In this document: one piece after another, positions 1 to 64,000 of the stretch
Layout: the number at the start of each line of letters is the position of its first letter
Position numbering within the stretch: the stretch's first letter is position 1
Assembly (NCBI GenBank): GCA_965214295.1
Contig: OZ243944.1
Location: 1,653,395-1,717,394, forward strand
DNA length: 64,000 bases
Origin: Chloroflexota bacterium
GTDB lineage: Bacteria; Chloroflexota; UBA11872; UBA12225; JAJDUF01
Direction: 5' to 3'
The notes under the pieces: generated by a model
Databases searched by the model: none
Told to the model about the DNA's origin: nothing
Seen by the model: the letters and a program-made list of their open reading frames with translations, nothing else
Translations under genes and position numbers: made by a program

Positions 1-2
1 GT

Positions 3-587
3 GTGCCGGCGGCCGCTTACCGGCACGACGCCAAGACCGGCCACTGTTTGGCCGACCTGGTGTTCCCGGACGGCGACCGAGGCGGCGTCCACGGTATCGA
101 ATGGGTGCCCACCGACCCGGCGGTGCTGGCGACGCTACCGCCCGCGAAGCCGGCGCCCCCGCCACTGCGGCGGGAGGCGCCCGGCGGCGAACTCAGCGGC
201 CAACGTGGCACTGCCGGGACGCTGTGGGTCACGCGGCCGGGCCTGCGGATCATCCAGTGGATTGACGCTGAGACGGGCGAGCTACTGCGAACTATCCCGT
301 TCCCGGAGGCGCGCTCGCACGGAATCTATCGGGATGCGGCGGATGGGAGTATTGTCTGCGCCGAGACGAACCACAACCATATCTACCGGCTCGACGCGAC
401 CGATGGGACGATACGCGAAATGTGGGTCGTGGATAGCATTGCCGGCCCGCGCGATTTGGTCAACGAGGCGCTGCACGGTGACGAGACGACACCCCGGTTC
501 GAGGTCCACGGCATGACCCGCGACGCCGAGGGGCGGATTTGGGCCTGCGACGCGGCGACGAACTTGGTTGCCGTGCTCGAAGACTGA
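3..587 (+). CDS. beta-propeller protein (SMP-30/gluconolactonase/LRE- or Vgb-like), 5'-truncated by window edge
   Basis: ORF runs from window start to TGA at 585-587; repeated IYR/ACD/NHN blade-like motifs; no start in window. Confidence 0.5.
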   Translation: MPAAAYRHDAKTGHCLADLVFPDGDRGGVHGIEWVPTDPAVLATLPPAKPAPPPLRREAPGGELSGQRGTAGTLWVTRPGLRIIQWIDAETGELLRTIPFPEARSHGIYRDAADGSIVCAETNHNHIYRLDATDGTIREMWVVDSIAGPRDLVNEALHGDETTPRFEVHGMTRDAEGRIWACDAATNLVAVLED

Positions 588-841
588 GCGGCGAGCGCGC
601 CCGCGGAGACCGGCTAACGTCGGAGAGAGAACCGCTCGGCGGTCGCATACAGGGGAGCCGCTTTGTCCGTGGCGCTGAGGCAGTCCGCGTGGTCACGGAT
701 GAGCACCGGCACGGCCGGGTAGTCCGACCGGGGATTGGCCATCGGGATCGGGCCGCTACTGTCGCTTTCCCTCCCCCAGCGCTCCGGGCCGGAGGCCTCC
801 ACCACGCGGCGGATCAGCGGGAGGCGGTCGAGGGAGGGCGC

Positions 842-1855
842 TCATACGTTCCCGGCCTCCGCCGTATATTCCTGGCGGTAAGCGGCGCTGGCCGCGTTTA
901 GCGCGACCAGGGCATCGGCCGGGAGCGCGAGACGGGTCCCGGCGAGGTTCTCGTCCACGTGCGCGGGACTTTCGGCGCCGGCGAGCACGCTGGTCACTTC
1001 GGGATGGATCAGTACCCAGGCCACACACACGGCGGCGCGGCTCACCCGCAGACCGGATGCTACCTCGTCGAGCACCTGCACCAGCCTTGCCAGGGGGCTG
1101 TCCGGCTCAACGGTGCGCCCCGGCGCCAGGTAGCCGGCATCGAGGGGGCTGTAGGCCAGCAGCCCCAGGTCGGCGGCCCGCACGACCGGGAACATCTCGT
1201 GCTCAAGCTGCTCCACGCGATGTTGACCGGTGTCCGAGAGCGCGGCACCGGCGATGGTGCAGTATTCTTCAAGTCCGGCAATGGGCGCACGGCCGGACTG
1301 CGTAGACAAGGCTACGAACTCGCGTACCTGCGCTGCGGGATGGTTGGAGGCACCCCAATACCTGATCTTGCCGCTTTGGACCAGCGCGTCCATCGCACCG
1401 ACGATCTCCTGCGCCGGTGTGTCGGCGTCCGGCTGGTGGAGCAGATAGAGATCGAGGTAGTCGGTACCGAGCCGCCGGAGGCTGCCCTCCGCCTGTTGGA
1501 AGAGAAAGTCGCGCGTGAACCGCGCCGTTCGCAAGGCGTCGCCCTCGTGTGCGGGCGGGTGAGACGGCGCGACTTTTGTGCAGACCACGACGCGGTCCCG
1601 GTGGCCCCGTATTGCCCGGCCGAGCGCCACCTCGGAGTCGCCCCAGCCATAGGCCACCGCCGAGTCGAAGAAGTTGACGCCTTGCTCCAGGCAGTGGCGC
1701 AAGACCAACTGACCGCGTGGCTCGTCGCGGATACGCGGGAGGTGGCGAAAGGCGGTACCTTGGCACAGGCGCGAGACGTACAGGTCGGTGCTCCCGAAAC
1801 GCACCCGTGGCGCGCGCTGCTCGACCGGTGTTGGAGGACGAGGCATCTTGGTCAT
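842..1855 (-). CDS. aldo/keto reductase
   Basis: AKR family sequence (GTAFRH..., LDLYLLHQPD, IRYWGASN); start chosen at MTKM 5 bp after upstream gene stop. Confidence 0.8.
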   Translation of the reverse strand: MTKMPRPPTPVEQRAPRVRFGSTDLYVSRLCQGTAFRHLPRIRDEPRGQLVLRHCLEQGVNFFDSAVAYGWGDSEVALGRAIRGHRDRVVVCTKVAPSHPPAHEGDALRTARFTRDFLFQQAEGSLRRLGTDYLDLYLLHQPDADTPAQEIVGAMDALVQSGKIRYWGASNHPAAQVREFVALSTQSGRAPIAGLEEYCTIAGAALSDTGQHRVEQLEHEMFPVVRAADLGLLAYSPLDAGYLAPGRTVEPDSPLARLVQVLDEVASGLRVSRAAVCVAWVLIHPEVTSVLAGAESPAHVDENLAGTRLALPADALVALNAASAAYRQEYTAEAGNV

Positions 1856-1859
1856 GTTT

Positions 1860-3047
1860 CTACTGATAGACAGTCTCGCCGGTCTTATGTGCATTGATGA
1901 ATGACCAGTCGAGCGGCACGCCTAGTCCCGGCCCTTGAGGCACAGGCACGTATCCATGCTTGTCCACCGAGTCAAGTTCGTGGAGCCATCGCCGCTCCGA
2001 ATAGATCGGTGCTCTGGTGTGCCGCACTTTCGGATGCACCCCTCCGGACTCGAGATAGTGTGTATTGCGGATGGCTGCCATGCAATGGCGGTGTGCCAAA
2101 CTGCCACCGTGTAGCTCAACGTCCAGCCCGTAGGCTTCGGCCAGCGCCGCCAGCTTCATCACGCCGGTGATGCCGCCATCCGTGCCCGCGCTCGCCCGCA
2201 CATAGTCGGTAGCCCCAGCGTGGATCATGTCCGCTTTCGCTTCCAAGCCCCGGATATGCTCACCCATCAACAGCGGAGTCTTGATGAAGTCCCTCAACTT
2301 GCGATGAACGAACATTGACAGTCCGCCACCGCGAAAGGCATCTTCCAGCCAAAAAAACCGTGCCTCATCACAGGCCCGCCCCACCCTCAGCACGTCATCG
2401 AAGGTGGTATAGGCCCCCGCCGGGTCGAGCATGAGGTCCATGTTATCGCCCACGGCACGACGCATCGCCAGGACCGTCGCGACCTCCCGTTCAATGGGGC
2501 CATCAACCCACGGATGGCTCTTGAAGGCCCGATAGCCTAGCTCTTCCTTGCAGTACAGCGCGAATTCGGCGTAGTCCTCGGGCCGTGTCAACCCGCCGTT
2601 TTCGTCACCATGGAACGTGCTGGCGTAGACCGGCAGCTTGGTTCGCCAGCCACCCAGCAGTTCGTAGATCGGCGCGTCGTACAGTTTGCCCGCGATGTCC
2701 CACAACGCAATGTCCACGGGACCGGGCGGGGCGTTGCCTCGACCACGCAGCATGCGCTTGAGGTCGTGCCAGATTGTGTCGCGGTCCAGCGCATTACGGC
2801 CCAGTAGGTATTGGGCAGTGGCCGCGTCCACCGTACCGGGCAGCTCGGCACGAACGCCGGCATCGGTTTCCACGGTCAATATGTGATCTCCGGTAGCCCC
2901 ACGCCCCCCTGAGGAGACAGTGCTGCCAGGTTGATAGAGCATATCGAGCTTGGCACGCCCGGCCATCGCGCGTCCGGGAATCCGGTAGTCGAAGTGGGTC
3001 ACGATGATACGAGTGATCTTGACGAACCGAGGCATCGTTGTCCTCAC
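1860..3047 (-). CDS. enolase-superfamily (mandelate racemase/muconate lactonizing enzyme) sugar-acid dehydratase
   Basis: N-term MPRFVKITRIIV, IALWDIAGK, metal-binding D/E/D region typical of MR/MLE family. Confidence 0.8.
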   Translation of the reverse strand: MRTTMPRFVKITRIIVTHFDYRIPGRAMAGRAKLDMLYQPGSTVSSGGRGATGDHILTVETDAGVRAELPGTVDAATAQYLLGRNALDRDTIWHDLKRMLRGRGNAPPGPVDIALWDIAGKLYDAPIYELLGGWRTKLPVYASTFHGDENGGLTRPEDYAEFALYCKEELGYRAFKSHPWVDGPIEREVATVLAMRRAVGDNMDLMLDPAGAYTTFDDVLRVGRACDEARFFWLEDAFRGGGLSMFVHRKLRDFIKTPLLMGEHIRGLEAKADMIHAGATDYVRASAGTDGGITGVMKLAALAEAYGLDVELHGGSLAHRHCMAAIRNTHYLESGGVHPKVRHTRAPIYSERRWLHELDSVDKHGYVPVPQGPGLGVPLDWSFINAHKTGETVYQ

Positions 3048-3081
3048 GAAATGGTGCTAGGCTGGGCAGCCCGATTGGCCG

Positions 3082-4677
3082 CTACGCCGCGTGGGCCAGG
3101 GCCCGGCCGGGGAGGGCGGTCGTCATCTTGCTATGCTCCAGCACCGGCTGGCCGGCGACGATCACGCAGTCCACCCCGGTGGAGTATTGGCTTGGCTCGG
3201 TGAACGTGGCGTGGTCCGCAATGGTGTGCGGATCGAACACCGTAATGTCGGCAACGCGACCGGCCGCCAGCAGCCCGCGGTCAGCCAAGCCCAGCCGTTG
3301 TGCCGGAGCGGAGGTCATCTTCCGCACGGCCTCCTCCAGCGCCAGGACGCCCTCATCGCGCACGTAGGTCCCCAGCACGCGGGGGAACGTCCCGAAGAAA
3401 CGGGGGTGGGGCTTCCCGCGCAGCGACGGTGTGCCGATGGTTACGGCGTCACCGTCGGAGCCAACCATCCCCAGCGGATGCTGGAGGAGCAGGCGCGTGT
3501 TGTCCTCGCTCAGGTGGTGGTAGGTCGCGCTGGTCCGGTACTCGGTAAGCGTGAGTAGCGCCTCCAGGCCGTCAACGCCAAGCTCCTCCGCGACCTGACC
3601 GACCGTGAGTCCCTCCCAGTGCTTGTGGGCAGGTGAGGCCACGTCCGTCAGGAGGATGGATTCCCAATCCCAGGGCACTTCCGGGCCGCCCCAGCCGGGC
3701 GCCATTTCATCGTAGATCCGCTGGCGCGATACCGGGTCCCGCAGGCGAGCCAGCAGGCCCTCGACGCCGCCTTCCTGCGACCAGCCGGGCATGAGCTGAT
3801 CCGTGTGGGACATCCCCGCGAGATACGGGTAGACATCGTAGGTCACGTCCACGCCGGCGGCGCGCTCTTGCTCCAAAAGCTCCAGCATCTCCGGAACCAG
3901 GTGCCAGAACGGGCGGAACATCACGTTGTTGTGGGCCATCTGCACCGGGATACCGGCACGCCGCCCGATCTCCAACGTTTCCTGGCGGGCCTTGAGCTGC
4001 TGCCCGGCGTAGACGCGCATGTGCGCCGCGTAGTAACCGCCATAGCGGGCAGCGACTTCGCACAGGGCTACCAGCTCGTCGGTGTCGGCGTAGCCGCTGG
4101 GCGCCAACGTCAGTCCGGCCGAAAAGCCGAAAGCGCCCTGCGCCATGGTCTCGGCCAGGAGCCGCTGCATCGTGGCCAGCTCGTCGGGCGTAGGTGCGCG
4201 TTTGTCGTACCCCATCGCGATGACCCGGATGGCCGCGTGTCCGGCCAGCGGCGCGACGTTGATCGCGGCGCCTCGGCGGTTGTAGCGGCGGCGGTAGCCT
4301 TCCAGGTCGGCCCAGTCCCAATCCAGTAGCTCGGCGCCGTGCATGATGCGCTGTGCCTTGGCCTCGGCGATATCTTGGGGCCGCATCGGATACGGCGCAT
4401 AGGAGCAGTTGCTGACCACCTCGGTCGTGACGCCCTGGCGCACCTTGCTCTCGCCGCGCGGATCGAGCAGCAAGCTGAATTCGGAGTGGGTGTGGATATC
4501 TATGAAGCCGGGCGTGACCACCAGCCCGGTCGCGTCCAGCGTCTGCGCTGCGGTCGCTGCCGAGAGATCGCCGACGGCACCAATCCGGTCGCCGGACACC
4601 CCAACGTCGGCCCGCCGCCCCGGCTGACCGGAGCCGTCAACGACGGTCCCCCCACGGATAACGAGATCAAGCTCCAT
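3082..4677 (-). CDS. N-acyl-D-amino-acid deacylase (D-aminoacylase) family amidohydrolase
   Basis: MELDLVIRGGTVVDG..GFIDIHTHSE N-terminus of D-aminoacylase family; RBS AAAGGAGAGG 9 nt upstream of ATG 4677. Confidence 0.75.
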   Translation of the reverse strand: MELDLVIRGGTVVDGSGQPGRRADVGVSGDRIGAVGDLSAATAAQTLDATGLVVTPGFIDIHTHSEFSLLLDPRGESKVRQGVTTEVVSNCSYAPYPMRPQDIAEAKAQRIMHGAELLDWDWADLEGYRRRYNRRGAAINVAPLAGHAAIRVIAMGYDKRAPTPDELATMQRLLAETMAQGAFGFSAGLTLAPSGYADTDELVALCEVAARYGGYYAAHMRVYAGQQLKARQETLEIGRRAGIPVQMAHNNVMFRPFWHLVPEMLELLEQERAAGVDVTYDVYPYLAGMSHTDQLMPGWSQEGGVEGLLARLRDPVSRQRIYDEMAPGWGGPEVPWDWESILLTDVASPAHKHWEGLTVGQVAEELGVDGLEALLTLTEYRTSATYHHLSEDNTRLLLQHPLGMVGSDGDAVTIGTPSLRGKPHPRFFGTFPRVLGTYVRDEGVLALEEAVRKMTSAPAQRLGLADRGLLAAGRVADITVFDPHTIADHATFTEPSQYSTGVDCVIVAGQPVLEHSKMTTALPGRALAHAA

Positions 4678-4913
4678 CGGCACCTCTCCTTTGGTATGAG
4701 CTGTCAGCCGTCAGCTATCAGCCGTCAGCACTGCGTCTTACACTGTCGCCCATGATTCCCGCGCAAGTGGGAATCCGGCGGCGGGGGCCACTGACCACTC
4801 GCCACTCGCCGCCGTCGTCGTGGGGTACGATACCGACGCCAGCCGCGCCTTGCCAGTATGCCTACGCACCGGTCGCGGCCGGCATGGCGACTACGACCGG
4901 AGGGATAGCCCCC

Positions 4914-6026
4914 ATGAGCGCCGGATCCGTGCGTCCACTCGGTATCGCGCTGCTCGGCTTCGCGCATCCGCATCAGCGCGGCTGGGCCGCGAGCTTCCGG
5001 GAGTCGCGCCACGTCCAAGTGGCCTGTGCCTGGGACGACGATCAGAACCGGGGGGAAGCCGCCGCGGCGGCTCTCGGCGTGCCGTTCGTCGCCGACCTCG
5101 ACGCAGTGCTCGGCCGCGATGAGGTGCATGCCGTCACCATCTGCACGACGAATGATACACACGCCGATATCGCAGTCGCCGCCGCGCAGGCGGGCAAAGA
5201 TATGATGGTGCAGAAGCCGATGGCGACGACGTTGGCCGACTGCGACCGGATCGTGGCTGCCGTGGAAGCGGCCGGTGTGCGCTACTACCAGTCACACAAC
5301 CTGCGCTTTGATCCGGTCCACCAGGAGATCAAGCGGTTGGTAGCAGCCGGAGAGATGGGCCGGATTGCCACCGTCCGGCGGCGCCATTCCCACGCCTTCG
5401 CCTTGCTGCAACCGGAGGTGCTGGACTGGATGCAGGACCCCGTACACGGTGGCGGTGGCGCGTTTATGGACGAGGGAGCGCACGTGGCCCTCTGGTTCCT
5501 GTGGATGTTTGGCATGCCGGAGGCCGTGACCGGGTTCGTGGCCACGTCGCTGACCGAGCAACAGCCCGGTGTGGAGGACGGCGGTGTGCTGCTCTATCGC
5601 TACGCCTCCGGCATGATCGGCATTCACCAGAGTAGCTGGGCGGAGCTGGCCTCGACGTGTACGGTCGAGATCGCTGGCGACCGGGGCGTCATCATCGCTA
5701 CGGGCACCGACATCACGGCGGCGCGCAGCATGTCCGGCGACGAGCCGCCGCTGCGGGTCTGGCGCCATAACCCCGGCGGCCCGGCAGCCGGCCCGGGGCC
5801 GGCCGCACCTGACCAACCTAACCCGGCCGGCCACTGGGATTACCCGCAAGTGGCCTTGCCGCGCAGTCGGCTCCAGGGTACGGCGGAGGCGTTCATCAGG
5901 ATGCTGGTGGAGGGCGCGCCTTCACCGGCCGACGCACGCACGGCCCGCACCGCCGTAGAGATGGTGCTGGCCGGCTATCGGTCGTCGGGCGAGGGGCGCA
6001 CGGTCGAGCTGCCCTTGCCGCGCTAG
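4914..6026 (+). CDS. Gfo/Idh/MocA family oxidoreductase
   Basis: Rossmann N-term IALLGFAHPH, EKP motif (MVQKPMA); RBS GGAGGG before ATG 4914. Confidence 0.8.
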   Translation: MSAGSVRPLGIALLGFAHPHQRGWAASFRESRHVQVACAWDDDQNRGEAAAAALGVPFVADLDAVLGRDEVHAVTICTTNDTHADIAVAAAQAGKDMMVQKPMATTLADCDRIVAAVEAAGVRYYQSHNLRFDPVHQEIKRLVAAGEMGRIATVRRRHSHAFALLQPEVLDWMQDPVHGGGGAFMDEGAHVALWFLWMFGMPEAVTGFVATSLTEQQPGVEDGGVLLYRYASGMIGIHQSSWAELASTCTVEIAGDRGVIIATGTDITAARSMSGDEPPLRVWRHNPGGPAAGPGPAAPDQPNPAGHWDYPQVALPRSRLQGTAEAFIRMLVEGAPSPADARTARTAVEMVLAGYRSSGEGRTVELPLPR

Positions 6027-6372
6027 GGGCGGCGGTCGGTCGTGGGGGGTGCGCGGGAAAGGTGCTGGAGGGAGAAGCCCGTACACGCGGTGGAGCAAGA
6101 CCGCGGGCGGGGCGGTACCTGGATGGCAGGATGCACTTGGTGACCTGAAGCAGGATGGTCCGGATGGAAGGATGGGCAGGATGGATTCCCGCTTTCGCGG
6201 GAATGACGGGACGGGGGGCGGGAATGACGATACAGTGGAGCGAGATAGCGGGAATGACGGTCGAGACGATGGGAGTGCGGGTAGGTCAGGGTGCGGGGAT
6301 TGGCAGGGACGCGGGGCAAGCCCCCCTGGCACAACCGGTACACGCCGGCCGGCGAGGGCGCGGTGGCGATAG

Positions 6373-6840
6373 GGGTGGCACTCAGACAGTGCTGACCCGG
6401 CGCCCTGGCCGTAGGGGCCAGGGGTACGTCAGCACCCGGTGCCGGCGAGGCGGCACTCAGGCGGCCATGCCCGGCTGCACGTTGCGCGGTGGGAAATCGG
6501 CCGTGACCCGGCACCCAAGGGTGCCGGGCGCCGGACCAGTGGTAGTCCACCGCCCGCGGCGCGGCGGGGGGTCGCTCATGACCCGGTGCGCGCAAGGCGG
6601 CACTCAGACGGTCGTGGCCTGGCACTCCCGCCGTGATGGCGAGGGGGCGGCCCTGACCCGGTGCCCTCGGGGTGGCACTCAGACAGTCCTGACCCGGCGC
6701 CCTGGCCGTGGGGGCCAGGGGTACGTCAGGACCCGGTGCCCTCGGGGCGGCACTCAGGCGGCCATGCCTCGCCGCGCGCGGTGCGGCGAGGGGTCGTTGA
6801 TGACCCGGTGCCCTCGGCTGGGTGGCTCCGCCACCGCTGT
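6373..6840. repeat. intergenic tandem/direct repeat block: two ~98-bp direct repeats (6373-6470 and 6676-6773, ~95% identical) embedded in ~8 copies of a shorter GACCCGGTGCC..GGCACTCAG hairpin unit
   Basis: direct reading of sequence; internal perfect hairpin CCCTGGCCgtaggGGCCAGGG; no coding potential (only low-complexity P/A/R/G ORFs on both strands). Confidence 0.7.
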
Positions 6841-7250
6841 TGACTAGCATGATGGTGCGAGTGCGTCCCTGCCGGGCGGTGCCCGGTGCTCCAGGAAGGG
6901 CTTGCAGCTGCCAATCCCCGTCAGGGGGACATATCAACGGGGGATAGGGGAAAGACAACGGGGGTTGTCAGAAGCAGGATTTTCAGGATGAGGGGATGAG
7001 CAGGATGAGGGTGGGTACATGATTGGGCCCCTGTGGCCCCCTCATAGGGGTAGGTATTGGTTGTCGTGGGGCACCCACACGCTTTGCGCCCAGAGCCGGC
7101 CCTGGACTTGATCCAGGGGGAGGGGCACGGCATGCCGTGCCCCTCCAAGCACCCATTGCGCCGGTTTACCTCCCCTTGTCAGGTCAGGGGGAGGGGGTGG
7201 GATTGCCGCGATGGGGGCGGCGGGTGAATCTTCCCGTAGCCAGTGCCGGG

Positions 7251-7646
7251 TCAACACCCGCAGTTGATCTCGGTGCCGTCCTGCGCCTTCTCGCCGGCGG
7301 TGGCGTAGCCGTCTCGCTTCCACCAGTCTAGCCCGCCGATCAGCTCACGCACTCGAAAGCCCGGCGTCAGCAGCTTCAGTGCCGTTTTTGTCGAGGCATT
7401 GCAGCCGATGCCGTCGCAGTAGCAGACGTAGAGCTTCGATTTGTCGAGCGACTCGGTGGAATTGAAGCAAATCTCCTTGTGGGGAAGGTTGAGTGCTCCT
7501 GGGATATGCTCTTGGGCATAGGCATTGGCAGAGCGTCCATCAACGATGATGATGGGTTCGTTCTTGCCCAAAGCCTCGTAGAGGTCCCACGAATCCATTT
7601 CGTAAGCGAGCTTGCGCTGGTAGTGGTTCAGCTGCTCGATGCTCAC
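7251..7646 (-). CDS. rhodanese-domain sulfurtransferase with Cys-rich C-terminal tail
   Basis: rhodanese fold sequence (IIIVDGRSANAYAQEHIPGALNLP, CYCDGIGC active-site loop); gene body is low-GC relative to flanks. Confidence 0.7.
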   Translation of the reverse strand: MSIEQLNHYQRKLAYEMDSWDLYEALGKNEPIIIVDGRSANAYAQEHIPGALNLPHKEICFNSTESLDKSKLYVCYCDGIGCNASTKTALKLLTPGFRVRELIGGLDWWKRDGYATAGEKAQDGTEINCGC

Positions 7647-7907
7647 GGTGTTTTTCCTTCATCAACGTTTTGAGTTGTCGAAACCGCGGCCGGCACCGCG
7701 CTGCACACTCGCGTCTGCCGGTCCAGAAAGGGTGTGCGGGGGAGGCTATCAAGCGATCTTGCTGCGATTCTACCGTAACGGAGGTGCTGTGGCGGCGTCC
7801 CTGCCAGCAAAGGGTACAATGGCTGCCCGCATAGAACCGTCGGTTCAAGCGTGCTCGATTGGCGGCCAGGCGCGAGGCCAGTGCATCGCTGGCAAGGAAG
7901 GATGCTC

Positions 7908-8855
7908 ATGATGGACTATCGTCGGCTCGGACGCACCGGCCTCACCGTCTCCGCGATTGGCTGCGGCACTTGGGAGCTGGGTGGGCGCGAATGGGGCGAG
8001 ATCGGCACCGAGGACGCGCTGGCCGTCCTGCGCCATGCCTACGATCACGGCGTCACTTTCTTCGATACCGCCGATCAGTACGGCGGTGGTCGCAGCGAGC
8101 GGCTGCTCGGCAAGGCGTTCGGCGGGCAATCCGAGGTCGTGATTGCGACTAAGGTTGGCTACCCGCCGGAGTCGGACGGCTGGTTGGTTCGGCGTGGCTC
8201 CCCACCGCAGCTCAATAGCAGCCGCGCTTATATCACCGCTGCCGTCGAAGGCTCGCTGCGGCGGCTGCGCCGGGAGGCGATTGACCTCTATCAACTGCAC
8301 CAAGCGCCGCCGCCGGAGCAGTGGGGCGAGGCGTTTGCCACGTTGGAGGCCCTGAAGCACGCCGGTAAAATCCGGCATTACGGCGTATCGGTGAATGTCG
8401 AAACCGGCTTGCGCGTGCTACGGGAAACCGACGCGGAGTGTCTGATGCTCGTCTATAACCTGCTCACACCGGAGCCGGAGGCCGAGCTACTGCCGCTGGC
8501 AGAGCTAAACGGCGTGGGTGTCGTTGCCCGTACACCGCTGGCCTCCGGCTTCCTCACCGGTGAGGTCACCGCTGCTACGCAGTTCGGTCCGGGCGACTAT
8601 CGCGGCCTCTGGCCCCGCGAGCGGCGCGAGCACGAGGCGGCGCACGCAGCCGCTTTCTCCTTCCTCGCTACGGACGCTCGCACGCCGTCCCAGGCGGCGC
8701 TGCGCTTTTGCCTGGCGCATCCGGCCGTCTCCACCGTCGTACCGGGGATGATGAGTGTGGACCAGGCGGCTGATGGCATTGCGGCGCTGGCGGCCCCGCC
8801 GCTTTCGGCGGCGGAGCTAGGCCGGGTCCGCGCCATCTGGTCTACCTGGGAGTGA
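7908..8855 (+). CDS. aldo/keto reductase
   Basis: MMDYRRLGRTGLTVSAIGCGTWELGG, IDLYQLHQ; RBS AAGGAAGG upstream. Confidence 0.8.
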   Translation: MMDYRRLGRTGLTVSAIGCGTWELGGREWGEIGTEDALAVLRHAYDHGVTFFDTADQYGGGRSERLLGKAFGGQSEVVIATKVGYPPESDGWLVRRGSPPQLNSSRAYITAAVEGSLRRLRREAIDLYQLHQAPPPEQWGEAFATLEALKHAGKIRHYGVSVNVETGLRVLRETDAECLMLVYNLLTPEPEAELLPLAELNGVGVVARTPLASGFLTGEVTAATQFGPGDYRGLWPRERREHEAAHAAAFSFLATDARTPSQAALRFCLAHPAVSTVVPGMMSVDQAADGIAALAAPPLSAAELGRVRAIWSTWE

Positions 8856-8869
8856 GCGCCAGCGCGACG

Positions 8870-9922
8870 CTAGACGAGGTGTGGAACGACGCCGAGACCC
8901 GGACGGTCCGGCGGGGTGAGCCGGCCCTGCTCGTGGGTAGCGCCGCTGAACGGGTCGGCCGCGAGGAGCAAGTGACCGTCGAGGTCGGCATAGTCCAGCC
9001 ACGGCAGCAGGTGGGTGGCGGCGGTGATCGCCAAAGAGCTTTCCACCATGCAGCCGACCATCACCTGTAGCCCGTGCGCTCGCGCGACCTCGACGAGGCG
9101 TCGGGCGGGGCGCAGACCGCCGCACTTCATCAGCTTGATGTTGATGCCGTCGCAGGCGTGAGCAATGCGGGGTATGTCTGCCGCCACAATACAGCTCTCG
9201 TCGGCGATCAGCGGCAGCGGCAGTTGGGCATACACGTGGGCCATCCCCACAAGGTCGCTCGCCGCCACCGGTTGCTCCAGTAGCTCGACGCCGGCCGCAA
9301 CGAGGTCAGGGCCGATCTGTAGGGCCTCTTTCGGCGACCAAGCGGCGTTGGCATCCACCATGAGCCGCGCGCTCGTCGCCTCCCGCACGGCGGCCAGAAT
9401 AGCCCGATCCTGGGCCAGATCACCGCTGCCGAGCTTGATCTTGAGCAGCGGAAACCCCGCCGCGGCAGCGGCCTTGGCTCGCTGCGCGACAATAGCCGGT
9501 TCGGCCATGCCGATAGTGAAAGAGGTCAGCGGGCCGGCGTTACGGTCCAGTCCCCACCAGCGCCACAGGGGCAACCCGGTAAGCTGCCCGGCCAGATCGT
9601 GCAGCGCCATGTCTATGGCCGCGCGAGCGGCGGCGTTGTGCCCTAGCGCCCGCGCCAGCCGCGCCAAGATCGCCTCCAGGGCGAGCGGGTCATCGCCGAG
9701 GAGCGGCGCGTAGGCATCCAGCGCAGCCCGGACAGTGGCGACGTTCTCGCCGTAATAGGCGTTCGGCGCCGCCTCGCCCAGCCCGACCAGCCGGCGCCCG
9801 TCGGGCGCTTCCCACGTCAAGCGCACCAGGACGTTCTCGGCGACGGCCCTCGTACCACGCGCAATCGTGAACGGCACGGCCAGGGGCAGCGCGAGCGGCT
9901 CGTGCTCCAGCTCGATACGCAT
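8870..9922 (-). CDS. dipeptide epimerase (L-Ala-D/L-Glu epimerase-like, enolase superfamily)
   Basis: AIDMALHDLAGQ, KIKLG, MVDANAAW, ESCIV motifs of MR/MLE-type dipeptide epimerases; translationally coupled to upstream epimerase gene (3-bp gap, RBS GGAGGAGG). Confidence 0.75.
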   Translation of the reverse strand: MRIELEHEPLALPLAVPFTIARGTRAVAENVLVRLTWEAPDGRRLVGLGEAAPNAYYGENVATVRAALDAYAPLLGDDPLALEAILARLARALGHNAAARAAIDMALHDLAGQLTGLPLWRWWGLDRNAGPLTSFTIGMAEPAIVAQRAKAAAAAGFPLLKIKLGSGDLAQDRAILAAVREATSARLMVDANAAWSPKEALQIGPDLVAAGVELLEQPVAASDLVGMAHVYAQLPLPLIADESCIVAADIPRIAHACDGINIKLMKCGGLRPARRLVEVARAHGLQVMVGCMVESSLAITAATHLLPWLDYADLDGHLLLAADPFSGATHEQGRLTPPDRPGLGVVPHLV

Positions 9923-9925
9923 GCT

Positions 9926-10882
9926 TCAGGCCTCCTCCGGCGGTTCCCGGCCCTCTGCCCAGACGAGGGCGCGGTGGACCCCCTCCCGCAGGCGCACCCG
10001 TGGCTCGTATCCGAGTTGCTGCCTAGCGCGAGTGATGTCGGCGACGTAGTAGGTCACTTCGCCGGGACGGGAGGCCTCGATCTGCATGCGTGGCTCCTGC
10101 TCTAGGACGGTGCCAATGAGTTTCGCCAGCTCCGTGAGCCGATTGCCTTCGCCGTAAGCGAGGTTGAACGTCTCCCCGGTGAGCGTACCGCCAACGAGCC
10201 GTTCGATGCCGCGCCAGAGGCCGTCAACGGCGTCGTCCACATAGGTGAAATCCAGCAGCTTCTCCGCGCCGTACACGGTGATCGGCTCGCCGCGCCCGAT
10301 GGCACGGGCGAAGATCCACAAAACCCGATCCAAACGGTGCAGATCGTTGTCGTACCGGCCGTAGACGTTGCTGAACCGGAAGACGAGATACGGTAGCCCG
10401 TAGCAACTCCGGTAGGCCGCCGCCAACGCTTCACTGGCCAGCTTGGCCGCGGCGTAGGGGCTAGGCGAGGCACCGAATACGGCCGCCGCCTCCGGCACGG
10501 GGCCGCGGTCTCGTGGCTGTTGGCCATAGACCTCCCGCGAGCTGGCCAGGACAATGGGCGTATTCGTAACGCGGGCCAACTCCAGCGCATTCGTCACCAT
10601 CAGGTGATTCTCCAGCGCGCCCAGGGGCCGCTCGACCAGGGCATGGACCTTGGCGTGGGCGGCCAAGTGGACAATCACGTCGCCGGGCGGTAGCGCCACC
10701 TCGCCGAGGCGCCAGCCCCGGATGGGATGCGACACGGCGAGGTCCATCAGGATTGTCTCGAAGCGGTCCGTCCAGGAATTGGGGCGCCGGTCAAGCCCCA
10801 CGACCTCGTGGCCGTCAGCAAGACAGCGCAGGGCGAGATTGGTACCGATCTGCCCGCTCGATCCGGTGATGAGGAGACGCAT
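9926..10882 (-). CDS. NAD-dependent epimerase/dehydratase (SDR-extended family)
   Basis: MRLLITGSSGQIG Rossmann start, YAAAK catalytic motif; RBS GGGAG 10 nt upstream of ATG 10882. Confidence 0.8.
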   Translation of the reverse strand: MRLLITGSSGQIGTNLALRCLADGHEVVGLDRRPNSWTDRFETILMDLAVSHPIRGWRLGEVALPPGDVIVHLAAHAKVHALVERPLGALENHLMVTNALELARVTNTPIVLASSREVYGQQPRDRGPVPEAAAVFGASPSPYAAAKLASEALAAAYRSCYGLPYLVFRFSNVYGRYDNDLHRLDRVLWIFARAIGRGEPITVYGAEKLLDFTYVDDAVDGLWRGIERLVGGTLTGETFNLAYGEGNRLTELAKLIGTVLEQEPRMQIEASRPGEVTYYVADITRARQQLGYEPRVRLREGVHRALVWAEGREPPEEA

Positions 10883-11037
10883 CAGCAGGAAACTCCCAGC
10901 CGCGGCGGTCCGCACACCCAGCCGGATTCCCGGGAAATCGGGGATGACGGTGGGATGTCAACAGCGCCTAGTCGTTTCCCACGACGCAGCGGATACCGTC
11001 GCGGTTAGCGTGCGACGCCGCGGGCCTGAGACACGCT

Positions 11038-11379
11038 CTAGTGTAGCACTATCGTCAGCACGATGAGGACGGCCAAGAGCACGGAGGATACGAGACCGAT
11101 CCGCTTCAGGTCGCCGGGTAAATAGTCGAGATTGGCGGCTGCCAGGTCGAGCGGCGACACGCGGGGGCGGGCGGGAGTGCGGCGGCGCGGCGCTTGGCGG
11201 GGTGCAACCTGGGTTGGCCGTGGCAGCGGTTGCGCCGCCTCCGTGCTGGCGCCGGCAGCTACCGACGCCACGGCTACCGGCCGGCTTGCCGCCCGGGCGG
11301 CTTTTTGCTGGCGGGTGGCGCGCCGCTTGGGCTTGCGCTGGCGGCCGCCGCGATGCATCTTCTTTGGTCTACGCGGCAC
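11038..11379 (-). CDS. hypothetical tail-anchored membrane protein (basic N-terminus, single C-terminal TM helix)
   Basis: ORF only; C-terminal LVSSVLLAVLIVLTIVLH hydrophobic helix; N-terminal R/A/P-rich part could be GC-driven, true start uncertain. Confidence 0.3.
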   Translation of the reverse strand: MPRRPKKMHRGGRQRKPKRRATRQQKAARAASRPVAVASVAAGASTEAAQPLPRPTQVAPRQAPRRRTPARPRVSPLDLAAANLDYLPGDLKRIGLVSSVLLAVLIVLTIVLH

Positions 11380-11453
11380 GGCTCCCCCTCCTCCGGTAGC
11401 ACTGGTTGATTCTAGCGCAGGAGCTAGCCGGCTGGTAGCTGCCGGGCGGGCAA

Positions 11454-11469
11454 TGTTTCACGTGAAACA
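11454..11469. promoter_or_regulatory. perfect 16-bp palindrome TGTTTCACGTGAAACA between MTase stop and small ORF start
   Basis: seen directly; CACGTG core; candidate operator or terminator. Confidence 0.3.
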
Positions 11470-11490
11470 GCGGCCAGAGCAGCCGTTGAC

Positions 11491-12768
11491 CTACGCTGAC
11501 TTCACCAACCCGAGCACGAACTCCTCATGCATACGCAGTTCAATCCCATTCATCTTGGAGTTACCCCAGCGGGCCGGCATCATCCGCCGATCCCGGTCGA
11601 GCGCGCGCTTGCCAATTCCTACCACGTCGAACCCGAGCCGCGTACTGATCTCTGCGAGGTGCTCTTGCGTCTGCACACGGATGCCGCGCATCGTGGATGG
11701 CCCGACGACAATCCCGGCAGCCGTGCCGGTACGCAGCACGCGATACATCTCGGCTAAGACGGCTCGCAGCTCGACAAGGTACTTCTGCAAGACCCTAGCC
11801 TTACGGGGGTCGCGTTGCGCCAGCTCCGATACACACCGCGCTGCTCCCGCCGGCAAGTCGTCGGCGATTGTCCCGTGGCTGTTTTCGGACCCGATATAAG
11901 TCGAGCGTAGCGCCGAGAGTGAGCTGATCGGCTCGCCAAACCAGATCAACGAGAATTTATACGCCCGCATGTAGTCCAGGGCGTTCGCATACGGTGGCGA
12001 GGTTATCACCAGATCAACCGACTCATCGTCAATAGGTAGCTCGCGGGCATCGGCACGGTGGAGCGCAACCGGGAATACGTCGTCCGGGAGTGACCGCAGC
12101 GCGGTCACGCTCTTCCGCAGCCGAGTCTTGAATTGTGCGATGGCACTACGCACCGTTTTCGAGGGCGCGCGGTGCGGTCGTGTATGCGCGAGGTCACGGG
12201 CCAAGGACACGCCCCCGCTTTTGGTAATGATGATGGAAGAGAAGACCACCTCGAGTACCTCGCGCACCTCGGTATCCGGTTCGTCTTCGACGTTCAGCAG
12301 CAGCGCCAGTAGCTCATGCTGCGTTTCAGGCATAAACCAGTAGTCGAGGAAGTCTCGCGTCGCCGGGTCAAACCGACGTTCGATCTCCGTCTCCAGAGCA
12401 GGCTTGTCCATGAGTAACATCGAGGCGTTGGCGGTAACGGAATCCCCGGCTGCACGCAACTGCTCATGATCTACGGATCGCGTCTTCACCCGGCTCACCC
12501 GCACGGCGAGGGGATCGAGGTCCACGCCGATAGCCCGGCGTCCTAAGAGCGCCGCTTCGAGTACAGTCGTGCCGGAACCCATCATCGGATCGAGTACGGT
12601 ATCGCCGGGGCGCGTCAGCTGCTCGATGAACGTGCGTGGCAACTGAGGGGGAAACTTCGCGGCAAAGGCGTGGATCGTGTGCGTGGTGTAGGAGCTACTC
12701 GCATTATGGAAATCCAGATCGCCGTTGATAATGGTATGTAGGCGTTCGCGCGCGTTAACAGAGGTCAT
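11491..12768 (-). CDS. DNA amino-methyltransferase (N6-adenine or N4-cytosine), alpha-class order (motif I ... motif IV), orphan
   Basis: motif I DPMMGSGTT near N-terminus, motif IV SPPY ~200 aa later; no restriction endonuclease gene adjacent; moderately lower GC than flanks. Confidence 0.8.
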   Translation of the reverse strand: MTSVNARERLHTIINGDLDFHNASSSYTTHTIHAFAAKFPPQLPRTFIEQLTRPGDTVLDPMMGSGTTVLEAALLGRRAIGVDLDPLAVRVSRVKTRSVDHEQLRAAGDSVTANASMLLMDKPALETEIERRFDPATRDFLDYWFMPETQHELLALLLNVEDEPDTEVREVLEVVFSSIIITKSGGVSLARDLAHTRPHRAPSKTVRSAIAQFKTRLRKSVTALRSLPDDVFPVALHRADARELPIDDESVDLVITSPPYANALDYMRAYKFSLIWFGEPISSLSALRSTYIGSENSHGTIADDLPAGAARCVSELAQRDPRKARVLQKYLVELRAVLAEMYRVLRTGTAAGIVVGPSTMRGIRVQTQEHLAEISTRLGFDVVGIGKRALDRDRRMMPARWGNSKMNGIELRMHEEFVLGLVKSA

Positions 12769-12954
12769 TCCGGGTCGCTCTTTATGTGCTCGGTCCGGCT
12801 AGAGACCGAGTTCGCAGTAGTTTGAACCGGCGACAGCGGTAGCCTCGCAGCACACGATACCGGATAAATATGAACATGCAGCTATTAATCGGCAAGGGCC
12901 AACTGCGGGTTCCGGCGGTAATGACGAACGAACGGTGCGGCGGAAGACTGCGAC

Positions 12955-13821
12955 TCAATGGGCTTCGAGCCAGGAGATGACCGCGGCGATGTCGTGCTCA
13001 CGCGTCGAGGCGCCGGCGGCCAAGCCCACTGTCTCCACGCCGTCGAACCACGCTGCCTCAAGCTCGTCCGCCGTGACGATGTGGCGCGTGGGGCAGACCT
13101 CGGAGCACACTCGCACCAGCTGGTGGGTATTGGAGCTATCCCGGCCGCCGACGACGACCATCATGTCCACGGTGCGTGCCAGCTCTACCGCCTCGCCTTG
13201 GGCACGCTGGGTCCATCCGCAGATGCGGCCGCGGTCGTCGAATACGTCCGCCTTGGTCGCCAGCACCTTACACAGCTCCACGTAGTCGGCCGTGAGCATG
13301 GTTGTTTGCGCGATAGAGGCAAGCTTCTCGTAGTGCCCTAGCTCGGTGGCCTCTGCGACCGATTCGATGATGATACCGTGCTGCGTGTGAGCAACGGTGG
13401 CCCGCGCCTCGGGATGATCGCGGTGGCCGAAGACGACCACCTGATACCCCTCGTCCTCAAGCTGCTTGGCGATCTTTTGGACCACGGTGACGATGGGGCA
13501 GGTAGCATCGAGGACGTTGAGACCAAGGTTCTCGGCACGTGCAAACGCCGTGGGACTTTCGCCGTGCGCCCGCATCAGGACCGTGCGGCCGACCAGCGGC
13601 GCCGTCTCTGCCGCCGGGAGGTCGTCATCCAGGAGAGAGACCGGGAGAGGCCGCACGCCCATCGTTTCCAGCTCCTGCATGGCCGGAGTGTTGTGGATCA
13701 GCTTGCCCGAGATAAAGACCTCCTCGTCCGCACCGTTCTCGGAGGACTCTACGGCGAGCTTCCACGCCCGCTTGACCCCGCCACAAAACCCGACAAACCG
13801 TTCTCCTCGAACTACGCGCAT
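12955..13821 (-). CDS. ispH: 4-hydroxy-3-methylbut-2-enyl diphosphate reductase
   Basis: full-length IspH/LytB similarity (conserved Cys in ATCP..., VVGGRDSSNT). Confidence 0.9.
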   Translation of the reverse strand: MRVVRGERFVGFCGGVKRAWKLAVESSENGADEEVFISGKLIHNTPAMQELETMGVRPLPVSLLDDDLPAAETAPLVGRTVLMRAHGESPTAFARAENLGLNVLDATCPIVTVVQKIAKQLEDEGYQVVVFGHRDHPEARATVAHTQHGIIIESVAEATELGHYEKLASIAQTTMLTADYVELCKVLATKADVFDDRGRICGWTQRAQGEAVELARTVDMMVVVGGRDSSNTHQLVRVCSEVCPTRHIVTADELEAAWFDGVETVGLAAGASTREHDIAAVISWLEAH

Positions 13822-13986
13822 CGCTTTCCTTCCAATCGAGTCTCAGCCCCGCAGCCCCAAGCAGCCGGCACACGCGACGACACCGCGCGGACCGCCGCTC
13901 TGCCTATTCTAGCCTATTCTAGTGCTCTCAGGAGGTGCCCGGCACCCTTTCCTCGCTCTATCATGCTGCACGCAAAGCTCCTCAGC

Positions 13987-14583
13987 TCATTTGCCGTTCA
14001 GATAGCGTTGGAAGCTCAAAGTCAGCTCGACGGGATCGGGGAGGAAGTAGGGGCTGGGAGCGTTCTCTAGTGTGATTTGCACGTGCAGAAATCCTGGCCC
14101 CGACCCCTGCCGTGCCTCCGCCAACGCCGCCCGCAACGCCTCCTCGGTAGCAACGCTCCAGGTGCTTACGAAGCCACAGGAGCGGGCCGCCGCGCAGAAG
14201 TCCACCGCCGCCGCCGCCGTAGGCTGGTCGCCGGTCGCGGCATAGACGCCATTATCCAAGACGATCAACAGCAGTTGTCGGGGTCGGAGCAGCCCGATGG
14301 TGGCCAGCGTAGACATGCCCATCAACATGCCCCCGTCGCCCTCGATCACCACTACCTTCTCATGCTCGCTTGCGTCCAGTCCGAGGCAGAGTCCCAGCCC
14401 GATAGCCGGTGGCAGCCCCATGGAGTCCAGGACGTACAGGTGGTTCGCCGCCCGCCCGACCAGCAGCATCTCGCGGACCATCGTGCCGACGGCGACGACG
14501 TATGGCTCCGTCGGATAGGCTGCGGCGGTGGCTTTCAGCGCCGCGAGCCGCGTGAGCTGCGCTGCCGCCGCGGTCGTAGTCAT
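13987..14583 (-). CDS. ThDP-dependent decarboxylase beta subunit (sulfopyruvate/phosphonopyruvate decarboxylase ComE-like, PP-binding domain)
   Basis: ThDP-binding GDG...N motif (VVVIEGDGGMLMG...LDNG). Confidence 0.7.
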   Translation of the reverse strand: MTTTAAAAQLTRLAALKATAAAYPTEPYVVAVGTMVREMLLVGRAANHLYVLDSMGLPPAIGLGLCLGLDASEHEKVVVIEGDGGMLMGMSTLATIGLLRPRQLLLIVLDNGVYAATGDQPTAAAAVDFCAAARSCGFVSTWSVATEEALRAALAEARQGSGPGFLHVQITLENAPSPYFLPDPVELTLSFQRYLNGK

Positions 14584-14626
14584 GCGTGTCCTTGCCCTCG
14601 CCCGGTCATCCGCTTGGAGTCGTCCC

Positions 14627-15139
14627 CTACTGCCCGGCCATCAAATTGCACAGCACGGCTACCGGTCTGTGCGTCGTTTGCATGTACTGATGCGCCAGCG
14701 TCACTGTTGGCGTCCACTCCTCTAGCGGGATACGGGCGTCCAGCTTGAAGTACCGGATGCCGGCCGCGTCCAGGATTGGCTCTACCCGCTCGCAGAACGT
14801 ATGAATCATCGAGTTGTATTCACCCAGGCCACCGCGCTGCGAGACCAGTAGGAAGATCGGGATGTGATACGCCTGCGGGAAGGTGGTGAGCGCCGTCAGC
14901 GCATTGCCGAGGCCGTTGTCCTGAATCACCAGGACCGGTTTGCGTCCGGCCAGCGCCAAGCCTGAAGCAATACCGATACCCTCCTCCTCCCGTGTGAGCG
15001 GGTGGACGGTGATTCCCAGCTCGTCCAGGCCGGCCAGAATACCCTTGAGGGTACTACTTGGGAGGTGGAACACATAGTCCGGGGCGATATCCCGGAGGCC
15101 AGCGAGCAACGCTGCGCTGCGCGCTTCCGGACTTGCCAT
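14627..15139 (-). CDS. ThDP-dependent decarboxylase alpha subunit (ComD-like, PYR domain)
   Basis: N-terminal pyrimidine-binding domain similarity (HLPSSTLKGILAGL, GIGIASGLALAG); adjacent to beta subunit gene. Confidence 0.7.
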   Translation of the reverse strand: MASPEARSAALLAGLRDIAPDYVFHLPSSTLKGILAGLDELGITVHPLTREEEGIGIASGLALAGRKPVLVIQDNGLGNALTALTTFPQAYHIPIFLLVSQRGGLGEYNSMIHTFCERVEPILDAAGIRYFKLDARIPLEEWTPTVTLAHQYMQTTHRPVAVLCNLMAGQ

Positions 15140-15336
15140 GGGTCTATGCTCCTCTCACCCCTTGCGGCGGCGGGGTGGTGTAAACAAGGGACGCGTGGCG
15201 GGCGCCGGCCGTGTGGATGCAGCATGATGTGCCCCTCCGCACCGTCCGCGTCATACCACCGCCACAATCGTTATGGGGTAGACTGAACTGCTACACCTTA
15301 TAGTACCCACTGGACCGAGGAGGCCGCTCGATCACT

Positions 15337-17448
15337 ATGCTCCCGACGACACGCACTCTGTCCCCTCTGCGCCGCATCGCCAAGTCGCTGATACTGACGC
15401 TCTGTGTGCTCGGCCTGACGGCAGCGGCCGTGTTGGCGGCGCCAGCGCGCCAAGCCGCGTCCGACGAGGCCATTCCCGATGGCTGGCACTATCGCCAGGC
15501 GTCCGGCACGGCCGACGGTCGCGGGTTTGATCTGCGCGACCTCCCGCATACGCCGGTGGGACCGGTGTCGTTCTGGACGCACGCCGAGAACATGGGCGGG
15601 GTTGAGATCCTCGGCTACCCGGCCAGTCGTGCCTTCGTCGGGCGCGACGGCTGTGTGTACCAGGTCCTACAGCGCGTCACCTTGCAAGCCTGCCAGGGAC
15701 ACGGTATCCGCTTCGCCAACACGTTCCAGATTCTCGAGGAGGCCGTTCAGGACACCTTCCTCGATTCGGTCCGGCAGATTCCCAGGGGACGTGCCGACGG
15801 CGCTCGCTCATTCGATGAGGCGGTCGCTGTCCGCCTGGGCTGGTTGTGGGATGATGCCATCAGAGCGGCGTTCTACAATCCGCCCCATGGCGTGGCGCCT
15901 TCGGATCCTTGGACACCCCACGATGCGATCAACCTCTACGGTCTGCCGATGTCCATACCGGAAGACTACGGTCCGTTCGTCTCTCAGCGGTTCCAGCGCA
16001 TTGCCTTCCAGCGTTGGAAGGTGGACCACCCGGCGGGCATCTTCGCCGCGGGCAGTGTAGTGCCGGTGCTCGGCGGTGATCTATTGAAGGAAACGGGAGT
16101 GCTCAGTGGCGAGGTGACGACGCCGCACGCAGCCGGCGCCTCGCTGATCGCGGCCTTGCCGTCCGTGCCGAGCTTCCCACCCGTCCCCGGCAAAGCGCCG
16201 CCGCCGCTGCCGCCACCACCACCGCCTCCGAAGCCGATTCCTACCCCGGAGCCACGACCCGTCGCGCCCCCGACGCCGGTGGCTACCCAAGCGCCACAGG
16301 CCACTGCGGCCCCAATTCCACCGACGGCCACGCCCATTCCGCCGACGGCTACGCCCGTACCGCCGACCGCCACGCCGCGGCCCTTGCGGCCCTTGCCGGC
16401 GGGCCGGCCCTTCCGGTTGGAATATGGCTTCCAGGCCCATCTGCTCGACACCCGCTTCGGCCGGCGTGCGAACGCCATTCGGCTGACGCAGGAGGCCGGC
16501 TTTACCTGGATCAAGCAGCAGGTCGTCTGGAGCCAGATCGAGAAGCAACCCGGTATCTATGATCCGCAGGAGATGAGCTACCTGGACGGATCGGTCAACG
16601 ACTCCGCCGCGGCTGGCCTCAAGGTACTGTTGAGCATCGTGAAGTCCCCCGATTTCTACGCTGTGACCGGGGGCCACTCGCCGGCCGATCCGACGAAGCT
16701 CGGCGACTTCTTCCGGTTCCTCGCCAGTCGCTACAAGGGCAAGGTGCAGGCCTTCGAGACCTGGAATGAGCAGAACTTGGCCGGCGAGTGGGGCCAAGGA
16801 CGGCTGTGTGGCAACTTCCCGGCCGAGTTCCTAGCACTACAGAAAGCCGCCTACGAGGGCGTGAAGGCCGGTAATCCCCAGGCCGTCGTCGTCTTCCCGG
16901 CGCTGACGCCGACCGGACACGGTGACTGCAACGCCGCGCTCGACGACGTGGTGTACCTGGATCGGCTCTACCGAGACACCGGTGGGCAGATCAAGAACTA
17001 CTTCGACGTCATGGGCACGCATCCGTCCGGCTACAACAGCCCGCCCGGTGACGGAGTTGGTCGGTCAACGGCGCCCGGTTCCGGCTTCCGCAACCACCCC
17101 AGCTTCTTCTTCCTGCGGTTCACGGAGCTACGGGAGGTGATGCTGAGGCATGGGGACGACAAGCCGATGTGGTTCACCGAGTTTGGCTGGAGCGTGTGCG
17201 ACCCGAACAACCGCGTACCGCACTATGAGTACTGCGGCGACAACAGCGAAGAAGAGCGGGCCAGGTACTTCGAGCAGGCCTTCCAGATGCTCTGGGAGCA
17301 GTACCCCTACGTGCAGGTGGCCATCGTGTGGAATCTCAACTTCCGCGACATTGTGCCCTCGACCGACGAGAAGTACGGCTTTGGCTTGGTCAACAACGAT
17401 GGCAGCACGACCCCGGCCTACGACGTGCTGAAGGCCCAGCTCAAGTAA
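15337..17448 (+). CDS. secreted multidomain protein: unknown N-terminal domain, Pro/Thr-rich linker (IPPTATP x3), C-terminal clan GH-A (GH5-like) glycoside hydrolase domain
   Basis: signal peptide; NEQ (ETWNEQN) acid/base-like and TEFG (WFTEFGW) nucleophile-like motifs; RBS GAGGAGG. Confidence 0.7.
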   Translation: MLPTTRTLSPLRRIAKSLILTLCVLGLTAAAVLAAPARQAASDEAIPDGWHYRQASGTADGRGFDLRDLPHTPVGPVSFWTHAENMGGVEILGYPASRAFVGRDGCVYQVLQRVTLQACQGHGIRFANTFQILEEAVQDTFLDSVRQIPRGRADGARSFDEAVAVRLGWLWDDAIRAAFYNPPHGVAPSDPWTPHDAINLYGLPMSIPEDYGPFVSQRFQRIAFQRWKVDHPAGIFAAGSVVPVLGGDLLKETGVLSGEVTTPHAAGASLIAALPSVPSFPPVPGKAPPPLPPPPPPPKPIPTPEPRPVAPPTPVATQAPQATAAPIPPTATPIPPTATPVPPTATPRPLRPLPAGRPFRLEYGFQAHLLDTRFGRRANAIRLTQEAGFTWIKQQVVWSQIEKQPGIYDPQEMSYLDGSVNDSAAAGLKVLLSIVKSPDFYAVTGGHSPADPTKLGDFFRFLASRYKGKVQAFETWNEQNLAGEWGQGRLCGNFPAEFLALQKAAYEGVKAGNPQAVVVFPALTPTGHGDCNAALDDVVYLDRLYRDTGGQIKNYFDVMGTHPSGYNSPPGDGVGRSTAPGSGFRNHPSFFFLRFTELREVMLRHGDDKPMWFTEFGWSVCDPNNRVPHYEYCGDNSEEERARYFEQAFQMLWEQYPYVQVAIVWNLNFRDIVPSTDEKYGFGLVNNDGSTTPAYDVLKAQLK

Positions 17449-17542
17449 GCGCAGGATTAGGCAACGGCGGGAGGCGCCGGAGGCCGCAGCCCACGGACGG
17501 TTGCAGCCTCCGGCGTCCCCCCGCTCAGGTTTCTACATCATC

Positions 17543-18709
17543 ATGACTATGTTACGTTGGTGGTTAGCGCTCTTGATGCTGGCAGTCGGTATCACCCTCG
17601 CCGGCTGCGACGGTGACGACACGGCGCCGGAGACAGCACCGGTCGCCGCCACGGCCGCCGCGGCGCGCAGTACGTCGGGGCTGCAATACGGTTTCCAGGC
17701 CCATCTGCTCGATACACGCTTTGGCCGCCGCGAGAACTCCATTCGACTGACGCGAGAAGCCGGCTTTACCTGGATCAAGCAGCAGGTCCGCTGGAGTCAG
17801 GTCGAAAAGGAACCGGGAGTCTACGACCCGCAGGAAATGAGCTATCTGGACGGTACGGTGAACGACGCTCACGCGGCGGGACTGAACGTGCTGCTCAGTA
17901 TCGTCAGCTCTCCCGACTTCTACGCCGTACCGAACGGTCACTCACCCGCCGATCCGACGAAGCTCGGCGACTTCCTGCGCTTCCTCGCAGCGCGCTACGT
18001 CGGGAAAGTGCAAGCATTCGAGACCTGGAATGAGCAGAACTTGGCCGGCGAGTGGGGCCAAGGACGGCTGTGTGGCAACTTCCCGGCCGAGTTCCTAGCA
18101 CTACAGAAAGCCGCCTACGAGGGCGTGAAGGCCGGTAATCCCCAGGCCGTCGTCGTCTTCCCGGCGCTGACGCCGACCGGACACGGGGACTGCAACGCCG
18201 CGCTCGACGACGTGGTGTACCTGGATCGGCTCTATCGAGAGACCGGTGGAGAGATCAGGCACTACTTCGACGTCATGGGCGCTCATCCCTCCGGGTACAA
18301 CAGCCCGCCCGGCGACGGAGTTGGTCGGTCAACGGCGCCCGGTTCCGGCTTCCGCAACCACCCCAGCTTCTTCTTCCTGCGGTTCACGGAGCTACGGGAG
18401 GTGATGCTGAGGCATGGGGACGACAAGCCGATGTGGTTCACCGAGTTCGGCTGGAGCGTCTGCCCGAACGTCGTCGTGCCTGGGTATGAGTATTGCCGGG
18501 ACAACAGCGAAGAAGAGCGGGCCAGGTACTTCGAGCAGGCCTTCCAGATGCTCTGGGAGCAGTACCCCTACGTGCAGGTGGTCATCGTGTGGAATCTCAA
18601 CTTCCGCTCCATCGTCCCGGAGACGGATGAAAAGTGGGGCTTTGGGCTAGTCAACGAAGACTGGTCCACAACGCCGACCTATGAAGTGCTGAGGGGACTA
18701 CCCAAATAG
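17543..18709 (+). CDS. lipoprotein, GH5-like glycoside hydrolase (paralog of C-terminal domain of upstream gene)
   Basis: lipobox LAGC; same NEQ/TEFG motifs; 100-220-bp tracts identical to 15337..17448. Confidence 0.7.
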   Translation: MTMLRWWLALLMLAVGITLAGCDGDDTAPETAPVAATAAAARSTSGLQYGFQAHLLDTRFGRRENSIRLTREAGFTWIKQQVRWSQVEKEPGVYDPQEMSYLDGTVNDAHAAGLNVLLSIVSSPDFYAVPNGHSPADPTKLGDFLRFLAARYVGKVQAFETWNEQNLAGEWGQGRLCGNFPAEFLALQKAAYEGVKAGNPQAVVVFPALTPTGHGDCNAALDDVVYLDRLYRETGGEIRHYFDVMGAHPSGYNSPPGDGVGRSTAPGSGFRNHPSFFFLRFTELREVMLRHGDDKPMWFTEFGWSVCPNVVVPGYEYCRDNSEEERARYFEQAFQMLWEQYPYVQVVIVWNLNFRSIVPETDEKWGFGLVNEDWSTTPTYEVLRGLPK

Positions 18710-18890
18710 GGACGTAGCACGAACCGGCCGCCAGGCCGCCGCACCTCGCCCACCAAGCCGGCGCCGGCCGGAATCCAGCGCACCCACCGGGCCGACGGTG
18801 CCGGGCGCGCGTCATTACGGCGGAAGCCGCAATCCAGGCTGTCCGGGGGGGGGCCAGAGAGCAACCAGTACCTCTGGTCGCCGCCGCACG

Positions 18891-18919
18891 CCCCCTCTCC
18901 ACTTCATGTGGAGAGGGGG
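18891..18919. terminator. perfect 12-bp-stem hairpin CCCCCTCTCCAC-ttcat-GTGGAGAGGGGG between convergent genes (bidirectional terminator candidate)
   Basis: seen directly; lies between stop of GH5-like gene (+) and stop of LuxR-type gene (-); no U-tract. Confidence 0.5.
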
Positions 18920-18972
18920 CGTCTAGTGCCGGCCGCCGGCAATGAGGTCGAGTGCGCTAGAGCGCCGCGCGG

Positions 18973-19182
18973 CTACTCCAGCCAGCCATTGCGGAAGGCG
19001 ACGGCGATGGCCTGCGACGTGGAGCGCACGCCGAGCTTGGCGTGGACCAGCCGCAGGTGGTTATGCACAGTGCCGACGCTCACGCCCCACTCCGCGGCGA
19101 TTTGGGCACGGGTGAGACCATCGGCCAGCAGTTCGAGCGCTCCTAGTTCGCGGGGACTTAACGGATTGGGACGGTCGCCCAT
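18973..19182 (-). CDS. LuxR/GerE-family HTH-only transcriptional regulator (~69 aa)
   Basis: LSPRELGALELLADGLTRAQIAAEWGVSVGTVHNHLRLVHAKLGV; RBS GGAGG 8 nt upstream of ATG 19182. Confidence 0.6.
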   Translation of the reverse strand: MGDRPNPLSPRELGALELLADGLTRAQIAAEWGVSVGTVHNHLRLVHAKLGVRSTSQAIAVAFRNGWLE

Positions 19183-19264
19183 GATGTTTACCTCCTCATA
19201 GTTGGCTGCGGCCACTATTCTATATCGAATGAGTGCAATGGCGCCACTCCCGCACCGTTTCCCG

Positions 19265-19440
19265 CAGGGCCTTTCCATTGCCACCACATTGTCACCACTT
19301 CAACAGGCTCAGTGCCGGCTCTGAGCGGAGCGCAGGGTCGCTCCGCCGCGGCTGAGATTCTTCGCTCCGCTCAGAATGGCAGTGGAAAGGCCGCTCAGAA
19401 GGACCGGTTTGGCGGCGACTTTGGAAAGGCCCTCCGTTTC
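19265..19440. repeat. ~165-bp structured intergenic repeat element, copy A (copy B at 60830..60995, ~90% identical)
   Basis: direct comparison of the two loci; contains 13-bp inverted repeat GAGCGGAGCGCAG...CTGCGCTCCGCTC and CTCAGtgccggctCTGAG hairpin. Confidence 0.6.
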
Positions 19441-19700
19441 CCGGTCATTTCCGCGGAGACGGGAATCTATGCTTGTCGCTGGATACCGGGCCCCCTATGC
19501 TCCCCCGCTGTGCAGGGGGACGTGGATTCCCCGCGGGTGCGGGAATGACGGGCCGCAGCGGCCGGCCGCAGCGCAGACGGAGCGTAGGCCAGGCTACCGA
19601 ACCGATCGGGCCGAACAGGCTATGATAAGCAGGGTAAGGCTGGCGCTCGGCCGGTGCCGGCACGAGGACGTCATAGCCGCACTGAGGCGAGGAGGAAACT

Positions 19701-20861
19701 GTGAACCGTAGACAATTCGGCGAGACGACCGTGCGCTTGCTGGCGCTGGCCGGCGCATTCGCGCTGGCAGCCTGCGGGACTGACGAGGTGGGCGGACCAC
19801 CAACGGCGAGCGGCGGGACCGTTTCGGAGAGCACGAGTGCGCCGGCCAGTGCCGCCCCGACGGCGGCCGCGGCCCAACCGACGACGGAGCCGCTCGCCTT
19901 GGCGGATTTTGACCCTAGCGAGATCCTCACGGTCCTGCCGCGCGACGCGATCCCGGCGATTTTCGATCCGGAATTCATGACGGTTGACGAGATTCAGCAG
20001 CGTCAGAGCCTCCAGGACGAGGAGCCGGTGCTGGGCTTCGAGCACAATGGCGAAGCGCATGCCTACTCTGTCCTACAGCTGGACCGCCACGAGATCGTCA
20101 ACGATATCGTCGGCGGCCGGGCTATCGCGGCGACGTGGTGACCGCTCTGCTTCACGGGCATCGTGTATGCTCGCGACATCAACGGTGATCGCTACGAGTT
20201 TGGCGTCTCCGGCAAGCTCTTCCGCAATGTCCTGATTATGTATGACCGGCAGACCAAGTCCCTGTGGAGCCAACTGCTCGGGGCAGCAGTTGACGGGCCG
20301 CTGAAGGGCACCAGACTGGAAATGCTGCCGGCCATCTTTACCACTTGGGGAGTGTGGCGGCGTGAGCATCCTGATGGCATGGTGCTCAAGAAGCTGGAGC
20401 CGAGCCGCCAGACGTATGGCGGGTACTGGCAGTCGCAGGATGCGGGAATCTTGGGCGAGAAGTACCAAGACGAGCGCCTGAAGACCAAGCAGTTCGTGCT
20501 CGGCGTGCGGATCAACGACCAGCCCAAGGCATACCCGTACCTGCGCCTCAGCGAGGAGCCGGTCGTGAATGAGACGTTTGCCGAGACGCCGCTGGTGGTG
20601 GTGTTCGATGATCGGTCGGCCAGCGGGGCGATCTTTGCGCGCACAGTGGCGGGCAAGACCCTCACCTTTAGGTTGGCCGAGCGGACCGAGACGGCACCGC
20701 TCATCACCGATCAAGAGACGGGCACGAAGTGGCATGGCCTCTCCGGTGTGGCCCTCGATGGTCAGCTTGCCGGCCAACGGCTCACCGCGATTCCGGCCAC
20801 GCCCTCCTTCTGGTTTGGCTGGAAGGACCATTTCCCCAACACGGCGGTCTACGGCGAGTAG
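19701..20861 (+). CDS. DUF3179-family lipoprotein with in-frame TGA (20139-20141), the position predicted for the first Cys of a conserved CxxC motif (family motif recalled from memory): candidate selenoprotein (U-P-L-C) or nonsense-disrupted gene
   Basis: GTG start with RBS GGAGGA; lipobox LAAC; ORFs 19701..20141 and 20163..20861 are in the same frame separated by a single TGA; read-through gives ...GGRAIAATW-[TGA]-PLCFTGIVYARD... Confidence 0.5.
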
Positions 20862-21320
20862 AATCGTCCTGCTCCCACTGGGGAGACTTTTTTTAGCCAC
20901 AGAGAACACAGAGTAAGGGTGTCCCCCGGCGGAGCGGGACACTGGCCCCGCTAGGGTCCCTCCGCTTCGCAGGGGGACATAGATTCCCACGTGCGCGGGA
21001 ATGACGAGTGGCGAGGTGCGCCTTTCAGGAGTTGTGTCGTAGCGTGCGGCGAGGATCGCAACGATGGTCGCACGTTGATTATCGCGGGCTGTTGTGCGAT
21101 AATCTCGGCACAGGCAAATACGCTGGCCTGAATCAGCAAGCTGGGAGCCAGCACTGTAGCAATTACCACAGATGAACCGGCGGCATCTTTGTCGGTGAAA
21201 CCCAGTCCCTTGAGCGGCCCGGTGACAGGAAGGGCAGACCGGCATGGACCAAGAAGTTGTCGGTCATATGCCGCAGTGAGATTGTGTGGCCGGCAGTTGC
21301 CTAAGACGAGGCTTGGGAAT

Positions 21321-22169
21321 ATGACTATCTGTCTGGGTGTCCTATGTGCCGATGTGGGCAAGGGATCACAAGCAGTAGTTGTTGCTTCAGACCGCATGGT
21401 AACTTGGAGCGGCCTTGCCGAGTTCGAGCACGGAACCCCAAAGGTTGAAAGCGTAAGTGATCGAGTCGTAGGTTTGATTGCAGGGGATGCCCTTCGCGGT
21501 GCGGAGTTGGTCCGCAGATTGCGGATTGCTGTTCCAGACACATCCCCCTTGGTAGAGAAGGTGGCTAGTGCTGCTGGCGATGTATATGCCGAATGACGCC
21601 GGGAACAACTTGAAAGTGATTTGTTTACGCCTCGTGGTGTCTCCATGAGGGACTTTTATGCAGGATTACAGCAACAGTGGATGCCAAACATAGCACTAGC
21701 AATTGATGAGCGGGTTCAGGATTTCGACTATGGTGTAGAGTTGATGATTGCAGGTGTTGATAGTGCGGGAGCGCACCTTCACATGGTATCCAATCATGGG
21801 GGGAACTATCGTGATTATAGAAAGATCGGCTTTGCGGCAACGGGGAGTGGTGGTATACACGCTATCCAGTCCATTATTGGCTTTGGGCATGATCCTACTT
21901 GTACGCTTCACGAGACATTATTCCGGGTATATGTCTCAAAGCGCCGAGCAGAGGTCGCACCTGGAGTGGGACGGGATACCGATTTGACTGTCATCAGGGC
22001 AGGGGACGGATGCCGCATTAATCTGGACGAAGAAGCACTTGAAGCTCTTGAAAAGCTGCGTGTTGAACACCAAGGGCCAGCAGTCGAGGAAGTAGAAGCG
22101 CGAGTAGCTAAGTTGGCACTGTTCCCGGATGAGACTGATGATGGCAAACAACTTGCAGCTAACGACTAG
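21321..22169 (+). pseudogene. proteasome-beta/HslV/Anbu-like Ntn-hydrolase with in-frame TGA at 21594-21596 (aligns to conserved Trp of HslV DWRTDR)
   Basis: N-terminus MTICLGV...AVVVASDRMVT matches proteasome beta TTIVGV..GVVLAADRR; GSGG (ATGSGGIHA) motif; both halves in same frame; low-GC region. Confidence 0.5.
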
Positions 22170-22467
22170 CGCCGCTCCACCTGAGCATGGCGCCACACGA
22201 CCACGAGTAGTCTACGCTGAACCTTGGCGTTGGCAAATCAAGCAGTGGCAGAACGAGAACAAACTGTTCAAGCTACGTATGGCCATCGCCAGGCGACTGG
22301 GGCGTACCAATCTTCATATCCCGGAACCTGTAGAGCCTCCTGATCCAGGCGAGCGCAAGGACCGGATACAGCCGGCAGGTGGCGAGTAACGCGAGGGCAG
22401 CAGCCGGCGGGCTGCAATCCGCTACACTCGACCTACCGACAAGACCAAGCGCGTTGGAGGTCAGTGC

Positions 22468-23454
22468 ATGCCCCCGTATGATGTCGTCACGTTCGGCGAA
22501 GCGCTCCTGAGGCTGACGCCGCCGAGTTTCCAGCGGATCGAGCAGGCCACCACCTTCCACGGGAGCATCGGTGGCGCCGAGTTGAACACCGCCGTCGGGC
22601 TGGCGCGCCTGGGCATGCGCGTCACCTGGGTCTCCCGCCTGCCGCGCAATCCGCTGGGGCGGCTCATCGCCAACAGCGCCAGGGAGCACGGCGTAGACGT
22701 ATCCCACGTAGTCTGGTCCGATACGGACCGGGCGGGGGTGTATTTCCTGGAGGAAGGCGCGGCCCCGCGGCCGTCGTCGGTGCTCTACGACCGCGCGGAT
22801 TCGGCCTGCGCGCGCCTCAAGCCGGAGGCGCTGGATTGGGACGCGATCCTCGCTGGCACGCAGGTATTCCACGTCACCGGGATTACCCCGGCCTTGAGCG
22901 CCGGCTGTCGCCAGGCAACGTTCGAGGCCATCGAGTCCGCTAAGGCCGCTGGTGCGCTGGTCAGCTTTGATCCCAACTTCCGCAGCAAGCTCTGGAGCAC
23001 CGTGGAAGCCAAGCAGGTGTATCTGGGGATTGCCCCCCAGCTCGATATTCTGTTCTGCTCGCACGAAGGGCTGCGTGATTTCTACGACATCGTGGCCGAC
23101 GACGCAATTAGCGCCGCCCGGCAGGCGCAGGAGCGCTTTGGCCTGCAAGCGGTGGTCATGACGACCCGCGAAGCGCGCGGCGTGCATGACAACACGGTCG
23201 GCAGCATTGTCGTCGCCGACCGGGTGTATCGGGATCGGGAGCGCGAAGTCGAGGTGGTCGAGCGGCTGGGCGCTGGTGATGCATATGCGGCCGGGTTGCT
23301 GTTCGGGCTACTCACTGGCGGCTGGGACAAGGCGGTGGCCTACGGCGGCGCAGCCGGCGCCCTCAAGCACTCGATTCCCGGCGACTTCCCCCTGCTCACC
23401 GAAGAGGAAATCCGCCAGGAGATCGAGGCGCCCTCCGTCCGCATCAGCCGCTAG
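22468..23454 (+). CDS. kdgK: PfkB-family sugar kinase (2-dehydro-3-deoxygluconokinase-like)
   Basis: PfkB family N-term (VVTFGEALLRL) and C-terminal GAGDAYAAG anion-hole motif. Confidence 0.8.
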   Translation: MPPYDVVTFGEALLRLTPPSFQRIEQATTFHGSIGGAELNTAVGLARLGMRVTWVSRLPRNPLGRLIANSAREHGVDVSHVVWSDTDRAGVYFLEEGAAPRPSSVLYDRADSACARLKPEALDWDAILAGTQVFHVTGITPALSAGCRQATFEAIESAKAAGALVSFDPNFRSKLWSTVEAKQVYLGIAPQLDILFCSHEGLRDFYDIVADDAISAARQAQERFGLQAVVMTTREARGVHDNTVGSIVVADRVYRDREREVEVVERLGAGDAYAAGLLFGLLTGGWDKAVAYGGAAGALKHSIPGDFPLLTEEEIRQEIEAPSVRISR

Positions 23455-23459
23455 TCCGG
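23432..23459. repeat. 28-bp direct repeat CCTCCGTCCGCATCAGCCGCTAGTCCGG, left copy (covers last 8 codons + stop of kdgK)
   Basis: identical 28-mer recurs at 25405..25432; intervening 1.9 kb is low-GC. Confidence 0.65.
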
Positions 23460-23519
23460 AATGTGCATGAATGCGGAGAGTGCTAAGATATAGCATCCCC
23501 TGTCCCCATTCCGGATGAG

Positions 23520-25262
23520 TTGGTGATGGAGTTTTTGTACAGTCCTGACGTGTACTCCATGCCCGCCGTCGCATTCATGGTGGCAACCGTAGCACTCTCT
23601 CTGCTACTGCAACTGCGCCGTCGCTACCGTGATAACCTCGCGCTTTATAAGCGAGATAAGAAAGTAGCACTTGTTCTACTGGTGCAAATGCACCGTTACG
23701 ATGTGCTGCTGGTCGGGTTGCTATGCCTGGCCATCCTGGTGTATAGCACGGGTAACCTCTCGCTACAGCCGGCCTACCCTTATGGTGATGGAATACAAAA
23801 CTTGGAGCTGGGAATCCGACTGGCGCAGGAGGGGCGCTACAGTATCTGGGACGTCACCGGGTTTCACGAGCGCGAGCCGTTCGTGCCATTCCTGATTGCA
23901 GCCATCGACCTGACGCGGCGAGTACTCGGGCACGAGCCGGTGCTGCTGGTTTGTGTAGATCCCGACGTGGCAGCCGCACCAGCGTGTCCCCCGACATATC
24001 TGACGTATGCGCCGTACAAAGTCCTGAACGTCGTGTTCCTGCTACTTGCCGGGGTGAGTGCTTTTTTTATTGTGCTGTGGTTCACCAGGGTAAAGTTGCT
24101 GGCGTACGCCGCGTTGCTCCTCACGACGCAGAGCAGGGAGCTATTGTCAAGCGCTGACAGTTTCTACACCGAAGTACCCGCCGCCGGCCTCATGGTGGCA
24201 ACCAGCGTATTTGCTCTGCTGACGATAACGCGGCGCCGCCCGATATACAGCGTGTTGCTGGGGTTGGTGCTCGCCGCGCTCGTGTTGACCAAGACCATTT
24301 TCGCCTATCTGTGGATCTTTATCATCATCACCTTCGTGTTGTTGGACCTATCGAAGAAAAAGCTCGGCCGGTCAACCTTGACTCTCGTCGGGTTTTTCCT
24401 TGTCGCGTACTTCATCCCCCTCGGCGCTTGGATGACGCGCAACTACGCAACGTCCGGAGACTTTTCATTGGTGGCTGAACGACCAGCGGCCGAAGAGTGG
24501 GGTATACGCGCCGCGTATAACGAGATGCGCGACGATGAGTTTTTCGCGGGCTTCTTGTTGTTCTTTCCCGTAACACGTTCGAATATTAACAACTTCTTCC
24601 CAAAAGAATCCTACGAGCGTCTCACGTCGTTTTATTTCGAAGATCTAGGCCGACGGGGTAAATTCTATAGTAGAGAAAGAGAGTTGAATGACGGAAGAGA
24701 CAAGCATATGGAGAAGGTGCCCCCAGGAATGACGTTCAGGCAGTGGAGTATAGACACGCTCGCAAGCGAAATGAGGGCAGAAATGCTTGCCGACCCCTGG
24801 CAGCATTTCAGGGTATCACTGCTGTTGGGCTGGCGCGGTGTGTTTAGGTGTTGTTTTTTTGGGCTTGGGTATGACTTCATGCGAAGTGACCTGCTGCTCG
24901 CCGACACATGGGGATTCACAGACTGGCCATCCTGGAGTTGGAGTCCGTTCGGCCCGGTTTGGAACAGCCTCGTCAGGATCACTACGTTTCTTGCGCTCAT
25001 TGTTGTGCCGTTATGGTTCTGGTTTTCTCAGCGGCGGTTCGAGACGGTGCTCATTGTGCTGCCGGCACTCTATGCACATGGCCTGTATGCCGTGGCGTCA
25101 TCCTTCATTCCCCGCTATGGATTTCCCCTGATCCCACTGCGGATAGTGGCGGCGATGTTGCTCGTGTTCCTGTTGGTGTCCGCGCTGTACCGGCTAGGGA
25201 TGAAGTCGGTTGAGTTCGTTACCGAATACCGGAAGAGATGCGGCAAAAGTAGATGGCAGTAG
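23520..25262 (+). CDS. polytopic membrane protein, possibly GT-C-fold glycosyltransferase (ArnT/PMT-like)
   Basis: many TM helices; ~50% GC vs ~67% flanks; function call from general architecture only. Confidence 0.55.
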   Translation: MVMEFLYSPDVYSMPAVAFMVATVALSLLLQLRRRYRDNLALYKRDKKVALVLLVQMHRYDVLLVGLLCLAILVYSTGNLSLQPAYPYGDGIQNLELGIRLAQEGRYSIWDVTGFHEREPFVPFLIAAIDLTRRVLGHEPVLLVCVDPDVAAAPACPPTYLTYAPYKVLNVVFLLLAGVSAFFIVLWFTRVKLLAYAALLLTTQSRELLSSADSFYTEVPAAGLMVATSVFALLTITRRRPIYSVLLGLVLAALVLTKTIFAYLWIFIIITFVLLDLSKKKLGRSTLTLVGFFLVAYFIPLGAWMTRNYATSGDFSLVAERPAAEEWGIRAAYNEMRDDEFFAGFLLFFPVTRSNINNFFPKESYERLTSFYFEDLGRRGKFYSRERELNDGRDKHMEKVPPGMTFRQWSIDTLASEMRAEMLADPWQHFRVSLLLGWRGVFRCCFFGLGYDFMRSDLLLADTWGFTDWPSWSWSPFGPVWNSLVRITTFLALIVVPLWFWFSQRRFETVLIVLPALYAHGLYAVASSFIPRYGFPLIPLRIVAAMLLVFLLVSALYRLGMKSVEFVTEYRKRCGKSRWQ

Positions 25263-25404
25263 ATTTTGCGGACTTGATGCCTAGCATGAGGGATAGCGCG
25301 CGCGAAAAGGAGAAGAGAGGGGGAAGAGGGCCTTTTGACCAGTGCGAGGCTTGGAACTCTCGCAGATGTAGAGGCGGGAAAAGATGATAGCAGCTTTGGG
25401 TCTA

Positions 25405-25432
25405 CCTCCGTCCGCATCAGCCGCTAGTCCGG
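25405..25432. repeat. 28-bp direct repeat, right copy
   Basis: identical to 23432..23459. Confidence 0.65.
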
Positions 25433-25436
25433 GTGA

Positions 25437-26523
25437 TTAATCGAGCCGGAAAAAGGTGCCGGCGATGTAGCGTACTAGCTCGTGCTCATGCACCGGCTCG
25501 TCGCCGTCCTTGGTCGTGAACCAGTAGGCCGTGAACAGCCGGCCATCCGGCAGCTCGGTGACGACCGGATACCCCAGGTCCCAGCAATACGCGCCATCGC
25601 GGACCACAAACTCCTCGCTCCAGGTCTCCCCTAGATCGTCGCTCACCACCCCCAGAATGCCACGACCCCCGCGCGCCGGATACTCGCGGCGAGCGAACAG
25701 GACCAGAATGCGCCCATCGTGCAGCACCAGGGCACGGGGCGAGCGATACCGGGGGCCGCTGTCGTCTCCAGGTGCCCGGTCGGGGAGTGGGCCGGTGAGG
25801 GGCAGGTTATACGTGCCGGGGCTGACAATCGCGCGCGGCGCCGACCAGCTCATGCCGTCGTCCTCGGAGAAGGCCACGTGGGGCCAGTTTTCGGGGAGCC
25901 GGTGCATGACGCACAACAGCCGGTCATCGGGCAGCCGGTGTACCCCCAAATAGCTGTAGCCATAGAACATATCGGGCGCATGAGCCGCGCGAGCAATCTC
26001 GCTGACGTACTCCCACGACAGGCCGTGGTCGTAGCTGGCATAGAAGCAGGCGACGTTGCGCCGATAGGTGGCTCCCACCATGCCGAGCACACCGTTGTCG
26101 AGCTGCACGTGGCCGAGGTTCGCGCAGAGGAACCCGCCGTCGGGTGCCCACGATGGCCCCTCGATCAGCGTGGCGTGCCGCTCCCAAGTGCGGCCACGAT
26201 CCCGGCTGCGGAGGGAAAAGGACGGGGGATGCTCGCGGCGGCCCAAGTGGAAGTTGATGCCCGGTGGGAGCTGTGGATCGTTCCGCAGCTCCCGACCACC
26301 AAAAGGAAACCTTAGATACTCGCCGTGGCAGAAGCGGCGCTTGGTAATCCACCGGCCCGGCCAGGTAGGCGACGGCAAGCTCGCCGTCGCCGAATTTCCA
26401 GATGCCGCCGCGGTTCGGCGCATACAGGTAGAGATGATCGTCGTAGTGGACGCGGATGTGCTCCACGTCATGCACCTCGACCTTTCGGGTGCCGAGTCTT
26501 CTTCTCGATGAGTGCGTTATCAT
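25437..26523 (-). pseudogene. BNR/Asp-box exo-alpha-sialidase-like glycosidase, apparent frameshift near 26370
   Basis: Asp-boxes SRDRGRTW, SEDDGMSW, SDDLGETW in frame of 25437..26471; protein-like N-terminus (VEVHDVEHIRVHYDDHLYLYAPNRGGIWKFGDGELAVAYL) in the other frame 26370..26523. Confidence 0.55.
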
Positions 26524-26642
26524 CGTGTGCTCCTTTCCCTATGGGGGTGGTCAGCAGCGATCAGCGCTGGGCTGATAACCGGACACGGAATGCACTCATC
26601 GCTTGCGGAGCGGGGCCGGGGAGCGGCTGCCGATAGTGCTGC

Positions 26643-27464
26643 TCACGCCAGGCGTTCGCCGAGCAGACCGCTGATGCCCTCGACAGCGCGCTGTGACGCC
26701 TCCAGTAGCATGACACTATCCAGGCCATAGCTCATGAACGTCGCGCCGCGGTCGGCCCACTTGCGGACGGCCGCGGCACTCCCGACGTGCGGGCCGCCCG
26801 CAATGCCGTTTTGCCGACACGCGGCCAGCATCCGCTTGATAGCCTGCTCCAGGTCGGGGTGGTCCAGCTGGCCAGGGATACCCATGGTGGCCGACAGGTC
26901 ACCGGGGCCGACCAGGATAGCGTCCAGGCCGGGCACGGCTGCGATCTCCTCGACGTTCTCGATGCCTTGGGCGCTCTCCACCTTTACCGCCACCAGTAAC
27001 TCACGGTTCTGCGCCTCGATCCAGGCAGCCGCGTCGGGATGCTCGAAGCCGGTATGTGTACCTACGGTGATCAGCCCGCGCGTACCGGCGGGCGCGTAGC
27101 GACAGGCGTTGACCACCAGCTCCGTTTCCGCGCGGGTGCTTACGTGGGGGGCAATCACGCCCATCGCTCCATTGTCCAAGGTCCGGGAGATCAGGAAATC
27201 GGCGATACCGCTCGGCCCGGCCAGCGGCACCGTACCGGCGAGCTTTGCTGCGGTGCAGAGCGGGGCCACATCCTCCATCGTGAGACCGGAGTGCTCCATA
27301 TCGAAGTAGAGGAAGCTGAACCCGGCTTGGCCGGCGATCTGCGCCACCGCCGGGCAAGGAAAGGTGATACTGAGCACCCCGACACAGACTCGACCCGCGC
27401 GGAGGGCGCGGGTGACCGGATTGACCCAAGGGCTGATCGGTTGGCGCTGCGAACGTTCGCTCAT
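26643..27464 (-). CDS. HpcH/HpaI-family 2-keto-3-deoxy-acid aldolase
   Basis: HpcH aldolase family similarity; RBS GGAGAGGAG 7 nt upstream of ATG 27464. Confidence 0.8.
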   Translation of the reverse strand: MSERSQRQPISPWVNPVTRALRAGRVCVGVLSITFPCPAVAQIAGQAGFSFLYFDMEHSGLTMEDVAPLCTAAKLAGTVPLAGPSGIADFLISRTLDNGAMGVIAPHVSTRAETELVVNACRYAPAGTRGLITVGTHTGFEHPDAAAWIEAQNRELLVAVKVESAQGIENVEEIAAVPGLDAILVGPGDLSATMGIPGQLDHPDLEQAIKRMLAACRQNGIAGGPHVGSAAAVRKWADRGATFMSYGLDSVMLLEASQRAVEGISGLLGERLA

Positions 27465-27502
27465 TGGATGCTCCTCTCCGCAGCTCGGTAAGCTGGCCGG
27501 CG

Positions 27503-29227
27503 TTAGGCCAGGTCGCTCAACCGGTAGTATTGGGTGGGAGTGCAAAACAGCGCTTGAGGATTGGTGCGCTCCAGGGCGCCAAATGTCGTTCGACGGAGCG
27601 AGCTACTATCGGTAGTAAAGCCCAACAACCGGGCAGTGGTCTCCGACCGGAAGGTCAGAGTAGTGCCTTGCGCGTCCTCGGCTACGAAAAGGGGGGTGTC
27701 CGCGGCGAGCGCGGGTGGGGCCGGCTCGGCATCGCTCGCGGTGACATCTCTGCGGAAGGGCGCGATCCGTGCTTCGGCCGCGCCGACGCTTTCCAGGAAC
27801 CCGAGCAGAGCGGCGTGCAGCTCGCGGGCTACGGCGGGATGCTCGGTGAGCACATTGCGCGCTTGTGCCGGATCGCTGCCCAGGTGATACAGCTCGGAGG
27901 GCTGACCGCGGGGGCTGGAGATCAGCGCCCACTCCTCCGTCGTCACCGTCAGCGCCTCTACCAGCCGGGTGGTGTCCGTATCGGTAGCAGCGGCTCCGTC
28001 GAAGGTAGCGACTTGGGTAGCTTGCCCTCGATGACCGGACATCAACGCGACCGGGAAGCGCCCACTGAAGGCGTGTGTGCGGATACGATCCGTCTCGCCG
28101 CGCACCAGCGGCCAGAGCGAGCGACCCTCCACCCCTGGCGGCGGTGCCACGTTCAGGAACTCCAAGATGGTGGATAGCAGGTCTACGTGCTGGGTCAGAC
28201 CGGCAATCCGTTTGCCGGCGCCGAGGCCTTGGGGGTGCCGGATCATCAGCGGGATGCGGATGCTTGGCTCGTAGAGTCGCCCCAACGTCCCACCCGGTTT
28301 GCCCTGCAAGTCGTGGTCGCCAAAGAGGTGGCCATGATCGGTGAGATGGACTACCAGGGTGTTGTCGGAAAGCCCTAGGACGTCCAGCTTGCCCAGTAGG
28401 TGCCCCAACCAGCGGTCGGACAGTGTGACCAGCGCGGCGTACAGGGCACGGACATGGTTATGCTCTTCCGGCGACAGGTAATCCGGACGCCCATATTGGG
28501 GATAGATCACCTGGTCGCCCGTGAAGGACCGATCGGCATAGCGAGCCACGTCGAACGCGGGGGCATCGAACGGCTCGTGGGGGTCCCACATATCTATGTA
28601 GAGCACAAATCCCGGTGGTCCTCCGGGCTGGCCCCGCCGATGGTTGCGCTCTAGCCAATCGGTCGCCGCCGAGATGGTGCGGGCGCACATCCAGTCCCGC
28701 TCGTATACGCGGCCGGCGGTGTTGCGGAGATACAACTGCGTGGCCGCCGGGCCTTGAAAACTGGATTGTCTCAGCTTATAGGGCGCAGCGGGCAACGGGA
28801 TTTCTACCGCGTCTACGTTGTAGCGGTCGGCGTGCTGGCCGCGAATCCACTCCCAACCGGCAAACCCACGGGTGAAGTTGTAGTCGTCATGGCCCAAGGC
28901 CGGCGTATCGAAGAACAGCACCGGCAGGTAGCCGGCGCCACTCACCAACTCGGACAACACCACGTCGTCCGGTGCCAACGGCTGCCAGGGCCGGTGGGGA
29001 AAGCTATAGCGCCCGGTAAAGATGTCGGTGCGACAGGGAATGGTCGGGTAGGACGAGACATAGAAGCGGTCGAACAGCGCCGATTGCGTGGCCAGCCGAT
29101 CCAGCTGGGGGGTGTGAATAAACGGCTCGTCGGCCGCGCGGCCCAGCCGGGTCCATGGCGCCGGATCGCCATACGCAGCAACGTGATCGCGCCGCAGGCT
29201 GTCATTCATCAGGATGATGACGTTCAT
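27503..29227 (-). CDS. sulfatase-family (alkaline-phosphatase superfamily) protein with Thr at the formylglycine position (T-I-P-C-R instead of C/S-x-P-x-R)
   Basis: gap-free 37-residue alignment to sulfatase consensus [24 protein letters not shown] places Thr where FGly-Cys belongs; first metal Asp pair reads ND. Confidence 0.7.
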   Translation of the reverse strand: MNVIILMNDSLRRDHVAAYGDPAPWTRLGRAADEPFIHTPQLDRLATQSALFDRFYVSSYPTIPCRTDIFTGRYSFPHRPWQPLAPDDVVLSELVSGAGYLPVLFFDTPALGHDDYNFTRGFAGWEWIRGQHADRYNVDAVEIPLPAAPYKLRQSSFQGPAATQLYLRNTAGRVYERDWMCARTISAATDWLERNHRRGQPGGPPGFVLYIDMWDPHEPFDAPAFDVARYADRSFTGDQVIYPQYGRPDYLSPEEHNHVRALYAALVTLSDRWLGHLLGKLDVLGLSDNTLVVHLTDHGHLFGDHDLQGKPGGTLGRLYEPSIRIPLMIRHPQGLGAGKRIAGLTQHVDLLSTILEFLNVAPPPGVEGRSLWPLVRGETDRIRTHAFSGRFPVALMSGHRGQATQVATFDGAAATDTDTTRLVEALTVTTEEWALISSPRGQPSELYHLGSDPAQARNVLTEHPAVARELHAALLGFLESVGAAEARIAPFRRDVTASDAEPAPPALAADTPLFVAEDAQGTTLTFRSETTARLLGFTTDSSSLRRTTFGALERTNPQALFCTPTQYYRLSDLA

Positions 29228-29720
29228 GCTCGGAGGCCTCCGCTGGGGAGATGGACCGGTGGAACGACTCTGCGTATGGTTCGGGACGAAGCTGCCGGCT
29301 CGCAGCCGACAGTGTTCTAGCGCTCTGCTCCTCCTTCTCTAGTGGACATTTCCCATATCAACCGACCGGCGCACGGCAACTCTTGATGGAGGGGATGCTA
29401 CAAGCATCTTCCGACCATGTCAAGACTTGCCGTAGCGCAACGCACGCAATCATCATCGGTTGAGCGTCATTGATCGTCGTGCAAAGCCGCTCCAGGGTAG
29501 GGGCACGACATCTGCGCCCCACAAGCGGTATTTCCGCATGTTTTTATCGTTTGCAGGTCCTTGTCAGTCGGCCCCGACCGCTGTATGCTAAGGCCACTGT
29601 CCGTGCCGCCAGGGAATACGGGGCACGGGCGGAAGCGCCTGAAGCTCGCCGGGCGTCGCGTCACTGGGCGAGCGCAGCAGCCGCTCCCCCTGGGGAGCGC
29701 GTGGCGAGAGGGAGAAGCCA

Positions 29721-31304
29721 ATGGCAAGCGTGATTCGCCGACGGTATCTGGGAGGCGCCGCCGCTGCGTTGGGTGGTCTGCTGGCCGTCGCCTGTGGCGA
29801 GATCGAAGTCCGCTACGTGCAAGGGCCGGCGGGGCCGGCGGGACCAGCGGGCGCGCAGGGCGAGCGGGGCGCGACCGGCGCGGCTGGTGCCAAGGGGGCC
29901 ACCGGGTCAGCGGGGCAAACGCAGACGATCGTGCAGGAGAAGGTGGTCACGGTCGAAAAGCCGGTGGTCGTGGAGAAGGTAGTCACCGTCGACCGGCCGG
30001 TGGTCGTCGAGAAGACGGTCGAGGTGCCGGCCAAGGCGGCACCGCTGCGGCGGGTCGTCCTGTGGACCTACTTCTGGCGGGCCGGTGCCAACATGAGCGA
30101 GCGCGGTACCGGCTTCCTGGACCTGACCAACCGGTGGAACGCGCAAGGCACGAACATCACGATGGGCCTGGAGGCGCTATCCGGGCAGGGCAAGACGAAT
30201 ACTGCCAAGGTGATTGCCAGCTACGCGGCGGGCGTGCCGCCCGATCTGCTGCACAGCGCCTATTGGGACAAGGGCGTGTATGGAATCCGCGACATGGTGG
30301 TGGAGCTGGAGGGGACGTTCATCAAGGCGGACAAGGAGTATGCCGCCACGATGGATGACTTCTACCCCCACCTGTTGGAGTCGAGCTACTGGCAGGGCAA
30401 GTTGTGGAGCCTGCCCCAGGAAACGAACTCCAACCTGCCCTACACGAACCTCGCCTACGTGCGGGAAGCAGGCCTGGACACGCTGAAGCTCGGCTACACC
30501 TGGGACGACTGGGTGGAGTACCTGAAAAAGCTCCAGCAGTTCCTCGGCCCCGGTATCGAGACCGGTAAGTGGGCGATGACCGGCTTGGTACAGCGCGCCT
30601 CGGGCTTCATCAATCTGCTGAAGGAGAACGGCGGCGAATACTTCAACGAGGACCGGACGAAAGTCGCCTTCAATAGCCCGGAGGGGGTGGAGGCGATGCA
30701 GTATACCGCTGACTTGGTGCATAGGCACCAGGTCCATGCGCCGCACCCGGACATCATCAAGGCCGCCGGGTTGGAAAACCCCAACTTCCCCAGCGGTACC
30801 ATCGCCATGGAATGGGAGACAAGCGCGTATCGCGTGGTGCAGTGGGCCGAGCGGATCGGCGGCTTGGAGAACATGTACGTTGCGCCCTCCCCCACCAAGA
30901 AGCAGCCGTTCATCGCCAACCTGGGCCAGAACACGGCCATGTTCAAGACCAGCAGCCAGCAACAGGATGCTGCTTGGCAGGTCATGCGCTGGCTCACGAG
31001 TACGGAACCGGCAGCGCATTACGCGGCCGTGACGTTCTTCCTGCCGCCGCGCAAGTCGGTGCTGACGACGCCGGAGTACGCGCAGAATCTCAAGGACGTG
31101 CCGCAGTTCAAGACCTTCGTGGATGCGCTCGAGTACGGGTACCGGCCGTTCCACCCCGAGTTCCCCGAGATCTATGGCACCTTCCAAAACCTAGTATCGC
31201 GGCCGAGTTGGAAGGAGCTGCGCTCGGTGAAGGACGACTTGGACGAGGCGGCCCGCGTCATCAACGCCAAGCTCGACGAGTTCCAGCAGCGGACCGGCTC
31301 GTAG
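29721..31304 (+). CDS. ABC-transporter extracellular solute-binding lipoprotein (family 1, sugar-type) with N-terminal collagen-like GXY repeats and VVEK repeats
   Basis: lipobox LAVACG; GPAGPAGPAGAQGERGATGAAGAKGATGSAGQ (11 GXY); EKVVTVEKPVVVEKVVTVDRPVVVEKTVEV; SBP_bac_1-like body; no permease genes adjacent. Confidence 0.8.
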   Translation: MASVIRRRYLGGAAAALGGLLAVACGEIEVRYVQGPAGPAGPAGAQGERGATGAAGAKGATGSAGQTQTIVQEKVVTVEKPVVVEKVVTVDRPVVVEKTVEVPAKAAPLRRVVLWTYFWRAGANMSERGTGFLDLTNRWNAQGTNITMGLEALSGQGKTNTAKVIASYAAGVPPDLLHSAYWDKGVYGIRDMVVELEGTFIKADKEYAATMDDFYPHLLESSYWQGKLWSLPQETNSNLPYTNLAYVREAGLDTLKLGYTWDDWVEYLKKLQQFLGPGIETGKWAMTGLVQRASGFINLLKENGGEYFNEDRTKVAFNSPEGVEAMQYTADLVHRHQVHAPHPDIIKAAGLENPNFPSGTIAMEWETSAYRVVQWAERIGGLENMYVAPSPTKKQPFIANLGQNTAMFKTSSQQQDAAWQVMRWLTSTEPAAHYAAVTFFLPPRKSVLTTPEYAQNLKDVPQFKTFVDALEYGYRPFHPEFPEIYGTFQNLVSRPSWKELRSVKDDLDEAARVINAKLDEFQQRTGS

Positions 31305-31463
31305 CGGCGCTGGCCGGCAAGCGAGCGAGAGCATACGCCGCCGGGTTTGTCCTGGTGGCGTATTGCGTTGTTTGGCCTTCAGCCATCAGCCATCGGTGGG
31401 CCGGCGGGAGCCTCGCCGCTCGCGGTACGCTGCTGGTTGACCACTTCCACAGGGAGGCACTTC

Positions 31464-32474
31464 GTGACGAAAGCGGCATTGATCGGCTGCGGTGGGATGG
31501 GGCGTGGCCATGCGCGGAGCGCCCCGCAGCATGGTGTTGAGGTGGTGGCCTTCTGCGATGTTATCGCGGCGGCTGCCGAGCGGGCGCGGGCAGAGTTTGG
31601 CGGTCGCTACGCCACCACGGACGCCGGCCGGATTATGCGCGACGACAGCATTGATCTGGTCATCATTGCCACGCACCATGACGCCCACCATCCGCTGGCG
31701 GTGGCCGGGGCGCGGGCCGGCAAGCAGTTGCTCGTGGAAAAGCCGCTGTGCCAGACCCGTGAGCAGGCTGTCGAGGTGGCCGAGGCGGTGGACAAGGCCG
31801 GGGTCAAGCTGATCGTCAACTGCAAGTTCCGCATTGCGCCCACGGTGCAGAAGGCGAAGGAGCTGATACCCCATCCCCGAATCAGTCACGGTCAGCTGGC
31901 GACCGCCAACTACGCGCACAAACCGCCGGGCGCCGGCGGCTCCACTTGGATATGGGACAAGGACGATGGTGGTGGACTGCTCATTAGCACGGCAGTCCAT
32001 ACCGTTGACCTGCTTGCCTACCTGATGGGCAGCGCCGCCGACCGGGTGTACGCCGAGGGGCGGCTGTTCGACCCCCAGAACAAGGGCACCGCCGGGTATC
32101 CCGATGGGTTGGTGGGAACGATCCTGTGGCGGAACGGCGCGCTCTCCACGGTGATTAGCACCGATCAAGGTGTCGGCTACAATCCTCTCGTCTCCAAGTG
32201 GTTTCACGAGCTGTGGGACGGCGAGCGCAGCGCCGTGTTCACCGCGCATACCGGCCGCGTGGACTTCGGTGGCTGCGACATCTCCTACCTCGACACGCAG
32301 GAGCTGCCCGCCGGGGAGCGGCGCAAGGCCTCCATGCTGCTCGATCTGCTGGAGGCGATCCGCACCGACGGCGAGACGCTATGCGACGCGCATGATGGCG
32401 TGCAGACCGTCTCCATCTGCAACGCCCTCGACGCGGCCGCCCGCACCGGCCGGCCCCAGACCGTGCCGAGCTAA
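31464..32474 (+). CDS. Gfo/Idh/MocA family oxidoreductase
   Basis: GTG start with RBS AGGGAGG; ALIGCGGMGRGHA Rossmann motif, EKP motif. Confidence 0.8.
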   Translation: MTKAALIGCGGMGRGHARSAPQHGVEVVAFCDVIAAAAERARAEFGGRYATTDAGRIMRDDSIDLVIIATHHDAHHPLAVAGARAGKQLLVEKPLCQTREQAVEVAEAVDKAGVKLIVNCKFRIAPTVQKAKELIPHPRISHGQLATANYAHKPPGAGGSTWIWDKDDGGGLLISTAVHTVDLLAYLMGSAADRVYAEGRLFDPQNKGTAGYPDGLVGTILWRNGALSTVISTDQGVGYNPLVSKWFHELWDGERSAVFTAHTGRVDFGGCDISYLDTQELPAGERRKASMLLDLLEAIRTDGETLCDAHDGVQTVSICNALDAAARTGRPQTVPS

Positions 32475-32657
32475 CAGGTGGTCGGTGGTTCCGGCCGTCA
32501 TTGCGGCGGAAGCTGCAATCCAGTTCATGCGGAGGGCGCAGCGCGCATTTCCCCTTGCGGCCCGATCCAGGCTAAACTCACTGCGGCGCTAGTGCTCCGT
32601 TCCTCCTGCTCATCACAAGTAGCGGGGCACTGAGGCAGCCGGTCCGAGGAGGAGACG

Positions 32658-33425
32658 ATGGGAGCAACACCAGAGATGGCTGGACAGGTCGCAATTGTCA
32701 CGGGCAGCGCGTCGGGGATCGGTCGCGCGTCGGCGCTGGCGTTCGCTCGCGCCGGCGCCCGTGTGGTCGTCAACTACAGCCGGTCCGCGGACGAAGCGCA
32801 GGAAACGGCGGACCTGGTGCGCGACGCCGGGAGCGAGGCGCTGGTGATCCAGGCCAACGTCGCCAACGCGGCGGAAGTTGACGCCCTGGTCCAGCAGACG
32901 CTTGACGCCTGGGGACGGGTGGACGTGCTGGTCAACAGCGCCGGTACGACGGTTTTCAAGCCGTACACGAGCCTGGAGGACCTCGACGCGCTCACCGAGG
33001 CCGACTGGGACCGGGTGCTGGCGGTGAACGTCAAGGGGGTCTACTTTGCCTCCAAAGCGGTCGCTGCCCCGATGAAGGCACAGGGCAAAGGCGCCATCAT
33101 CAATATCTCCTCCGTCTCTGCCCTCAAGCCCGTCGGTAGCTCCATCCCGTACTGCGCGTCCAAGGCTGCCGTCCTCTCCTTGACCCAGACGATGGCCTTG
33201 GCGCTCGCTCCGGAAATCCGCGTCAACGCCATCGCCCCAGGGTTCGTGGCCACGCGCTGGTGGACCGGTCGAGAAGACATCGGCCCGGCTTTGGCGGCGA
33301 CTACGCCGTTGCAGCGTGGCGGCACGGCCGAGGATATTGCCGAGCTGGTCTACTTTCTCGCCACGAGCGCCGGCTTCACGACCGGAGAGACGCTCGTCGC
33401 CGACGGTGGGCGCACCCTGCGGTAG
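32658..33425 (+). CDS. SDR-family oxidoreductase (3-oxoacyl-ACP reductase-like)
   Basis: TGSASGIGRA cofactor motif, NSAG, YCASKAA catalytic motif. Confidence 0.85.
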   Translation: MGATPEMAGQVAIVTGSASGIGRASALAFARAGARVVVNYSRSADEAQETADLVRDAGSEALVIQANVANAAEVDALVQQTLDAWGRVDVLVNSAGTTVFKPYTSLEDLDALTEADWDRVLAVNVKGVYFASKAVAAPMKAQGKGAIINISSVSALKPVGSSIPYCASKAAVLSLTQTMALALAPEIRVNAIAPGFVATRWWTGREDIGPALAATTPLQRGGTAEDIAELVYFLATSAGFTTGETLVADGGRTLR

Positions 33426-33456
33426 GGACTCCACCTGCCGTTTTCGGCGAGCAAGC

Positions 33457-34980
33457 CTACAGAACCCCGCGCCGGGCCGTTGCGGGTGGTTGTGGGTCGG
33501 GGCGGAGCGGCGGTGGTGAGCTGCGCCTGAGCAGCACGTTGGCCGCGTAGGGGCGTCCGCTGTACGGGTCGTCGAGCATCAGCATCCACTCCCACAGCCG
33601 ATCTGCCAGCCGCTCATAGGTAGTGCGGTGGCTTTGGTCGTGGGCCAGGTTGTGCAGTTCGTGAGGGTCGCGGTCCAGATCGTACAGCTCATCGAAATCG
33701 AAGGCGTTGAAGACGAATTTGTAGCGGCCGTCGAGGAGTTGCCGCTGCGTGAAGTTGAAGATGTTGCCGTGATCCTCCATGAACAGCTCGCGCCGCTCCA
33801 GGGCCGCCGCAGCATCCGGCTTGCCGGTCAGGACCGGCAGCAGCGACCGGCCGTGACACGACGCTAACGGCTGGGCACCGGCGATCTCCAGGTAGGTCGG
33901 ACCGAGGTCGAGGGTGCGCGCATAGGCATCGCACACCGATCCCGGTGCGATCATCCCTGGCCAACGCATCAGCAGTGGCATGCGGTGGGTCTCCTCATAG
34001 GGGTACACGTCCTTGAACCACAGTCCATGCGCGCCCATCATGTCGCCGTGATCGGACGTGAATACGACCAAGGTGTGCTCGGCTTGGTCACTTTCGTCGA
34101 GGAACGCCAGCAGCTTGCCTATGAAGTGGTCAATCATCGTGCAGTAGCCCCAATAATGGGCGATGGACTTGCGGGTATGCTCCTCCGTGATCTCACCGAA
34201 CCACGACTCTCGGACGCGGCGCACGTAGGCCGGCTTACCCTCACCGGTGTCGTGGTAGCTTGCCGGCAGAGGCACGTCGCGCCAGTCATACAGCGAGGCA
34301 TACGGCTCCGGCACCAGGTAGGGGTTGTGCGGGCCGGTGAAGTTGGTCCATAGGAACCACGGGCGCTCGTCCGGCTCGTCGGTCAGCGCGCGCAACTGCT
34401 CCAGCCCGGCCGCGGCCTGCAACGCCGTGCCGGTGGCCTCGGGTGCCCCGGCTGCTCGTCCGTAATGCCGCCAGTAGAGACCGCCGGCATCGGTGAATCC
34501 CCACTCATCCGCGGCGGAGGTATTGGTAGCCCCGCTGGCGTTGCCACTCGCGCCGAGTCCCATCCGCCGCCGGTACGCGGCAGCGTCGAATTGCCGGTTT
34601 TCGCTGTCGAAACCGAGATCGGCGGGCCCCTGCGTCCAGCCGACGTGCCACTTACCGACGTAGCGCATCCGGTAGCCCGCCTCGGACAACTGCCTCCCCC
34701 ACGTGGCGCACTCGGGACGGATTTCGCGGGCGATGGCATAGGGCACGTGGCAGTTGTTCAACATGCCGTGCGCGTGCGGGTACAGGCCGGTGACGACGGA
34801 GGCCCGTGCTGGTGAGCAGGGCGTAGTGGCGGTATAGGCACGGCGGAACCAACTGCCCTCCGCGGCCAGCCGCTCCAGTGCCGGTGATCGGCCGGGTGCC
34901 GCTGGGCCGGCCGTTGCGTACTGCTGCTGGTCGGTCATAATCATCAGGACGTTCGGGCGTGCAGGGGGCTGTGTGCTCAT
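33457..34980 (-). CDS. formylglycine-dependent sulfatase (arylsulfatase family)
   Basis: canonical TPCSPARASVVTGLYPHAHG motif. Confidence 0.85.
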   Translation of the reverse strand: MSTQPPARPNVLMIMTDQQQYATAGPAAPGRSPALERLAAEGSWFRRAYTATTPCSPARASVVTGLYPHAHGMLNNCHVPYAIAREIRPECATWGRQLSEAGYRMRYVGKWHVGWTQGPADLGFDSENRQFDAAAYRRRMGLGASGNASGATNTSAADEWGFTDAGGLYWRHYGRAAGAPEATGTALQAAAGLEQLRALTDEPDERPWFLWTNFTGPHNPYLVPEPYASLYDWRDVPLPASYHDTGEGKPAYVRRVRESWFGEITEEHTRKSIAHYWGYCTMIDHFIGKLLAFLDESDQAEHTLVVFTSDHGDMMGAHGLWFKDVYPYEETHRMPLLMRWPGMIAPGSVCDAYARTLDLGPTYLEIAGAQPLASCHGRSLLPVLTGKPDAAAALERRELFMEDHGNIFNFTQRQLLDGRYKFVFNAFDFDELYDLDRDPHELHNLAHDQSHRTTYERLADRLWEWMLMLDDPYSGRPYAANVLLRRSSPPPLRPDPQPPATARRGVL

Positions 34981-35167
34981 GGGTGCTGCACCTCCTGGGC
35001 TACTCGACGTGGCTGCTTCCGTTATGCTGGGATACTATCTGATGGGTTCGACCGTCCCCGGCTCTCTCCTATGGAGGGAAGGGGGGTCTTGAAGGCGACC
35101 GGCAGCCCTTTCCCTTCACGGAGGGGGTAAAGGGAGGCGTGTGCGCCGGGCACCAAGGAGCTTGCAA

Positions 35168-36304
35168 GTGAAGATCACCGCTGTCAAGACGTTCCTCGTG
35201 GATGCGTCGCCGCCGGGTGGCTGGAGTGGTGGTGGGCGCAACTGGCTGTTCGTCAAGGTCGAGACCGACGCCGGCATCTACGGACTTGGCGAGGCGAGCG
35301 GCTGGCCGCGCGTTGTCCGGACGGCTATCCAGGACCTCACCCCCGTCGTGGTCGGCGAGGACCCGGGCCGGATCGAGTATCTCTGGCAGAAGATGCTGCT
35401 GGCCATGATGGGGCACGGGATGACCGGCGTCGTGGGCGGCGGGGCGATGACCGGCATCGAGATTGCTCTCTGGGACATCCTGGGCAAGAAGCTCGGCGTA
35501 CCGGTATGTGACTTGCTGGGCGGTCGCCTGCGGGACCGCGTCCGCGTCTATGCCCACGCCAGCACCCCGGAGCGCGCACAGGAGCTAATCGAGCGCGGCT
35601 ATACCTGCTTCAAGTGCGGCAGCTTGCAGCACCCGGTCAGGACTGTCAAGACTCTGCGGGAGGCCGTCGGCGACGATATTGACTTGTGCATTGACGTGCA
35701 TGGGCCGCCCTGGTTTAGTGTGCCCGATGCCATCCGGGTTGGGCAGGCGCTCGAAGAGTACGGGCTGCTGTTCTACGAAGACCCCGTGCCGCCCGAAAAT
35801 ATCGAGTCGCTGGCAAAGGTGGCACGAGCCATAGACGTGCCCCTTGCCTGCGGCGAGCGGTCCAGCACCATCTACGGCTTTCGCGAGCTGATCGAGCGCG
35901 ACATCGTGGACGTGATCCAGCCCGATACCGGCCGCGCCGGGGGCCTGTTGCAGATGAAGAAGGTCGCCGCTCAGGCCGAGGCACACCACATCATGGTCGC
36001 TCCCCACGACGGGTCGCTCGGACCGATTGCCGAGGCGGCAGCGGTGCAGCTGATGGCCACGCTGCCCAACTTTCTCATCTTGGAGCACATGGCCGACGAC
36101 GTACCCTGGCGGTACGAGCTAATCGAAGAGTTTCCGCTGCACGACAGCCACTTCAGCGTGCCCGACCGCCCCGGCCTCGGCATCGAGCTAAACGAAGCGG
36201 TCGCCCGCGCCCATCCCGGCGGGTCGAACGTCAACCGACCGGGGCCGGCAGTACGCACCTACGTCGAATCACGCCTGAGCCGCCGCCGGCTGACGCAGCC
36301 GTAG
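35168..36304 (+). CDS. enolase-superfamily (MR/MLE) sugar-acid dehydratase
   Basis: GTG start (MKITAVKTFLV) with RBS AAGGAG; IALWDILGK; DxH/E/D metal ligands. Confidence 0.8.
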   Translation: MKITAVKTFLVDASPPGGWSGGGRNWLFVKVETDAGIYGLGEASGWPRVVRTAIQDLTPVVVGEDPGRIEYLWQKMLLAMMGHGMTGVVGGGAMTGIEIALWDILGKKLGVPVCDLLGGRLRDRVRVYAHASTPERAQELIERGYTCFKCGSLQHPVRTVKTLREAVGDDIDLCIDVHGPPWFSVPDAIRVGQALEEYGLLFYEDPVPPENIESLAKVARAIDVPLACGERSSTIYGFRELIERDIVDVIQPDTGRAGGLLQMKKVAAQAEAHHIMVAPHDGSLGPIAEAAAVQLMATLPNFLILEHMADDVPWRYELIEEFPLHDSHFSVPDRPGLGIELNEAVARAHPGGSNVNRPGPAVRTYVESRLSRRRLTQP

Positions 36305-36406
36305 CCCCTTGGTAGCCGGAGACGACACAGGCTATCATCTGGGGTATTGGGAAGAGGTTCGCCTATCTGGACGCACTCCGCCTCGCGCGGTGGAGAGGCA
36401 AGCGAG

Positions 36407-37588
36407 ATGACTGAGGCATTTGTCACGCCGGAAATCATCACGTGGGCACGGGGCCGCTTCAAGTGGGACCACGAGATGCTCGCAAAACGAGTGGGCGTCA
36501 ACGTGCGTACCGTCATTGCCTGGGAAACTGGCAAGAAGCGCCCCACTCAGCGGCAAGCGACCAAGCTCGCCGCCAAACTTCACGTTCCCTTGGGGTATCT
36601 GTGGCTCAACGCGCCACCAGCACTTGAGGTACCGATACCTGATCTTCGCACTGTTAGCGGTGTCGGGCCCCAGCCACCCAGCGCAAACTTTATAGATGTT
36701 CTGTACGATGCACGTAGAAAACAGCAATGGTATCGAGAATACTTGCAGAGCGAGGGGGCACGACCACTCCCATTTGTGGGCAGATTTCCTCTGAAATATG
36801 ATCCTAGATTCGGTGATGTTGCTGATGACATGAGAGCTACTATAGGCGTTGATAATGCACGACAGAAATCCAAGAAACACCTTCAATTTCTCGGTTTTCT
36901 TGCGGAAAATGCAGATAAAATAGGGATACTTGTATTGCGGAGTGACAAGGTGGGGAATAACACACGCCGAAAAATAAATGTTGATGAATTTCGTGGCTTT
37001 GCGTTCGTTGATGACTTAGCACCACTGGTTTTCATCAACAGTGCCGATACTCCTGCTGCCAGGATATTCACACTGGCGCATGAGCTTGCTCACGTGTGGA
37101 TCGGAGAAAGCGGAATATCTAACCCAACCGCAATCGGCATGGTTTTGCAGAAGGATAATCGCATCAATCGCTTCTGTAATCAGGTTGCGGCCGAGCTTCT
37201 TATACCAGCTGCGAGTTTTGTGGAAAAATGGCAACAAGGTGGAAATGTCGAAGAAAACATAACGGCGATGAGCGAATTCTATCACGTGAGCCGCACTGCG
37301 GTCCTGATTCGAGCCTATGAGCATGAGCTTCTGCCTGATGAAATCTATCGTCTTAAGCTTGAGCGACTGCAGCAATGGGAAATTCAGGAGCCTCAAGGTG
37401 GTGGCGGGAGTTTCTGGAACAACTTCCTTGCCAGCAATAGCCACACCTTGGTTCACGCGGTGCTTACCTCTGCCGCGGAGGGCCGCATTTCCGAGCGTGA
37501 TGCGGCAACCTTGCTAAGTCTCACCAATCGTAAGACGCTGAGATCGGCACAAGAGAAATTCATTCGTAGGCAGGTAGTCGGTGCCTGA
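36407..37588 (+). CDS. XRE-type HTH fused to ImmA/IrrE-family (DUF955) zinc metallopeptidase
   Basis: HTH (LAKRVGVNVRTVIAWETGKK), HEXXH (AHELAHVW); RBS GGAGAGG; ~50% GC. Confidence 0.75.
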   Translation: MTEAFVTPEIITWARGRFKWDHEMLAKRVGVNVRTVIAWETGKKRPTQRQATKLAAKLHVPLGYLWLNAPPALEVPIPDLRTVSGVGPQPPSANFIDVLYDARRKQQWYREYLQSEGARPLPFVGRFPLKYDPRFGDVADDMRATIGVDNARQKSKKHLQFLGFLAENADKIGILVLRSDKVGNNTRRKINVDEFRGFAFVDDLAPLVFINSADTPAARIFTLAHELAHVWIGESGISNPTAIGMVLQKDNRINRFCNQVAAELLIPAASFVEKWQQGGNVEENITAMSEFYHVSRTAVLIRAYEHELLPDEIYRLKLERLQQWEIQEPQGGGGSFWNNFLASNSHTLVHAVLTSAAEGRISERDAATLLSLTNRKTLRSAQEKFIRRQVVGA

Positions 37589-38063
37589 CTACTGGCTTGA
37601 CTCGGATACTTTGATTCGGCCGTATCGGGAGCTTACCTTTGATTGGCTGCCGAGCCTCTGGACGATCCTGCGGGAGAAGGGTGTGGAGGGAATCATTGCG
37701 AGTAGTTTGTATGTCTATGAAGAACTCAAGGATGGTGATGACGCTCTAGCGAAATGGGCTGAGGAGTGCCGGGACTTTGGGTTGTGGGTGCCGGCCGACG
37801 AGAGTGTCCAGCATGCCTACTCCACAATTGCAAACTATGTAGTGCAGCATCGGACTTATTCTCCGGAGCATGTGGCTATGTTCCTGGGCAAGGCTGATGC
37901 ATGGATCATCGCGCATGCTCTGGCCGGTGGTGGCAGAGTGGTCACGTTCGAGGTGTCTCAGCCGCTATCAGCGAGGCCCAAAATCCCGGATGTCGCTGGC
38001 AATTTCGGGGTGGACTGCTTAACGCTACATGAAATGCTCAGGGAAATGGAGGTAAGAATCTAA
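37581..38063 (+). CDS. DUF4411 PIN-like domain protein (putative nuclease/toxin partner of ImmA/IrrE-HTH gene)
   Basis: GTG start overlapping upstream stop by 8 bp (GTGCCTGA); family assignment from memory of conserved ImmA-DUF4411 pairing. Confidence 0.6.
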   Translation: MPDYWLDSDTLIRPYRELTFDWLPSLWTILREKGVEGIIASSLYVYEELKDGDDALAKWAEECRDFGLWVPADESVQHAYSTIANYVVQHRTYSPEHVAMFLGKADAWIIAHALAGGGRVVTFEVSQPLSARPKIPDVAGNFGVDCLTLHEMLREMEVRI

Positions 38064-38118
38064 GGTGCTTCCGTGTTGCGGCGTATCCATGCGCCGTCTT
38101 CCTCGGCCGCTGGCACGG

Positions 38119-39261
38119 TTAGCTTACGAGCCGCTGTCGCACCAGGTCCATGTCCAGCTCTATTCCGAGGCCCGGTCCGGTCGGGGGAATGATGTAGCCG
38201 TTCTCGAAGACGAGCGGCTCCTTGAATATCGTCCGGTGAATTGGGCCTTGGTTCGCTTCCTGGATCAAGAAGTTCGGCGAGCACGTATCGAGCTGAATGG
38301 CCGCCGCGGCGGCAATCGGACCACAGGCCATATGCGGCGCGATCATCGCGTAATGGGCTTCTGCGATGCTGGCGATCTTCTTCGACTCCAGGATGCCACC
38401 GCACTGCCCCACGTCGAGCTGGATGATCTGAGCCGCCTGCTTCTCGATCAGCTCGGCAAACTCGTATTTCGTCACGAGACGCTCACCGCTGGCGATGGGA
38501 ATGCTGGTGTGGGCGGCAACCCTCGCCATCTCGTCCACGTTCTCCGGGGGTACCGGCTCTTCGAACCAGAAGGGTTGGTACTTCTCCAGAGCTTGAGCCG
38601 CACGGATGGCGCTATAGGTAGTAAGCTGTCCATGGGTGCCGATGCCGACCTCCAGCCGGTCGCCGACGGCATTGCGGATGCTCTCGAAGATGCGCTCGGC
38701 GTAGGTGATCTCCGCCAACGAGATGTCGCGTGGCAGGGGATACAAGGGCCTGAACGGGTCGAGCTTGCAGGCGGAATTGCCCTGCTCCAGTAGCTCTATG
38801 GCGATTTCTCCGGCCCGCGCCGGGTTTTCGTCAAAGCCGTCCCTTGGCATATAGGCGTAGGCGCGTAGCCTGTCATGATATTGGCCGCCGAGCAGGTTGT
38901 AGATCGGTTGGTTGACCGCTTTGCCGATGATGTCCCAGCACGCCATTTCAATCGCACTCAGCGCCGGCGTGGTGTGCAGACTTGGATGGCGAAAGTCGTG
39001 CCTGGAGCCATACGCGCGCTGCCAGATTTTCTCTATCTGGAAGGGGTTTTCGCCGATCACGAACTGACGACCGATCTCTTCGATAAGACTGATATGGGCT
39101 TTCAGCCCAGCGAGGTGGTCGGAAAAGACATTGCCGGTCACGCGCTCGCCGAGGCCGACGACCCCCTCGTCGGTGACGACTTCGAGGAAGAGCAGGTACT
39201 TGCCGCCGCGATGGGGCGGGATGTTTTCGACCACCATGGTCTTGATGTCAACGATCTTCAC
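38119..39261 (-). CDS. enolase-superfamily (MR/MLE) sugar-acid dehydratase
   Basis: GTG start MKIVDIKTMVV with RBS GGAGGAGGG; MACWDIIGK; metal ligand motifs. Confidence 0.8.
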   Translation of the reverse strand: MKIVDIKTMVVENIPPHRGGKYLLFLEVVTDEGVVGLGERVTGNVFSDHLAGLKAHISLIEEIGRQFVIGENPFQIEKIWQRAYGSRHDFRHPSLHTTPALSAIEMACWDIIGKAVNQPIYNLLGGQYHDRLRAYAYMPRDGFDENPARAGEIAIELLEQGNSACKLDPFRPLYPLPRDISLAEITYAERIFESIRNAVGDRLEVGIGTHGQLTTYSAIRAAQALEKYQPFWFEEPVPPENVDEMARVAAHTSIPIASGERLVTKYEFAELIEKQAAQIIQLDVGQCGGILESKKIASIAEAHYAMIAPHMACGPIAAAAAIQLDTCSPNFLIQEANQGPIHRTIFKEPLVFENGYIIPPTGPGLGIELDMDLVRQRLVS

Positions 39262-39408
39262 CTCGCCCTCCTCCAACCCCGGCCCGTCATTCCCTCGTTC
39301 GCGGGAATCTACCGTGCAGCCGCGTGCCCCGGTTGCCCTGGATTCCCGCTTGCGCGAGAGTGACGGATGAGGGGCCGGGAACGACGGGGCTGCTTGTAGT
39401 CATCCATG

Positions 39409-40500
39409 CTAGCCGGTGAGCTTCGGCTCCCGCCACCTGGCCCCCTGCTGCCAGGTATCCCGGTCGGCACGGTGCATCCGCAGGTTACTCTCCCGGAGGG
39501 GCAGCGCAATCCGCTTGCCGCCCTGGAGGTGGGACTCCAGGATCGCCACCATGATCTCGACGCCGTGGCGCGCCGACTCCACGCCACCGCGCGGCGGACC
39601 GCCGGTGTCCAATGCCCCGACCAAGTCCATGATCGTGTTGATCGTGGTGCTTTGGCGGGGGAACGTGGGGAACTCCACCGGCCGGTGGCTGCGCGCGCTG
39701 CCCTTCCGCATGACCCAGTCCAGGGTATCGTTGAAGGTGCCCACCATGCCGTGCTCACAGTTGGCCTGGTATTCGTAGCGGTTGGTGCAGAGCAGGTACA
39801 GGGTGACGCCGTTCTCGAAGCGGATCACGCCGTCGCCGCCGGGGTCGTCGCGGTAGACGTGGCCGTCACGGAGCGGCTCCGACTGGGGCGCGTTGCCCTG
39901 TACCCACACGGCGCGGGCATCGCCGTTGAGATACAGCGCCAGGTCCATGGTATGGCAGCCGTGGTCGAAGAGACCGCCTCCGTAGGTCATCACCAGGCTT
40001 TGGAGGGCACCTAGCTCACCCTGCTCGATGATCTCCCGCATCTTCCCAAAGCCCGGATGGTAGCGGCGCTGGGTGCCCATGTCGAACGCGGTGCCGTGGC
40101 GCTCGCACGCCGCGGCCATGGCGTTGGCCGTCGCCAAGGATGGCGCCATACCCTTCTCGCAGTAGATGGCCTTGACGCCCTGCTCCGCAGCATGGATCAC
40201 GATGTCGGCGTGGTGCTCGACGTGGGTAGCGACGCTCACGATGTCGAGGTCTTCCCTGGCGACCATCTCCTGGTAGTCGGTGTATTGCCGATCCTTGGGT
40301 ACCGCGTACTGCTCTCCGAATACCGCCATCAAGTCTTCGCGGAAGTCGGAGCAGGCTACCAAGTCGGTCCGGTCGCAGGCGTAGAAGCCGGCGCCGTGAG
40401 CATAGGGCGGCACGTGCCCGGGGGCACCGACGACCTCGTTGTCAATGAAGCCACCCATACGCCCGCAGCCGATCACCGCAGCTCTGTAGATTTTCACCGT
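39409..40500 (-). CDS. Gfo/Idh/MocA family oxidoreductase
   Basis: GTG start (VKIYRAAVIGCGRMG) with RBS GAGGAG; EKG motif. Confidence 0.8.
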   Translation of the reverse strand, partial: TVKIYRAAVIGCGRMGGFIDNEVVGAPGHVPPYAHGAGFYACDRTDLVACSDFREDLMAVFGEQYAVPKDRQYTDYQEMVAREDLDIVSVATHVEHHADIVIHAAEQGVKAIYCEKGMAPSLATANAMAAACERHGTAFDMGTQRRYHPGFGKMREIIEQGELGALQSLVMTYGGGLFDHGCHTMDLALYLNGDARAVWVQGNAPQSEPLRDGHVYRDDPGGDGVIRFENGVTLYLLCTNRYEYQANCEHGMVGTFNDTLDWVMRKGSARSHRPVEFPTFPRQSTTINTIMDLVGALDTGGPPRGGVESARHGVEIMVAILESHLQGGKRIALPLRESNLRMHRADRDTWQQGARWREPKLTG

Positions 40501-40666
40501 TCTCCTCGCTCCCGACCGGTCGTGATGCATAGTATGGTCGCCGCCGGCGCGGCCGCGCGCTCGCCTCCGACCGGCCCTTATCGTACCGCGCGCCGCCGAT
40601 AGCCTCCGACCACGTCGCCTGCAAGTGGTAGAATGCCCACCGGACCACCGACGGAGGATAGACGGC

Positions 40667-41494
40667 ATGCCAGGACTGACGGCGGCGCAGTTGCAGCAGT
40701 ATGGGGAGGACGGTTTCCTGACGGTGGAAGGGGTCCTGACCCCGGAGGAGGTCGAGACGCTGCGTCAAGCGTGCAGTGAGGTAGAGGAGCTGGCACAGGG
40801 CCTCACGGCTCGGACTCCGGCCATCCAGCCGCGTATCCTCCCCTCCGGCCGCCGCGTGGTGGACATTGTCAAAGGAGCCGTGTTTCAGCATCCGCAGTTC
40901 CTCGCAGCCTGCACGCACCCCGGCGTACTCGACATCATCGAATCGCTGGTCGGCCCGGATATTCAGCATCACCACAGTAAGCTGAACTGGAAGCCCCCGC
41001 TGCCCCCGGAGCAGGCTGCCCAGGGGTGGAAGATCGGGTGGCACCAGGATTACGCCTTCTTCCCGCACACCAACTATGATCTGCCGGCGTGCGCCATCTA
41101 TCTCGATGACACCAACCTGGAGAATGGCTGTATGCAGGTCATTCCCGGCAGCCATCGCGGCGGACCGCGCAATCATATGCAGGACGGCGCCTTCAGCGGC
41201 GTGTGTCAGGAGCCGGAAGCCTACGCGGACGAGTCGCGGTGGCGGACGGTGGAGGTTCCGGCCGGCGGCATCTCGCTCCACCATTGCCTGATGCTCCACA
41301 GCTCCGGCCCCAACCACTCGGAGCGCGCCAGACGAACATTCGTTATTCAGTATCGGGCGGCCGACAACGTGCAGGTCGCCGGCCGCACCAGTCATCTGGG
41401 CTGGGGCTTTCAGGTCCGCGGACAGAACCATGCGCTGATCCGCTTCGAGAACGGAGTCACCTGCCCGCTCCCGGAGGGGCTGACGTCGCACTAG
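40667..41494 (+). CDS. phytanoyl-CoA dioxygenase (PhyH) family Fe(II)/2-oxoglutarate oxygenase
   Basis: WHQDYAFF (HxD) ... HHCLMLHSSGPN ... RR; RBS GGAGG. Confidence 0.75.
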   Translation: MPGLTAAQLQQYGEDGFLTVEGVLTPEEVETLRQACSEVEELAQGLTARTPAIQPRILPSGRRVVDIVKGAVFQHPQFLAACTHPGVLDIIESLVGPDIQHHHSKLNWKPPLPPEQAAQGWKIGWHQDYAFFPHTNYDLPACAIYLDDTNLENGCMQVIPGSHRGGPRNHMQDGAFSGVCQEPEAYADESRWRTVEVPAGGISLHHCLMLHSSGPNHSERARRTFVIQYRAADNVQVAGRTSHLGWGFQVRGQNHALIRFENGVTCPLPEGLTSH

Positions 41495-41504
41495 GAGCGA
41501 CCCC

Positions 41505-42305
41505 ATGAACACTGCGGAGCAGCAAGCGCACTTCCGCACCTTCGGCTTCGTGGTCCAGCGTCAGGCGTTCACGCCCGACGAGATGCGGGCAATTACGCAC
41601 GAGTTCGACGCTCTGATGACCGAGCTGCGCGAGGGCCAGCCCTTTATGGGGGAGAGCAGTGAAAATCGCGCTCCGTTCGTCGAGCTACGCCCGGCACTGT
41701 CCCGGCTGGCGGTGGACGACCGCATCCATGGCACCGTCGAGAAGTTGCTCGGCCCGGACTTCCTCTGGGCCAGCTCCGAGGGCAACATCACCGTCGGCGA
41801 CCATCTCTGGCATCCCGATAGGCCGGGCGACGAGGAAGAGATTTCGTACCTCCGCCTCAAGACGATGATTTACCTGGACGAAACGACCCGAGATGCCGGT
41901 GCCATCCGCCTGATCCCCGGCTCGCATCGTCTGCCGCTGCACGAGGAGATCGAGCGTGAGCAGCGCCACCAGCACGGGCCAACGTTGGCGCCGTTCGGTG
42001 TGCCCGGCGCCGAGGTGCCCTGCTTCGCCTACGAGTCCCGACCCGGCGACGTGCTCTTCTTCAACCAAAGCCTCTGGCATGGGGTCTTCCACGGGTGGGT
42101 CGGGCGCCGCTATATCGCGCTGAAGTACGCCGCCATGCCGCAAACGGACAAGCAGATTGGCTCGCTCGACTACTATTCCCGCGGCACTATCTTCCAGCCG
42201 GTCGATTCGTTCGCGCAGAGCGACAATCCCCGCATTCGGCGCATGGTGGACCCGCTACCGGCGCTAGGACGCAAGCAGGTCCCGCCCTTTGTCCCCTTCC
42301 GCTGA
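41505..42305 (+). CDS. PhyH-family Fe(II)/2OG oxygenase
   Basis: LWHPD (HxD), IPGSHR, LWHGVF. Confidence 0.75.
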   Translation: MNTAEQQAHFRTFGFVVQRQAFTPDEMRAITHEFDALMTELREGQPFMGESSENRAPFVELRPALSRLAVDDRIHGTVEKLLGPDFLWASSEGNITVGDHLWHPDRPGDEEEISYLRLKTMIYLDETTRDAGAIRLIPGSHRLPLHEEIEREQRHQHGPTLAPFGVPGAEVPCFAYESRPGDVLFFNQSLWHGVFHGWVGRRYIALKYAAMPQTDKQIGSLDYYSRGTIFQPVDSFAQSDNPRIRRMVDPLPALGRKQVPPFVPFR

Positions 42306-43943
42306 ACAGGCGAGATGGGTCTCTATCCATTCCGTAACGGTGTCTCGCCAGGCGACCGGGGCAAAAAGCCTCAAGCTAAGGTACGACCGTCGCTCATCCA
42401 TTCCCAGTGCCGCCACTGCTGCATTGTGACCGATAACCAGGGGTACTAGGGTCGTATACCGAACGTAATGTACAGACATGTTTGGAAACTCTATGGCCGA
42501 CGTCAGCTGCTCCAAGAAGGGCCGAGAAAATAGATTCCGGTTCTCTTTCCTGGACACCACAAAATAGCTTGCGAGTGGATTCATTGCTAGTTGTAGACAC
42601 TCCCAAGAAACATCCCCTGTTGCTCTAGTTAGGCAATATGTGAAAGCCGGTCCGCTGGTATCCCCAAGTCCGATCTCAATCGCGTCAGGCCGTTTGGCAT
42701 TCACCACTTCCCAGTTTCTATGACCGTCTATTCTTCGCTGTCCCCGCCGCGACCTCGACTGCCAGTATGTTCCGAAGATGTAGCAAGCCCCAAAAACCTC
42801 TTCTAGCAGTGACCACCCCACACGACGCATCTGGTACAACAGCCGGTCAAACCGATACTCTCGCTCATCGTCCTTCATGAGTCCCAAAAGCCTGATCTCG
42901 AAGCCACTGATCTGATCCAACACCTGAGTTGGCACTTGCGCCCGATCCGCCTCTTCCGGGAACCAACTGAGTTCAGCAATGTCCCGGGGAGTCAGAACCG
43001 GGTAGGCTACAGCCCGTATCGGTAGGTCGGGGGCATGCCGCCAGAATACTTGCTTGTCATGCTGCGCTCGCCAGAGATGGCGGCTCTGTGTACTCCCCCC
43101 ATCCAGTTCATGGCGAACGGGCTTGGGGATCATGCCCCGGCCATCCCAAGTAGCGATATGCCACGTTGTACTCGCCACCGGGAGCACGGGACCATCTGGG
43201 TCGGGGCCAATGAGATGCTGTTCAATCCAGGCCGCGATCACAGGACGCAGTTCAGCCGGCATAAGAATCTGCAGACCACCGCTACTAGCTGAGACGAGTG
43301 CCATGCCATGGCGCACCACCAGAGCAAGCAGGGCCGGGTAGTTGACCTTGACTTTCCTGCGGCGTGTCTCCACATGCAGAGTATTAATGACCTTGGAGAG
43401 AAATGCTTGAGAGATGATTTGGGTATCCGGCGTGGTAGTTGAGATGAAAGGGGACATAATGGCATAGTGATCTTCAACAGAGTCCAGGTATCCTCCGATA
43501 TTCACTCTCCGCAAACCAACTAGAAAGCTGTAGCGTGGCTCCGTATCAACCTCACGCTCTACGACCCCCTTCTCTCTGAGCTTGCTTTCCTCCCAAAATA
43601 GTCCTTTATATGATCGGATTCTATTCTTCATTTCGATATTACTTATACGGAGAAGATGATTTGATTGAAACACATCACTGAGAATACTCTGTGTAATCAT
43701 CCTCTGCAGTTTGGAAACACGATCAAGGAGATGACGATAACGATCATCCCGGCCCTCGAAGTCAATAGCAATACCGCTAACCGGTGGGGGTGTCCCAGTC
43801 GGCAATTGTGCTGTATTGGCACTTTCCGGATGCCAATGCAGGTCGGGTATGTCCCCTAGCCCTACTTCTGGATACTCCGTCACATGGAACGTGATATCGT
43901 ACATAGCTCCCGGCGTCCCTTCCGTGGTGAGAACAGTAAGCAA
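42264..43943 (-). CDS. hypothetical protein (559 aa), no recognisable domain; low-GC islet
   Basis: long ORF with protein-like composition, ~50% GC; start may be M14 (MYDITFHV); overlaps 3' end of PhyH gene convergently. Confidence 0.5.
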   Translation of the reverse strand: MLTVLTTEGTPGAMYDITFHVTEYPEVGLGDIPDLHWHPESANTAQLPTGTPPPVSGIAIDFEGRDDRYRHLLDRVSKLQRMITQSILSDVFQSNHLLRISNIEMKNRIRSYKGLFWEESKLREKGVVEREVDTEPRYSFLVGLRRVNIGGYLDSVEDHYAIMSPFISTTTPDTQIISQAFLSKVINTLHVETRRRKVKVNYPALLALVVRHGMALVSASSGGLQILMPAELRPVIAAWIEQHLIGPDPDGPVLPVASTTWHIATWDGRGMIPKPVRHELDGGSTQSRHLWRAQHDKQVFWRHAPDLPIRAVAYPVLTPRDIAELSWFPEEADRAQVPTQVLDQISGFEIRLLGLMKDDEREYRFDRLLYQMRRVGWSLLEEVFGACYIFGTYWQSRSRRGQRRIDGHRNWEVVNAKRPDAIEIGLGDTSGPAFTYCLTRATGDVSWECLQLAMNPLASYFVVSRKENRNLFSRPFLEQLTSAIEFPNMSVHYVRYTTLVPLVIGHNAAVAALGMDERRSYLSLRLFAPVAWRDTVTEWIETHLACSAEGDKGRDLLAS

Positions 43944-44160
43944 GGACCAGGTCGGAGGCTATACTTAGCGTCAGCCCTCAACATAGCGGCGGCACAGCAT
44001 CGGTCCGGCGGAATCGGCAGCGATGGCATCCGTCCGTCCCATGTTATGTGGCCCACCTGATGGGTATCATACAGTACCCGGACATCCCTGCCGCCCGCAC
44101 TGCTACTTCACGAGGGCTTGCGGCGCCCACAACGGTAATCAGAAGTCAGGAGGCCACACG

Positions 44161-45351
44161 ATGAGCAGCCGGAGCGAGCCGCCAGCGACCGCCGGAGCCG
44201 CCGCCAGCGGGCAGCGGGTTGATCTCGGCATCACGCGGCTGACGCAATCGGACGCCGGACACGCCAACGGCGCCGCCATCGTGCGCGCGCAAAACGGGTC
44301 GCGCCCCGAACGCATCGCCACCGATTTCTCCGCGGCCCGGTCGCGCTATCGCGTGAGCGTGGAGGAGTACGTGCGGTTCCTCGTGGACGGGTTCTTGATC
44401 GTGCGCGGCCTGGTCGGTCCGGAGGAGGTGCAGGAGTTACTCACTCACACCGAGGACCTCCTGTATGGCCGCGTCGAGGCGCCGGGCTTGGCGCCACCCC
44501 CGCCAGGCGCCAGCGTAGCCGAGATCGAGCGCCGGTACCTCCGCATCCATATGCTGCACCAACATCTGGAAATACACGAGCGCTTTCTGCTCCATCCGCG
44601 TATTCTCGACGTGCTCGAAGCGCTCATCGGCCCGGACGTGATGGCGATGCAGACGATGCTCTTTTTCAAGCCGCCCGGTGGCGCCGGCCAAGGCTATCAT
44701 CAGGACAGCTACTACATCCCCACCTACCCCGATACGCTCTGCGGCGCGTGGCTGGCGTTGGAGCGGGCGGATGAGGAAAACGGCTGCGTGTGGTTCACGG
44801 GCGGCACGCAGCACGAGCCGATCTATCCCAGTGCGGACCGGCTCACCCAGAATCACGCCAACCTGGCGCTGACACCCGTGGAGCACGTGTCGCATACGGA
44901 CACGGCAGTCAACACGTTGAGCCGGATTGCTGCGCGGTATCCTGGGCGGGAAGTGCCGGCCGTCGCCGAGCCGGGTGACGTGGTGTTCTTTGCCGGGCAC
45001 ATTCTCCACCGCTCGCACACCAATCGGTCCCCGGATCGTTTTCGCCGGGCGTTCGTTAGCCACTACGCCAACGCCCGCTCGTTCACGATGTGGGGTGGCC
45101 CGAGCCGGCAGCGGCAGACGAATGATCGGCATATTCTGGCCCGCGGGTGGACGCACTTGCCGTTCGGCCTCCCCCGGTTCGAGACACCCTGCGCGGCCAA
45201 CGGGCCGCCGCCCGCTGCCGCCCAACGGGGTGACGAGCCAATGCCCAGCGCCCTCATGGCGGACGGCGCTGAGATGCAATCGGCGGCACAAAACCCGCAG
45301 CGGAACGACCCGGCGCTGATGCGGCAGCACGATACTGCCGGCGGGCGCTAG
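44161..45351 (+). CDS. PhyH-family Fe(II)/2OG oxygenase with N- and C-terminal extensions
   Basis: YHQDSYY (HxD), FAGHILHRS; RBS AGGAGG 8 nt upstream. Confidence 0.7.
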   Translation: MSSRSEPPATAGAAASGQRVDLGITRLTQSDAGHANGAAIVRAQNGSRPERIATDFSAARSRYRVSVEEYVRFLVDGFLIVRGLVGPEEVQELLTHTEDLLYGRVEAPGLAPPPPGASVAEIERRYLRIHMLHQHLEIHERFLLHPRILDVLEALIGPDVMAMQTMLFFKPPGGAGQGYHQDSYYIPTYPDTLCGAWLALERADEENGCVWFTGGTQHEPIYPSADRLTQNHANLALTPVEHVSHTDTAVNTLSRIAARYPGREVPAVAEPGDVVFFAGHILHRSHTNRSPDRFRRAFVSHYANARSFTMWGGPSRQRQTNDRHILARGWTHLPFGLPRFETPCAANGPPPAAAQRGDEPMPSALMADGAEMQSAAQNPQRNDPALMRQHDTAGGR

Positions 45352-45384
45352 AGACACACGGGCGTCACAGACGGGACCGCTGCG

Positions 45385-46785
45385 ATGTTATTGACGATTA
45401 CCACAACCTACCAACCTGCCACCGACCTGGGCTTTCTTCTGGCCAAGAATCCGGCCCGGTGTCAATCGTTCTCCTTGTCCTTCGGTCAGGCCCATGTCTT
45501 TTATCCGGTAGCGCACGACCGGGTCTGCACGGCGGCACTGCTCGTTGACCTCGATCCGATCCGTCTCGTGCGGCGGCGACGAAGCCGTCAGAGCCAGGAC
45601 CGCACGCTCGGCCAGTACGTGAACGACCGGCCGTATGTGGCCTCATCTTTTCTGAGCGTGGCGTTGGCCCGCGTGTACAAGTCGGCATTGGGCGGCCAGA
45701 GTAAAGAGCGACCGGCACTTGCGGCTACGGCTATTCCGCTCGCGGTGCAGATCACTGCGGTCCAATGTCGCGATGGTGAGCGCATGCTGCGGGCGCTCTT
45801 CGAGCCGCTCGGCTACAACGTCAGCGCCGAGCGCCAGCCGCTCGATGTAGCCTTTCCGCAGTGGGGAGAGAGCACGTATTGGTCACTCGCTCTCGATGCC
45901 ACCCACCGCCTGCATGACCTCCTCACACACCTGTATGTCTTGCTGCCGGTACTGGACGACGACAAGCATTACTGGGTTGGGAGGGACGAGCTGGAGAAGC
46001 TGCTGGCAAAAGGAGCGGGCTGGCTCTCGACTCACCCGGAACGTGACTTGATCGTTGACCGCTACTTGCGGTACCGGCGCCTGCTCACCCGCGAGGCCCT
46101 CGCCAGACTGGTGGTCGACGACGACATCAATCCCGATGCTACCGAGGAAGCACAGGCCCGCGAAGAGGCGGTGTTGGAGGACAGAATCAGCCTCAGTGAG
46201 CAGCGCATGATGGCCGTGCTGGCTGTGCTCAGGGGAGCCGGCGCTACACGGGTGATCGACCTGGGCTGTGGGGAGGGGAAGTTTCTCCAGGTGCTACTCA
46301 AGAATACGGACTATGAGCAAATCACCGGTATGGATGTGTCCTCCCGGGCCCTAGCGTTAGCAGCGAGACGTTTGCGGCTCGACCGGTTACCGGCGAGACA
46401 ACGCGCGCGCATCGAGCTTTTTCAGGGAGCGCTCACCTACCGGGATCAACGACTCACCGGTTACGATGCCGCCTGTGCGCTGGAGGTTATCGAGCACATC
46501 GAACCATCGCGGCTGGGCGCTTTCGAGCGGGTGCTCTTCGAGTTTACACGGCCGTCAACCGTAGTGATTACCACGCCGAACACAGAGTACAACGTGCGAT
46601 TCGAGGACCTTGCCGCCGGTCGGTTCCGCCACCGCGATCATCGCTTCGAGTGGACCCGCGCGGAGTTCTCACGCTGGGCGCAGCGGGTGGCAGATCGCTC
46701 CGGCTATGCGTTTCGGTTGCTGCCTATCGGTCCAGTTGACCCGGCCGTAGGTCCTCCGACCCAGATGGCGGTATTCTCACGATGA
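45385..46785 (+). CDS. hen1: bacterial Hen1 RNA 3'-terminal 2'-O-methyltransferase
   Basis: N-terminal Pnkp-interacting region and C-terminal SAM MTase (VIDLGCGEGKFL); overlaps pnkp start by 4 bp (ATGA). Confidence 0.8.
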   Translation: MLLTITTTYQPATDLGFLLAKNPARCQSFSLSFGQAHVFYPVAHDRVCTAALLVDLDPIRLVRRRRSRQSQDRTLGQYVNDRPYVASSFLSVALARVYKSALGGQSKERPALAATAIPLAVQITAVQCRDGERMLRALFEPLGYNVSAERQPLDVAFPQWGESTYWSLALDATHRLHDLLTHLYVLLPVLDDDKHYWVGRDELEKLLAKGAGWLSTHPERDLIVDRYLRYRRLLTREALARLVVDDDINPDATEEAQAREEAVLEDRISLSEQRMMAVLAVLRGAGATRVIDLGCGEGKFLQVLLKNTDYEQITGMDVSSRALALAARRLRLDRLPARQRARIELFQGALTYRDQRLTGYDAACALEVIEHIEPSRLGAFERVLFEFTRPSTVVITTPNTEYNVRFEDLAAGRFRHRDHRFEWTRAEFSRWAQRVADRSGYAFRLLPIGPVDPAVGPPTQMAVFSR

Positions 46786-49337
46786 ATATCACTGTCCCGG
46801 CACTGTCGTTGGTGGTCTTGATCGGCCCTTCGGGCAGCGGCAAGTCTACGTTTGCCAGCAAGCATTTCAAGCCCACGGAAGTGCTGTCATCCGACTATTG
46901 CCGCGGCCTCGTGTCCGATGACGAAAACGATCAAGCTGCGACGAAAGATGCCTTCGACGTACTCCACTTCATCGCTCGCAAACGCCTCGCGGCTGGCCGG
47001 CTCACCGTGGTAGATGCTACCAACGTTCAGGCGGAGGCACGCAAGCCGCTGGTGGCGCTGGCACGAGAAGCCCACGTGCTTCCTGTGGCCCTCGTCTTCA
47101 ACCTGCCGGCCAAGCTGTGCCAGGAGCGCAACCGCGACCGGCCCAACCGCGACTTCGGTCCCCACGTGGTTCGGCAGCACAGTCAGCAGCTGAGACGCTC
47201 GCTCCGCGGCCTGCGGCGGGAGGGTTTTCGACACACCGCTATCCTGAGCACGCCGGATATGGTCGCCGCCGCCCGTATCGTGCGGCAGCCTTTGTGGGTC
47301 GACCGGCGGCAGGAGCATGGTCCGTTCGACATCATTGGCGATGTCCACGGCTGCTTCGATGAGCTTGTCGCGTTGCTGGAGCAGCTGGGCTATGACATCG
47401 GCGGCCCGACTGGTCGGCCCACGGTGCGCCACCCGGACGGTAGGCGTGCGGTGTTTGTTGGCGATCTCGTGGATCGAGGCCCTAACTCGCCTGGGGTGCT
47501 CCGGTTGGTCATGGCCATGGTGGCCGACGCGGCAGCGCTGTGTGTGCCGGGCAATCACGACATCAAGCTCATGCGAAAACTCAAGGGGCGCGATGTTCGG
47601 ATCACGCATGGTCTCGCGGAAACGCTGACGCAGCTGGCCGCAGAGCCGGATGACTTCCGACGGAGCGTGATGGAGTTTCTCGACGGGCTGGTGAGCCATT
47701 ACGTGCTCGACGATGGGCGGTTGGTCGTTGCTCATGCTGGCCTGAAGGAGGAGCTGCAAGGGCGCGCCTCGGGCCAGGTACGGGAGTTTGCGCTCTATGG
47801 CGAAACCACTGGCGAGACCGATGAGTTCGGATTGCCGGTTCGTCACAACTGGGCTGACGACTACCGAGGATCGGCCACTGTCGTCTACGGACACACACCG
47901 GTACCAGCCGCAGAGTGGCGCAACCGGACTGTCTGTATTGACACCGGTTGCGTGTTTGGTGGGAAGCTGACGGCTTTACGCTATCCGGAAAAGGAGCTGG
48001 TGCATGTCCAGGCGCGCCGCACCTACTATGACCCGGTGCGTCCTCTACTACCACCAAGCCAAGAGGCGCCGGCTGTATCGCGCCGTCCCCACGATGACAT
48101 ACTGGATATCAACGATGTCTTGGGTAAGCGTGTCATTACCACACGCATTCACCGCAACATCACTATTCGCGAGGAGAATGCTTTGGCGGCTCTCGAGGTC
48201 ATGAGCCGATTTGCGGTGGATCCGCGGTGGCTTATCTATCTACCACCGACTATGGCTCCTCCGGATACCTGCAAAGATGGCGAGTACCTTGAGCATCCAC
48301 GCGACGCCTTCGCTTACTTCCGAGGGCAGGGAGTGGCTCAGGTTATCTGCGAGGAAAAGCACATGGGCTCACGGGCTATCGTCGTTCTCTGCCGCGATCA
48401 GGAGGCGGCCCAGCGCCGATTCCAGGCGGACAATGGCCGGCTCGGTCTCGTCTATACGCGCACGGGACGCCCCTTCTTTTCCGATACCAAGATGGAGGGC
48501 ACGCTGCTCGCGCGTATGTCTGCCGCCTTGGCGCAGGTGGACTTCTGGGATCGCTTTGAGACGGACTGGCTCTGCCTCGATGCCGAGCTGCTGCCGTGGT
48601 CGGCGAAGGCTCAGGGGTTGCTACAGGATCAGTACGCAGCTACGGCGGCCGCAGCCAGCACTACGCTCGATGCCGCCGTCTCCTTGCTGAAGAAGGCCGC
48701 GGGCCGCGAAGAAGAGCGCGCGGCGTTGCTCACTCGCTACCGGAAGCGCCAGGAAATGGCGAGCCGGTTTCGCGCGGCCTATCGTCGCTACTGCTGGCCG
48801 GTCAGGAGTGTGGCCGACCTGAAGCTGGCGCCCTTTCACCTGCTGGCGACGGAAGGGCGGACATACACGGACAAGGACCACACCTGGCACATGGAGATGG
48901 TCGCGGCCCTCTGCCAGGCTGATGGAGCGATCTTCGCTGCTACTCCCTACAAAACTGTCGACCTGACCGACCCTGACAGCGAGACAAGAGGGATCAGCTG
49001 GTGGAAAGAGCTGACTGCCGCTGGCGGCGAGGGGATCGTTGTGAAGCCGCTCCGGTGGATCGTGAGAGGGAGTCGAGGCCTCGTTCAGCCGGCCATGAAG
49101 TGCCGGGGACGCGAGTACTTGCGATTGATCTATGGCCCGGAGTATACGGCTCCTGAGCACCTGGAGCGGCTCCGGTCCCGCAAGGTCTCCGTGAAGCGCT
49201 CGTTAGCCCTGCGAGAGTTTGCGCTGGGTGTCGAGGCGCTCCATCGGTTTACGGAGGAAGAGCCGCTGTATCGGGTGCATGAATGCATCTTCGGCGTGCT
49301 GGCCCTGGAGAGCGAGCCGGTCGACCCTAGGCTCTAG
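46782..49337 (+). CDS. pnkp: polynucleotide kinase-phosphatase (kinase / metallophosphoesterase / ligase-like domains)
   Basis: P-loop GPSGSGKST; calcineurin-type GDVHGC..GDLVDRGP..GNHD; C-terminal adenylyltransferase-like EEKHMGSR. Confidence 0.85.
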   Translation: MNITVPALSLVVLIGPSGSGKSTFASKHFKPTEVLSSDYCRGLVSDDENDQAATKDAFDVLHFIARKRLAAGRLTVVDATNVQAEARKPLVALAREAHVLPVALVFNLPAKLCQERNRDRPNRDFGPHVVRQHSQQLRRSLRGLRREGFRHTAILSTPDMVAAARIVRQPLWVDRRQEHGPFDIIGDVHGCFDELVALLEQLGYDIGGPTGRPTVRHPDGRRAVFVGDLVDRGPNSPGVLRLVMAMVADAAALCVPGNHDIKLMRKLKGRDVRITHGLAETLTQLAAEPDDFRRSVMEFLDGLVSHYVLDDGRLVVAHAGLKEELQGRASGQVREFALYGETTGETDEFGLPVRHNWADDYRGSATVVYGHTPVPAAEWRNRTVCIDTGCVFGGKLTALRYPEKELVHVQARRTYYDPVRPLLPPSQEAPAVSRRPHDDILDINDVLGKRVITTRIHRNITIREENALAALEVMSRFAVDPRWLIYLPPTMAPPDTCKDGEYLEHPRDAFAYFRGQGVAQVICEEKHMGSRAIVVLCRDQEAAQRRFQADNGRLGLVYTRTGRPFFSDTKMEGTLLARMSAALAQVDFWDRFETDWLCLDAELLPWSAKAQGLLQDQYAATAAAASTTLDAAVSLLKKAAGREEERAALLTRYRKRQEMASRFRAAYRRYCWPVRSVADLKLAPFHLLATEGRTYTDKDHTWHMEMVAALCQADGAIFAATPYKTVDLTDPDSETRGISWWKELTAAGGEGIVVKPLRWIVRGSRGLVQPAMKCRGREYLRLIYGPEYTAPEHLERLRSRKVSVKRSLALREFALGVEALHRFTEEEPLYRVHECIFGVLALESEPVDPRL

Positions 49338-49454
49338 GTTGTGCTGACGTTTGAGCTGGAAGGCAGTGCCACCAATCCCTTTCCGTCATCCCGGTGGAAG
49401 CCGGAATCCATGCCCCCCTGCGAAGCGGGGAACATAGGGGGCCGGGGGGTAGTC

Positions 49455-50594
49455 TTAACCACGGACCGTGAAGCGGTCTTCCAGCTCGTTCTCGATGGCT
49501 ACCAGCCCGGTGTAAGCAAGCTCGGCGTTGGACGCCATCGCGGCTCCGAACCAGCCCTGCCGGCGCATCGCCAGACCCTTCTCGACCGCGCCACGACGGA
49601 CCGATTCCCAGAGGCTGTCGGCAAAGAAGTCCACGATCTCCCCGGTGAAGTTTCCGGCAGCGTCTACCGAAACTCCAAGCGCCGACACAATCGGTTGGCA
49701 GTACACAAAGCGCACTTCACTGTTGATGGGGACGGGCGTAATCGGCATCACGTGGCTGCCGCGTGCGTCGCCGGTCACGTAGGGACAGATCGCCCACGGC
49801 AGGAGCACTTCCTCCGGTGCCGGAAAGATGCCCTGGGTGCGTATAATCGCCACCGGGTCATCCTTCCCGACGTAGGTCCCGGCGATGTTGTGCAGCCGAC
49901 TCGTACTGGCCGCGAGTAGCTGCTGGTCGGGATGGGCACGCGACCAAGCCGACTGAATGGCGAAACGCGCTTCATCGCGCAAGAGGGCCGCCAGCCGATA
50001 GTAGTCCTCGGGTGCATGGAGGGTAATCTCCCGATCTCCCTCCGTATAGTCCATATCCATCAGGCAAAAGCTGAACCCTTGGCTCATCTCCGGCTTGAGG
50101 AGCAGGCCCCCGCAGTACATCGGGTCGGCAAGGGGTAAGAAGAACGGCAAGTTGAAAGCGCCGGGCGCGCACTTATCCGCATAGAAGAAGAGCACCGTTT
50201 CGGCCGGCCGGACCTTGTTGTCCTTGACCGGATTATGCTCGAACTCCAGCTCGGCGACGGCCGGGCCGGCGCCCCGGATGTTGCCGGAGGGAGCATCCAC
50301 CAACAGGTCTTGCCCGGCGCCATAGTCACCGCGCTCCTGAGCAGCCGCCGTCCCGTTCTGGAAAGCGTCCCAGGCCAGCTGGTGTAGCTCCGTATTATCG
50401 GGGCCGACGGTATGGCTGCACGTGATCGCGATATCGTCGCCGGTGTGGGTGATCATCATGTCAATAAGCAGGCCGCGCTCTTGGGCGGCGGCAAATGTCT
50501 CCCGCACCGCCGCCAGCACCGCCTGCGAGGGGCGGGTGTGGCCCCCCGGCGACCCGATGTCCGCCTTGAAGATCGAGAGCGTCAATTTCATCGT
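49455..50594 (-). CDS. fbp: fructose-1,6-bisphosphate aldolase/phosphatase (class V FBPase)
   Basis: MKLTLSIFKADIGS N-terminus characteristic of bifunctional FBP aldolase/phosphatase; RBS GGGGGGA. Confidence 0.85.
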   Translation of the reverse strand, partial: TMKLTLSIFKADIGSPGGHTRPSQAVLAAVRETFAAAQERGLLIDMMITHTGDDIAITCSHTVGPDNTELHQLAWDAFQNGTAAAQERGDYGAGQDLLVDAPSGNIRGAGPAVAELEFEHNPVKDNKVRPAETVLFFYADKCAPGAFNLPFFLPLADPMYCGGLLLKPEMSQGFSFCLMDMDYTEGDREITLHAPEDYYRLAALLRDEARFAIQSAWSRAHPDQQLLAASTSRLHNIAGTYVGKDDPVAIIRTQGIFPAPEEVLLPWAICPYVTGDARGSHVMPITPVPINSEVRFVYCQPIVSALGVSVDAAGNFTGEIVDFFADSLWESVRRGAVEKGLAMRRQGWFGAAMASNAELAYTGLVAIENELEDRFTVRG

Positions 50595-50785
50595 CCCCCC
50601 TTGCTCCTGAGCATGAAAATACCTGCGAGCATCCCTCACCAACCCAGTCTCAGGACAGTCTCGTCAGGTTACTGCGACTGTAGCATTCCCCCACGGCGTT
50701 GCCAAGTGCATCGGCCCAGTGGCACGGAACCGAGTGCGTGGTTACTCCTGCCCTTGAACGATTGAGCGGGCCTGAAGCATACGAG

Positions 50786-51832
50786 CTAGCTACCCGGTGG
50801 CGCCGGAACGGGCGTCTCGGAGTAGGGCATGAGCGTCGCAAGCCCGGCCGCACCGGTCATGATCTCGGCGATCTCCCGCTGGGCCTCCGGGGTGAGCGCC
50901 ACGTCGAGCGCCCCGACGTTCTCGTCAAGCTCGGCTGGCCGCCGCGTCCCGGAGAGCGCCACCGCCACCTGCTCGTTGCTGAGGACCCAGGCCAACGCCA
51001 GGCGCGGCAAGGTAGTCCCCAGCCGGGCAGCGATCCGCTTGAGCTGGTCAACAACCCGCAGATTAGCCCCAAAGTTGTCGGCGCTGAACAGCGTTTGACC
51101 AAAGATCGGCCGCTCCCGGCGCCAGTCCCCCTCCTCGAAGGTCGTCTCCGCATCGAATGTCCCGGTCAGTAGCCCATGGGCCAGTGGCCCGTAGGCCATA
51201 ATGCTCACGCCAAGCTCTTGGGCCGTAGGCATCATCTCGTGCTCCCAGCGCCGGTCGAACAGGTTATAGCCCACTTGGTTCGCCACCAGTGGCGCCAGCC
51301 CACACGCCGCGTGGAGCTGGCGCGCCTCATAGTTCGACACCCCAACGTAGCGGGTCTTCCCGGCCGCCAGCAGGTCATGCAGCGCCCGCGCCGTTTCCTC
51401 GAAAGCGGTCTCGGGATCCGGCCAATGGATGAGGTAGAGGTCCACGTAGTCGGTGCCTAACGACTGAAGACTGGCCTCGCAGTCCGCAATCACCGAAGCG
51501 TAGCGGGCGTCGCGGCCAGGATTGAAGCGCGGCAGACCCGGCCGGGTCGGCTTGTCGTCCATCTGCCCTGCGCGCGTGGGCAGCGCGCCCTTGGTGACGA
51601 CAATGGCCTCCTGGCGCCGGGCACCCAACCCTCTCCCGAGCAATTCCTCCGAGGCCCCGACACCGTAGCCGCGGGCCGTATCGAACAAAGTGATGCCCAG
51701 ATCGAGCGCCCGGTGAATGGCGGCGATGACCTCCGTGGTCTCGAAAGACCCATAGCCGCCGCCCATTTCCCAGCAACCGAACCCAATGACCGATACTTCC
51801 AGGTCGGAGGTCCCCATGCGCCGATATTCCAT
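50786..51832 (-). CDS. aldo/keto reductase
   Basis: MEYRRMGTSDLEVSVIGFGCWEMGG; RBS GGGAGG. Confidence 0.8.
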   Translation of the reverse strand: MEYRRMGTSDLEVSVIGFGCWEMGGGYGSFETTEVIAAIHRALDLGITLFDTARGYGVGASEELLGRGLGARRQEAIVVTKGALPTRAGQMDDKPTRPGLPRFNPGRDARYASVIADCEASLQSLGTDYVDLYLIHWPDPETAFEETARALHDLLAAGKTRYVGVSNYEARQLHAACGLAPLVANQVGYNLFDRRWEHEMMPTAQELGVSIMAYGPLAHGLLTGTFDAETTFEEGDWRRERPIFGQTLFSADNFGANLRVVDQLKRIAARLGTTLPRLALAWVLSNEQVAVALSGTRRPAELDENVGALDVALTPEAQREIAEIMTGAAGLATLMPYSETPVPAPPGS

Positions 51833-52077
51833 CGTAGTGCCTCCCTTCCGATGAATATAACCCGGACCCGCCATTCCCACGCACGCAGGAATCCACCCTC
51901 CCCGCCGCTGGATTGCAGCCTGCGCCGCAATGACGGTGCTGGCCTGTGCCTCGTCACTGCGGCGGAAGCCGCAGTCTAGGGCTTCACGTTCCGCCGGCCG
52001 TCATTTTCATCGCTTGTGGTGCAGAGTGCAAGCTACAAGAGTGCTTCCGGCTTGTGCCGGCATGACGAGCACCCGGG

Positions 52078-53310
52078 CTAGGCCCATAGCTCTGCTCGCT
52101 GCCACTGAGATACCATGCTCTCCAGGAGGGTCGCGGCGGCCACGCCGTCCGCGACGCGGTGGTCGAACGTGAGGCTGAGATGCACCGTCGGCCGCACGGT
52201 CAACGCCCCGTCCTCGGCCACCGCCGGCCGCGGCGCAATGTTGCCCACGCCCAGAATGGCGCTCTGCGGCGGGTTGATGATGGGCGTGAAAGCGTCAATG
52301 TGCAAGGCGCCGAGATTCGTCAGCGTCGCGGTACCGCCTTCCATCTCCCGGGGCTGTAGCCGCCCCTGCCGTGCCCGGTCGGTCAGTCCGGTCAGCTCGC
52401 GGGCCAGATCGAGCGCCGGACGGTGGGCCGCATCACGCAGCACCGGCACGACAAGGCCGTCCTCCACGGCGACGGCAACGCCGATATGTACCTCCCCCAG
52501 CAGCACGACCTCCTCACCCTCGATCACAGCGTTGAGCGCCGGGTGCTCTAGCAACGCCGCGGCCAGCGACTTTGCCAAGAGCACGTCATAGGAGACATGC
52601 ACCCCCTCGCCGGCTGCTCTGGCTACCAGTAGCTCTCTGGCTTGCACCAGTGGGCGGGCATCCACCTCGCGGGTCAAGGTCAGCTGCGCGGTGGACGTGA
52701 GGCTATGCTGCATCCGCCGGGCAATCAAGCCGCGCATCCCCGTGAGCGGGACGCGGCGCAGCACGCGCGGCCCGCCGGCCTCACTCCCTGGCCCCCGCTC
52801 CACTTGTGGAGCAGGGGAGTCCGTTCCCGCTGGCTGCCGACTCGCCGCGGCCGCCTGCACGTCCGCCTCGGTGATGCGGCCGCCAGGCCCGCTGCCCGTG
52901 ACACTGGTGAGATCAATGCCAAGCTCGCGGGCGCGGCGCCGGGCGACCGGGGTGGCGCGCACGCGGCCGCGGCTGGCGCGTGCCGGTGGCGGCTTTGCCG
53001 GCGTGCGTGCCGGTGTGGCGGCAGGAGCGGCCGCCGGCGCGGCTGTCGGTGATCCGGCGGCGGGAGGGGACTCACCCGGGGCGAGGACGTGGCCCAGTAT
53101 CCCTTCGACCTGCACGCGCCCGCCTACCGGCACGACCTGATGGAGCATACCGGCCGCCGGGGCCGGGATTTCGACGGTGGTCTTTTCCGTGGTCAGCTCC
53201 AGCACGGGCTGGTCTTCCACGACTGACGCCCCGTCGGCCACCAGCCAGCGCGTGACCTCACCCTCAATGGTGTACATGCCGAGGTTAGGCATAGCGATTG
53301 CTACGGCCAT
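52078..53310 (-). CDS. 2-oxoacid dehydrogenase complex E2 (dihydrolipoamide acyltransferase)
   Basis: lipoyl domain (LELTTEKTT lipoyl-Lys context), Ala/Pro linker, catalytic domain DHRVADG. Confidence 0.85.
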
Positions 53311-53352
53311 GATTTACCTCCGGCCCGGCTCCGTCATTCCCGCACCGGCTCC

Positions 53353-54438
53353 CTACCCCGTACCGAGCATCTCGTGTACCGCATCCACGACCCGTTGCGG
53401 CGACGGCGTATAGATCGATTCCAGGGCCGCGCTATAGGGTACCGGCGTGTCCGCGCTGTTGATGGTCTTGATGGGCGCATCGAGAAAGTCGAAGCCGGCA
53501 TCGGCGACGCGGGCGGCGATGTCGCGTCCCAGCGAGCAGGACGGTGTGTCCTCGTCCACGACAACCAAGCGTTGCGTCTTCTCCACGGATTCGACGATGG
53601 TCTCTTCGTCCAGCGGCGACAGACTAAGTACGTCGATGACCTCGGCCTCCAGGCCTACGGCGACCAGCGCCGCGGCCGCCTCCAGGCACACGTAGGTCAT
53701 GCGGCCGATCCCGCAGAGGGTGAGGTCGCTTCCCCGCCGCACGATCTCGGCCTTCCCGAACGGCAGCGTATAGGCTTCCTCCGGTACCGGCGTGCGCGCA
53801 TTCAGCCCCAGATAGCGGTGTTCGAGTACGATCACGGGGTTGTTGTCACGGATGGCGGCGATCATCAGACCCTTGGCGTTGTAGGCCGTGGTCGGTGCGA
53901 CGCATTTCAGGCCGGGCACGTGTGCCAGGACCGAGTAGAGCGTTTGGGAGTGCGTGGCCGCCGCGCCGCCGCCGGCCGTCTGGCTGCTCGGTGGGCGCGC
54001 GCCATACGACATCCGCACCGTCATAGGAATCTGTACCTGGCCGCCCATCATGTAGTGCATCTTCGCCGCTTGATTGATGAGCTGGTCGTAACAGCAGCCG
54101 ATCAGATCAATGAATCCCAGGTCCACTATCGGGCGCAGGCCGCTCATGGCGGCCCCGACCGCCGCCCCGACAAACCCCATCTCCGCAATCGGCGTGTCCA
54201 AGACGCGCCCGGAGCCGAACTCGGTAACTAGCCCCTTGGTTGACCGGGTGGGGCCACCCCAGGCGTCCTTGAAGCCTAGATGCTCCCGCCCGGCCGCTCC
54301 CGCCACGTCCTCGCCGATGACCACGATGCTCGGATCGCGGCGCATCTCCTGCCGGATCGCTCGGTTCAGTGCCTCCGGGAACGTCAAGACCTCGGCGGCC
54401 GTCTCGGTAGCAGCCGGCGCTACTGTTGTCGTGACCAT
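53353..54438 (-). CDS. 2-oxoacid dehydrogenase E1 component beta subunit
   Basis: transketolase-like pyrimidine-binding and C-terminal domains. Confidence 0.85.
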   Translation of the reverse strand: MVTTTVAPAATETAAEVLTFPEALNRAIRQEMRRDPSIVVIGEDVAGAAGREHLGFKDAWGGPTRSTKGLVTEFGSGRVLDTPIAEMGFVGAAVGAAMSGLRPIVDLGFIDLIGCCYDQLINQAAKMHYMMGGQVQIPMTVRMSYGARPPSSQTAGGGAAATHSQTLYSVLAHVPGLKCVAPTTAYNAKGLMIAAIRDNNPVIVLEHRYLGLNARTPVPEEAYTLPFGKAEIVRRGSDLTLCGIGRMTYVCLEAAAALVAVGLEAEVIDVLSLSPLDEETIVESVEKTQRLVVVDEDTPSCSLGRDIAARVADAGFDFLDAPIKTINSADTPVPYSAALESIYTPSPQRVVDAVHEMLGTG

Positions 54439-54491
54439 GACCCTTCCTTTCCGGCCCCCTCCCTCTACAATGAGCTGGAGCAGATGAGGTA

Positions 54492-55475
54492 CTAACCCGC
54501 TACGATCTCCGTCGTTAGCTCCGCTGCCGCCGGGAACGGCGCTGCTTCAGCGGCGGCAACGGCCTCGTCCACGGCCGCTGCCGTGTGGGCATCTATTTCC
54601 GCCAGATCGGCGGCGGTCAGCGTCCCGGCTGCGACGACCTCCTGACGGAAGCGAGCGATGCAATCCCGTGCGCGGGCGGCCTCGATCTCTTCGGCCAGCC
54701 GGTAGGCCGTCCCGTCGTCTCCGGCCGAGTGTCCGTAGTAACGGTAGGTCCGCGCCTCGATCAAGGATGGCCCGCCGCCGGAGCGGGCACGCTCGACCGC
54801 CCGTGCCGTCGCCTCGTACACGGCAAACACATCCTGGCCGTCCACCTTCTCGCCGGGCAGGCCGTAGCCGGCGGCACGTTTCCAGACCTCGCCAGCGGTG
54901 CTGTACTCGACCGGCGTGCTCTGCGCGTAGCCGTTGTTCTCGCAGACGAACACGCAGGGCACGTTCCAGACCGCAGCCAGGTTGATCGCCTCGTGGCAGG
55001 CACCGATATTCGCGCCGCCATCGCCGAAGAAGGTCACGGCCACCTGACCGGTCCGGCGCACCTTGGCGCTCAAGGCGGCGCCCACCGCGTGGGGAATACC
55101 GGCCCCGACGATCGGGTTCACGCCGAGCATGCCCACGCGCACGTCCGTGATGTGCATGGAGCCGCCCTTGCCGCGGTTCGCGCCGCTGGCCTTGCCGTAC
55201 AGCTCGGCCATCATCGGTGCCACGTCCATCCCTTTGGCGATGCAATGCCCGTGACCACGGTGCGTGGAGGCAATCCAGTCGTCCGGTCGCAGGGCAGTAC
55301 AGACTCCTACCGCCACGGCTTCCTCGCCGACGTAGTAGTGGGCAGCGCCGAACGCAATGCCGCCATCCACCAGCGCCTTAACGCGGTCCTCGAAGGCCCG
55401 AATCAGCACCATGCGCTCGTACATGGTCAGCAGTATCGCACGCGAGAGCGCTGCTGCGGTCGTACTGCTTGTCAT
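54492..55475 (-). CDS. 2-oxoacid dehydrogenase E1 component alpha subunit (ThDP)
   Basis: GDGG..N ThDP motif (FFGDGGANIG...CENNGYA); RBS GAGGAGG. Confidence 0.85.
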   Translation of the reverse strand: MTSSTTAAALSRAILLTMYERMVLIRAFEDRVKALVDGGIAFGAAHYYVGEEAVAVGVCTALRPDDWIASTHRGHGHCIAKGMDVAPMMAELYGKASGANRGKGGSMHITDVRVGMLGVNPIVGAGIPHAVGAALSAKVRRTGQVAVTFFGDGGANIGACHEAINLAAVWNVPCVFVCENNGYAQSTPVEYSTAGEVWKRAAGYGLPGEKVDGQDVFAVYEATARAVERARSGGGPSLIEARTYRYYGHSAGDDGTAYRLAEEIEAARARDCIARFRQEVVAAGTLTAADLAEIDAHTAAAVDEAVAAAEAAPFPAAAELTTEIVAG

Positions 55476-55734
55476 CGAGCGGCCTCCTCGCTGGTGCCGG
55501 CCGACATGGCCATCTTCCGGTGCCCGGCCGCGTCCCCCGTCATTCTTGCGCCAGCGGGAATCCATGTCCCCGTGCGGAGTGGATGCCGCGCCGGAACCGG
55601 CGCATCTTCCAGGCTAAGGTAGCGTTCCCGACAAGCGCATGCAAGCCGGAGGCCAGCTGCAGTCGGGGCAATTGCATCGGAAAGAGCGCCTGATCTGTGG
55701 ACAACCACCAGAGATACCACTCCGAGCTACTGGC

Positions 55735-55775
55735 CACTGGTCACTGGTCACTGGTCACTGGTCACTGGTCACTGG
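55735..55775. repeat. heptanucleotide tandem repeat (CACTGGT) x ~5.9 in divergent promoter region
   Basis: seen directly; ~75 bp upstream of FAD-oxidoreductase start, ~260 bp upstream of E1alpha start. Confidence 0.85.
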
Positions 55776-55849
55776 ACGGTAGAGGCTGGCACAGTAGTCC
55801 CGCGAACGCGCGGCGCGGCGGCCGAGCACATAACCACAGGGAGAGGCAA

Positions 55850-57298
55850 ATGTCTGAGAATGGAGCCGTGGAATACGTTGTCGAGCCACAGAAACGGGTG
55901 CCCGTCGCCTACGACGTGGATGTGGCCGTGGTAGGCGCCGGCATTGGCGGGTTGTTCGCGGCGCTTGCGGCGGGCAAGCAAGGCGCCAAGACGCTGCTGA
56001 TTGATCGCCTGGCCGCGCTCGGCGGCAACATCGGTCCGGCCATGATCGTTGCCGGCGGTTTGTATAACGAAGCCGACGGCACTCTGGTCGGTGGGCTGTC
56101 CGGCATCCCCAAAATGTTCATTGACACGATAGAGAAGCGCCGCACGGCCAACAACTACGCGGACGAGACGAGCCTAGTGTCGTATCTGGGCGCCAAGCTC
56201 AGTGAAGAGTGGGGCATCGAGCTGTTGCTGACCGTATGGGCCGGCGATCCGATCATGGAAGACAACCGCGTGACCGGCCTGTTTGTGGAGGGCAAGTCGG
56301 GGCGGGTGGCAGTCAAGGCCAAGGTCGTGATAGATGCCACGGCCGACGTTGACATCGCCCGCCGCGCCGGTGCGCCGGTCATCATGGCCTCGCCACCCGA
56401 TCCGGCACACGGGCCGCTGGTCAGAGAGCGGCGGGGCGGCGCGCCGTACCGCGTTTGGAACGATACGGCCCTGTTCTATATCGTCGCCGGCGTGGACTTT
56501 GCCGCCTACGACGCTTTCGCGGCGACCCGCGTGCCACTCAGCGACGCGGATCGAGAGTGGGTACGTGGCCGTAACCCCGGCCGCTTTCCGCAGCCGATGC
56601 TGCCGCTCCTGCGCCAGGCTTGGGAGGACGGGTCGTACCGACACATGCGCGACCTGGAGCCGACGGTGCATACCGAGAGCGCGGCGATATTGCAGTTCGA
56701 TGGACACGTCGGCTCTTCGCGGCTCAACGTGCGCGGCGAAATCCGCCGGGAGGACATGAAGCAGCACTCCAAGATCGAGACCGCCGCGCGCGTCCACGCC
56801 CAAGAGACCTTGCACTTCTATCGGGAGCACGTGCCTGGCTTCCAGCGAGCCTACATGCTGTTCATGGTCCCGTACTTCGGCGCCCGCGGCGGGCCGTGCA
56901 TTGACGGAGAGCGCACCCTCACCGCCATGGAAGCCTACGAGGGCAAGAAGTTCCAGGACGTGATGTACCGGAATATCCATGAAGGGCAAGCGATGCACGG
57001 TGGAGAAAAATCGGGCCACGACGCCCCGTATCGCATGATCCAGCCGAAAGGGGTGGAGGGTCTGCTCGTGACTGGCCGTGGCGCCGCCTACGTCCGCCGC
57101 GGTCACGACCCGACCGGGATGCGGGCGCGACCGAGCATCATGGCCCTGGGAGAGGCCACCGGCATTGCCGCCGCTCTCTCCGCAAAGCTGGGGGTCACGC
57201 CCAAGGCGCTCGACGTGAAGACGCTGCAACGGGAGTTGCTCCGCCAGGGCGCCTACTTGGGTGACGCGGTGCGCCTCGCCGAGCTGGGACTACACTAA
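55850..57298 (+). CDS. FAD-dependent oxidoreductase
   Basis: VAVVGAGIGGLFAAL dinucleotide-binding motif; RBS GGGAGAGG. Confidence 0.75.
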   Translation: MSENGAVEYVVEPQKRVPVAYDVDVAVVGAGIGGLFAALAAGKQGAKTLLIDRLAALGGNIGPAMIVAGGLYNEADGTLVGGLSGIPKMFIDTIEKRRTANNYADETSLVSYLGAKLSEEWGIELLLTVWAGDPIMEDNRVTGLFVEGKSGRVAVKAKVVIDATADVDIARRAGAPVIMASPPDPAHGPLVRERRGGAPYRVWNDTALFYIVAGVDFAAYDAFAATRVPLSDADREWVRGRNPGRFPQPMLPLLRQAWEDGSYRHMRDLEPTVHTESAAILQFDGHVGSSRLNVRGEIRREDMKQHSKIETAARVHAQETLHFYREHVPGFQRAYMLFMVPYFGARGGPCIDGERTLTAMEAYEGKKFQDVMYRNIHEGQAMHGGEKSGHDAPYRMIQPKGVEGLLVTGRGAAYVRRGHDPTGMRARPSIMALGEATGIAAALSAKLGVTPKALDVKTLQRELLRQGAYLGDAVRLAELGLH

Positions 57299-57481
57299 GC
57301 GCCGGGTGCCCTGGGTCGCACCTAGGCACACGTCATGGCGGCGGAAGCCGCCATCCAGGGCCATTCCTGGCCCCCATACTCCCCCCGCTCCGCAGGGGGA
57401 CAGCGTATTCCCTCCCCTGTGCGTCAGCACGGGGGGAGGGCAAGGGTGGGGGCCACAGCTGCAACTGGCTAGGAGGACACC

Positions 57482-58231
57482 ATGACCGCTATTGACTTTG
57501 CCAGCTCGTATATGACCTGGTTTGGCCCTGGAAATCATGCGCGGATCCAGCTCGATGCGGCCTGCACCATCGTTGACGAGCAAGCGGGGGCGGAGGAGAT
57601 CTTCTACCTGATTGCGCCTTGTCGCTCCGAGCGTTGCTACATGGATGATCCGCTGTTCACGATGCCCAACTATGAGTTCTGCGGTATCTGGTCCCAGGAT
57701 GAATTCCTCCTTATTCGGACGCATTGGGTGAGCGAACGGGACAATCGCCAATACGGTGTCATCCGTGAGCACTGGGATGCCGTGCAGCTGGACATTCGCC
57801 GCTTTCCGCAGGCGGAGCAGCTCCCGGATCGAGCCGCTATCGTCACGGCGACGCTCGCCAACCGCCCCCTCATTGCCCGCACCGAGCTGCACGATGAGGC
57901 GGGCCGGCAGCGGGCGGTGCTGGAGTATCCGGTGCGGACGATGAATGTGCTGCCGGGGCCGGCGGCGCGCGTGCCCCGCAATCCACCACAGTTCCAGGTG
58001 GACACCGGGCCGCTGATCGTCCCGGACTTCGCATCGACCGCGGACCATCAGATCGAGCGCTTCGACATGGGATACCTTGTCTACCAGGAGTTCGATCAGG
58101 CAGAGTTCATCTTGCGCCGGCCGGTGCCGGTCCCGTCGGCAGAGCAGCCGGCGACCGAGACAACGGACTACTCGGCCGTCCGAATAATCCCGGCCCGCAA
58201 CACCATTCTCGCGCCGCCGGCCCCGGCGTGA
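57482..58231 (+). CDS. hypothetical protein (249 aa)
   Basis: strong RBS AGGAGG 6 nt upstream; no recognisable domain. Confidence 0.6.
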   Translation: MTAIDFASSYMTWFGPGNHARIQLDAACTIVDEQAGAEEIFYLIAPCRSERCYMDDPLFTMPNYEFCGIWSQDEFLLIRTHWVSERDNRQYGVIREHWDAVQLDIRRFPQAEQLPDRAAIVTATLANRPLIARTELHDEAGRQRAVLEYPVRTMNVLPGPAARVPRNPPQFQVDTGPLIVPDFASTADHQIERFDMGYLVYQEFDQAEFILRRPVPVPSAEQPATETTDYSAVRIIPARNTILAPPAPA

Positions 58232-58297
58232 TGGGGGCGAGCCGTTGGCCGAAATTGGTATCCTGCCTGGCGCTGCCGAGCTTGTGTACGAAAGGCG

Positions 58298-59452
58298 ATG
58301 AACATGGGTATCGAGCGTGCCACCTATCAGGACACGTATCGCGCCGGGGTCATTGGACACACCGGCCGCGGGAACTACGGTCACGGCTTGGACGTGGCCT
58401 TTGTCGGCTTACCGAACGTGCGGCTCGTTGCCGTGGCCGATGCCGACGACGCGGGGCGCGCGGAGGCGGTGGAGCGCACGGGCGCCGAGCGCGCCTATGC
58501 CGACTACCGCGACATGCTCGCGCAAGAGAGCCTCGATCTGGTCGCCATTGGGCCGCGTTGGCTGGACCAGCACGAGGCGATGACCATTGCCGCTGCCGAG
58601 GCCGGCGTGAAAGCCATCTATGCCGAAAAGCCGATGGCGCCGTCGCTCGCGGCGGCAGATCGTATGCTGTCGGCCTGTGACCGGCATGGCGTGAAGATTG
58701 CCTACGCCCACCAGAATCGCGCTTACCCCGGACCGGCGCTCGTGCAGGAGTATCTCGCCCGCGGCGAGCTAGGTCGGTTGCGCGTCATCCGCGCTTTCGG
58801 GAAGCAAGACCGTCGTGGCGGGGGGATGGACCTGCTCGTGCTCGGCACCCACCTGCTCGACCTGATGCGCCTTTTCGCCGGCGATGCTCGCTGGTGTCAC
58901 GGTCACGTCACTCGGAATGGGCGCGACGCAACCGTCGCAGACATCGAGGTGGCCCAAGAAGAAGGGGGGCTGATCGCCGGCGACGATGTGATCGCGCAGT
59001 ATGGCTTCGATCATGGCGTCCTGGGCACCTACGAGTGCGGGCGGGCGGGAGACGGCGGCGGCTCCCCTTACTTCCGGGTAGAGGTCTGCGGCACTGATGG
59101 CATGCTGACCTTCTGGAGCAGCCCCGATTCGCCGATCTACCTGTTCCCCGGCCCGTTTGCGCCACCGGACCGGCTCTCCGAGTGGCAGCTAGTGCAGCCG
59201 GGGCCGCTGCCGCCGGCGCTGGGGCCGGAGAGCTTGCGCGGCGGCATGCACACGGCGAACCAGCTCATCGTGTGCGACTTGCTGGCGGCGGTCGAGGCAG
59301 ACCGCGCACCGGCCATGTCGAGCGGGCACGACACCCGGGCTGCGCTGGAGATGATTCTCGCCGTCTACGAATCGCACCGTCAGGGTACGCGGGTCGCGCT
59401 CCCGCTGGCCGACCGCCAGCACCCCCTCGCCCGCTGGCAGCGCGAAGCATAA
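58298..59452 (+). CDS. Gfo/Idh/MocA family oxidoreductase
   Basis: GVIGHTGRGNYG Rossmann motif, EKP motif. Confidence 0.8.
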   Translation: MNMGIERATYQDTYRAGVIGHTGRGNYGHGLDVAFVGLPNVRLVAVADADDAGRAEAVERTGAERAYADYRDMLAQESLDLVAIGPRWLDQHEAMTIAAAEAGVKAIYAEKPMAPSLAAADRMLSACDRHGVKIAYAHQNRAYPGPALVQEYLARGELGRLRVIRAFGKQDRRGGGMDLLVLGTHLLDLMRLFAGDARWCHGHVTRNGRDATVADIEVAQEEGGLIAGDDVIAQYGFDHGVLGTYECGRAGDGGGSPYFRVEVCGTDGMLTFWSSPDSPIYLFPGPFAPPDRLSEWQLVQPGPLPPALGPESLRGGMHTANQLIVCDLLAAVEADRAPAMSSGHDTRAALEMILAVYESHRQGTRVALPLADRQHPLARWQREA

Positions 59453-59543
59453 CTACGCCTCCTGCTCCGGTATTGCACCTCACCCCCGGCCCCCTCTCGA
59501 CCACGGTCGCGGGAATGACGGGGAGAGGCGGGGGAGTGGAGTG

Positions 59544-60728
59544 TCACGCCGCGCGTGCTTCGAGCCAGTCCAAGGTGATCTCAAGACCAAAGCCCGGCGC
59601 GTCCGACGGCCGGACGTAGCCGTCCTGGACCGGGGGGGTGCCGGGTAGCAGGGTCATCTCCGCCAAGGGTACACCCGGCGGCGCTACGCCTTCGGAGCGC
59701 TCGCCCCAAGCGATCACCGGCATCGCGTAGGCAAGATGCTGGCCGTAGGGATAGTTCATGCCGCCGTGTCCGATCACCGTCAGTCCATGGGCCTCCGCGA
59801 TGTGGCAGATTCGCACGCTGGCGGTGACGCCGCCCACCCATTGGATGTCCGGCTGTAGGATGTCTACCAGTCCCCGCCCCGCGGCCTGCGCGAACGGATG
59901 GATCGTGTACCAGTGCTCGCCGGTCGCCAGGGTTTGCCCCGGCACCCGGGACCGCAGGTTGGCATAGCTCTCCATGTCCTCCGGCAACAGGTAGTCTTCG
60001 AGCCACTTGATCCGATACGGCTTCAGCGCCTCCACCACGCGCACGGCGTATTCCACGTTCAGCGACAGCCACGAGTCCACGGCCAGCTCGACGTCGGGGC
60101 CGACCTGCTCTCGTGCTCGCGCGACCAGCTCGACGTTCTTGTTCAACCCGGCCAGCCCCGCGTCAGGCCCATGGCGCAGGAAGACCTTGACGGCCTCGAA
60201 ACCAAGCTCGAGGTACCATTCCAGATAGTCGCTGGTCTTGTAGTCGAGCATAGTGTTGGAGGCATAACAGAAAATCCGGTCCTTGACCGGGCCGCCGAGC
60301 AGCTCGTACACCGGCCGGCGCAGCAGTTTCCCTTTCAGGTCCCAGAGCGCGTTATCAACGGCGCTGATGGCGTAGCTGGCTACCCCGGTGGCGCCGTATG
60401 GCGCGGCGGAGCGCCGCAGCATGTCCCATAGCTTCTCGGTCGCCAGGGGATTCTGCCCGGCCAACAGCTGGGCAAAGTGATCGTTGATGATCGAGCAGAC
60501 CGGCCCCGCCATATGGGTAAACCCCAGTCCCCAGGTGCCGTCGTCGGCGGTGACGACGCAGGCCGTGCGTGGCCAGCGCTCACTCCAGCTGCGGCCGGGC
60601 TTGTCGTAGGCATACCGGTCCATCGGGCTGACGAAATGGCCGCCGTCGGGGTCCTTGGCCACTCGTGCCGGGGTCGTCGGATGGGGCGCCAAGTACACCG
60701 GTACCGCCCGGACCTCTCTGATGTTCAT
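59544..60728 (-). CDS. enolase-superfamily dehydratase, L-rhamnonate dehydratase (RhamD)-like
   Basis: collinear similarity to E. coli YfaW/RhamD (PMDRYAYD..., VDNALWDLKGK, PVYELLGG, KWLEDYLLPED); RBS GGAGAG. Confidence 0.75.
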   Translation of the reverse strand: MNIREVRAVPVYLAPHPTTPARVAKDPDGGHFVSPMDRYAYDKPGRSWSERWPRTACVVTADDGTWGLGFTHMAGPVCSIINDHFAQLLAGQNPLATEKLWDMLRRSAAPYGATGVASYAISAVDNALWDLKGKLLRRPVYELLGGPVKDRIFCYASNTMLDYKTSDYLEWYLELGFEAVKVFLRHGPDAGLAGLNKNVELVARAREQVGPDVELAVDSWLSLNVEYAVRVVEALKPYRIKWLEDYLLPEDMESYANLRSRVPGQTLATGEHWYTIHPFAQAAGRGLVDILQPDIQWVGGVTASVRICHIAEAHGLTVIGHGGMNYPYGQHLAYAMPVIAWGERSEGVAPPGVPLAEMTLLPGTPPVQDGYVRPSDAPGFGLEITLDWLEARAA

Positions 60729-60829
60729 GCGTACACGTCTCTCCGGCGCGTGATGGGGGTGCCGCGCTGTCGAGCGAGGCCACAGCGAGGATACCAACGG
60801 AGCGTCGGTCGCTCGCCGGGATCGTGCCA

Positions 60830-60995
60830 GGGCCTTTCCATTGTCACCACTTCGACAGGCTCAGTGCCGGCTCTGAGCGGAGCGCAGGGTCTCTCCCGTG
60901 GCCGAGATTCTGCGCTCCGCTCGGAATGACAGTGGACAGGCCGCTCAGAATGACCGGTTTTGGCGGCGACTTTGGAAAGTCCCTCGGATTGCGCG
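60830..60995. repeat. ~165-bp structured intergenic repeat element, copy B
   Basis: ~90% identical to 19265..19440. Confidence 0.6.
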
Positions 60996-61082
60996 GCTGG
61001 CATTGACCGGAACCGGGGGCGTTGCTAGACTGTGGCGCTCGCACGACGGTACGGCGGGCATACGCTCAAGCGGAGGTAGTGT

Positions 61083-62021
61083 GTGGACACGCACTGGAGT
61101 AACTACCTACAGATCGGCCTCGTGCATTTCATGATGTACCCGGAGACGATGGGAGGGGACGGCCCCATCGTCGAGACCGTTCAGCGGGTGGCTGCGGACC
61201 CGTTCTTCGACGTGCTGGAAGTGACGCGGATGCAAGACCCGGCGGTGCGGCAACAGGTCCGGGAAATCGTGGACATGGCGCACATGGACCTGGGGTTCGG
61301 ATCGCAGCCGGGCATTCTGGGCAACCAGCTCAACACGGCGGCACTCGATGAAGACCTGCGCCAACGTTCCGTGGCCGACATCAAGGCGTCCATTGACCAA
61401 GCCTACGAGCACGGTGTCCGATTGCTGGCGATGATTGACGGGCTAGGCTCGTGGCCGGGCGAGGACCACAAGGAGCAAGCTATCGAGCAGGTGACCAAGA
61501 GCCTGCGGGAAATCTGCCAGTACGCCCAAGACCAGGCCGGCGATTATTGCTTGACGATCTCTTTGGAGACGTTCGACCGCTCCATCGAAAAGAAATCCCT
61601 ACTGGGGCCGACCCGCGACGCGGTGGCGGTGGGGGAGCGAGTGCGGGAGACGCACCCGAACTTCGGTCTGACCATTGACCTGAGCCACCTCCCGCTGCTG
61701 GGAGAAACCCCGGAGGAGTCGCTGACACTGGCTCAGGACCTGCTGATCCATACCCATATCGGCAACTGTCTGATGGGCGACCCCGATCACCCGGCCTATG
61801 GCGACAAGCACCCTCGCTTCGGCGCCCCAGGCACCGAGAACGACGTGAGCGATTTGGTGGAGTTTCTACAGGTACTCCGGCGTATCGGGTTCTTCGACAA
61901 GGAGCTACCGACGCGCAAGCCGCTGGTCACATTCGAGGTGCGCCCGATGGAGGGTGAATCCCAAGACGTGCTGCTTGCCAACTGCCGGCGCGTGTGGCAG
62001 GCGGCCTGGGCACAGCTATAA
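61083..62021 (+). CDS. sugar phosphate isomerase/epimerase (xylose-isomerase-like TIM barrel)
   Basis: GTG start with RBS GGAGG; family-level similarity. Confidence 0.7.
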   Translation: MDTHWSNYLQIGLVHFMMYPETMGGDGPIVETVQRVAADPFFDVLEVTRMQDPAVRQQVREIVDMAHMDLGFGSQPGILGNQLNTAALDEDLRQRSVADIKASIDQAYEHGVRLLAMIDGLGSWPGEDHKEQAIEQVTKSLREICQYAQDQAGDYCLTISLETFDRSIEKKSLLGPTRDAVAVGERVRETHPNFGLTIDLSHLPLLGETPEESLTLAQDLLIHTHIGNCLMGDPDHPAYGDKHPRFGAPGTENDVSDLVEFLQVLRRIGFFDKELPTRKPLVTFEVRPMEGESQDVLLANCRRVWQAAWAQL

Positions 62022-62064
62022 GTGAGCACCGACCGGTCAGAAATTAGAAAAAGGAGAGAAGGCC

Positions 62065-63051
62065 ATGCCAACGGTCTACGTCACTCGCCGCATCCCGGAG
62101 AATGGCCCGGATTTATTGCGTGAGCATTGCACCGTTCGCCAGTGGGACAGCGACGACGTGATCCCGCGCGACGTGCTCTTGCGGGAAGTGCAGGACGTGG
62201 ACGGGCTACTCAGCCTGCTCACGGAGCCGATCAACGATGAGGTCCTGGACGCGGCGCCGAATCTCAAGGTCGTGGCCAACCTGGCGGTCGGTTTCGACAA
62301 CTTCGATGTGCCTGCCCTGACAAAGCGCGGCGTGGTCGGTACCAACACCCCGGAAGTGCTCACCGATACGACGGCTGACCTGGCCTGGACCTTGATGATG
62401 GCCGCGGCGCGACGAATCGTGCCCGGCTACAAGTACGTAACGGACGACCACTGGAAGACGTGGGGACCGCTGCTGCTCATGGGCCAGGATATTCACCATG
62501 CCACGCTCGGCCTGATCGGCGTGGGACGGATCGGCGCCGGCATGGCCCGGCGGGCGCAGGGTTTCTCGATGCGGGTCCTCTACTACGATGTCTTCCGCCG
62601 CGAGGACCTGGAAGAGGAGCTAGGGATTGAGTTCGCGGACCAGGAAACGGTGCTGCGCGAGGCGGATTTCATCAGCCTGCACACGCCATACATGCCGGCG
62701 ACGCACCATCTCATCAGCCACGAGCAGCTGAAGATGATGAAGAACACTGCGGTGCTCGTCAACTCCTCGCGCGGCCCGGTGGTGGACCCCGACGCCTTGT
62801 ACGAGGCGCTGCGCGACGGCGAGATCGACTCCGCCGGCTTGGATGTCACGGAGCCGGAGCCGCTGCCGGCCGATCACCGCCTGCTGACGCTCGATAACTG
62901 TCTCGTCGTGCCGCACATCGCCAGCGCGAGCTACGAGACGCGGGCCGCGATGTCGCAGCTCGCCGCCGAGAACATCGTAGCCGTCCTGAGTGGCAAGAAG
63001 CCGCCTACGCCGGTCAACCCGGAGGTGGTGGTGGCGCAAGGACTCCGGTAG
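62065..63051 (+). CDS. D-isomer-specific 2-hydroxyacid dehydrogenase (glyoxylate/hydroxypyruvate reductase-like)
   Basis: GLIGVGRIG NAD motif, catalytic R/E/H; RBS AAGGAGAGAAGG. Confidence 0.85.
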   Translation: MPTVYVTRRIPENGPDLLREHCTVRQWDSDDVIPRDVLLREVQDVDGLLSLLTEPINDEVLDAAPNLKVVANLAVGFDNFDVPALTKRGVVGTNTPEVLTDTTADLAWTLMMAAARRIVPGYKYVTDDHWKTWGPLLLMGQDIHHATLGLIGVGRIGAGMARRAQGFSMRVLYYDVFRREDLEEELGIEFADQETVLREADFISLHTPYMPATHHLISHEQLKMMKNTAVLVNSSRGPVVDPDALYEALRDGEIDSAGLDVTEPEPLPADHRLLTLDNCLVVPHIASASYETRAAMSQLAAENIVAVLSGKKPPTPVNPEVVVAQGLR

Positions 63052-63087
63052 GGGCAGCGAACAGGTGTGGAGGGAGAGCGGACAGCG

Positions 63088-63474
63088 ATGAACGCCGTGA
63101 CCGGACGCACCATCCGCATCCGTGCGGGCGGCGTTGAAGCGCTCGCGGATCTCAATGCCGGCGAGACGGCCGCGGCCGTCTGGGACGCGCTCCCTTTCAC
63201 TATCCCGGCGAACACGTGGGGCGACGAAATCTACTTTACGATCCCGGTCGGCCTGGAGGAAGACGCTGCCCAACCGACGGTAGGGCTGGGCGATTTGGGC
63301 TATTGGCCCCCGGCGCGCGCGTTCTGCATCTTCTTCGGCCCGACGCCGATGAGCAGCCCCGGCGAAATCCGTCCGGCCAGCCCGGTGAACCTGTTCGGCA
63401 AGCTGCGCGGCGACCCGACGGTGTTCCGCAGGGTGCAGGCCGGTACGCCGGTGACCGTCGAGCGCGCCGCGTAG
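63088..63474 (+). CDS. cyclophilin-like fold protein (DUF3830-like)
   Basis: AVWDALPF...WGDEIYF...YWPPARAFCIFFG resembles cyclophilin-like DUF3830 family. Confidence 0.5.
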   Translation: MNAVTGRTIRIRAGGVEALADLNAGETAAAVWDALPFTIPANTWGDEIYFTIPVGLEEDAAQPTVGLGDLGYWPPARAFCIFFGPTPMSSPGEIRPASPVNLFGKLRGDPTVFRRVQAGTPVTVERAA

Positions 63475-63539
63475 CGCCTGAGCCGGCAGCGGGGCGGCGG
63501 TGGTGCCTCGCGCAGCCTAACCCGCTGGCAGCGGCTGCA

Positions 63540-63767
63540 TCAGAAGGTCCACTTCACCTCCTCCGGCTCGCCGAAGTCGGCGACAACCTGCTCGTAGATC
63601 GCGCTCGGCGCCACGACGGCCGTTACGCGGCCTTTGTGCCAGAGGAGCTGGGTGTCCGGATAGAAGCCGAAGTACATCAACGCCACCTCGGCGGCCAGTG
63701 GCCGGCCGAACACGAGACGGAAACGATCCTCGTCAACGCGCTCTACGCGGGCACGCCGGCTAGGCAT
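63540..63767 (-). CDS. small hypothetical protein (~75 aa)
   Basis: RBS GGTGAGGAG 6 nt upstream of ATG 63767. Confidence 0.4.
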   Translation of the reverse strand: MPSRRARVERVDEDRFRLVFGRPLAAEVALMYFGFYPDTQLLWHKGRVTAVVAPSAIYEQVVADFGEPEEVKWTF

Positions 63768-63780
63768 GGTACTCCTCACC

Positions 63781-64000
63781 TCAGCTCGACTCTGCGGCCC
63801 CGGCCGCTCGCCCGGCGGGATACCGGCGCAGGTAGGCACAGAAGGCGTTGAACTCCGCCGACAAGTCGCGGTGCGTGTCACTGAGCGTATGCAGCAACTC
63901 AACAAGGCGCGACCAGTTGAGGTCGGGGCCGTAAATGTTGCGAAAGCGATGACGAAACCGTAGATACCTGTCGAGATCCTCGCGTATCGCTGCGGAGATG
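63781..64000 (-). CDS. 3' end of a minus-strand gene continuing beyond window (C-terminus ...NIYGPDLNWSRLVELLHTLSDTHRDLSAEFNAFCAYLRRYPAGRAAGAAESS)
   Basis: own translation of reverse complement; stop at 63781-63783; not in ORF track. Confidence 0.3.
   Translation of the reverse strand, partial: ISAAIREDLDRYLRFRHRFRNIYGPDLNWSRLVELLHTLSDTHRDLSAEFNAFCAYLRRYPAGRAAGAAESS

Follow-up and report, generated by a model that had tools for sequence, protein, structure and literature searches.

The locus considered here raises the question of what is encoded by a low-GC gene that splits a cluster of PhyH dioxygenase genes next to a Hen1–Pnkp RNA-repair operon. The gene lies within a 64-kb stretch of Chloroflexota DNA (the window, by which this whole stretch is meant). 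A first-pass annotation had described its product as an unrecognisable 559-aa protein in a horizontally acquired slot, possibly a conflict-system protein such as an effector or ribotoxin-related factor, and otherwise a novel enzyme.

Gene structure, composition and age

The minus-strand open reading frame at 42264..43943 is real, and it yields 559 aa if read from a TTG codon. The actual start is the ATG at 43904, where every homolog opens with MYDITFHV and upstream of which a ribosome-binding site (GGGAG) is found. For these reasons the coding sequence has been set to 42264..43904 on the minus strand, comprising 546 aa and a stop codon at 42264–42266, so that the reading frame of the earlier description was kept and its length was revised. 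A database protein of 546 aa (P0001) is 100% identical to this product. The 3′ end overlaps convergently with the PhyH gene at 41505–42305, as previously noted, and the overlap measures 42 nt (42264..42305); the same overlap is seen in the related locus L001 and is missing in L002 and L003, whose protein has 532 aa. Two PhyH genes are located on this side of the gene, and a third, followed by Hen1 and Pnkp, on the other. Comparison with relatives moved the start of this third PhyH gene to 44158, which leaves a divergent intergenic region of 253 bp (43905..44157) containing blocks conserved in relatives. A consensus promoter scan detected no promoter for the target gene on the minus strand. Elsewhere in the window, the plus-strand reading frames at 38065–40602 were discarded as shadows of minus-strand MR_MLE and GFO_IDH genes.

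The low-GC islet inside the split PhyH cluster was borne out by composition, since the GC content of the gene is 0.533 (0.47–0.59 in local windows) versus 0.645–0.649 in the flanks. Likewise, GC3 amounts to 0.55–0.60 versus 0.72–0.85 in neighbouring genes; the value for the target gene itself is 0.55, as compared with 0.72–0.83 (about 0.80) for the genes around it. This foreign codon usage is consistent with horizontal acquisition and points to a horizontal origin of the gene. In contrast, the slot is not a recent insertion, because the gene occupies the same place in the window and in four syntenic relatives, with dS values equal to those of its neighbours; of the acquired slot proposed initially, the foreign composition was thus retained and the recent arrival was not. 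Synteny between these close genomes spans the whole region, including housekeeping genes, and the neighbouring genes are 89–96% identical. Metagenomes were scanned with the neighbouring PhyH gene for relatives lacking the target gene, and none was found, so that no empty site has been seen.

A duplicated domain and its toxin partners

The absence of familiar motifs was confirmed by profile searches, in which the protein gave no significant match in Pfam (scanned at E up to 10), NCBIfam or PADLOC. Ten relatives scanned against Pfam at E up to 1 matched no Imm family, and PDB sequence-profile searches returned no match. A match to the H-NS C-terminal domain (E=0.034, 14 bits versus a 25.6-bit cut-off) was dismissed as noise. 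The comparison of an AlphaFold-type model by Foldseek, which had been suggested as a check, has been carried out with a single domain. An AF2 model of the full-length protein from six close homologs reached a pLDDT of 30, and one domain (the N-terminal one) was modelled instead, from an alignment mixing N- and C-terminal copies with distant homologs (pLDDT 83.2, pTM 0.84). Its best PDB match had E=0.027 with a TM of 0.2 or less, and no nuclease was retrieved.

The protein consists of an internal tandem duplication of a domain of ~235 aa, a feature overlooked in the first-pass annotation. Residues 1–240 and 291–546 are 23% identical (BLASTP E=3e-15), and the domain HMM matches both halves, with 229 and 244 bits. 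The N-terminal domain (residues 1–240, 43185..43904, minus strand) keeps the full family signature, which is invariant in six tandem homologs. This signature includes the motif R95-I-R-S-Y-K-G-L-F103 (43596..43622, minus strand), for which the family consensus is R-x-R-S-Y-K-G-[LVI]-F, with R95, R97, S98 and G101 conserved in at least 90% of the family. It also includes the acidic pair E116-x-E118 (43551..43559, minus strand), a candidate toxin-pocket plug located on a predicted beta-strand of the model (residues 114–122); E116 is invariant and E118 is conserved in at least 90% of members. Searches with the peptide K[SGN]R[VIL]RSYKG brought up additional members of the family in genomes as well as metagenomes. 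The inter-domain linker (residues 241–290, 43035..43184, minus strand) lies outside the repeat, as it is not covered by the self-alignment, and its omega exceeds that of both domains in three of six pairwise comparisons, being near the N-domain value in the rest. The idea that these 50 aa are a relic of a toxin cassette, prompted by a 'DGGS' resemblance, was rejected, since the toxin HMM scores the linker negatively and DGGS shows no conservation. The C-terminal domain (residues 291–546, 42267..43034, minus strand) is a diverged second copy, in which the motif reads S-R-S-R-R-G, a degenerate form carrying an insertion of 7 aa, and E-I-G stands in place of E-x-E. It is nevertheless still constrained, as indicated by an omega of 0.22–0.48. 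No transmembrane segment or hydrophobic N-terminus is present in the protein (Kyte-Doolittle values over 19-residue windows peak at 1.43), and the lack of a signal peptide and of transmembrane segments suggests a cytoplasmic location, which fits a nuclease toxin as the target.

An exhaustive HMM search of 1.84 billion (1.84e9) representative proteins recovered 17 proteins at E ≤ 0.001, namely one tandem cluster, one short fragment of the tandem form and 15 distant single-domain relatives. Each single-domain relative matches one half of the target protein, and the tandem form occurs in only one cluster. The analysis of homolog distribution and neighbourhoods, also proposed at the outset, proved the most informative. 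At 14 loci the gene of a single-domain relative directly follows, in the same orientation, a gene, often for an RHS protein, whose end encodes a Tox-HNH-EHHH domain (PF15657); this domain forms the C-terminus of polymorphic toxins, RHS/YD-repeat proteins among them. These loci, which were found through the immunity-side sequence alone, represent about 11 lineages (<50% identity) from at least Bacteroidota, Acidobacteriota and Ca. Kapaibacterium; several further loci are copies of those counted. In loci with gene calls, the gap between toxin and partner is 0–4 bp, or the stop codon is overlapped. The toxin domain exceeds the Pfam cut-off in L012/L014 (40.3 bits), L004 (35.4), L015 (30.6, an RHS+DUF4214 protein) and L018 (37.2, an RHS protein). 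Below that cut-off, it is clear with a custom toxin HMM, built from the EHHH toxins of these loci, in L017, L020, L021, L005/6, L010/11, L023 (an RHS/TEN_YD-shell protein), L030, L032, L034 and L036–40, and the same HMM detects in L024 the toxin remnant that is all this locus retains. Toxin and partner distances are correlated (Mantel r=0.844, p=1e-4, n=14 loci), a value to which shared host phylogeny may contribute. The partner proteins are mildly acidic and the toxins basic (pI 9.4–10 in most). Other hallmarks of immunity genes are arrays and duplicated copies (L019) and small-ORF arrays that include Imm-NTF2-2. Given the toxin-then-partner gene order and the co-divergence, the ~235-aa domain is, by sequence and gene order, a previously uncatalogued immunity family for Tox-HNH-EHHH DNase toxins.

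The target gene itself has no toxin neighbour, as the toxin HMM matched nothing in a six-frame search of the 64-kb window, or in any frame of L001, L002 and L016. In its own clade (the tandem proteins plus P0009 and P0010), no toxin was found in the available sequence. With no toxin nearby, the protein and its counterparts in the four syntenic Chloroflexota relatives are regarded as orphan immunity proteins; the assignment to the family is made by homology and not as half of a complete toxin–immunity pair. Our main reading, with a probability of about two in three, is therefore that the window encodes a cytoplasmic, toxin-less immunity protein formed by two fused and diverged copies of an EHHH-DNase-toxin immunity domain. 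The earlier suggestion of a conflict system was right insofar as inter-bacterial conflict biology is concerned; its effector or ribotoxin part was abandoned, the family being on the immunity side, downstream of Tox-HNH-EHHH.

The proposed mechanism would be as follows. An ancestor of the Chloroflexota lineage would have gained the gene horizontally and then duplicated the domain. Each domain would bind an incoming EHHH nuclease domain 1:1 and block its basic active-site or DNA-binding pocket, to which E116 and E118, flanked by RxRSYKG, would probably contribute by analogy with the acidic plugs of immunity proteins of HNH-like DNases. The N-terminal domain carries the canonical signature, and the drifted C-terminal domain may have specialised on a different toxin variant or play a scaffolding role. 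Keeping the gene without a toxin would protect the lineage from EHHH toxins delivered by competitors.

Selection and alternative explanations

The target gene and its relatives are under purifying but relaxed selection. Omega is 0.35–0.49 in this gene versus 0.07–0.22 in its neighbours, and the upper bounds of the bootstrap confidence intervals do not exceed 0.64. The three- to four-fold excess could mean partial relaxation and counts against the main reading, as does the loss of half of the signature from the C-terminal domain. High omega, the degenerate C-domain motif, the lack of a nearby toxin and a codon usage that has not been ameliorated would all be expected of a decaying remnant of a lost toxin–immunity cassette, drifting to a pseudogene and devoid of present function. 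This explanation is, however, improbable. The reading frame is intact in six homologs (that of the window and P0002–P0006) despite dS values of 0.15–0.37 among them; five of the six have 532–548 aa, and the remaining one, P0006, with 512 aa, departs from the others only at the C-terminus. More than 300 residues are invariant across the six, all N-domain signature positions among them, and for every pair of homologs, as for each of the domains, omega lies significantly under 1.

Another alternative is exaptation, by which the Chloroflexota clade (tandem proteins, P0009 and P0010) would derive from EHHH immunity but now play another role, such as inhibition or regulation of an endogenous nuclease, or action with PhyH–Hen1–Pnkp in a damage or counter-toxin response. 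The absence of adjacent toxins from the whole clade leaves room for a changed function, and this too counts against the main reading. In addition, signature residues are partly changed in P0009 and P0010 as well as in the C-terminal domain, and in the window as well as at the loci of four syntenic relatives the gene keeps its position beside PhyH–Hen1–Pnkp, together with the conserved 253-bp divergent region. This adjacency nevertheless says little about function, since the tandem homologs showing it belong to one close Chloroflexota lineage (73–77% identical) with whole-region synteny. P0009 and P0010 are found in unrelated gene contexts without Hen1/Pnkp, and these genes are absent from all distant-homolog loci with Pfam-annotated gene calls. 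There is thus no evidence, in the form of co-occurrence beyond close relatives, for a Hen1–Pnkp accessory role of the target gene, and the link drawn previously has been dropped. As the N-terminal domain keeps every family signature residue and long-lived orphan immunity genes are an already known phenomenon (PMC3482391), exaptation is considered unlikely. A more elaborate version is distinctly unlikely: a domesticated double immunity protein of new fold, with RxRSYKG/ExE plugging the HNH site, that would form a counter-toxin locus with PhyH–Hen1–Pnkp (a DNase-toxin-neutralising arm and an arm repairing ribotoxin-damaged RNA) or would inhibit or regulate an endogenous nuclease.

Very improbable, finally, is a protein functionally tied to the RNA-repair cassette, be it a conflict-system effector, a toxin resembling ribotoxins or some unrelated, novel enzyme. 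The islet-like composition beside Hen1–Pnkp and a strongly conserved polar motif (RxRSYKG...ExE), which could in principle be catalytic, would suit such a role, as would a sub-threshold match to RecU (PD-(D/E)xK; E=0.024). However, this match was given by only one of the ten proteins scanned (P0008), with 15.1 bits versus a 25-bit cut-off, and was rejected, Foldseek showing no nuclease. Proteins of this family take the place of the partner encoded after a toxin, not that of the toxin, and domains for secretion or trafficking are lacking. No enzyme family was matched in Pfam, NCBIfam or PADLOC, and the PDB offered nothing by sequence or fold, so that the enzyme alternative of the first-pass annotation found no support.

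Relation to known immunity systems

Under the orphan-immunity reading, an orphan protein and a rare family (17 proteins among 1.84 billion) gain a concrete functional hypothesis, and the signature K[SGN]R[VIL]RSYKG...ExE can be used for annotating such genes. A double antidote in a lineage without the toxin, both in the 64-kb window and in the relatives' loci, points to resistance against toxins of co-resident Bacteroidota or Acidobacteriota. The tempting tie to the neighbouring RNA-repair operon is removed, as there is no evidence of joint action. Immunity genes are retained without a toxin in other bacteria, presumably to resist competitors, as in the acquired interbacterial defence of Bacteroidales; in polymorphic toxin systems orphan immunity genes can be long-lived, and multi-domain immunity proteins exist, for example tandem SUKH. 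The target gene resembles these cases in its toxin-free retention and in the duplication of the domain within one polypeptide. Unlike acquired immunity genes, it is a single chromosomal gene in a metabolic and RNA-repair neighbourhood, inherited vertically within the Chloroflexota lineage, and not part of an integrase-bearing island or an immunity array.

The family would be the third or a further immunity family, structurally unmatched, for the widespread Tox-HNH-EHHH DNase toxins. Imm8 and Imm50 have been listed as immunity families for Tox-EHHH (Zhang et al. 2012, PMC3482391). As in those systems, the gene of a small cytoplasmic protein comes directly after, on the 3′ side, that of an RHS protein or another toxin ending in an EHHH-type HNH nuclease, and orphans and arrays occur too; in contrast to them, the family, as far as the target and ten relatives were scanned, matches no Pfam Imm model and has its own RxRSYKG...ExE signature, and its member in the window is a fused tandem pair without a toxin. 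Another example is TsiI from Aeromonas dhakensis, the experimentally validated antidote to the T6SS Rhs effector TseI (Tox-HNH-EHHH); it acts through direct binding of the nuclease domain, and its gene shows a stop/start overlap with that of TseI (PMC7170923). The toxin family and the toxin-then-immunity order with overlapping stop and start are the same, whereas TsiI, taken from the supplement of that paper for HMM comparison, has 154 aa and an unrelated sequence (domain HMM hmmsearch −1.8 bits). Finally, Tox-REHH toxins are countered by several unrelated immunity folds (RehhI/Imm22, SUKH, CdiI-like and Imm24); these acidic 'DNA-mimic' proteins act on HNH-like DNases, and their conserved acidic residues are directed into the basic catalytic pocket (preprint 10.64898/2026.09.22.753552). 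Although the toxin family is EHHH here and the acidic plug is proposed by analogy, the two situations would be alike in that one toxin family is met by several unrelated immunity folds, with a near-invariant E-x-E on the immunity side and basic partner toxins.

The target gene and its neighbours

The minus-strand ORF at 42264-43943 reported by the first-pass annotation is present, with 559 aa counted from a TTG, but its start codon has been corrected. The sequence MYDITFHV, which is the N-terminus of all homologs, begins at the ATG at 43904, this ATG is preceded by GGGAG, and the 100% identical database protein (P0001, on a 4.23-Mb contig) has 546 aa; therefore, the CDS is 42264-43904. The low-GC islet described earlier was also recovered, with a GC of 0.47-0.59 over the gene against 0.64-0.68 on either side (gene GC 0.533; GC3 0.55 versus 0.72-0.83 in flanking genes), and the gene order agrees with an islet splitting PhyH genes beside Hen1-Pnkp. 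The order is MR_MLE (35141-36304), HTH_3+Peptidase_M78 (36347-37588, plus), DUF4411 (37581-38063, plus), MR_MLE (38119-39276, minus), GFO_IDH_MocA (39409-40668, minus), PhyH (40625-41494), directly followed by a second PhyH (41505-42305) that is convergent to the target and shares 42 nt with its 3' end, as had been claimed; after the target come a third PhyH (plus), Hen1 (45385-46785, plus), Pnkp (46782-49337, plus), and FBPase_3. Four plus-strand ORFs within 38065-40602 (162-242 aa, without Pfam match) were rejected as shadow ORFs, because the minus-strand MR_MLE and GFO_IDH_MocA genes are the real ones there, as in the syntenic relative L001.

The true start of the third PhyH is M46 at 44158, not 44023 (the 442-aa ORF call is too long), and the divergent intergenic region to the target is thus 253 bp. 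A conserved block within it (44064-44076, minus), GTACTGTATGATACCCATCAGG in the window and TATTATAAGATACCCATCAGG in relatives, occurs at equivalent positions in L001 and L002 and, about 160 nt upstream of the target ATG, includes the -10-like element TATGAT/TATAAG, which a consensus promoter scan did not flag. The third PhyH, Hen1, and Pnkp (44158-49337, plus) are closely packed, with a 34-nt gap and then a 4-nt overlap, and the string is kept in all syntenic relatives; on these grounds, the RNA-repair pair Hen1-Pnkp may have an operon partner in the 2OG-Fe(II) oxygenase encoded by the third PhyH. In a second low-GC islet (0.46-0.55), the HTH_3+Peptidase_M78 (IrrE-like) gene overlaps the DUF4411 gene (36347-38063, plus). 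This pair is found in the window and L001 and is missing from L002, where two MR_MLE genes adjoin; its appearance is that of a mobile two-gene module of the toxin-antitoxin or defence type.

A rare domain encoded next to Tox-HNH-EHHH toxins

As the first-pass annotation had noted, the protein carries no familiar motif, and no significant Pfam, NCBIfam, or PADLOC match was obtained. Internally, it is duplicated in tandem (residues 3-231 versus 293-531, 23% identity, BLASTP E=3e-15), with a linker of ~50 aa between the copies; a relic of a toxin cassette in this linker was rejected on negative toxin-HMM scores. Among 5.8e9 clustered proteins, close homologs number just five (73-77% identical, 512-548 aa). 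A profile from the six tandem proteins, searched exhaustively with HMMER against 1.84e9 cluster representatives (E ≤ 1e-3), returned 17 proteins: one tandem cluster, one 68-aa fragment, and 15 single-domain relatives of 227-387 aa, each matching one half of the tandem protein, so that the unit is a rare, stand-alone domain of ~235 aa. Ten distant relatives scanned against Pfam and NCBIfam gave no match save a sub-threshold RecU in one protein.

In alignments, the domain signature is W24, R95-x-R97-S98-Y99-K100-G101-[LVI]-F, and then G-x-[YFW]-x-E116-x-E118. It is fully retained in the N-domain (residues 1-240), being invariant at these positions across the six tandem homologs, while the C-domain (residues 291-546) retains R-S-x-x-G and E116 with Y→R, K→R, and E118→G changes and a 7-aa insertion. 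An AF2 model of the full protein from close homologs only reached pLDDT 30; for the N-domain, an alignment combining N-halves, C-halves, and distant relatives yielded an α/β model of good confidence (pLDDT 83.2, pTM 0.84) in which RSYKG is part of a short helix (95-100) and ExE lies in a strand (114-122). Foldseek with this model found nothing significant in the PDB (best E=0.027, TM ≤ 0.2) or BFVD, and sequence-profile searches of the PDB were empty.

The deciding evidence for what the family is comes from gene order in loci fetched by the immunity-side sequence alone. P0027 (L012, L014) starts 4 bp after a 131-133-aa ORF carrying the PF15657 Tox-HNH-EHHH domain (40.3 bits; Pfam cut-off 25 bits), P0011 (L015) 2 bp after a >912-aa protein that combines RHS repeats, DUF4214, and the toxin domain (30.6 bits, residues 859-900), and in L004, P0013 overlaps the stop of a >273-aa protein that has Tox-HNH-EHHH at its C-terminus (35.4 bits). 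The Acidobacteriota homolog (L018) comes after an RHS-repeat protein with the same C-terminal domain (37.2 bits), and so do, at 17-24.5 Pfam bits, the homologs that a family-pattern scan of genomes found in Prolixibacteraceae (L017), Bacteroides (L020), and Marinilabiliaceae (L021). A custom HMM built from the C-termini of these loci's toxins revealed unannotated toxin ORFs immediately 5' of two partners, P0027 (L010/L011) and P0016 (Ca. Kapaibacterium; L005/L006), a toxin domain in the RHS/TEN_YD-shell protein preceding P0014 (L023), and a toxin remnant before P0018 (L024). In a metagenome scan, L030, L032, L034, L036-L039, and L040 all have the toxin domain immediately upstream; the L035 contig starts within the homolog and holds no upstream sequence. 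Over 14 loci, the distance matrix of the toxins correlates strongly with that of their partners (Mantel r=0.84, p=1e-4). Further hallmarks of immunity are that the partners are mildly acidic and lack transmembrane segments, whereas the toxins are basic; that P0016 sits in small-ORF arrays including an Imm-NTF2-2 gene; and that L019 holds two copies in one array, with toxin-like C-terminal tails on the L019 and L021 copies. The domain thus very probably (about 0.9) represents an immunity family, so far uncatalogued, that is directed against Tox-HNH-EHHH DNase toxins.

The toxin domain upstream of P0016 is frameshifted over two reading frames in L007 (153-430) and L008 (359-636) and intact in L005/L006, a case of toxin decay while the immunity gene stays. 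In L010/L011, the complete Tox-HNH-EHHH ORF at about 7695-7994, directly upstream of P0027, was overlooked by the gene caller; two tyrosine recombinases, a primase (Toprim/DnaG zinc-ribbon) gene, and TA genes are also present, and the pair rides on a mobile element. The two L019 copies (5135-5977 and 7710-8552) lie 1.7 kb from each other and are separated by small ORFs. These Marinilabiliaceae homologs, and that of L021 (1345-2187), have 280 aa and a C-terminal tail (...KCGAKLDQHHKF/Y) resembling the EHHH toxin's last residues; the picture suggests a recombination scar left by cassette switching.

An inherited version without a linked toxin

In all frames, the 64-kb window and the relatives' loci L001, L002, and L016 were found free of toxin domains. 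In four relatives' loci (L001 and L002/L003, metagenomic; L016, Chloroflexota MAG chromosome OZ241866.1), the gene occupies the identical slot between PhyH genes, beside Hen1-Pnkp and housekeeping genes. Its dS (0.25-0.37) equals that of its neighbours, which indicates vertical inheritance since their common ancestor; its dN is about three times theirs (amino-acid identity 74-77% versus 89-96%), and the foreign GC3 persists in all these genomes (0.55-0.60). A metagenome scan with the PhyH neighbour found no "empty-site" relative lacking the gene. In an NJ tree without support values, N-domains, C-domains, and the toxin-less single-domain proteins P0009 (adjoining hydantoinase genes and TA modules) and P0010 (at a contig end) group as one clade, separate from those linked to toxins, which suggests that the duplication arose inside an already orphan lineage.

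The window protein is probably a cytoplasmic orphan immunity protein, one or both of whose domains are predicted to bind incoming EHHH nuclease domains and might block the toxin's basic pocket for catalysis or DNA binding. By analogy with acidic-residue immunity families, the near-invariant E116/E118 would be the obvious candidate plug. Having diverged, the two domains may each cover a toxin variant of their own; alternatively, one of them may now be a scaffold.

A new role acquired by exaptation, possibly in connection with PhyH-Hen1-Pnkp, would fit a clade without toxins and a stable gene position, but it is unlikely, given that synteny among close relatives spans the whole region and that P0009 and P0010 occur without Hen1/Pnkp. 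A decaying remnant is somewhat less probable still, since the ORFs are intact and ω stays below 1: it is 0.35-0.49 (bootstrap 95% CI upper bounds ≤ 0.64) versus 0.07-0.22 in the neighbours, with purifying selection on both domains. The proposal of the first-pass annotation, a conflict-system effector or else a novel enzyme, has become highly improbable, because the family sits in toxin loci as the partner and any catalytic-family signal is absent.

Comparison with known immunity systems

Polymorphic toxin immunity proteins, orphans and tandem forms included, are already well known. TseI-TsiI is an EHHH pair established by experiment, in which toxin stop and immunity start overlap and the nuclease is bound directly by TsiI (PMC7170923). 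The gene arrangement is as in the toxin-partner loci of the present family, but TsiI is unrelated to the domain in sequence (-1.8 bits). The Tox-EHHH partners reported by Zhang et al. are Imm8 and Imm50 (PMC3482391); in Pfam, the family described here matches neither. In unrelated immunity families, acidic residues that are conserved reach into the pockets of HNH-like DNases (preprint 10.64898/2026.09.22.753552). The novelty here is the family itself: it does not occur in Pfam 2025, NCBIfam 2026, or PADLOC, and neither sequence nor Foldseek searches give it a PDB relative. Also new are its specific pairing with EHHH toxins and its fused, vertically maintained orphan version in Chloroflexota.

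Follow-up and report, generated by a model that had tools for sequence, protein, structure and literature searches.

The window, a stretch of 64,000 nucleotides of Chloroflexota DNA, carries hen1 and pnkp downstream of three genes for PhyH-family proteins, here called PhyH-A, PhyH-B, and PhyH-C. The features of the locus are as follows.

40625-41494, forward strand: PhyH-A (Pfam PhyH, E value of 1.3e-36)
41505-42305, forward strand: PhyH-B (Pfam PhyH, E value of 1.5e-14)
42306-44124, reverse strand: strain-variable 1.8-kb insertion, which replaces the 121-bp spacer of the related loci L001 and L006
42264-43904/43943, reverse strand: orphan antisense gene in the insertion, ~546 aa
44161-45351, forward strand: PhyH-C, a PhyH-family Fe(II)/2-oxoglutarate oxygenase (Pfam PF05721) of 396 aa
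45352-45384, forward strand: PhyH-C/hen1 spacer of 33 bp
45385-46785, forward strand: hen1, 466 aa, with Pfam Hen1_L and SAM-methyltransferase domains
46782-49337, forward strand: pnkp, 851 aa, with kinase, phosphatase, and ligase domains (Pfam)

The 33-bp gap between PhyH-C and hen1 and the ATGA stop/start overlap between hen1 and pnkp (46782 to 46785) are present in the sequence as originally described. The length of 442 aa first given for the oxygenase is that of the maximal open reading frame (44023 to 45351), but translation almost certainly begins at the ATG at 44161, the coordinate named in the original prediction, and yields the product of 396 aa. This start is indicated by an AGGAGG Shine-Dalgarno sequence 7 nt upstream and by the closest homologues, which are 396 aa long and cover 100% of the 396-aa product. 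Moreover, DNA homology with the sister genomes begins only at 44125, and codons 1 to 34 of the 442-aa frame therefore lie in the strain-specific insertion. PhyH-A and PhyH-B, just upstream, had been overlooked.

Both cassette proteins score above the cutoffs of their NCBIfam equivalogs, which confirms the identification of a Hen1/Pnkp RNA-repair cassette. Hen1 reaches 693 bits against TIGR04074 (cutoff, 340) over residues 2 to 466 of 466. Pfam places the Pnkp-binding Hen1_L domain at residues 1 to 242 (E value of 3.5e-110) and a SAM methyltransferase domain, with further methyltransferase matches, at the C terminus. The protein matches the structures of the Clostridium thermocellum Hen1 N-domain (4dqz, E value of 9e-81) and of a Hen1 methyltransferase domain (3jwh, E value of 6.5e-78). 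It contains the motifs DLGCGEG (residues 292 to 298), EVIEH (367 to 371), and HRDHRFEW (416 to 423), and metal-binding Glu/His residues are present in the methyltransferase domain, which is predicted to be Mn dependent and to 2'-O-methylate the 3'-terminal ribose. Pnkp reaches 1443 bits against TIGR04075 (cutoff, 750) over all 851 residues, with the Pfam domain order AAA_33 (10 to 141), Metallophos (181 to 375), and PNKP_ligase (469 to 846; E value of 9.9e-181). All three domains match solved chains of C. thermocellum Pnkp (4gp6, 4j6o, 3ty5, and 4drf), and the catalytic motifs align with those of the solved domains. These are the P-loop GPSGSGKS (15 to 22) and D38/R41 (within 36 to 41) of the kinase, GDVHG (186 to 190), GDLVDRG (227 to 233), and GNHD (257 to 260) of the phosphatase, and KHMGSR (526 to 531), which contains the adenylylated lysine, of the ligase.

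The position of hen1 before pnkp, which the original prediction took for unusual, is the rule for the bacterial cassette. All 74 Hen1 loci with a pnkp gene have hen1 as the upstream gene, on the same strand; these loci come from many phyla, and relatives of the characterised Anabaena system, from the Nostocales, are among them. By tblastn coordinates, the two genes are no more than 100 bp apart in 47 of the 74 loci and abut without a gap in 11, which is consistent with the overlapping junction in the window. The literature describes hen1 and pnkp as always lying in one operon or cassette (PMC4411300; PMC3675462). One or more genes stand between them in 24 of the 74 loci and none in the window. 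The recurrent accessory genes of the cassette belong to families other than PhyH-C, namely, RlaP (8 loci), a Thg1-like gene (4 loci), and HEAT-repeat genes (several loci), and defence genes (PDC-M38 A+B and Shedu SduA) are nested in the cassettes of other genomes. Given the full-length equivalog scores, the structure matches to all domains, and the intact catalytic motifs, the locus holds a canonical and apparently intact Hen1-Pnkp cassette in the standard arrangement.

PhyH-C matches the Pfam family PhyH with an E value of 5.8e-36 (125 bits; cutoff, 22), and this is its sole Pfam family at an E value of 0.01 or better. The iron triad H180-x-D182...H283 and the 2-oxoglutarate-binding R295 align to phytanoyl-CoA dioxygenase (PDB chain 2a1x), and all four residues are invariant or nearly so. 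The nearest solved relatives are 2a1x, PHYHD1, and small-molecule hydroxylases/halogenases such as SyrB2, EvdO1, and CytC3. PhyH-C remains far under every NCBIfam equivalog cutoff, as for ectoine hydroxylase (24 bits versus 336). The long terminal extensions pointed out earlier do exist, but they are shared by the whole PhyH-C family and do not set apart the copies beside hen1. The N terminus is variable and of low complexity, and the C-terminal ~90 aa are conserved, with ILARGWTHLPFG.PRFGTPCAAN...RNDP. An assignment to the AlkB-type nucleic-acid repair dioxygenases was considered and rejected, as PhyH-C shows no match to the AlkB-type Pfam family 2OG-FeII_Oxy_2 and no AlkB chain was found among its solved-structure matches. 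The substrate that PhyH-C hydroxylates is most likely a small metabolite and not RNA.

PhyH-C is the third of three tandem paralogues. These are contiguous in L001, L006, and L169, with a 157-bp spacer between PhyH-B and PhyH-C, and in the window they are split at this point by the insertion, which has a GC content of 0.55 versus 0.65 in its surroundings. The orphan gene, on the strand opposite to PhyH-C, lies 217 to 257 bp upstream of it, and a copy with 78% identity occupies the same site in L170. It has no match in Pfam, NCBIfam, or PADLOC, and its protein, in which a ~240-aa unit is duplicated (E value of 3e-15), has only one full-length representative among 1.84 billion proteins. A second variable pair, HTH_3-Peptidase_M78 and DUF4411, lies 6 kb away. 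In the window, the array is flanked by a Gfo/Idh/MocA gene and an MR_MLE (enolase-superfamily) gene, and it belongs with these adjacent genes of small-molecule metabolism (Gfo/Idh/MocA oxidoreductase and enolase-superfamily enzymes). PhyH-C recurs beside genes for a divergent AraC-type regulator (in 17 loci) and a Gfo/Idh/MocA oxidoreductase (in 16 loci), as well as for an ABC ATPase of the peptide type and an amidohydrolase.

PhyH-C, hen1, and pnkp stand together only in the window, L001, L006, L169, and L170, which represent one narrow Chloroflexota lineage. The original prediction suggested that the oxygenase could be an added repair component, and it could have been recruited in this lineage as a third, co-transcribed one that oxidatively adds or removes a modification on damaged tRNA or rRNA or that hydroxylates Hen1 or Pnkp. 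A shared transcript is plausible, because the genes are co-oriented and separated by only 33 bp, and in this spacer no terminator-like site was found and folding gave no significant hairpin (z of 0.65); PhyH-C and hen1 may thus be co-transcribed by read-through. A scan for sigma-70-like promoters, which is uninformative for this phylum (1 site versus 1.4 expected by chance), predicted none for hen1. Four sister loci conserve the spacer, but L169 has 124 bp with three GC-rich hairpin repeats (-75.9 kcal/mol) in its place, which argues that tight coupling has not been kept. Recruitment would also fit the intact iron/2-oxoglutarate site and the persistence of the arrangement in all five loci, even in the window and L170, where the insertion separates PhyH-C from PhyH-A and PhyH-B. 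However, the five loci share about 88 to 92% DNA identity (PhyH-C, 86 to 91%), and at about 90% their synteny is explained by simple descent. The orthologues of PhyH-C form a continuous series of 53 to 91% identity, named Chloroflexota by their sources, in which PhyH-C adjoins hen1/pnkp only within the lineage, at no less than 86% identity. Neither gene lies within 6 kb of PhyH-C relatives (53 to 76% identical) in any of 80 metagenomic loci, 52 of which extend at least 1.5 kb downstream, and two look-ups of relatives at 72% and 62% identity retrieved other neighbours and no hen1/pnkp. Conversely, a PhyH-C relative occurs in 0 of 79 Hen1 loci other than that of the sister genome L006, so that recurrent adjacency in independent lineages is not seen in either set. 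The original prediction had named a lack of the trio in other genomes as a ground for refuting it, and outside this one lineage the trio is indeed not seen. Moreover, we know of no PhyH-family enzyme that acts on nucleic acid, and Pfam assigns PhyH alone. The proposal of an added repair component is therefore not supported, and recruitment of PhyH-C is highly improbable.

In L009, a Chloroflexia genome, hen1 and pnkp enclose a different PhyH-family gene, which occupies the slot where other loci have RNA-repair accessories such as RlaP and the Thg1-like gene. This could be taken as a second sign of a link between PhyH proteins and RNA repair if PhyH-C were co-transcribed with the cassette and co-opted onto damaged or modified RNA or onto the repair proteins, so as to add an oxidative step to the pathway, which we consider very improbable. 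The L009 protein is unrelated to PhyH-C apart from a 46-residue BLASTP match (35% identity, E value of about 0.001), and with a 285-aa partner it forms a two-gene module that occurs without hen1/pnkp in L087 at 79 to 82% identity; homologues at 85% and 58% identity are also found elsewhere without the cassette. The cassette might instead belong to a small island of the variable or defence type and cooperate with the orphan gene, for example, as immunity to a ribotoxin encoded there. The proximity, low GC content, and strain variability of the orphan gene, the second variable pair, and the nesting of PDC-M38 A+B and Shedu SduA in other hen1-pnkp cassettes would agree with such an island. Yet the cassette is present and the orphan gene absent in L001, L006, and L169, showing that the two are not interdependent, and the orphan gene matches no nuclease, toxin, or defence family; an island of this kind is extremely improbable.

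Very probably, then, the locus is a canonical cassette that was laterally acquired and came to lie beside an unrelated metabolic gene, the adjacency being historical. The homologues of Hen1 drop from 89 to 93% identity within the lineage to at most 69%, where the next matches are named Thermodesulfobacteriota, Dongiaceae, Competibacteraceae, and Kofleriaceae, and other Chloroflexota Hen1 proteins are only 59 to 63% identical. The homologues of PhyH-C, unlike those of Hen1, grade smoothly within the Chloroflexota. With the nearest Hen1 proteins outside the lineage coming from other phyla, this identity ranking and the source names make lateral transfer the most likely origin of the cassette. 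In the ancestor of this Chloroflexota lineage, it would have entered between the PhyH array and a convergent fructose-1,6-bisphosphatase gene, and the adjacency of PhyH-C and hen1 would therefore be a relic of that transfer. No genome with the empty site was found.

The repair mechanism can be carried over from the C. thermocellum and Anabaena systems by homology and the intact motifs. The Pnkp phosphatase would strip the 2',3'-cyclic phosphate from ribotoxin-cut RNA, and the kinase would phosphorylate the 5'-OH. Hen1, with its N-terminal domain on the Pnkp ligase domain, would then methylate the 2'-OH of the 3'-terminal nucleoside, after which the ligase would seal the break, leaving at the junction a 2'-O-methyl mark that would block re-cleavage.

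The Hen1-Pnkp cassette was already known from many phyla, and the locus extends this record by one lineage, an uncultured group of Chloroflexota, with a textbook architecture. The useful outcome is negative: the hen1-first order is normal, and adjacency alone gives no ground to annotate or pursue PhyH-C as an RNA-repair factor. If PhyH-C were recruited, RNA repair would gain its first link to a PhyH-type oxygenase, a reading that the evidence at present does not favour.

The Pnkp-Hen1 systems of C. thermocellum and Anabaena variabilis (Pnkp2-Hen12 heterotetramer) consist of the same two proteins, with the same domain orders and lengths (466 and 851 aa), encoded by adjacent co-oriented genes as in the window (PMC3675462; PMC4411300). 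The host, an uncultured Chloroflexota lineage, differs, whereas the architecture does not. The three-component Pnkp1-Rnl-Hen1 complex performs the same chemistry of healing, 2'-O-methylation, and sealing but has a separate ligase and a distant hen1 (PMC4411300), whereas in the window the ligase is fused within Pnkp and the genes overlap. RlaP (PF10127) and Thg1-like genes are recurrent accessories of RNA-ligase operons (PMC12776372); they recur across phyla and inside the hen1-pnkp pair, while PhyH-C lies outside the pair and shows no such recurrence. With the AlkB family, which repairs alkylated RNA and DNA, PhyH-C shares the broad Fe(II)/2-oxoglutarate superfamily and the HxD...H iron site, but its Pfam match is to PhyH only and its structural relatives are small-molecule enzymes. 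With small-molecule hydroxylases of the phytanoyl-CoA/ectoine type (PF05721), PhyH-C shares the domain, with the triad and R295 aligned to 2a1x, and genes for an AraC regulator, an oxidoreductase, a transporter, and an amidohydrolase make up a genomic neighbourhood that catabolic hydroxylases typically have. In comparison with these, the PhyH-C family adds the conserved ~90-aa C-terminal extension and scores below the equivalog cutoffs.

The locus very probably consists of a canonical Hen1-Pnkp cassette that stands beside an unrelated metabolic hydroxylase. The latter, PhyH-C, is one of three PhyH paralogues (PhyH-A, PhyH-B, and PhyH-C) upstream of hen1, and the features around it are as follows.

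42306 to 44124: low-GC insertion of 1.8 kb that replaces the 121-bp PhyH-B/PhyH-C spacer of the sister genomes, with a gene on the − strand (42264 to 43904/43943)
44023 to 45351, + strand: PhyH open reading frame (PhyH-C), 44023 being the start of the maximal frame; Pfam PF05721 is its only match (E = 5.8e-36)
45352 to 45384, + strand: PhyH-C/hen1 gap of 33 bp, read from the sequence
45385 to 46785, + strand: hen1, second of three co-oriented open reading frames, with Hen1_L and SAM-methyltransferase domains
46782 to 46785, + strand: ATGA stop/start overlap of hen1 and pnkp, read from the sequence
46782 to 49337, + strand: pnkp, third of the three frames, with AAA_33 kinase, Metallophos, and PNKP_ligase domains from N to C terminus

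The 33-bp gap and the ATGA overlap claimed in the original prediction are thus both present. The 442 amino acids that it gave for the PhyH protein correspond to the maximal frame from 44023 and need correction, as a start at the ATG at 44161 gives 396 amino acids. This ATG is almost certainly the true start, because AGGAGG lies 7 nucleotides upstream of it, the closest homologues are also 396 amino acids long and cover 100% of the resulting product, and homology to the sister genomes begins only at 44125. An open reading frame 3′ of pnkp (49341 to 49919) was discarded as spurious, having no family match and running antisense to the FBPase gene. A search of Rfam between 40 and 52 kb returned no RNA element with an E value of 0.1 or better, and no tRNA or tmRNA was found within the window.

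Scanning with a Hen1 alignment, with one genome per species, gave 80 loci, spread over phyla such as Acidobacteriota, Planctomycetota, Cyanobacteria, Myxococcota, Gemmatimonadota, Verrucomicrobiota, and Chloroflexota. All 74 loci with a pnkp match have hen1 upstream of it on the same strand, with a gap of at most 100 bp in 47 and with the two matches abutting (zero gap) in 11. Therefore, hen1 before pnkp with overlapping codons is the rule, and not the unusual order for which it had been taken; the opposite order that the original prediction ascribed to the Clostridium system is not borne out. In text searches of the literature, with the original papers outside their scope, no explicit hen1/pnkp order for Clostridium thermocellum was found, and the order given here rests on the direct count. 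A pnkp match is missing at 6 of the 80 loci, 4 of which end shortly 3′ of hen1. At L019 (Abditibacteriaceae) and L085 (Chamaesiphon), pnkp was not detected in the 10 kb downstream of hen1, and these loci may represent either orphan hen1 genes or split systems like Pnkp1-Rnl-Hen1.

The idea that the PhyH oxygenase adds a step to RNA repair was examined from the Hen1 side, from the PhyH-C side, and within the lineage of the window. It is not supported, as no link to the cassette was found outside that lineage, and a recruitment of PhyH-C into Hen1-Pnkp repair is now very improbable. Among the 80 Hen1 loci, PhyH-C lies upstream only in L006, a Chloroflexota MAG chromosome approximately 90% identical to the window. 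From the PhyH-C side, hen1 or pnkp occurs within 6 kb in none of 80 metagenomic loci with relatives at 53 to 76% identity (in 52 of these loci the sequence extends 1.5 kb or more downstream), and the relatives with 72% and 62% identity either neighbor DUF2203 and a luciferase-like monooxygenase or stand alone. The series PhyH-A, PhyH-B, PhyH-C, hen1, pnkp, and convergent FBPase is common to the window and its sister loci L001, L006, L169, and L170. Because these five have about 88 to 92% DNA identity and are colinear across 20 kb, their shared order reflects descent and is not independent evidence. A literature search for Pnkp, Hen1, and dioxygenase combined found none.

The sole observation that favors a repair partner comes from L009, a Chloroflexia MAG with a 254-amino-acid PhyH-family gene and a 285-amino-acid gene between hen1 and pnkp (11349 to 13159). 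This PhyH protein matches PhyH-C by BLASTP over 46 residues only, with 35% identity (E about 0.001), and the 285-amino-acid protein is Cys-rich, with no family match. The two-gene module recurs in L087 at 79 to 82% identity without hen1 or pnkp, and homologues of the PhyH protein with 85% and 58% identity are found in unrelated surroundings. Given the unrelated contexts of the 85%, 79%, and 58% homologues, a PhyH subfamily dedicated to repair was rejected; the module is an isolated insertion at a position where foreign genes often land.

The hen1-pnkp interval acts as a slot of variable content, necessarily coexpressed with the repair genes. Extra genes spanning 0.5 to 2.8 kb occupy it in 24 of 74 loci. 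They encode RlaP nucleotidyltransferases in 8 loci (often a pair of ~310 and 255 amino acids), a Thg1-like protein with a 149-amino-acid partner in 4, and HEAT-repeat proteins in several. Complete defense candidates also occur there, namely PDC-M38 A+B (L033), the Shedu SduA nuclease (L074), and a fusion of an Mrr-type nuclease with TPR repeats (L070).

Read-through from PhyH-C into hen1 is plausible and, if real, would not alone imply a shared function. The 33-bp spacer contains no terminator and no significant hairpin, and no promoter was predicted upstream of hen1 by a consensus scan for promoters and terminators that has no power here, its counts between 43.8 and 49.8 kb being at or below shuffle expectation. 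The tight spacing is not kept by every member of the lineage, because the PhyH-C/hen1 spacer of L169 (9228 to 9351) is 124 bp long and made up of three tandem GC-rich hairpin repeats (−75.9 kcal/mol folded). The units are palindromic (CCCCCCGTTGCGACGGGGGG-like), also fill the PhyH-B/PhyH-C spacer of L169 (7790 to 8000), and look like REP or miniature-element hairpins.

PhyH-C belongs to a large, tightly conserved family, with hits at 60 to 90% identity that the sources name Chloroflexota, Chloroflexi, or Chloroflexia. The family has a variable low-complexity N terminus and a conserved C-terminal extension of ~90 amino acids (ILARGWTHLPFG.PRFGTPCAAN ... RNDP). Its recurrent neighbors, a divergent AraC-type regulator (17 loci), a Gfo/Idh/MocA oxidoreductase (16 loci), a peptide-type ABC ATPase, and an amidohydrolase, are the signature of small-molecule catabolism, and this setting suggests a small metabolite as the substrate. 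The protein is predicted to be a hydroxylase rather than a halogenase, because the iron triad H180-x-D182...H283 and the 2-oxoglutarate-binding R295 align to 2a1x, a phytanoyl-CoA dioxygenase chain. It has no AlkB-type domain in Pfam, no NCBIfam equivalog match, and no PADLOC match. An AlphaFold2 model from a 21-sequence alignment has a mean pLDDT of 55.5, with residues 1 to 48 and 307 to 396 below 50, and is of too low quality to support a fold search or to inform on function.

As judged by identity ranks, the adjacency fits a lateral acquisition of the cassette, which would have landed with the PhyH array on one side and the FBPase gene on the other. Hen1 homologues at 89 to 93% identity (about 25 clusters) are followed directly by matches at 69% or less, named Thermodesulfobacteriota, Dongiaceae, Competibacteraceae, and Kofleriaceae, and other Chloroflexota Hen1 proteins are only 59 to 63% identical, whereas PhyH-C homologues grade smoothly within the phylum.

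Other segments nearby vary among strains. Within the 1.8-kb insertion lies an antisense orphan gene that encodes about 546 amino acids. L170 has a 78% identical copy at the corresponding site, and the gene is absent from L001, L006, and L169. Among 1.84 billion proteins the orphan has a single full-length representative, and it has no Pfam, NCBIfam, or PADLOC match. Its protein consists of a tandemly duplicated unit of ~240 amino acids (E = 3e-15), which also occurs as stand-alone proteins of ~230 to 270 amino acids with no family assignment. No convincing terminal repeats or target-site duplication surround the insertion. A second low-GC segment (36317 to 38098) is shared by the window, L001, and L170, and L006 lacks it. 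It codes for a DUF4411 protein together with an HTH_3-Peptidase_M78 protein of the ImmA/IrrE type, a combination typical of toxin-antitoxin or mobile-element modules.

The identity of the cassette itself is confirmed by full-length NCBIfam equivalog scores (Hen1, 693 bits against a TIGR04074 cutoff of 340; Pnkp, 1443 bits against a TIGR04075 cutoff of 750) and by matches of every domain to solved structures, with E values of 1e-68 to 1e-168. These are the kinase, phosphatase, and ligase structures of C. thermocellum Pnkp and the N-terminal and methyltransferase domain structures of bacterial Hen1. Pnkp retains the P-loop, D38/R41, the metallophosphatase motifs, and the KHMGSR lysine motif, and Hen1 retains the SAM motif and the metal-binding E/H residues. 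Frameshifts fragment hen1 and pnkp in L001 (11225 to 15178) and L169 (9352 to 14551); a reading as pseudogenes was rejected, and indel errors are likelier because the FBPase gene of L169 is also split and both contigs have long-read-style names. The Hen1-Pnkp system heals RNA ends with a 2′,3′-cyclic phosphate and a 5′-OH, 2′-O-methylates the 3′-terminal nucleoside, and then seals, so that the junction is protected from recleavage (PMC3675462). Given the scores, domain matches, and motifs, the same mechanism of healing, methylation, and sealing should hold, by homology, for the cassette of the window.
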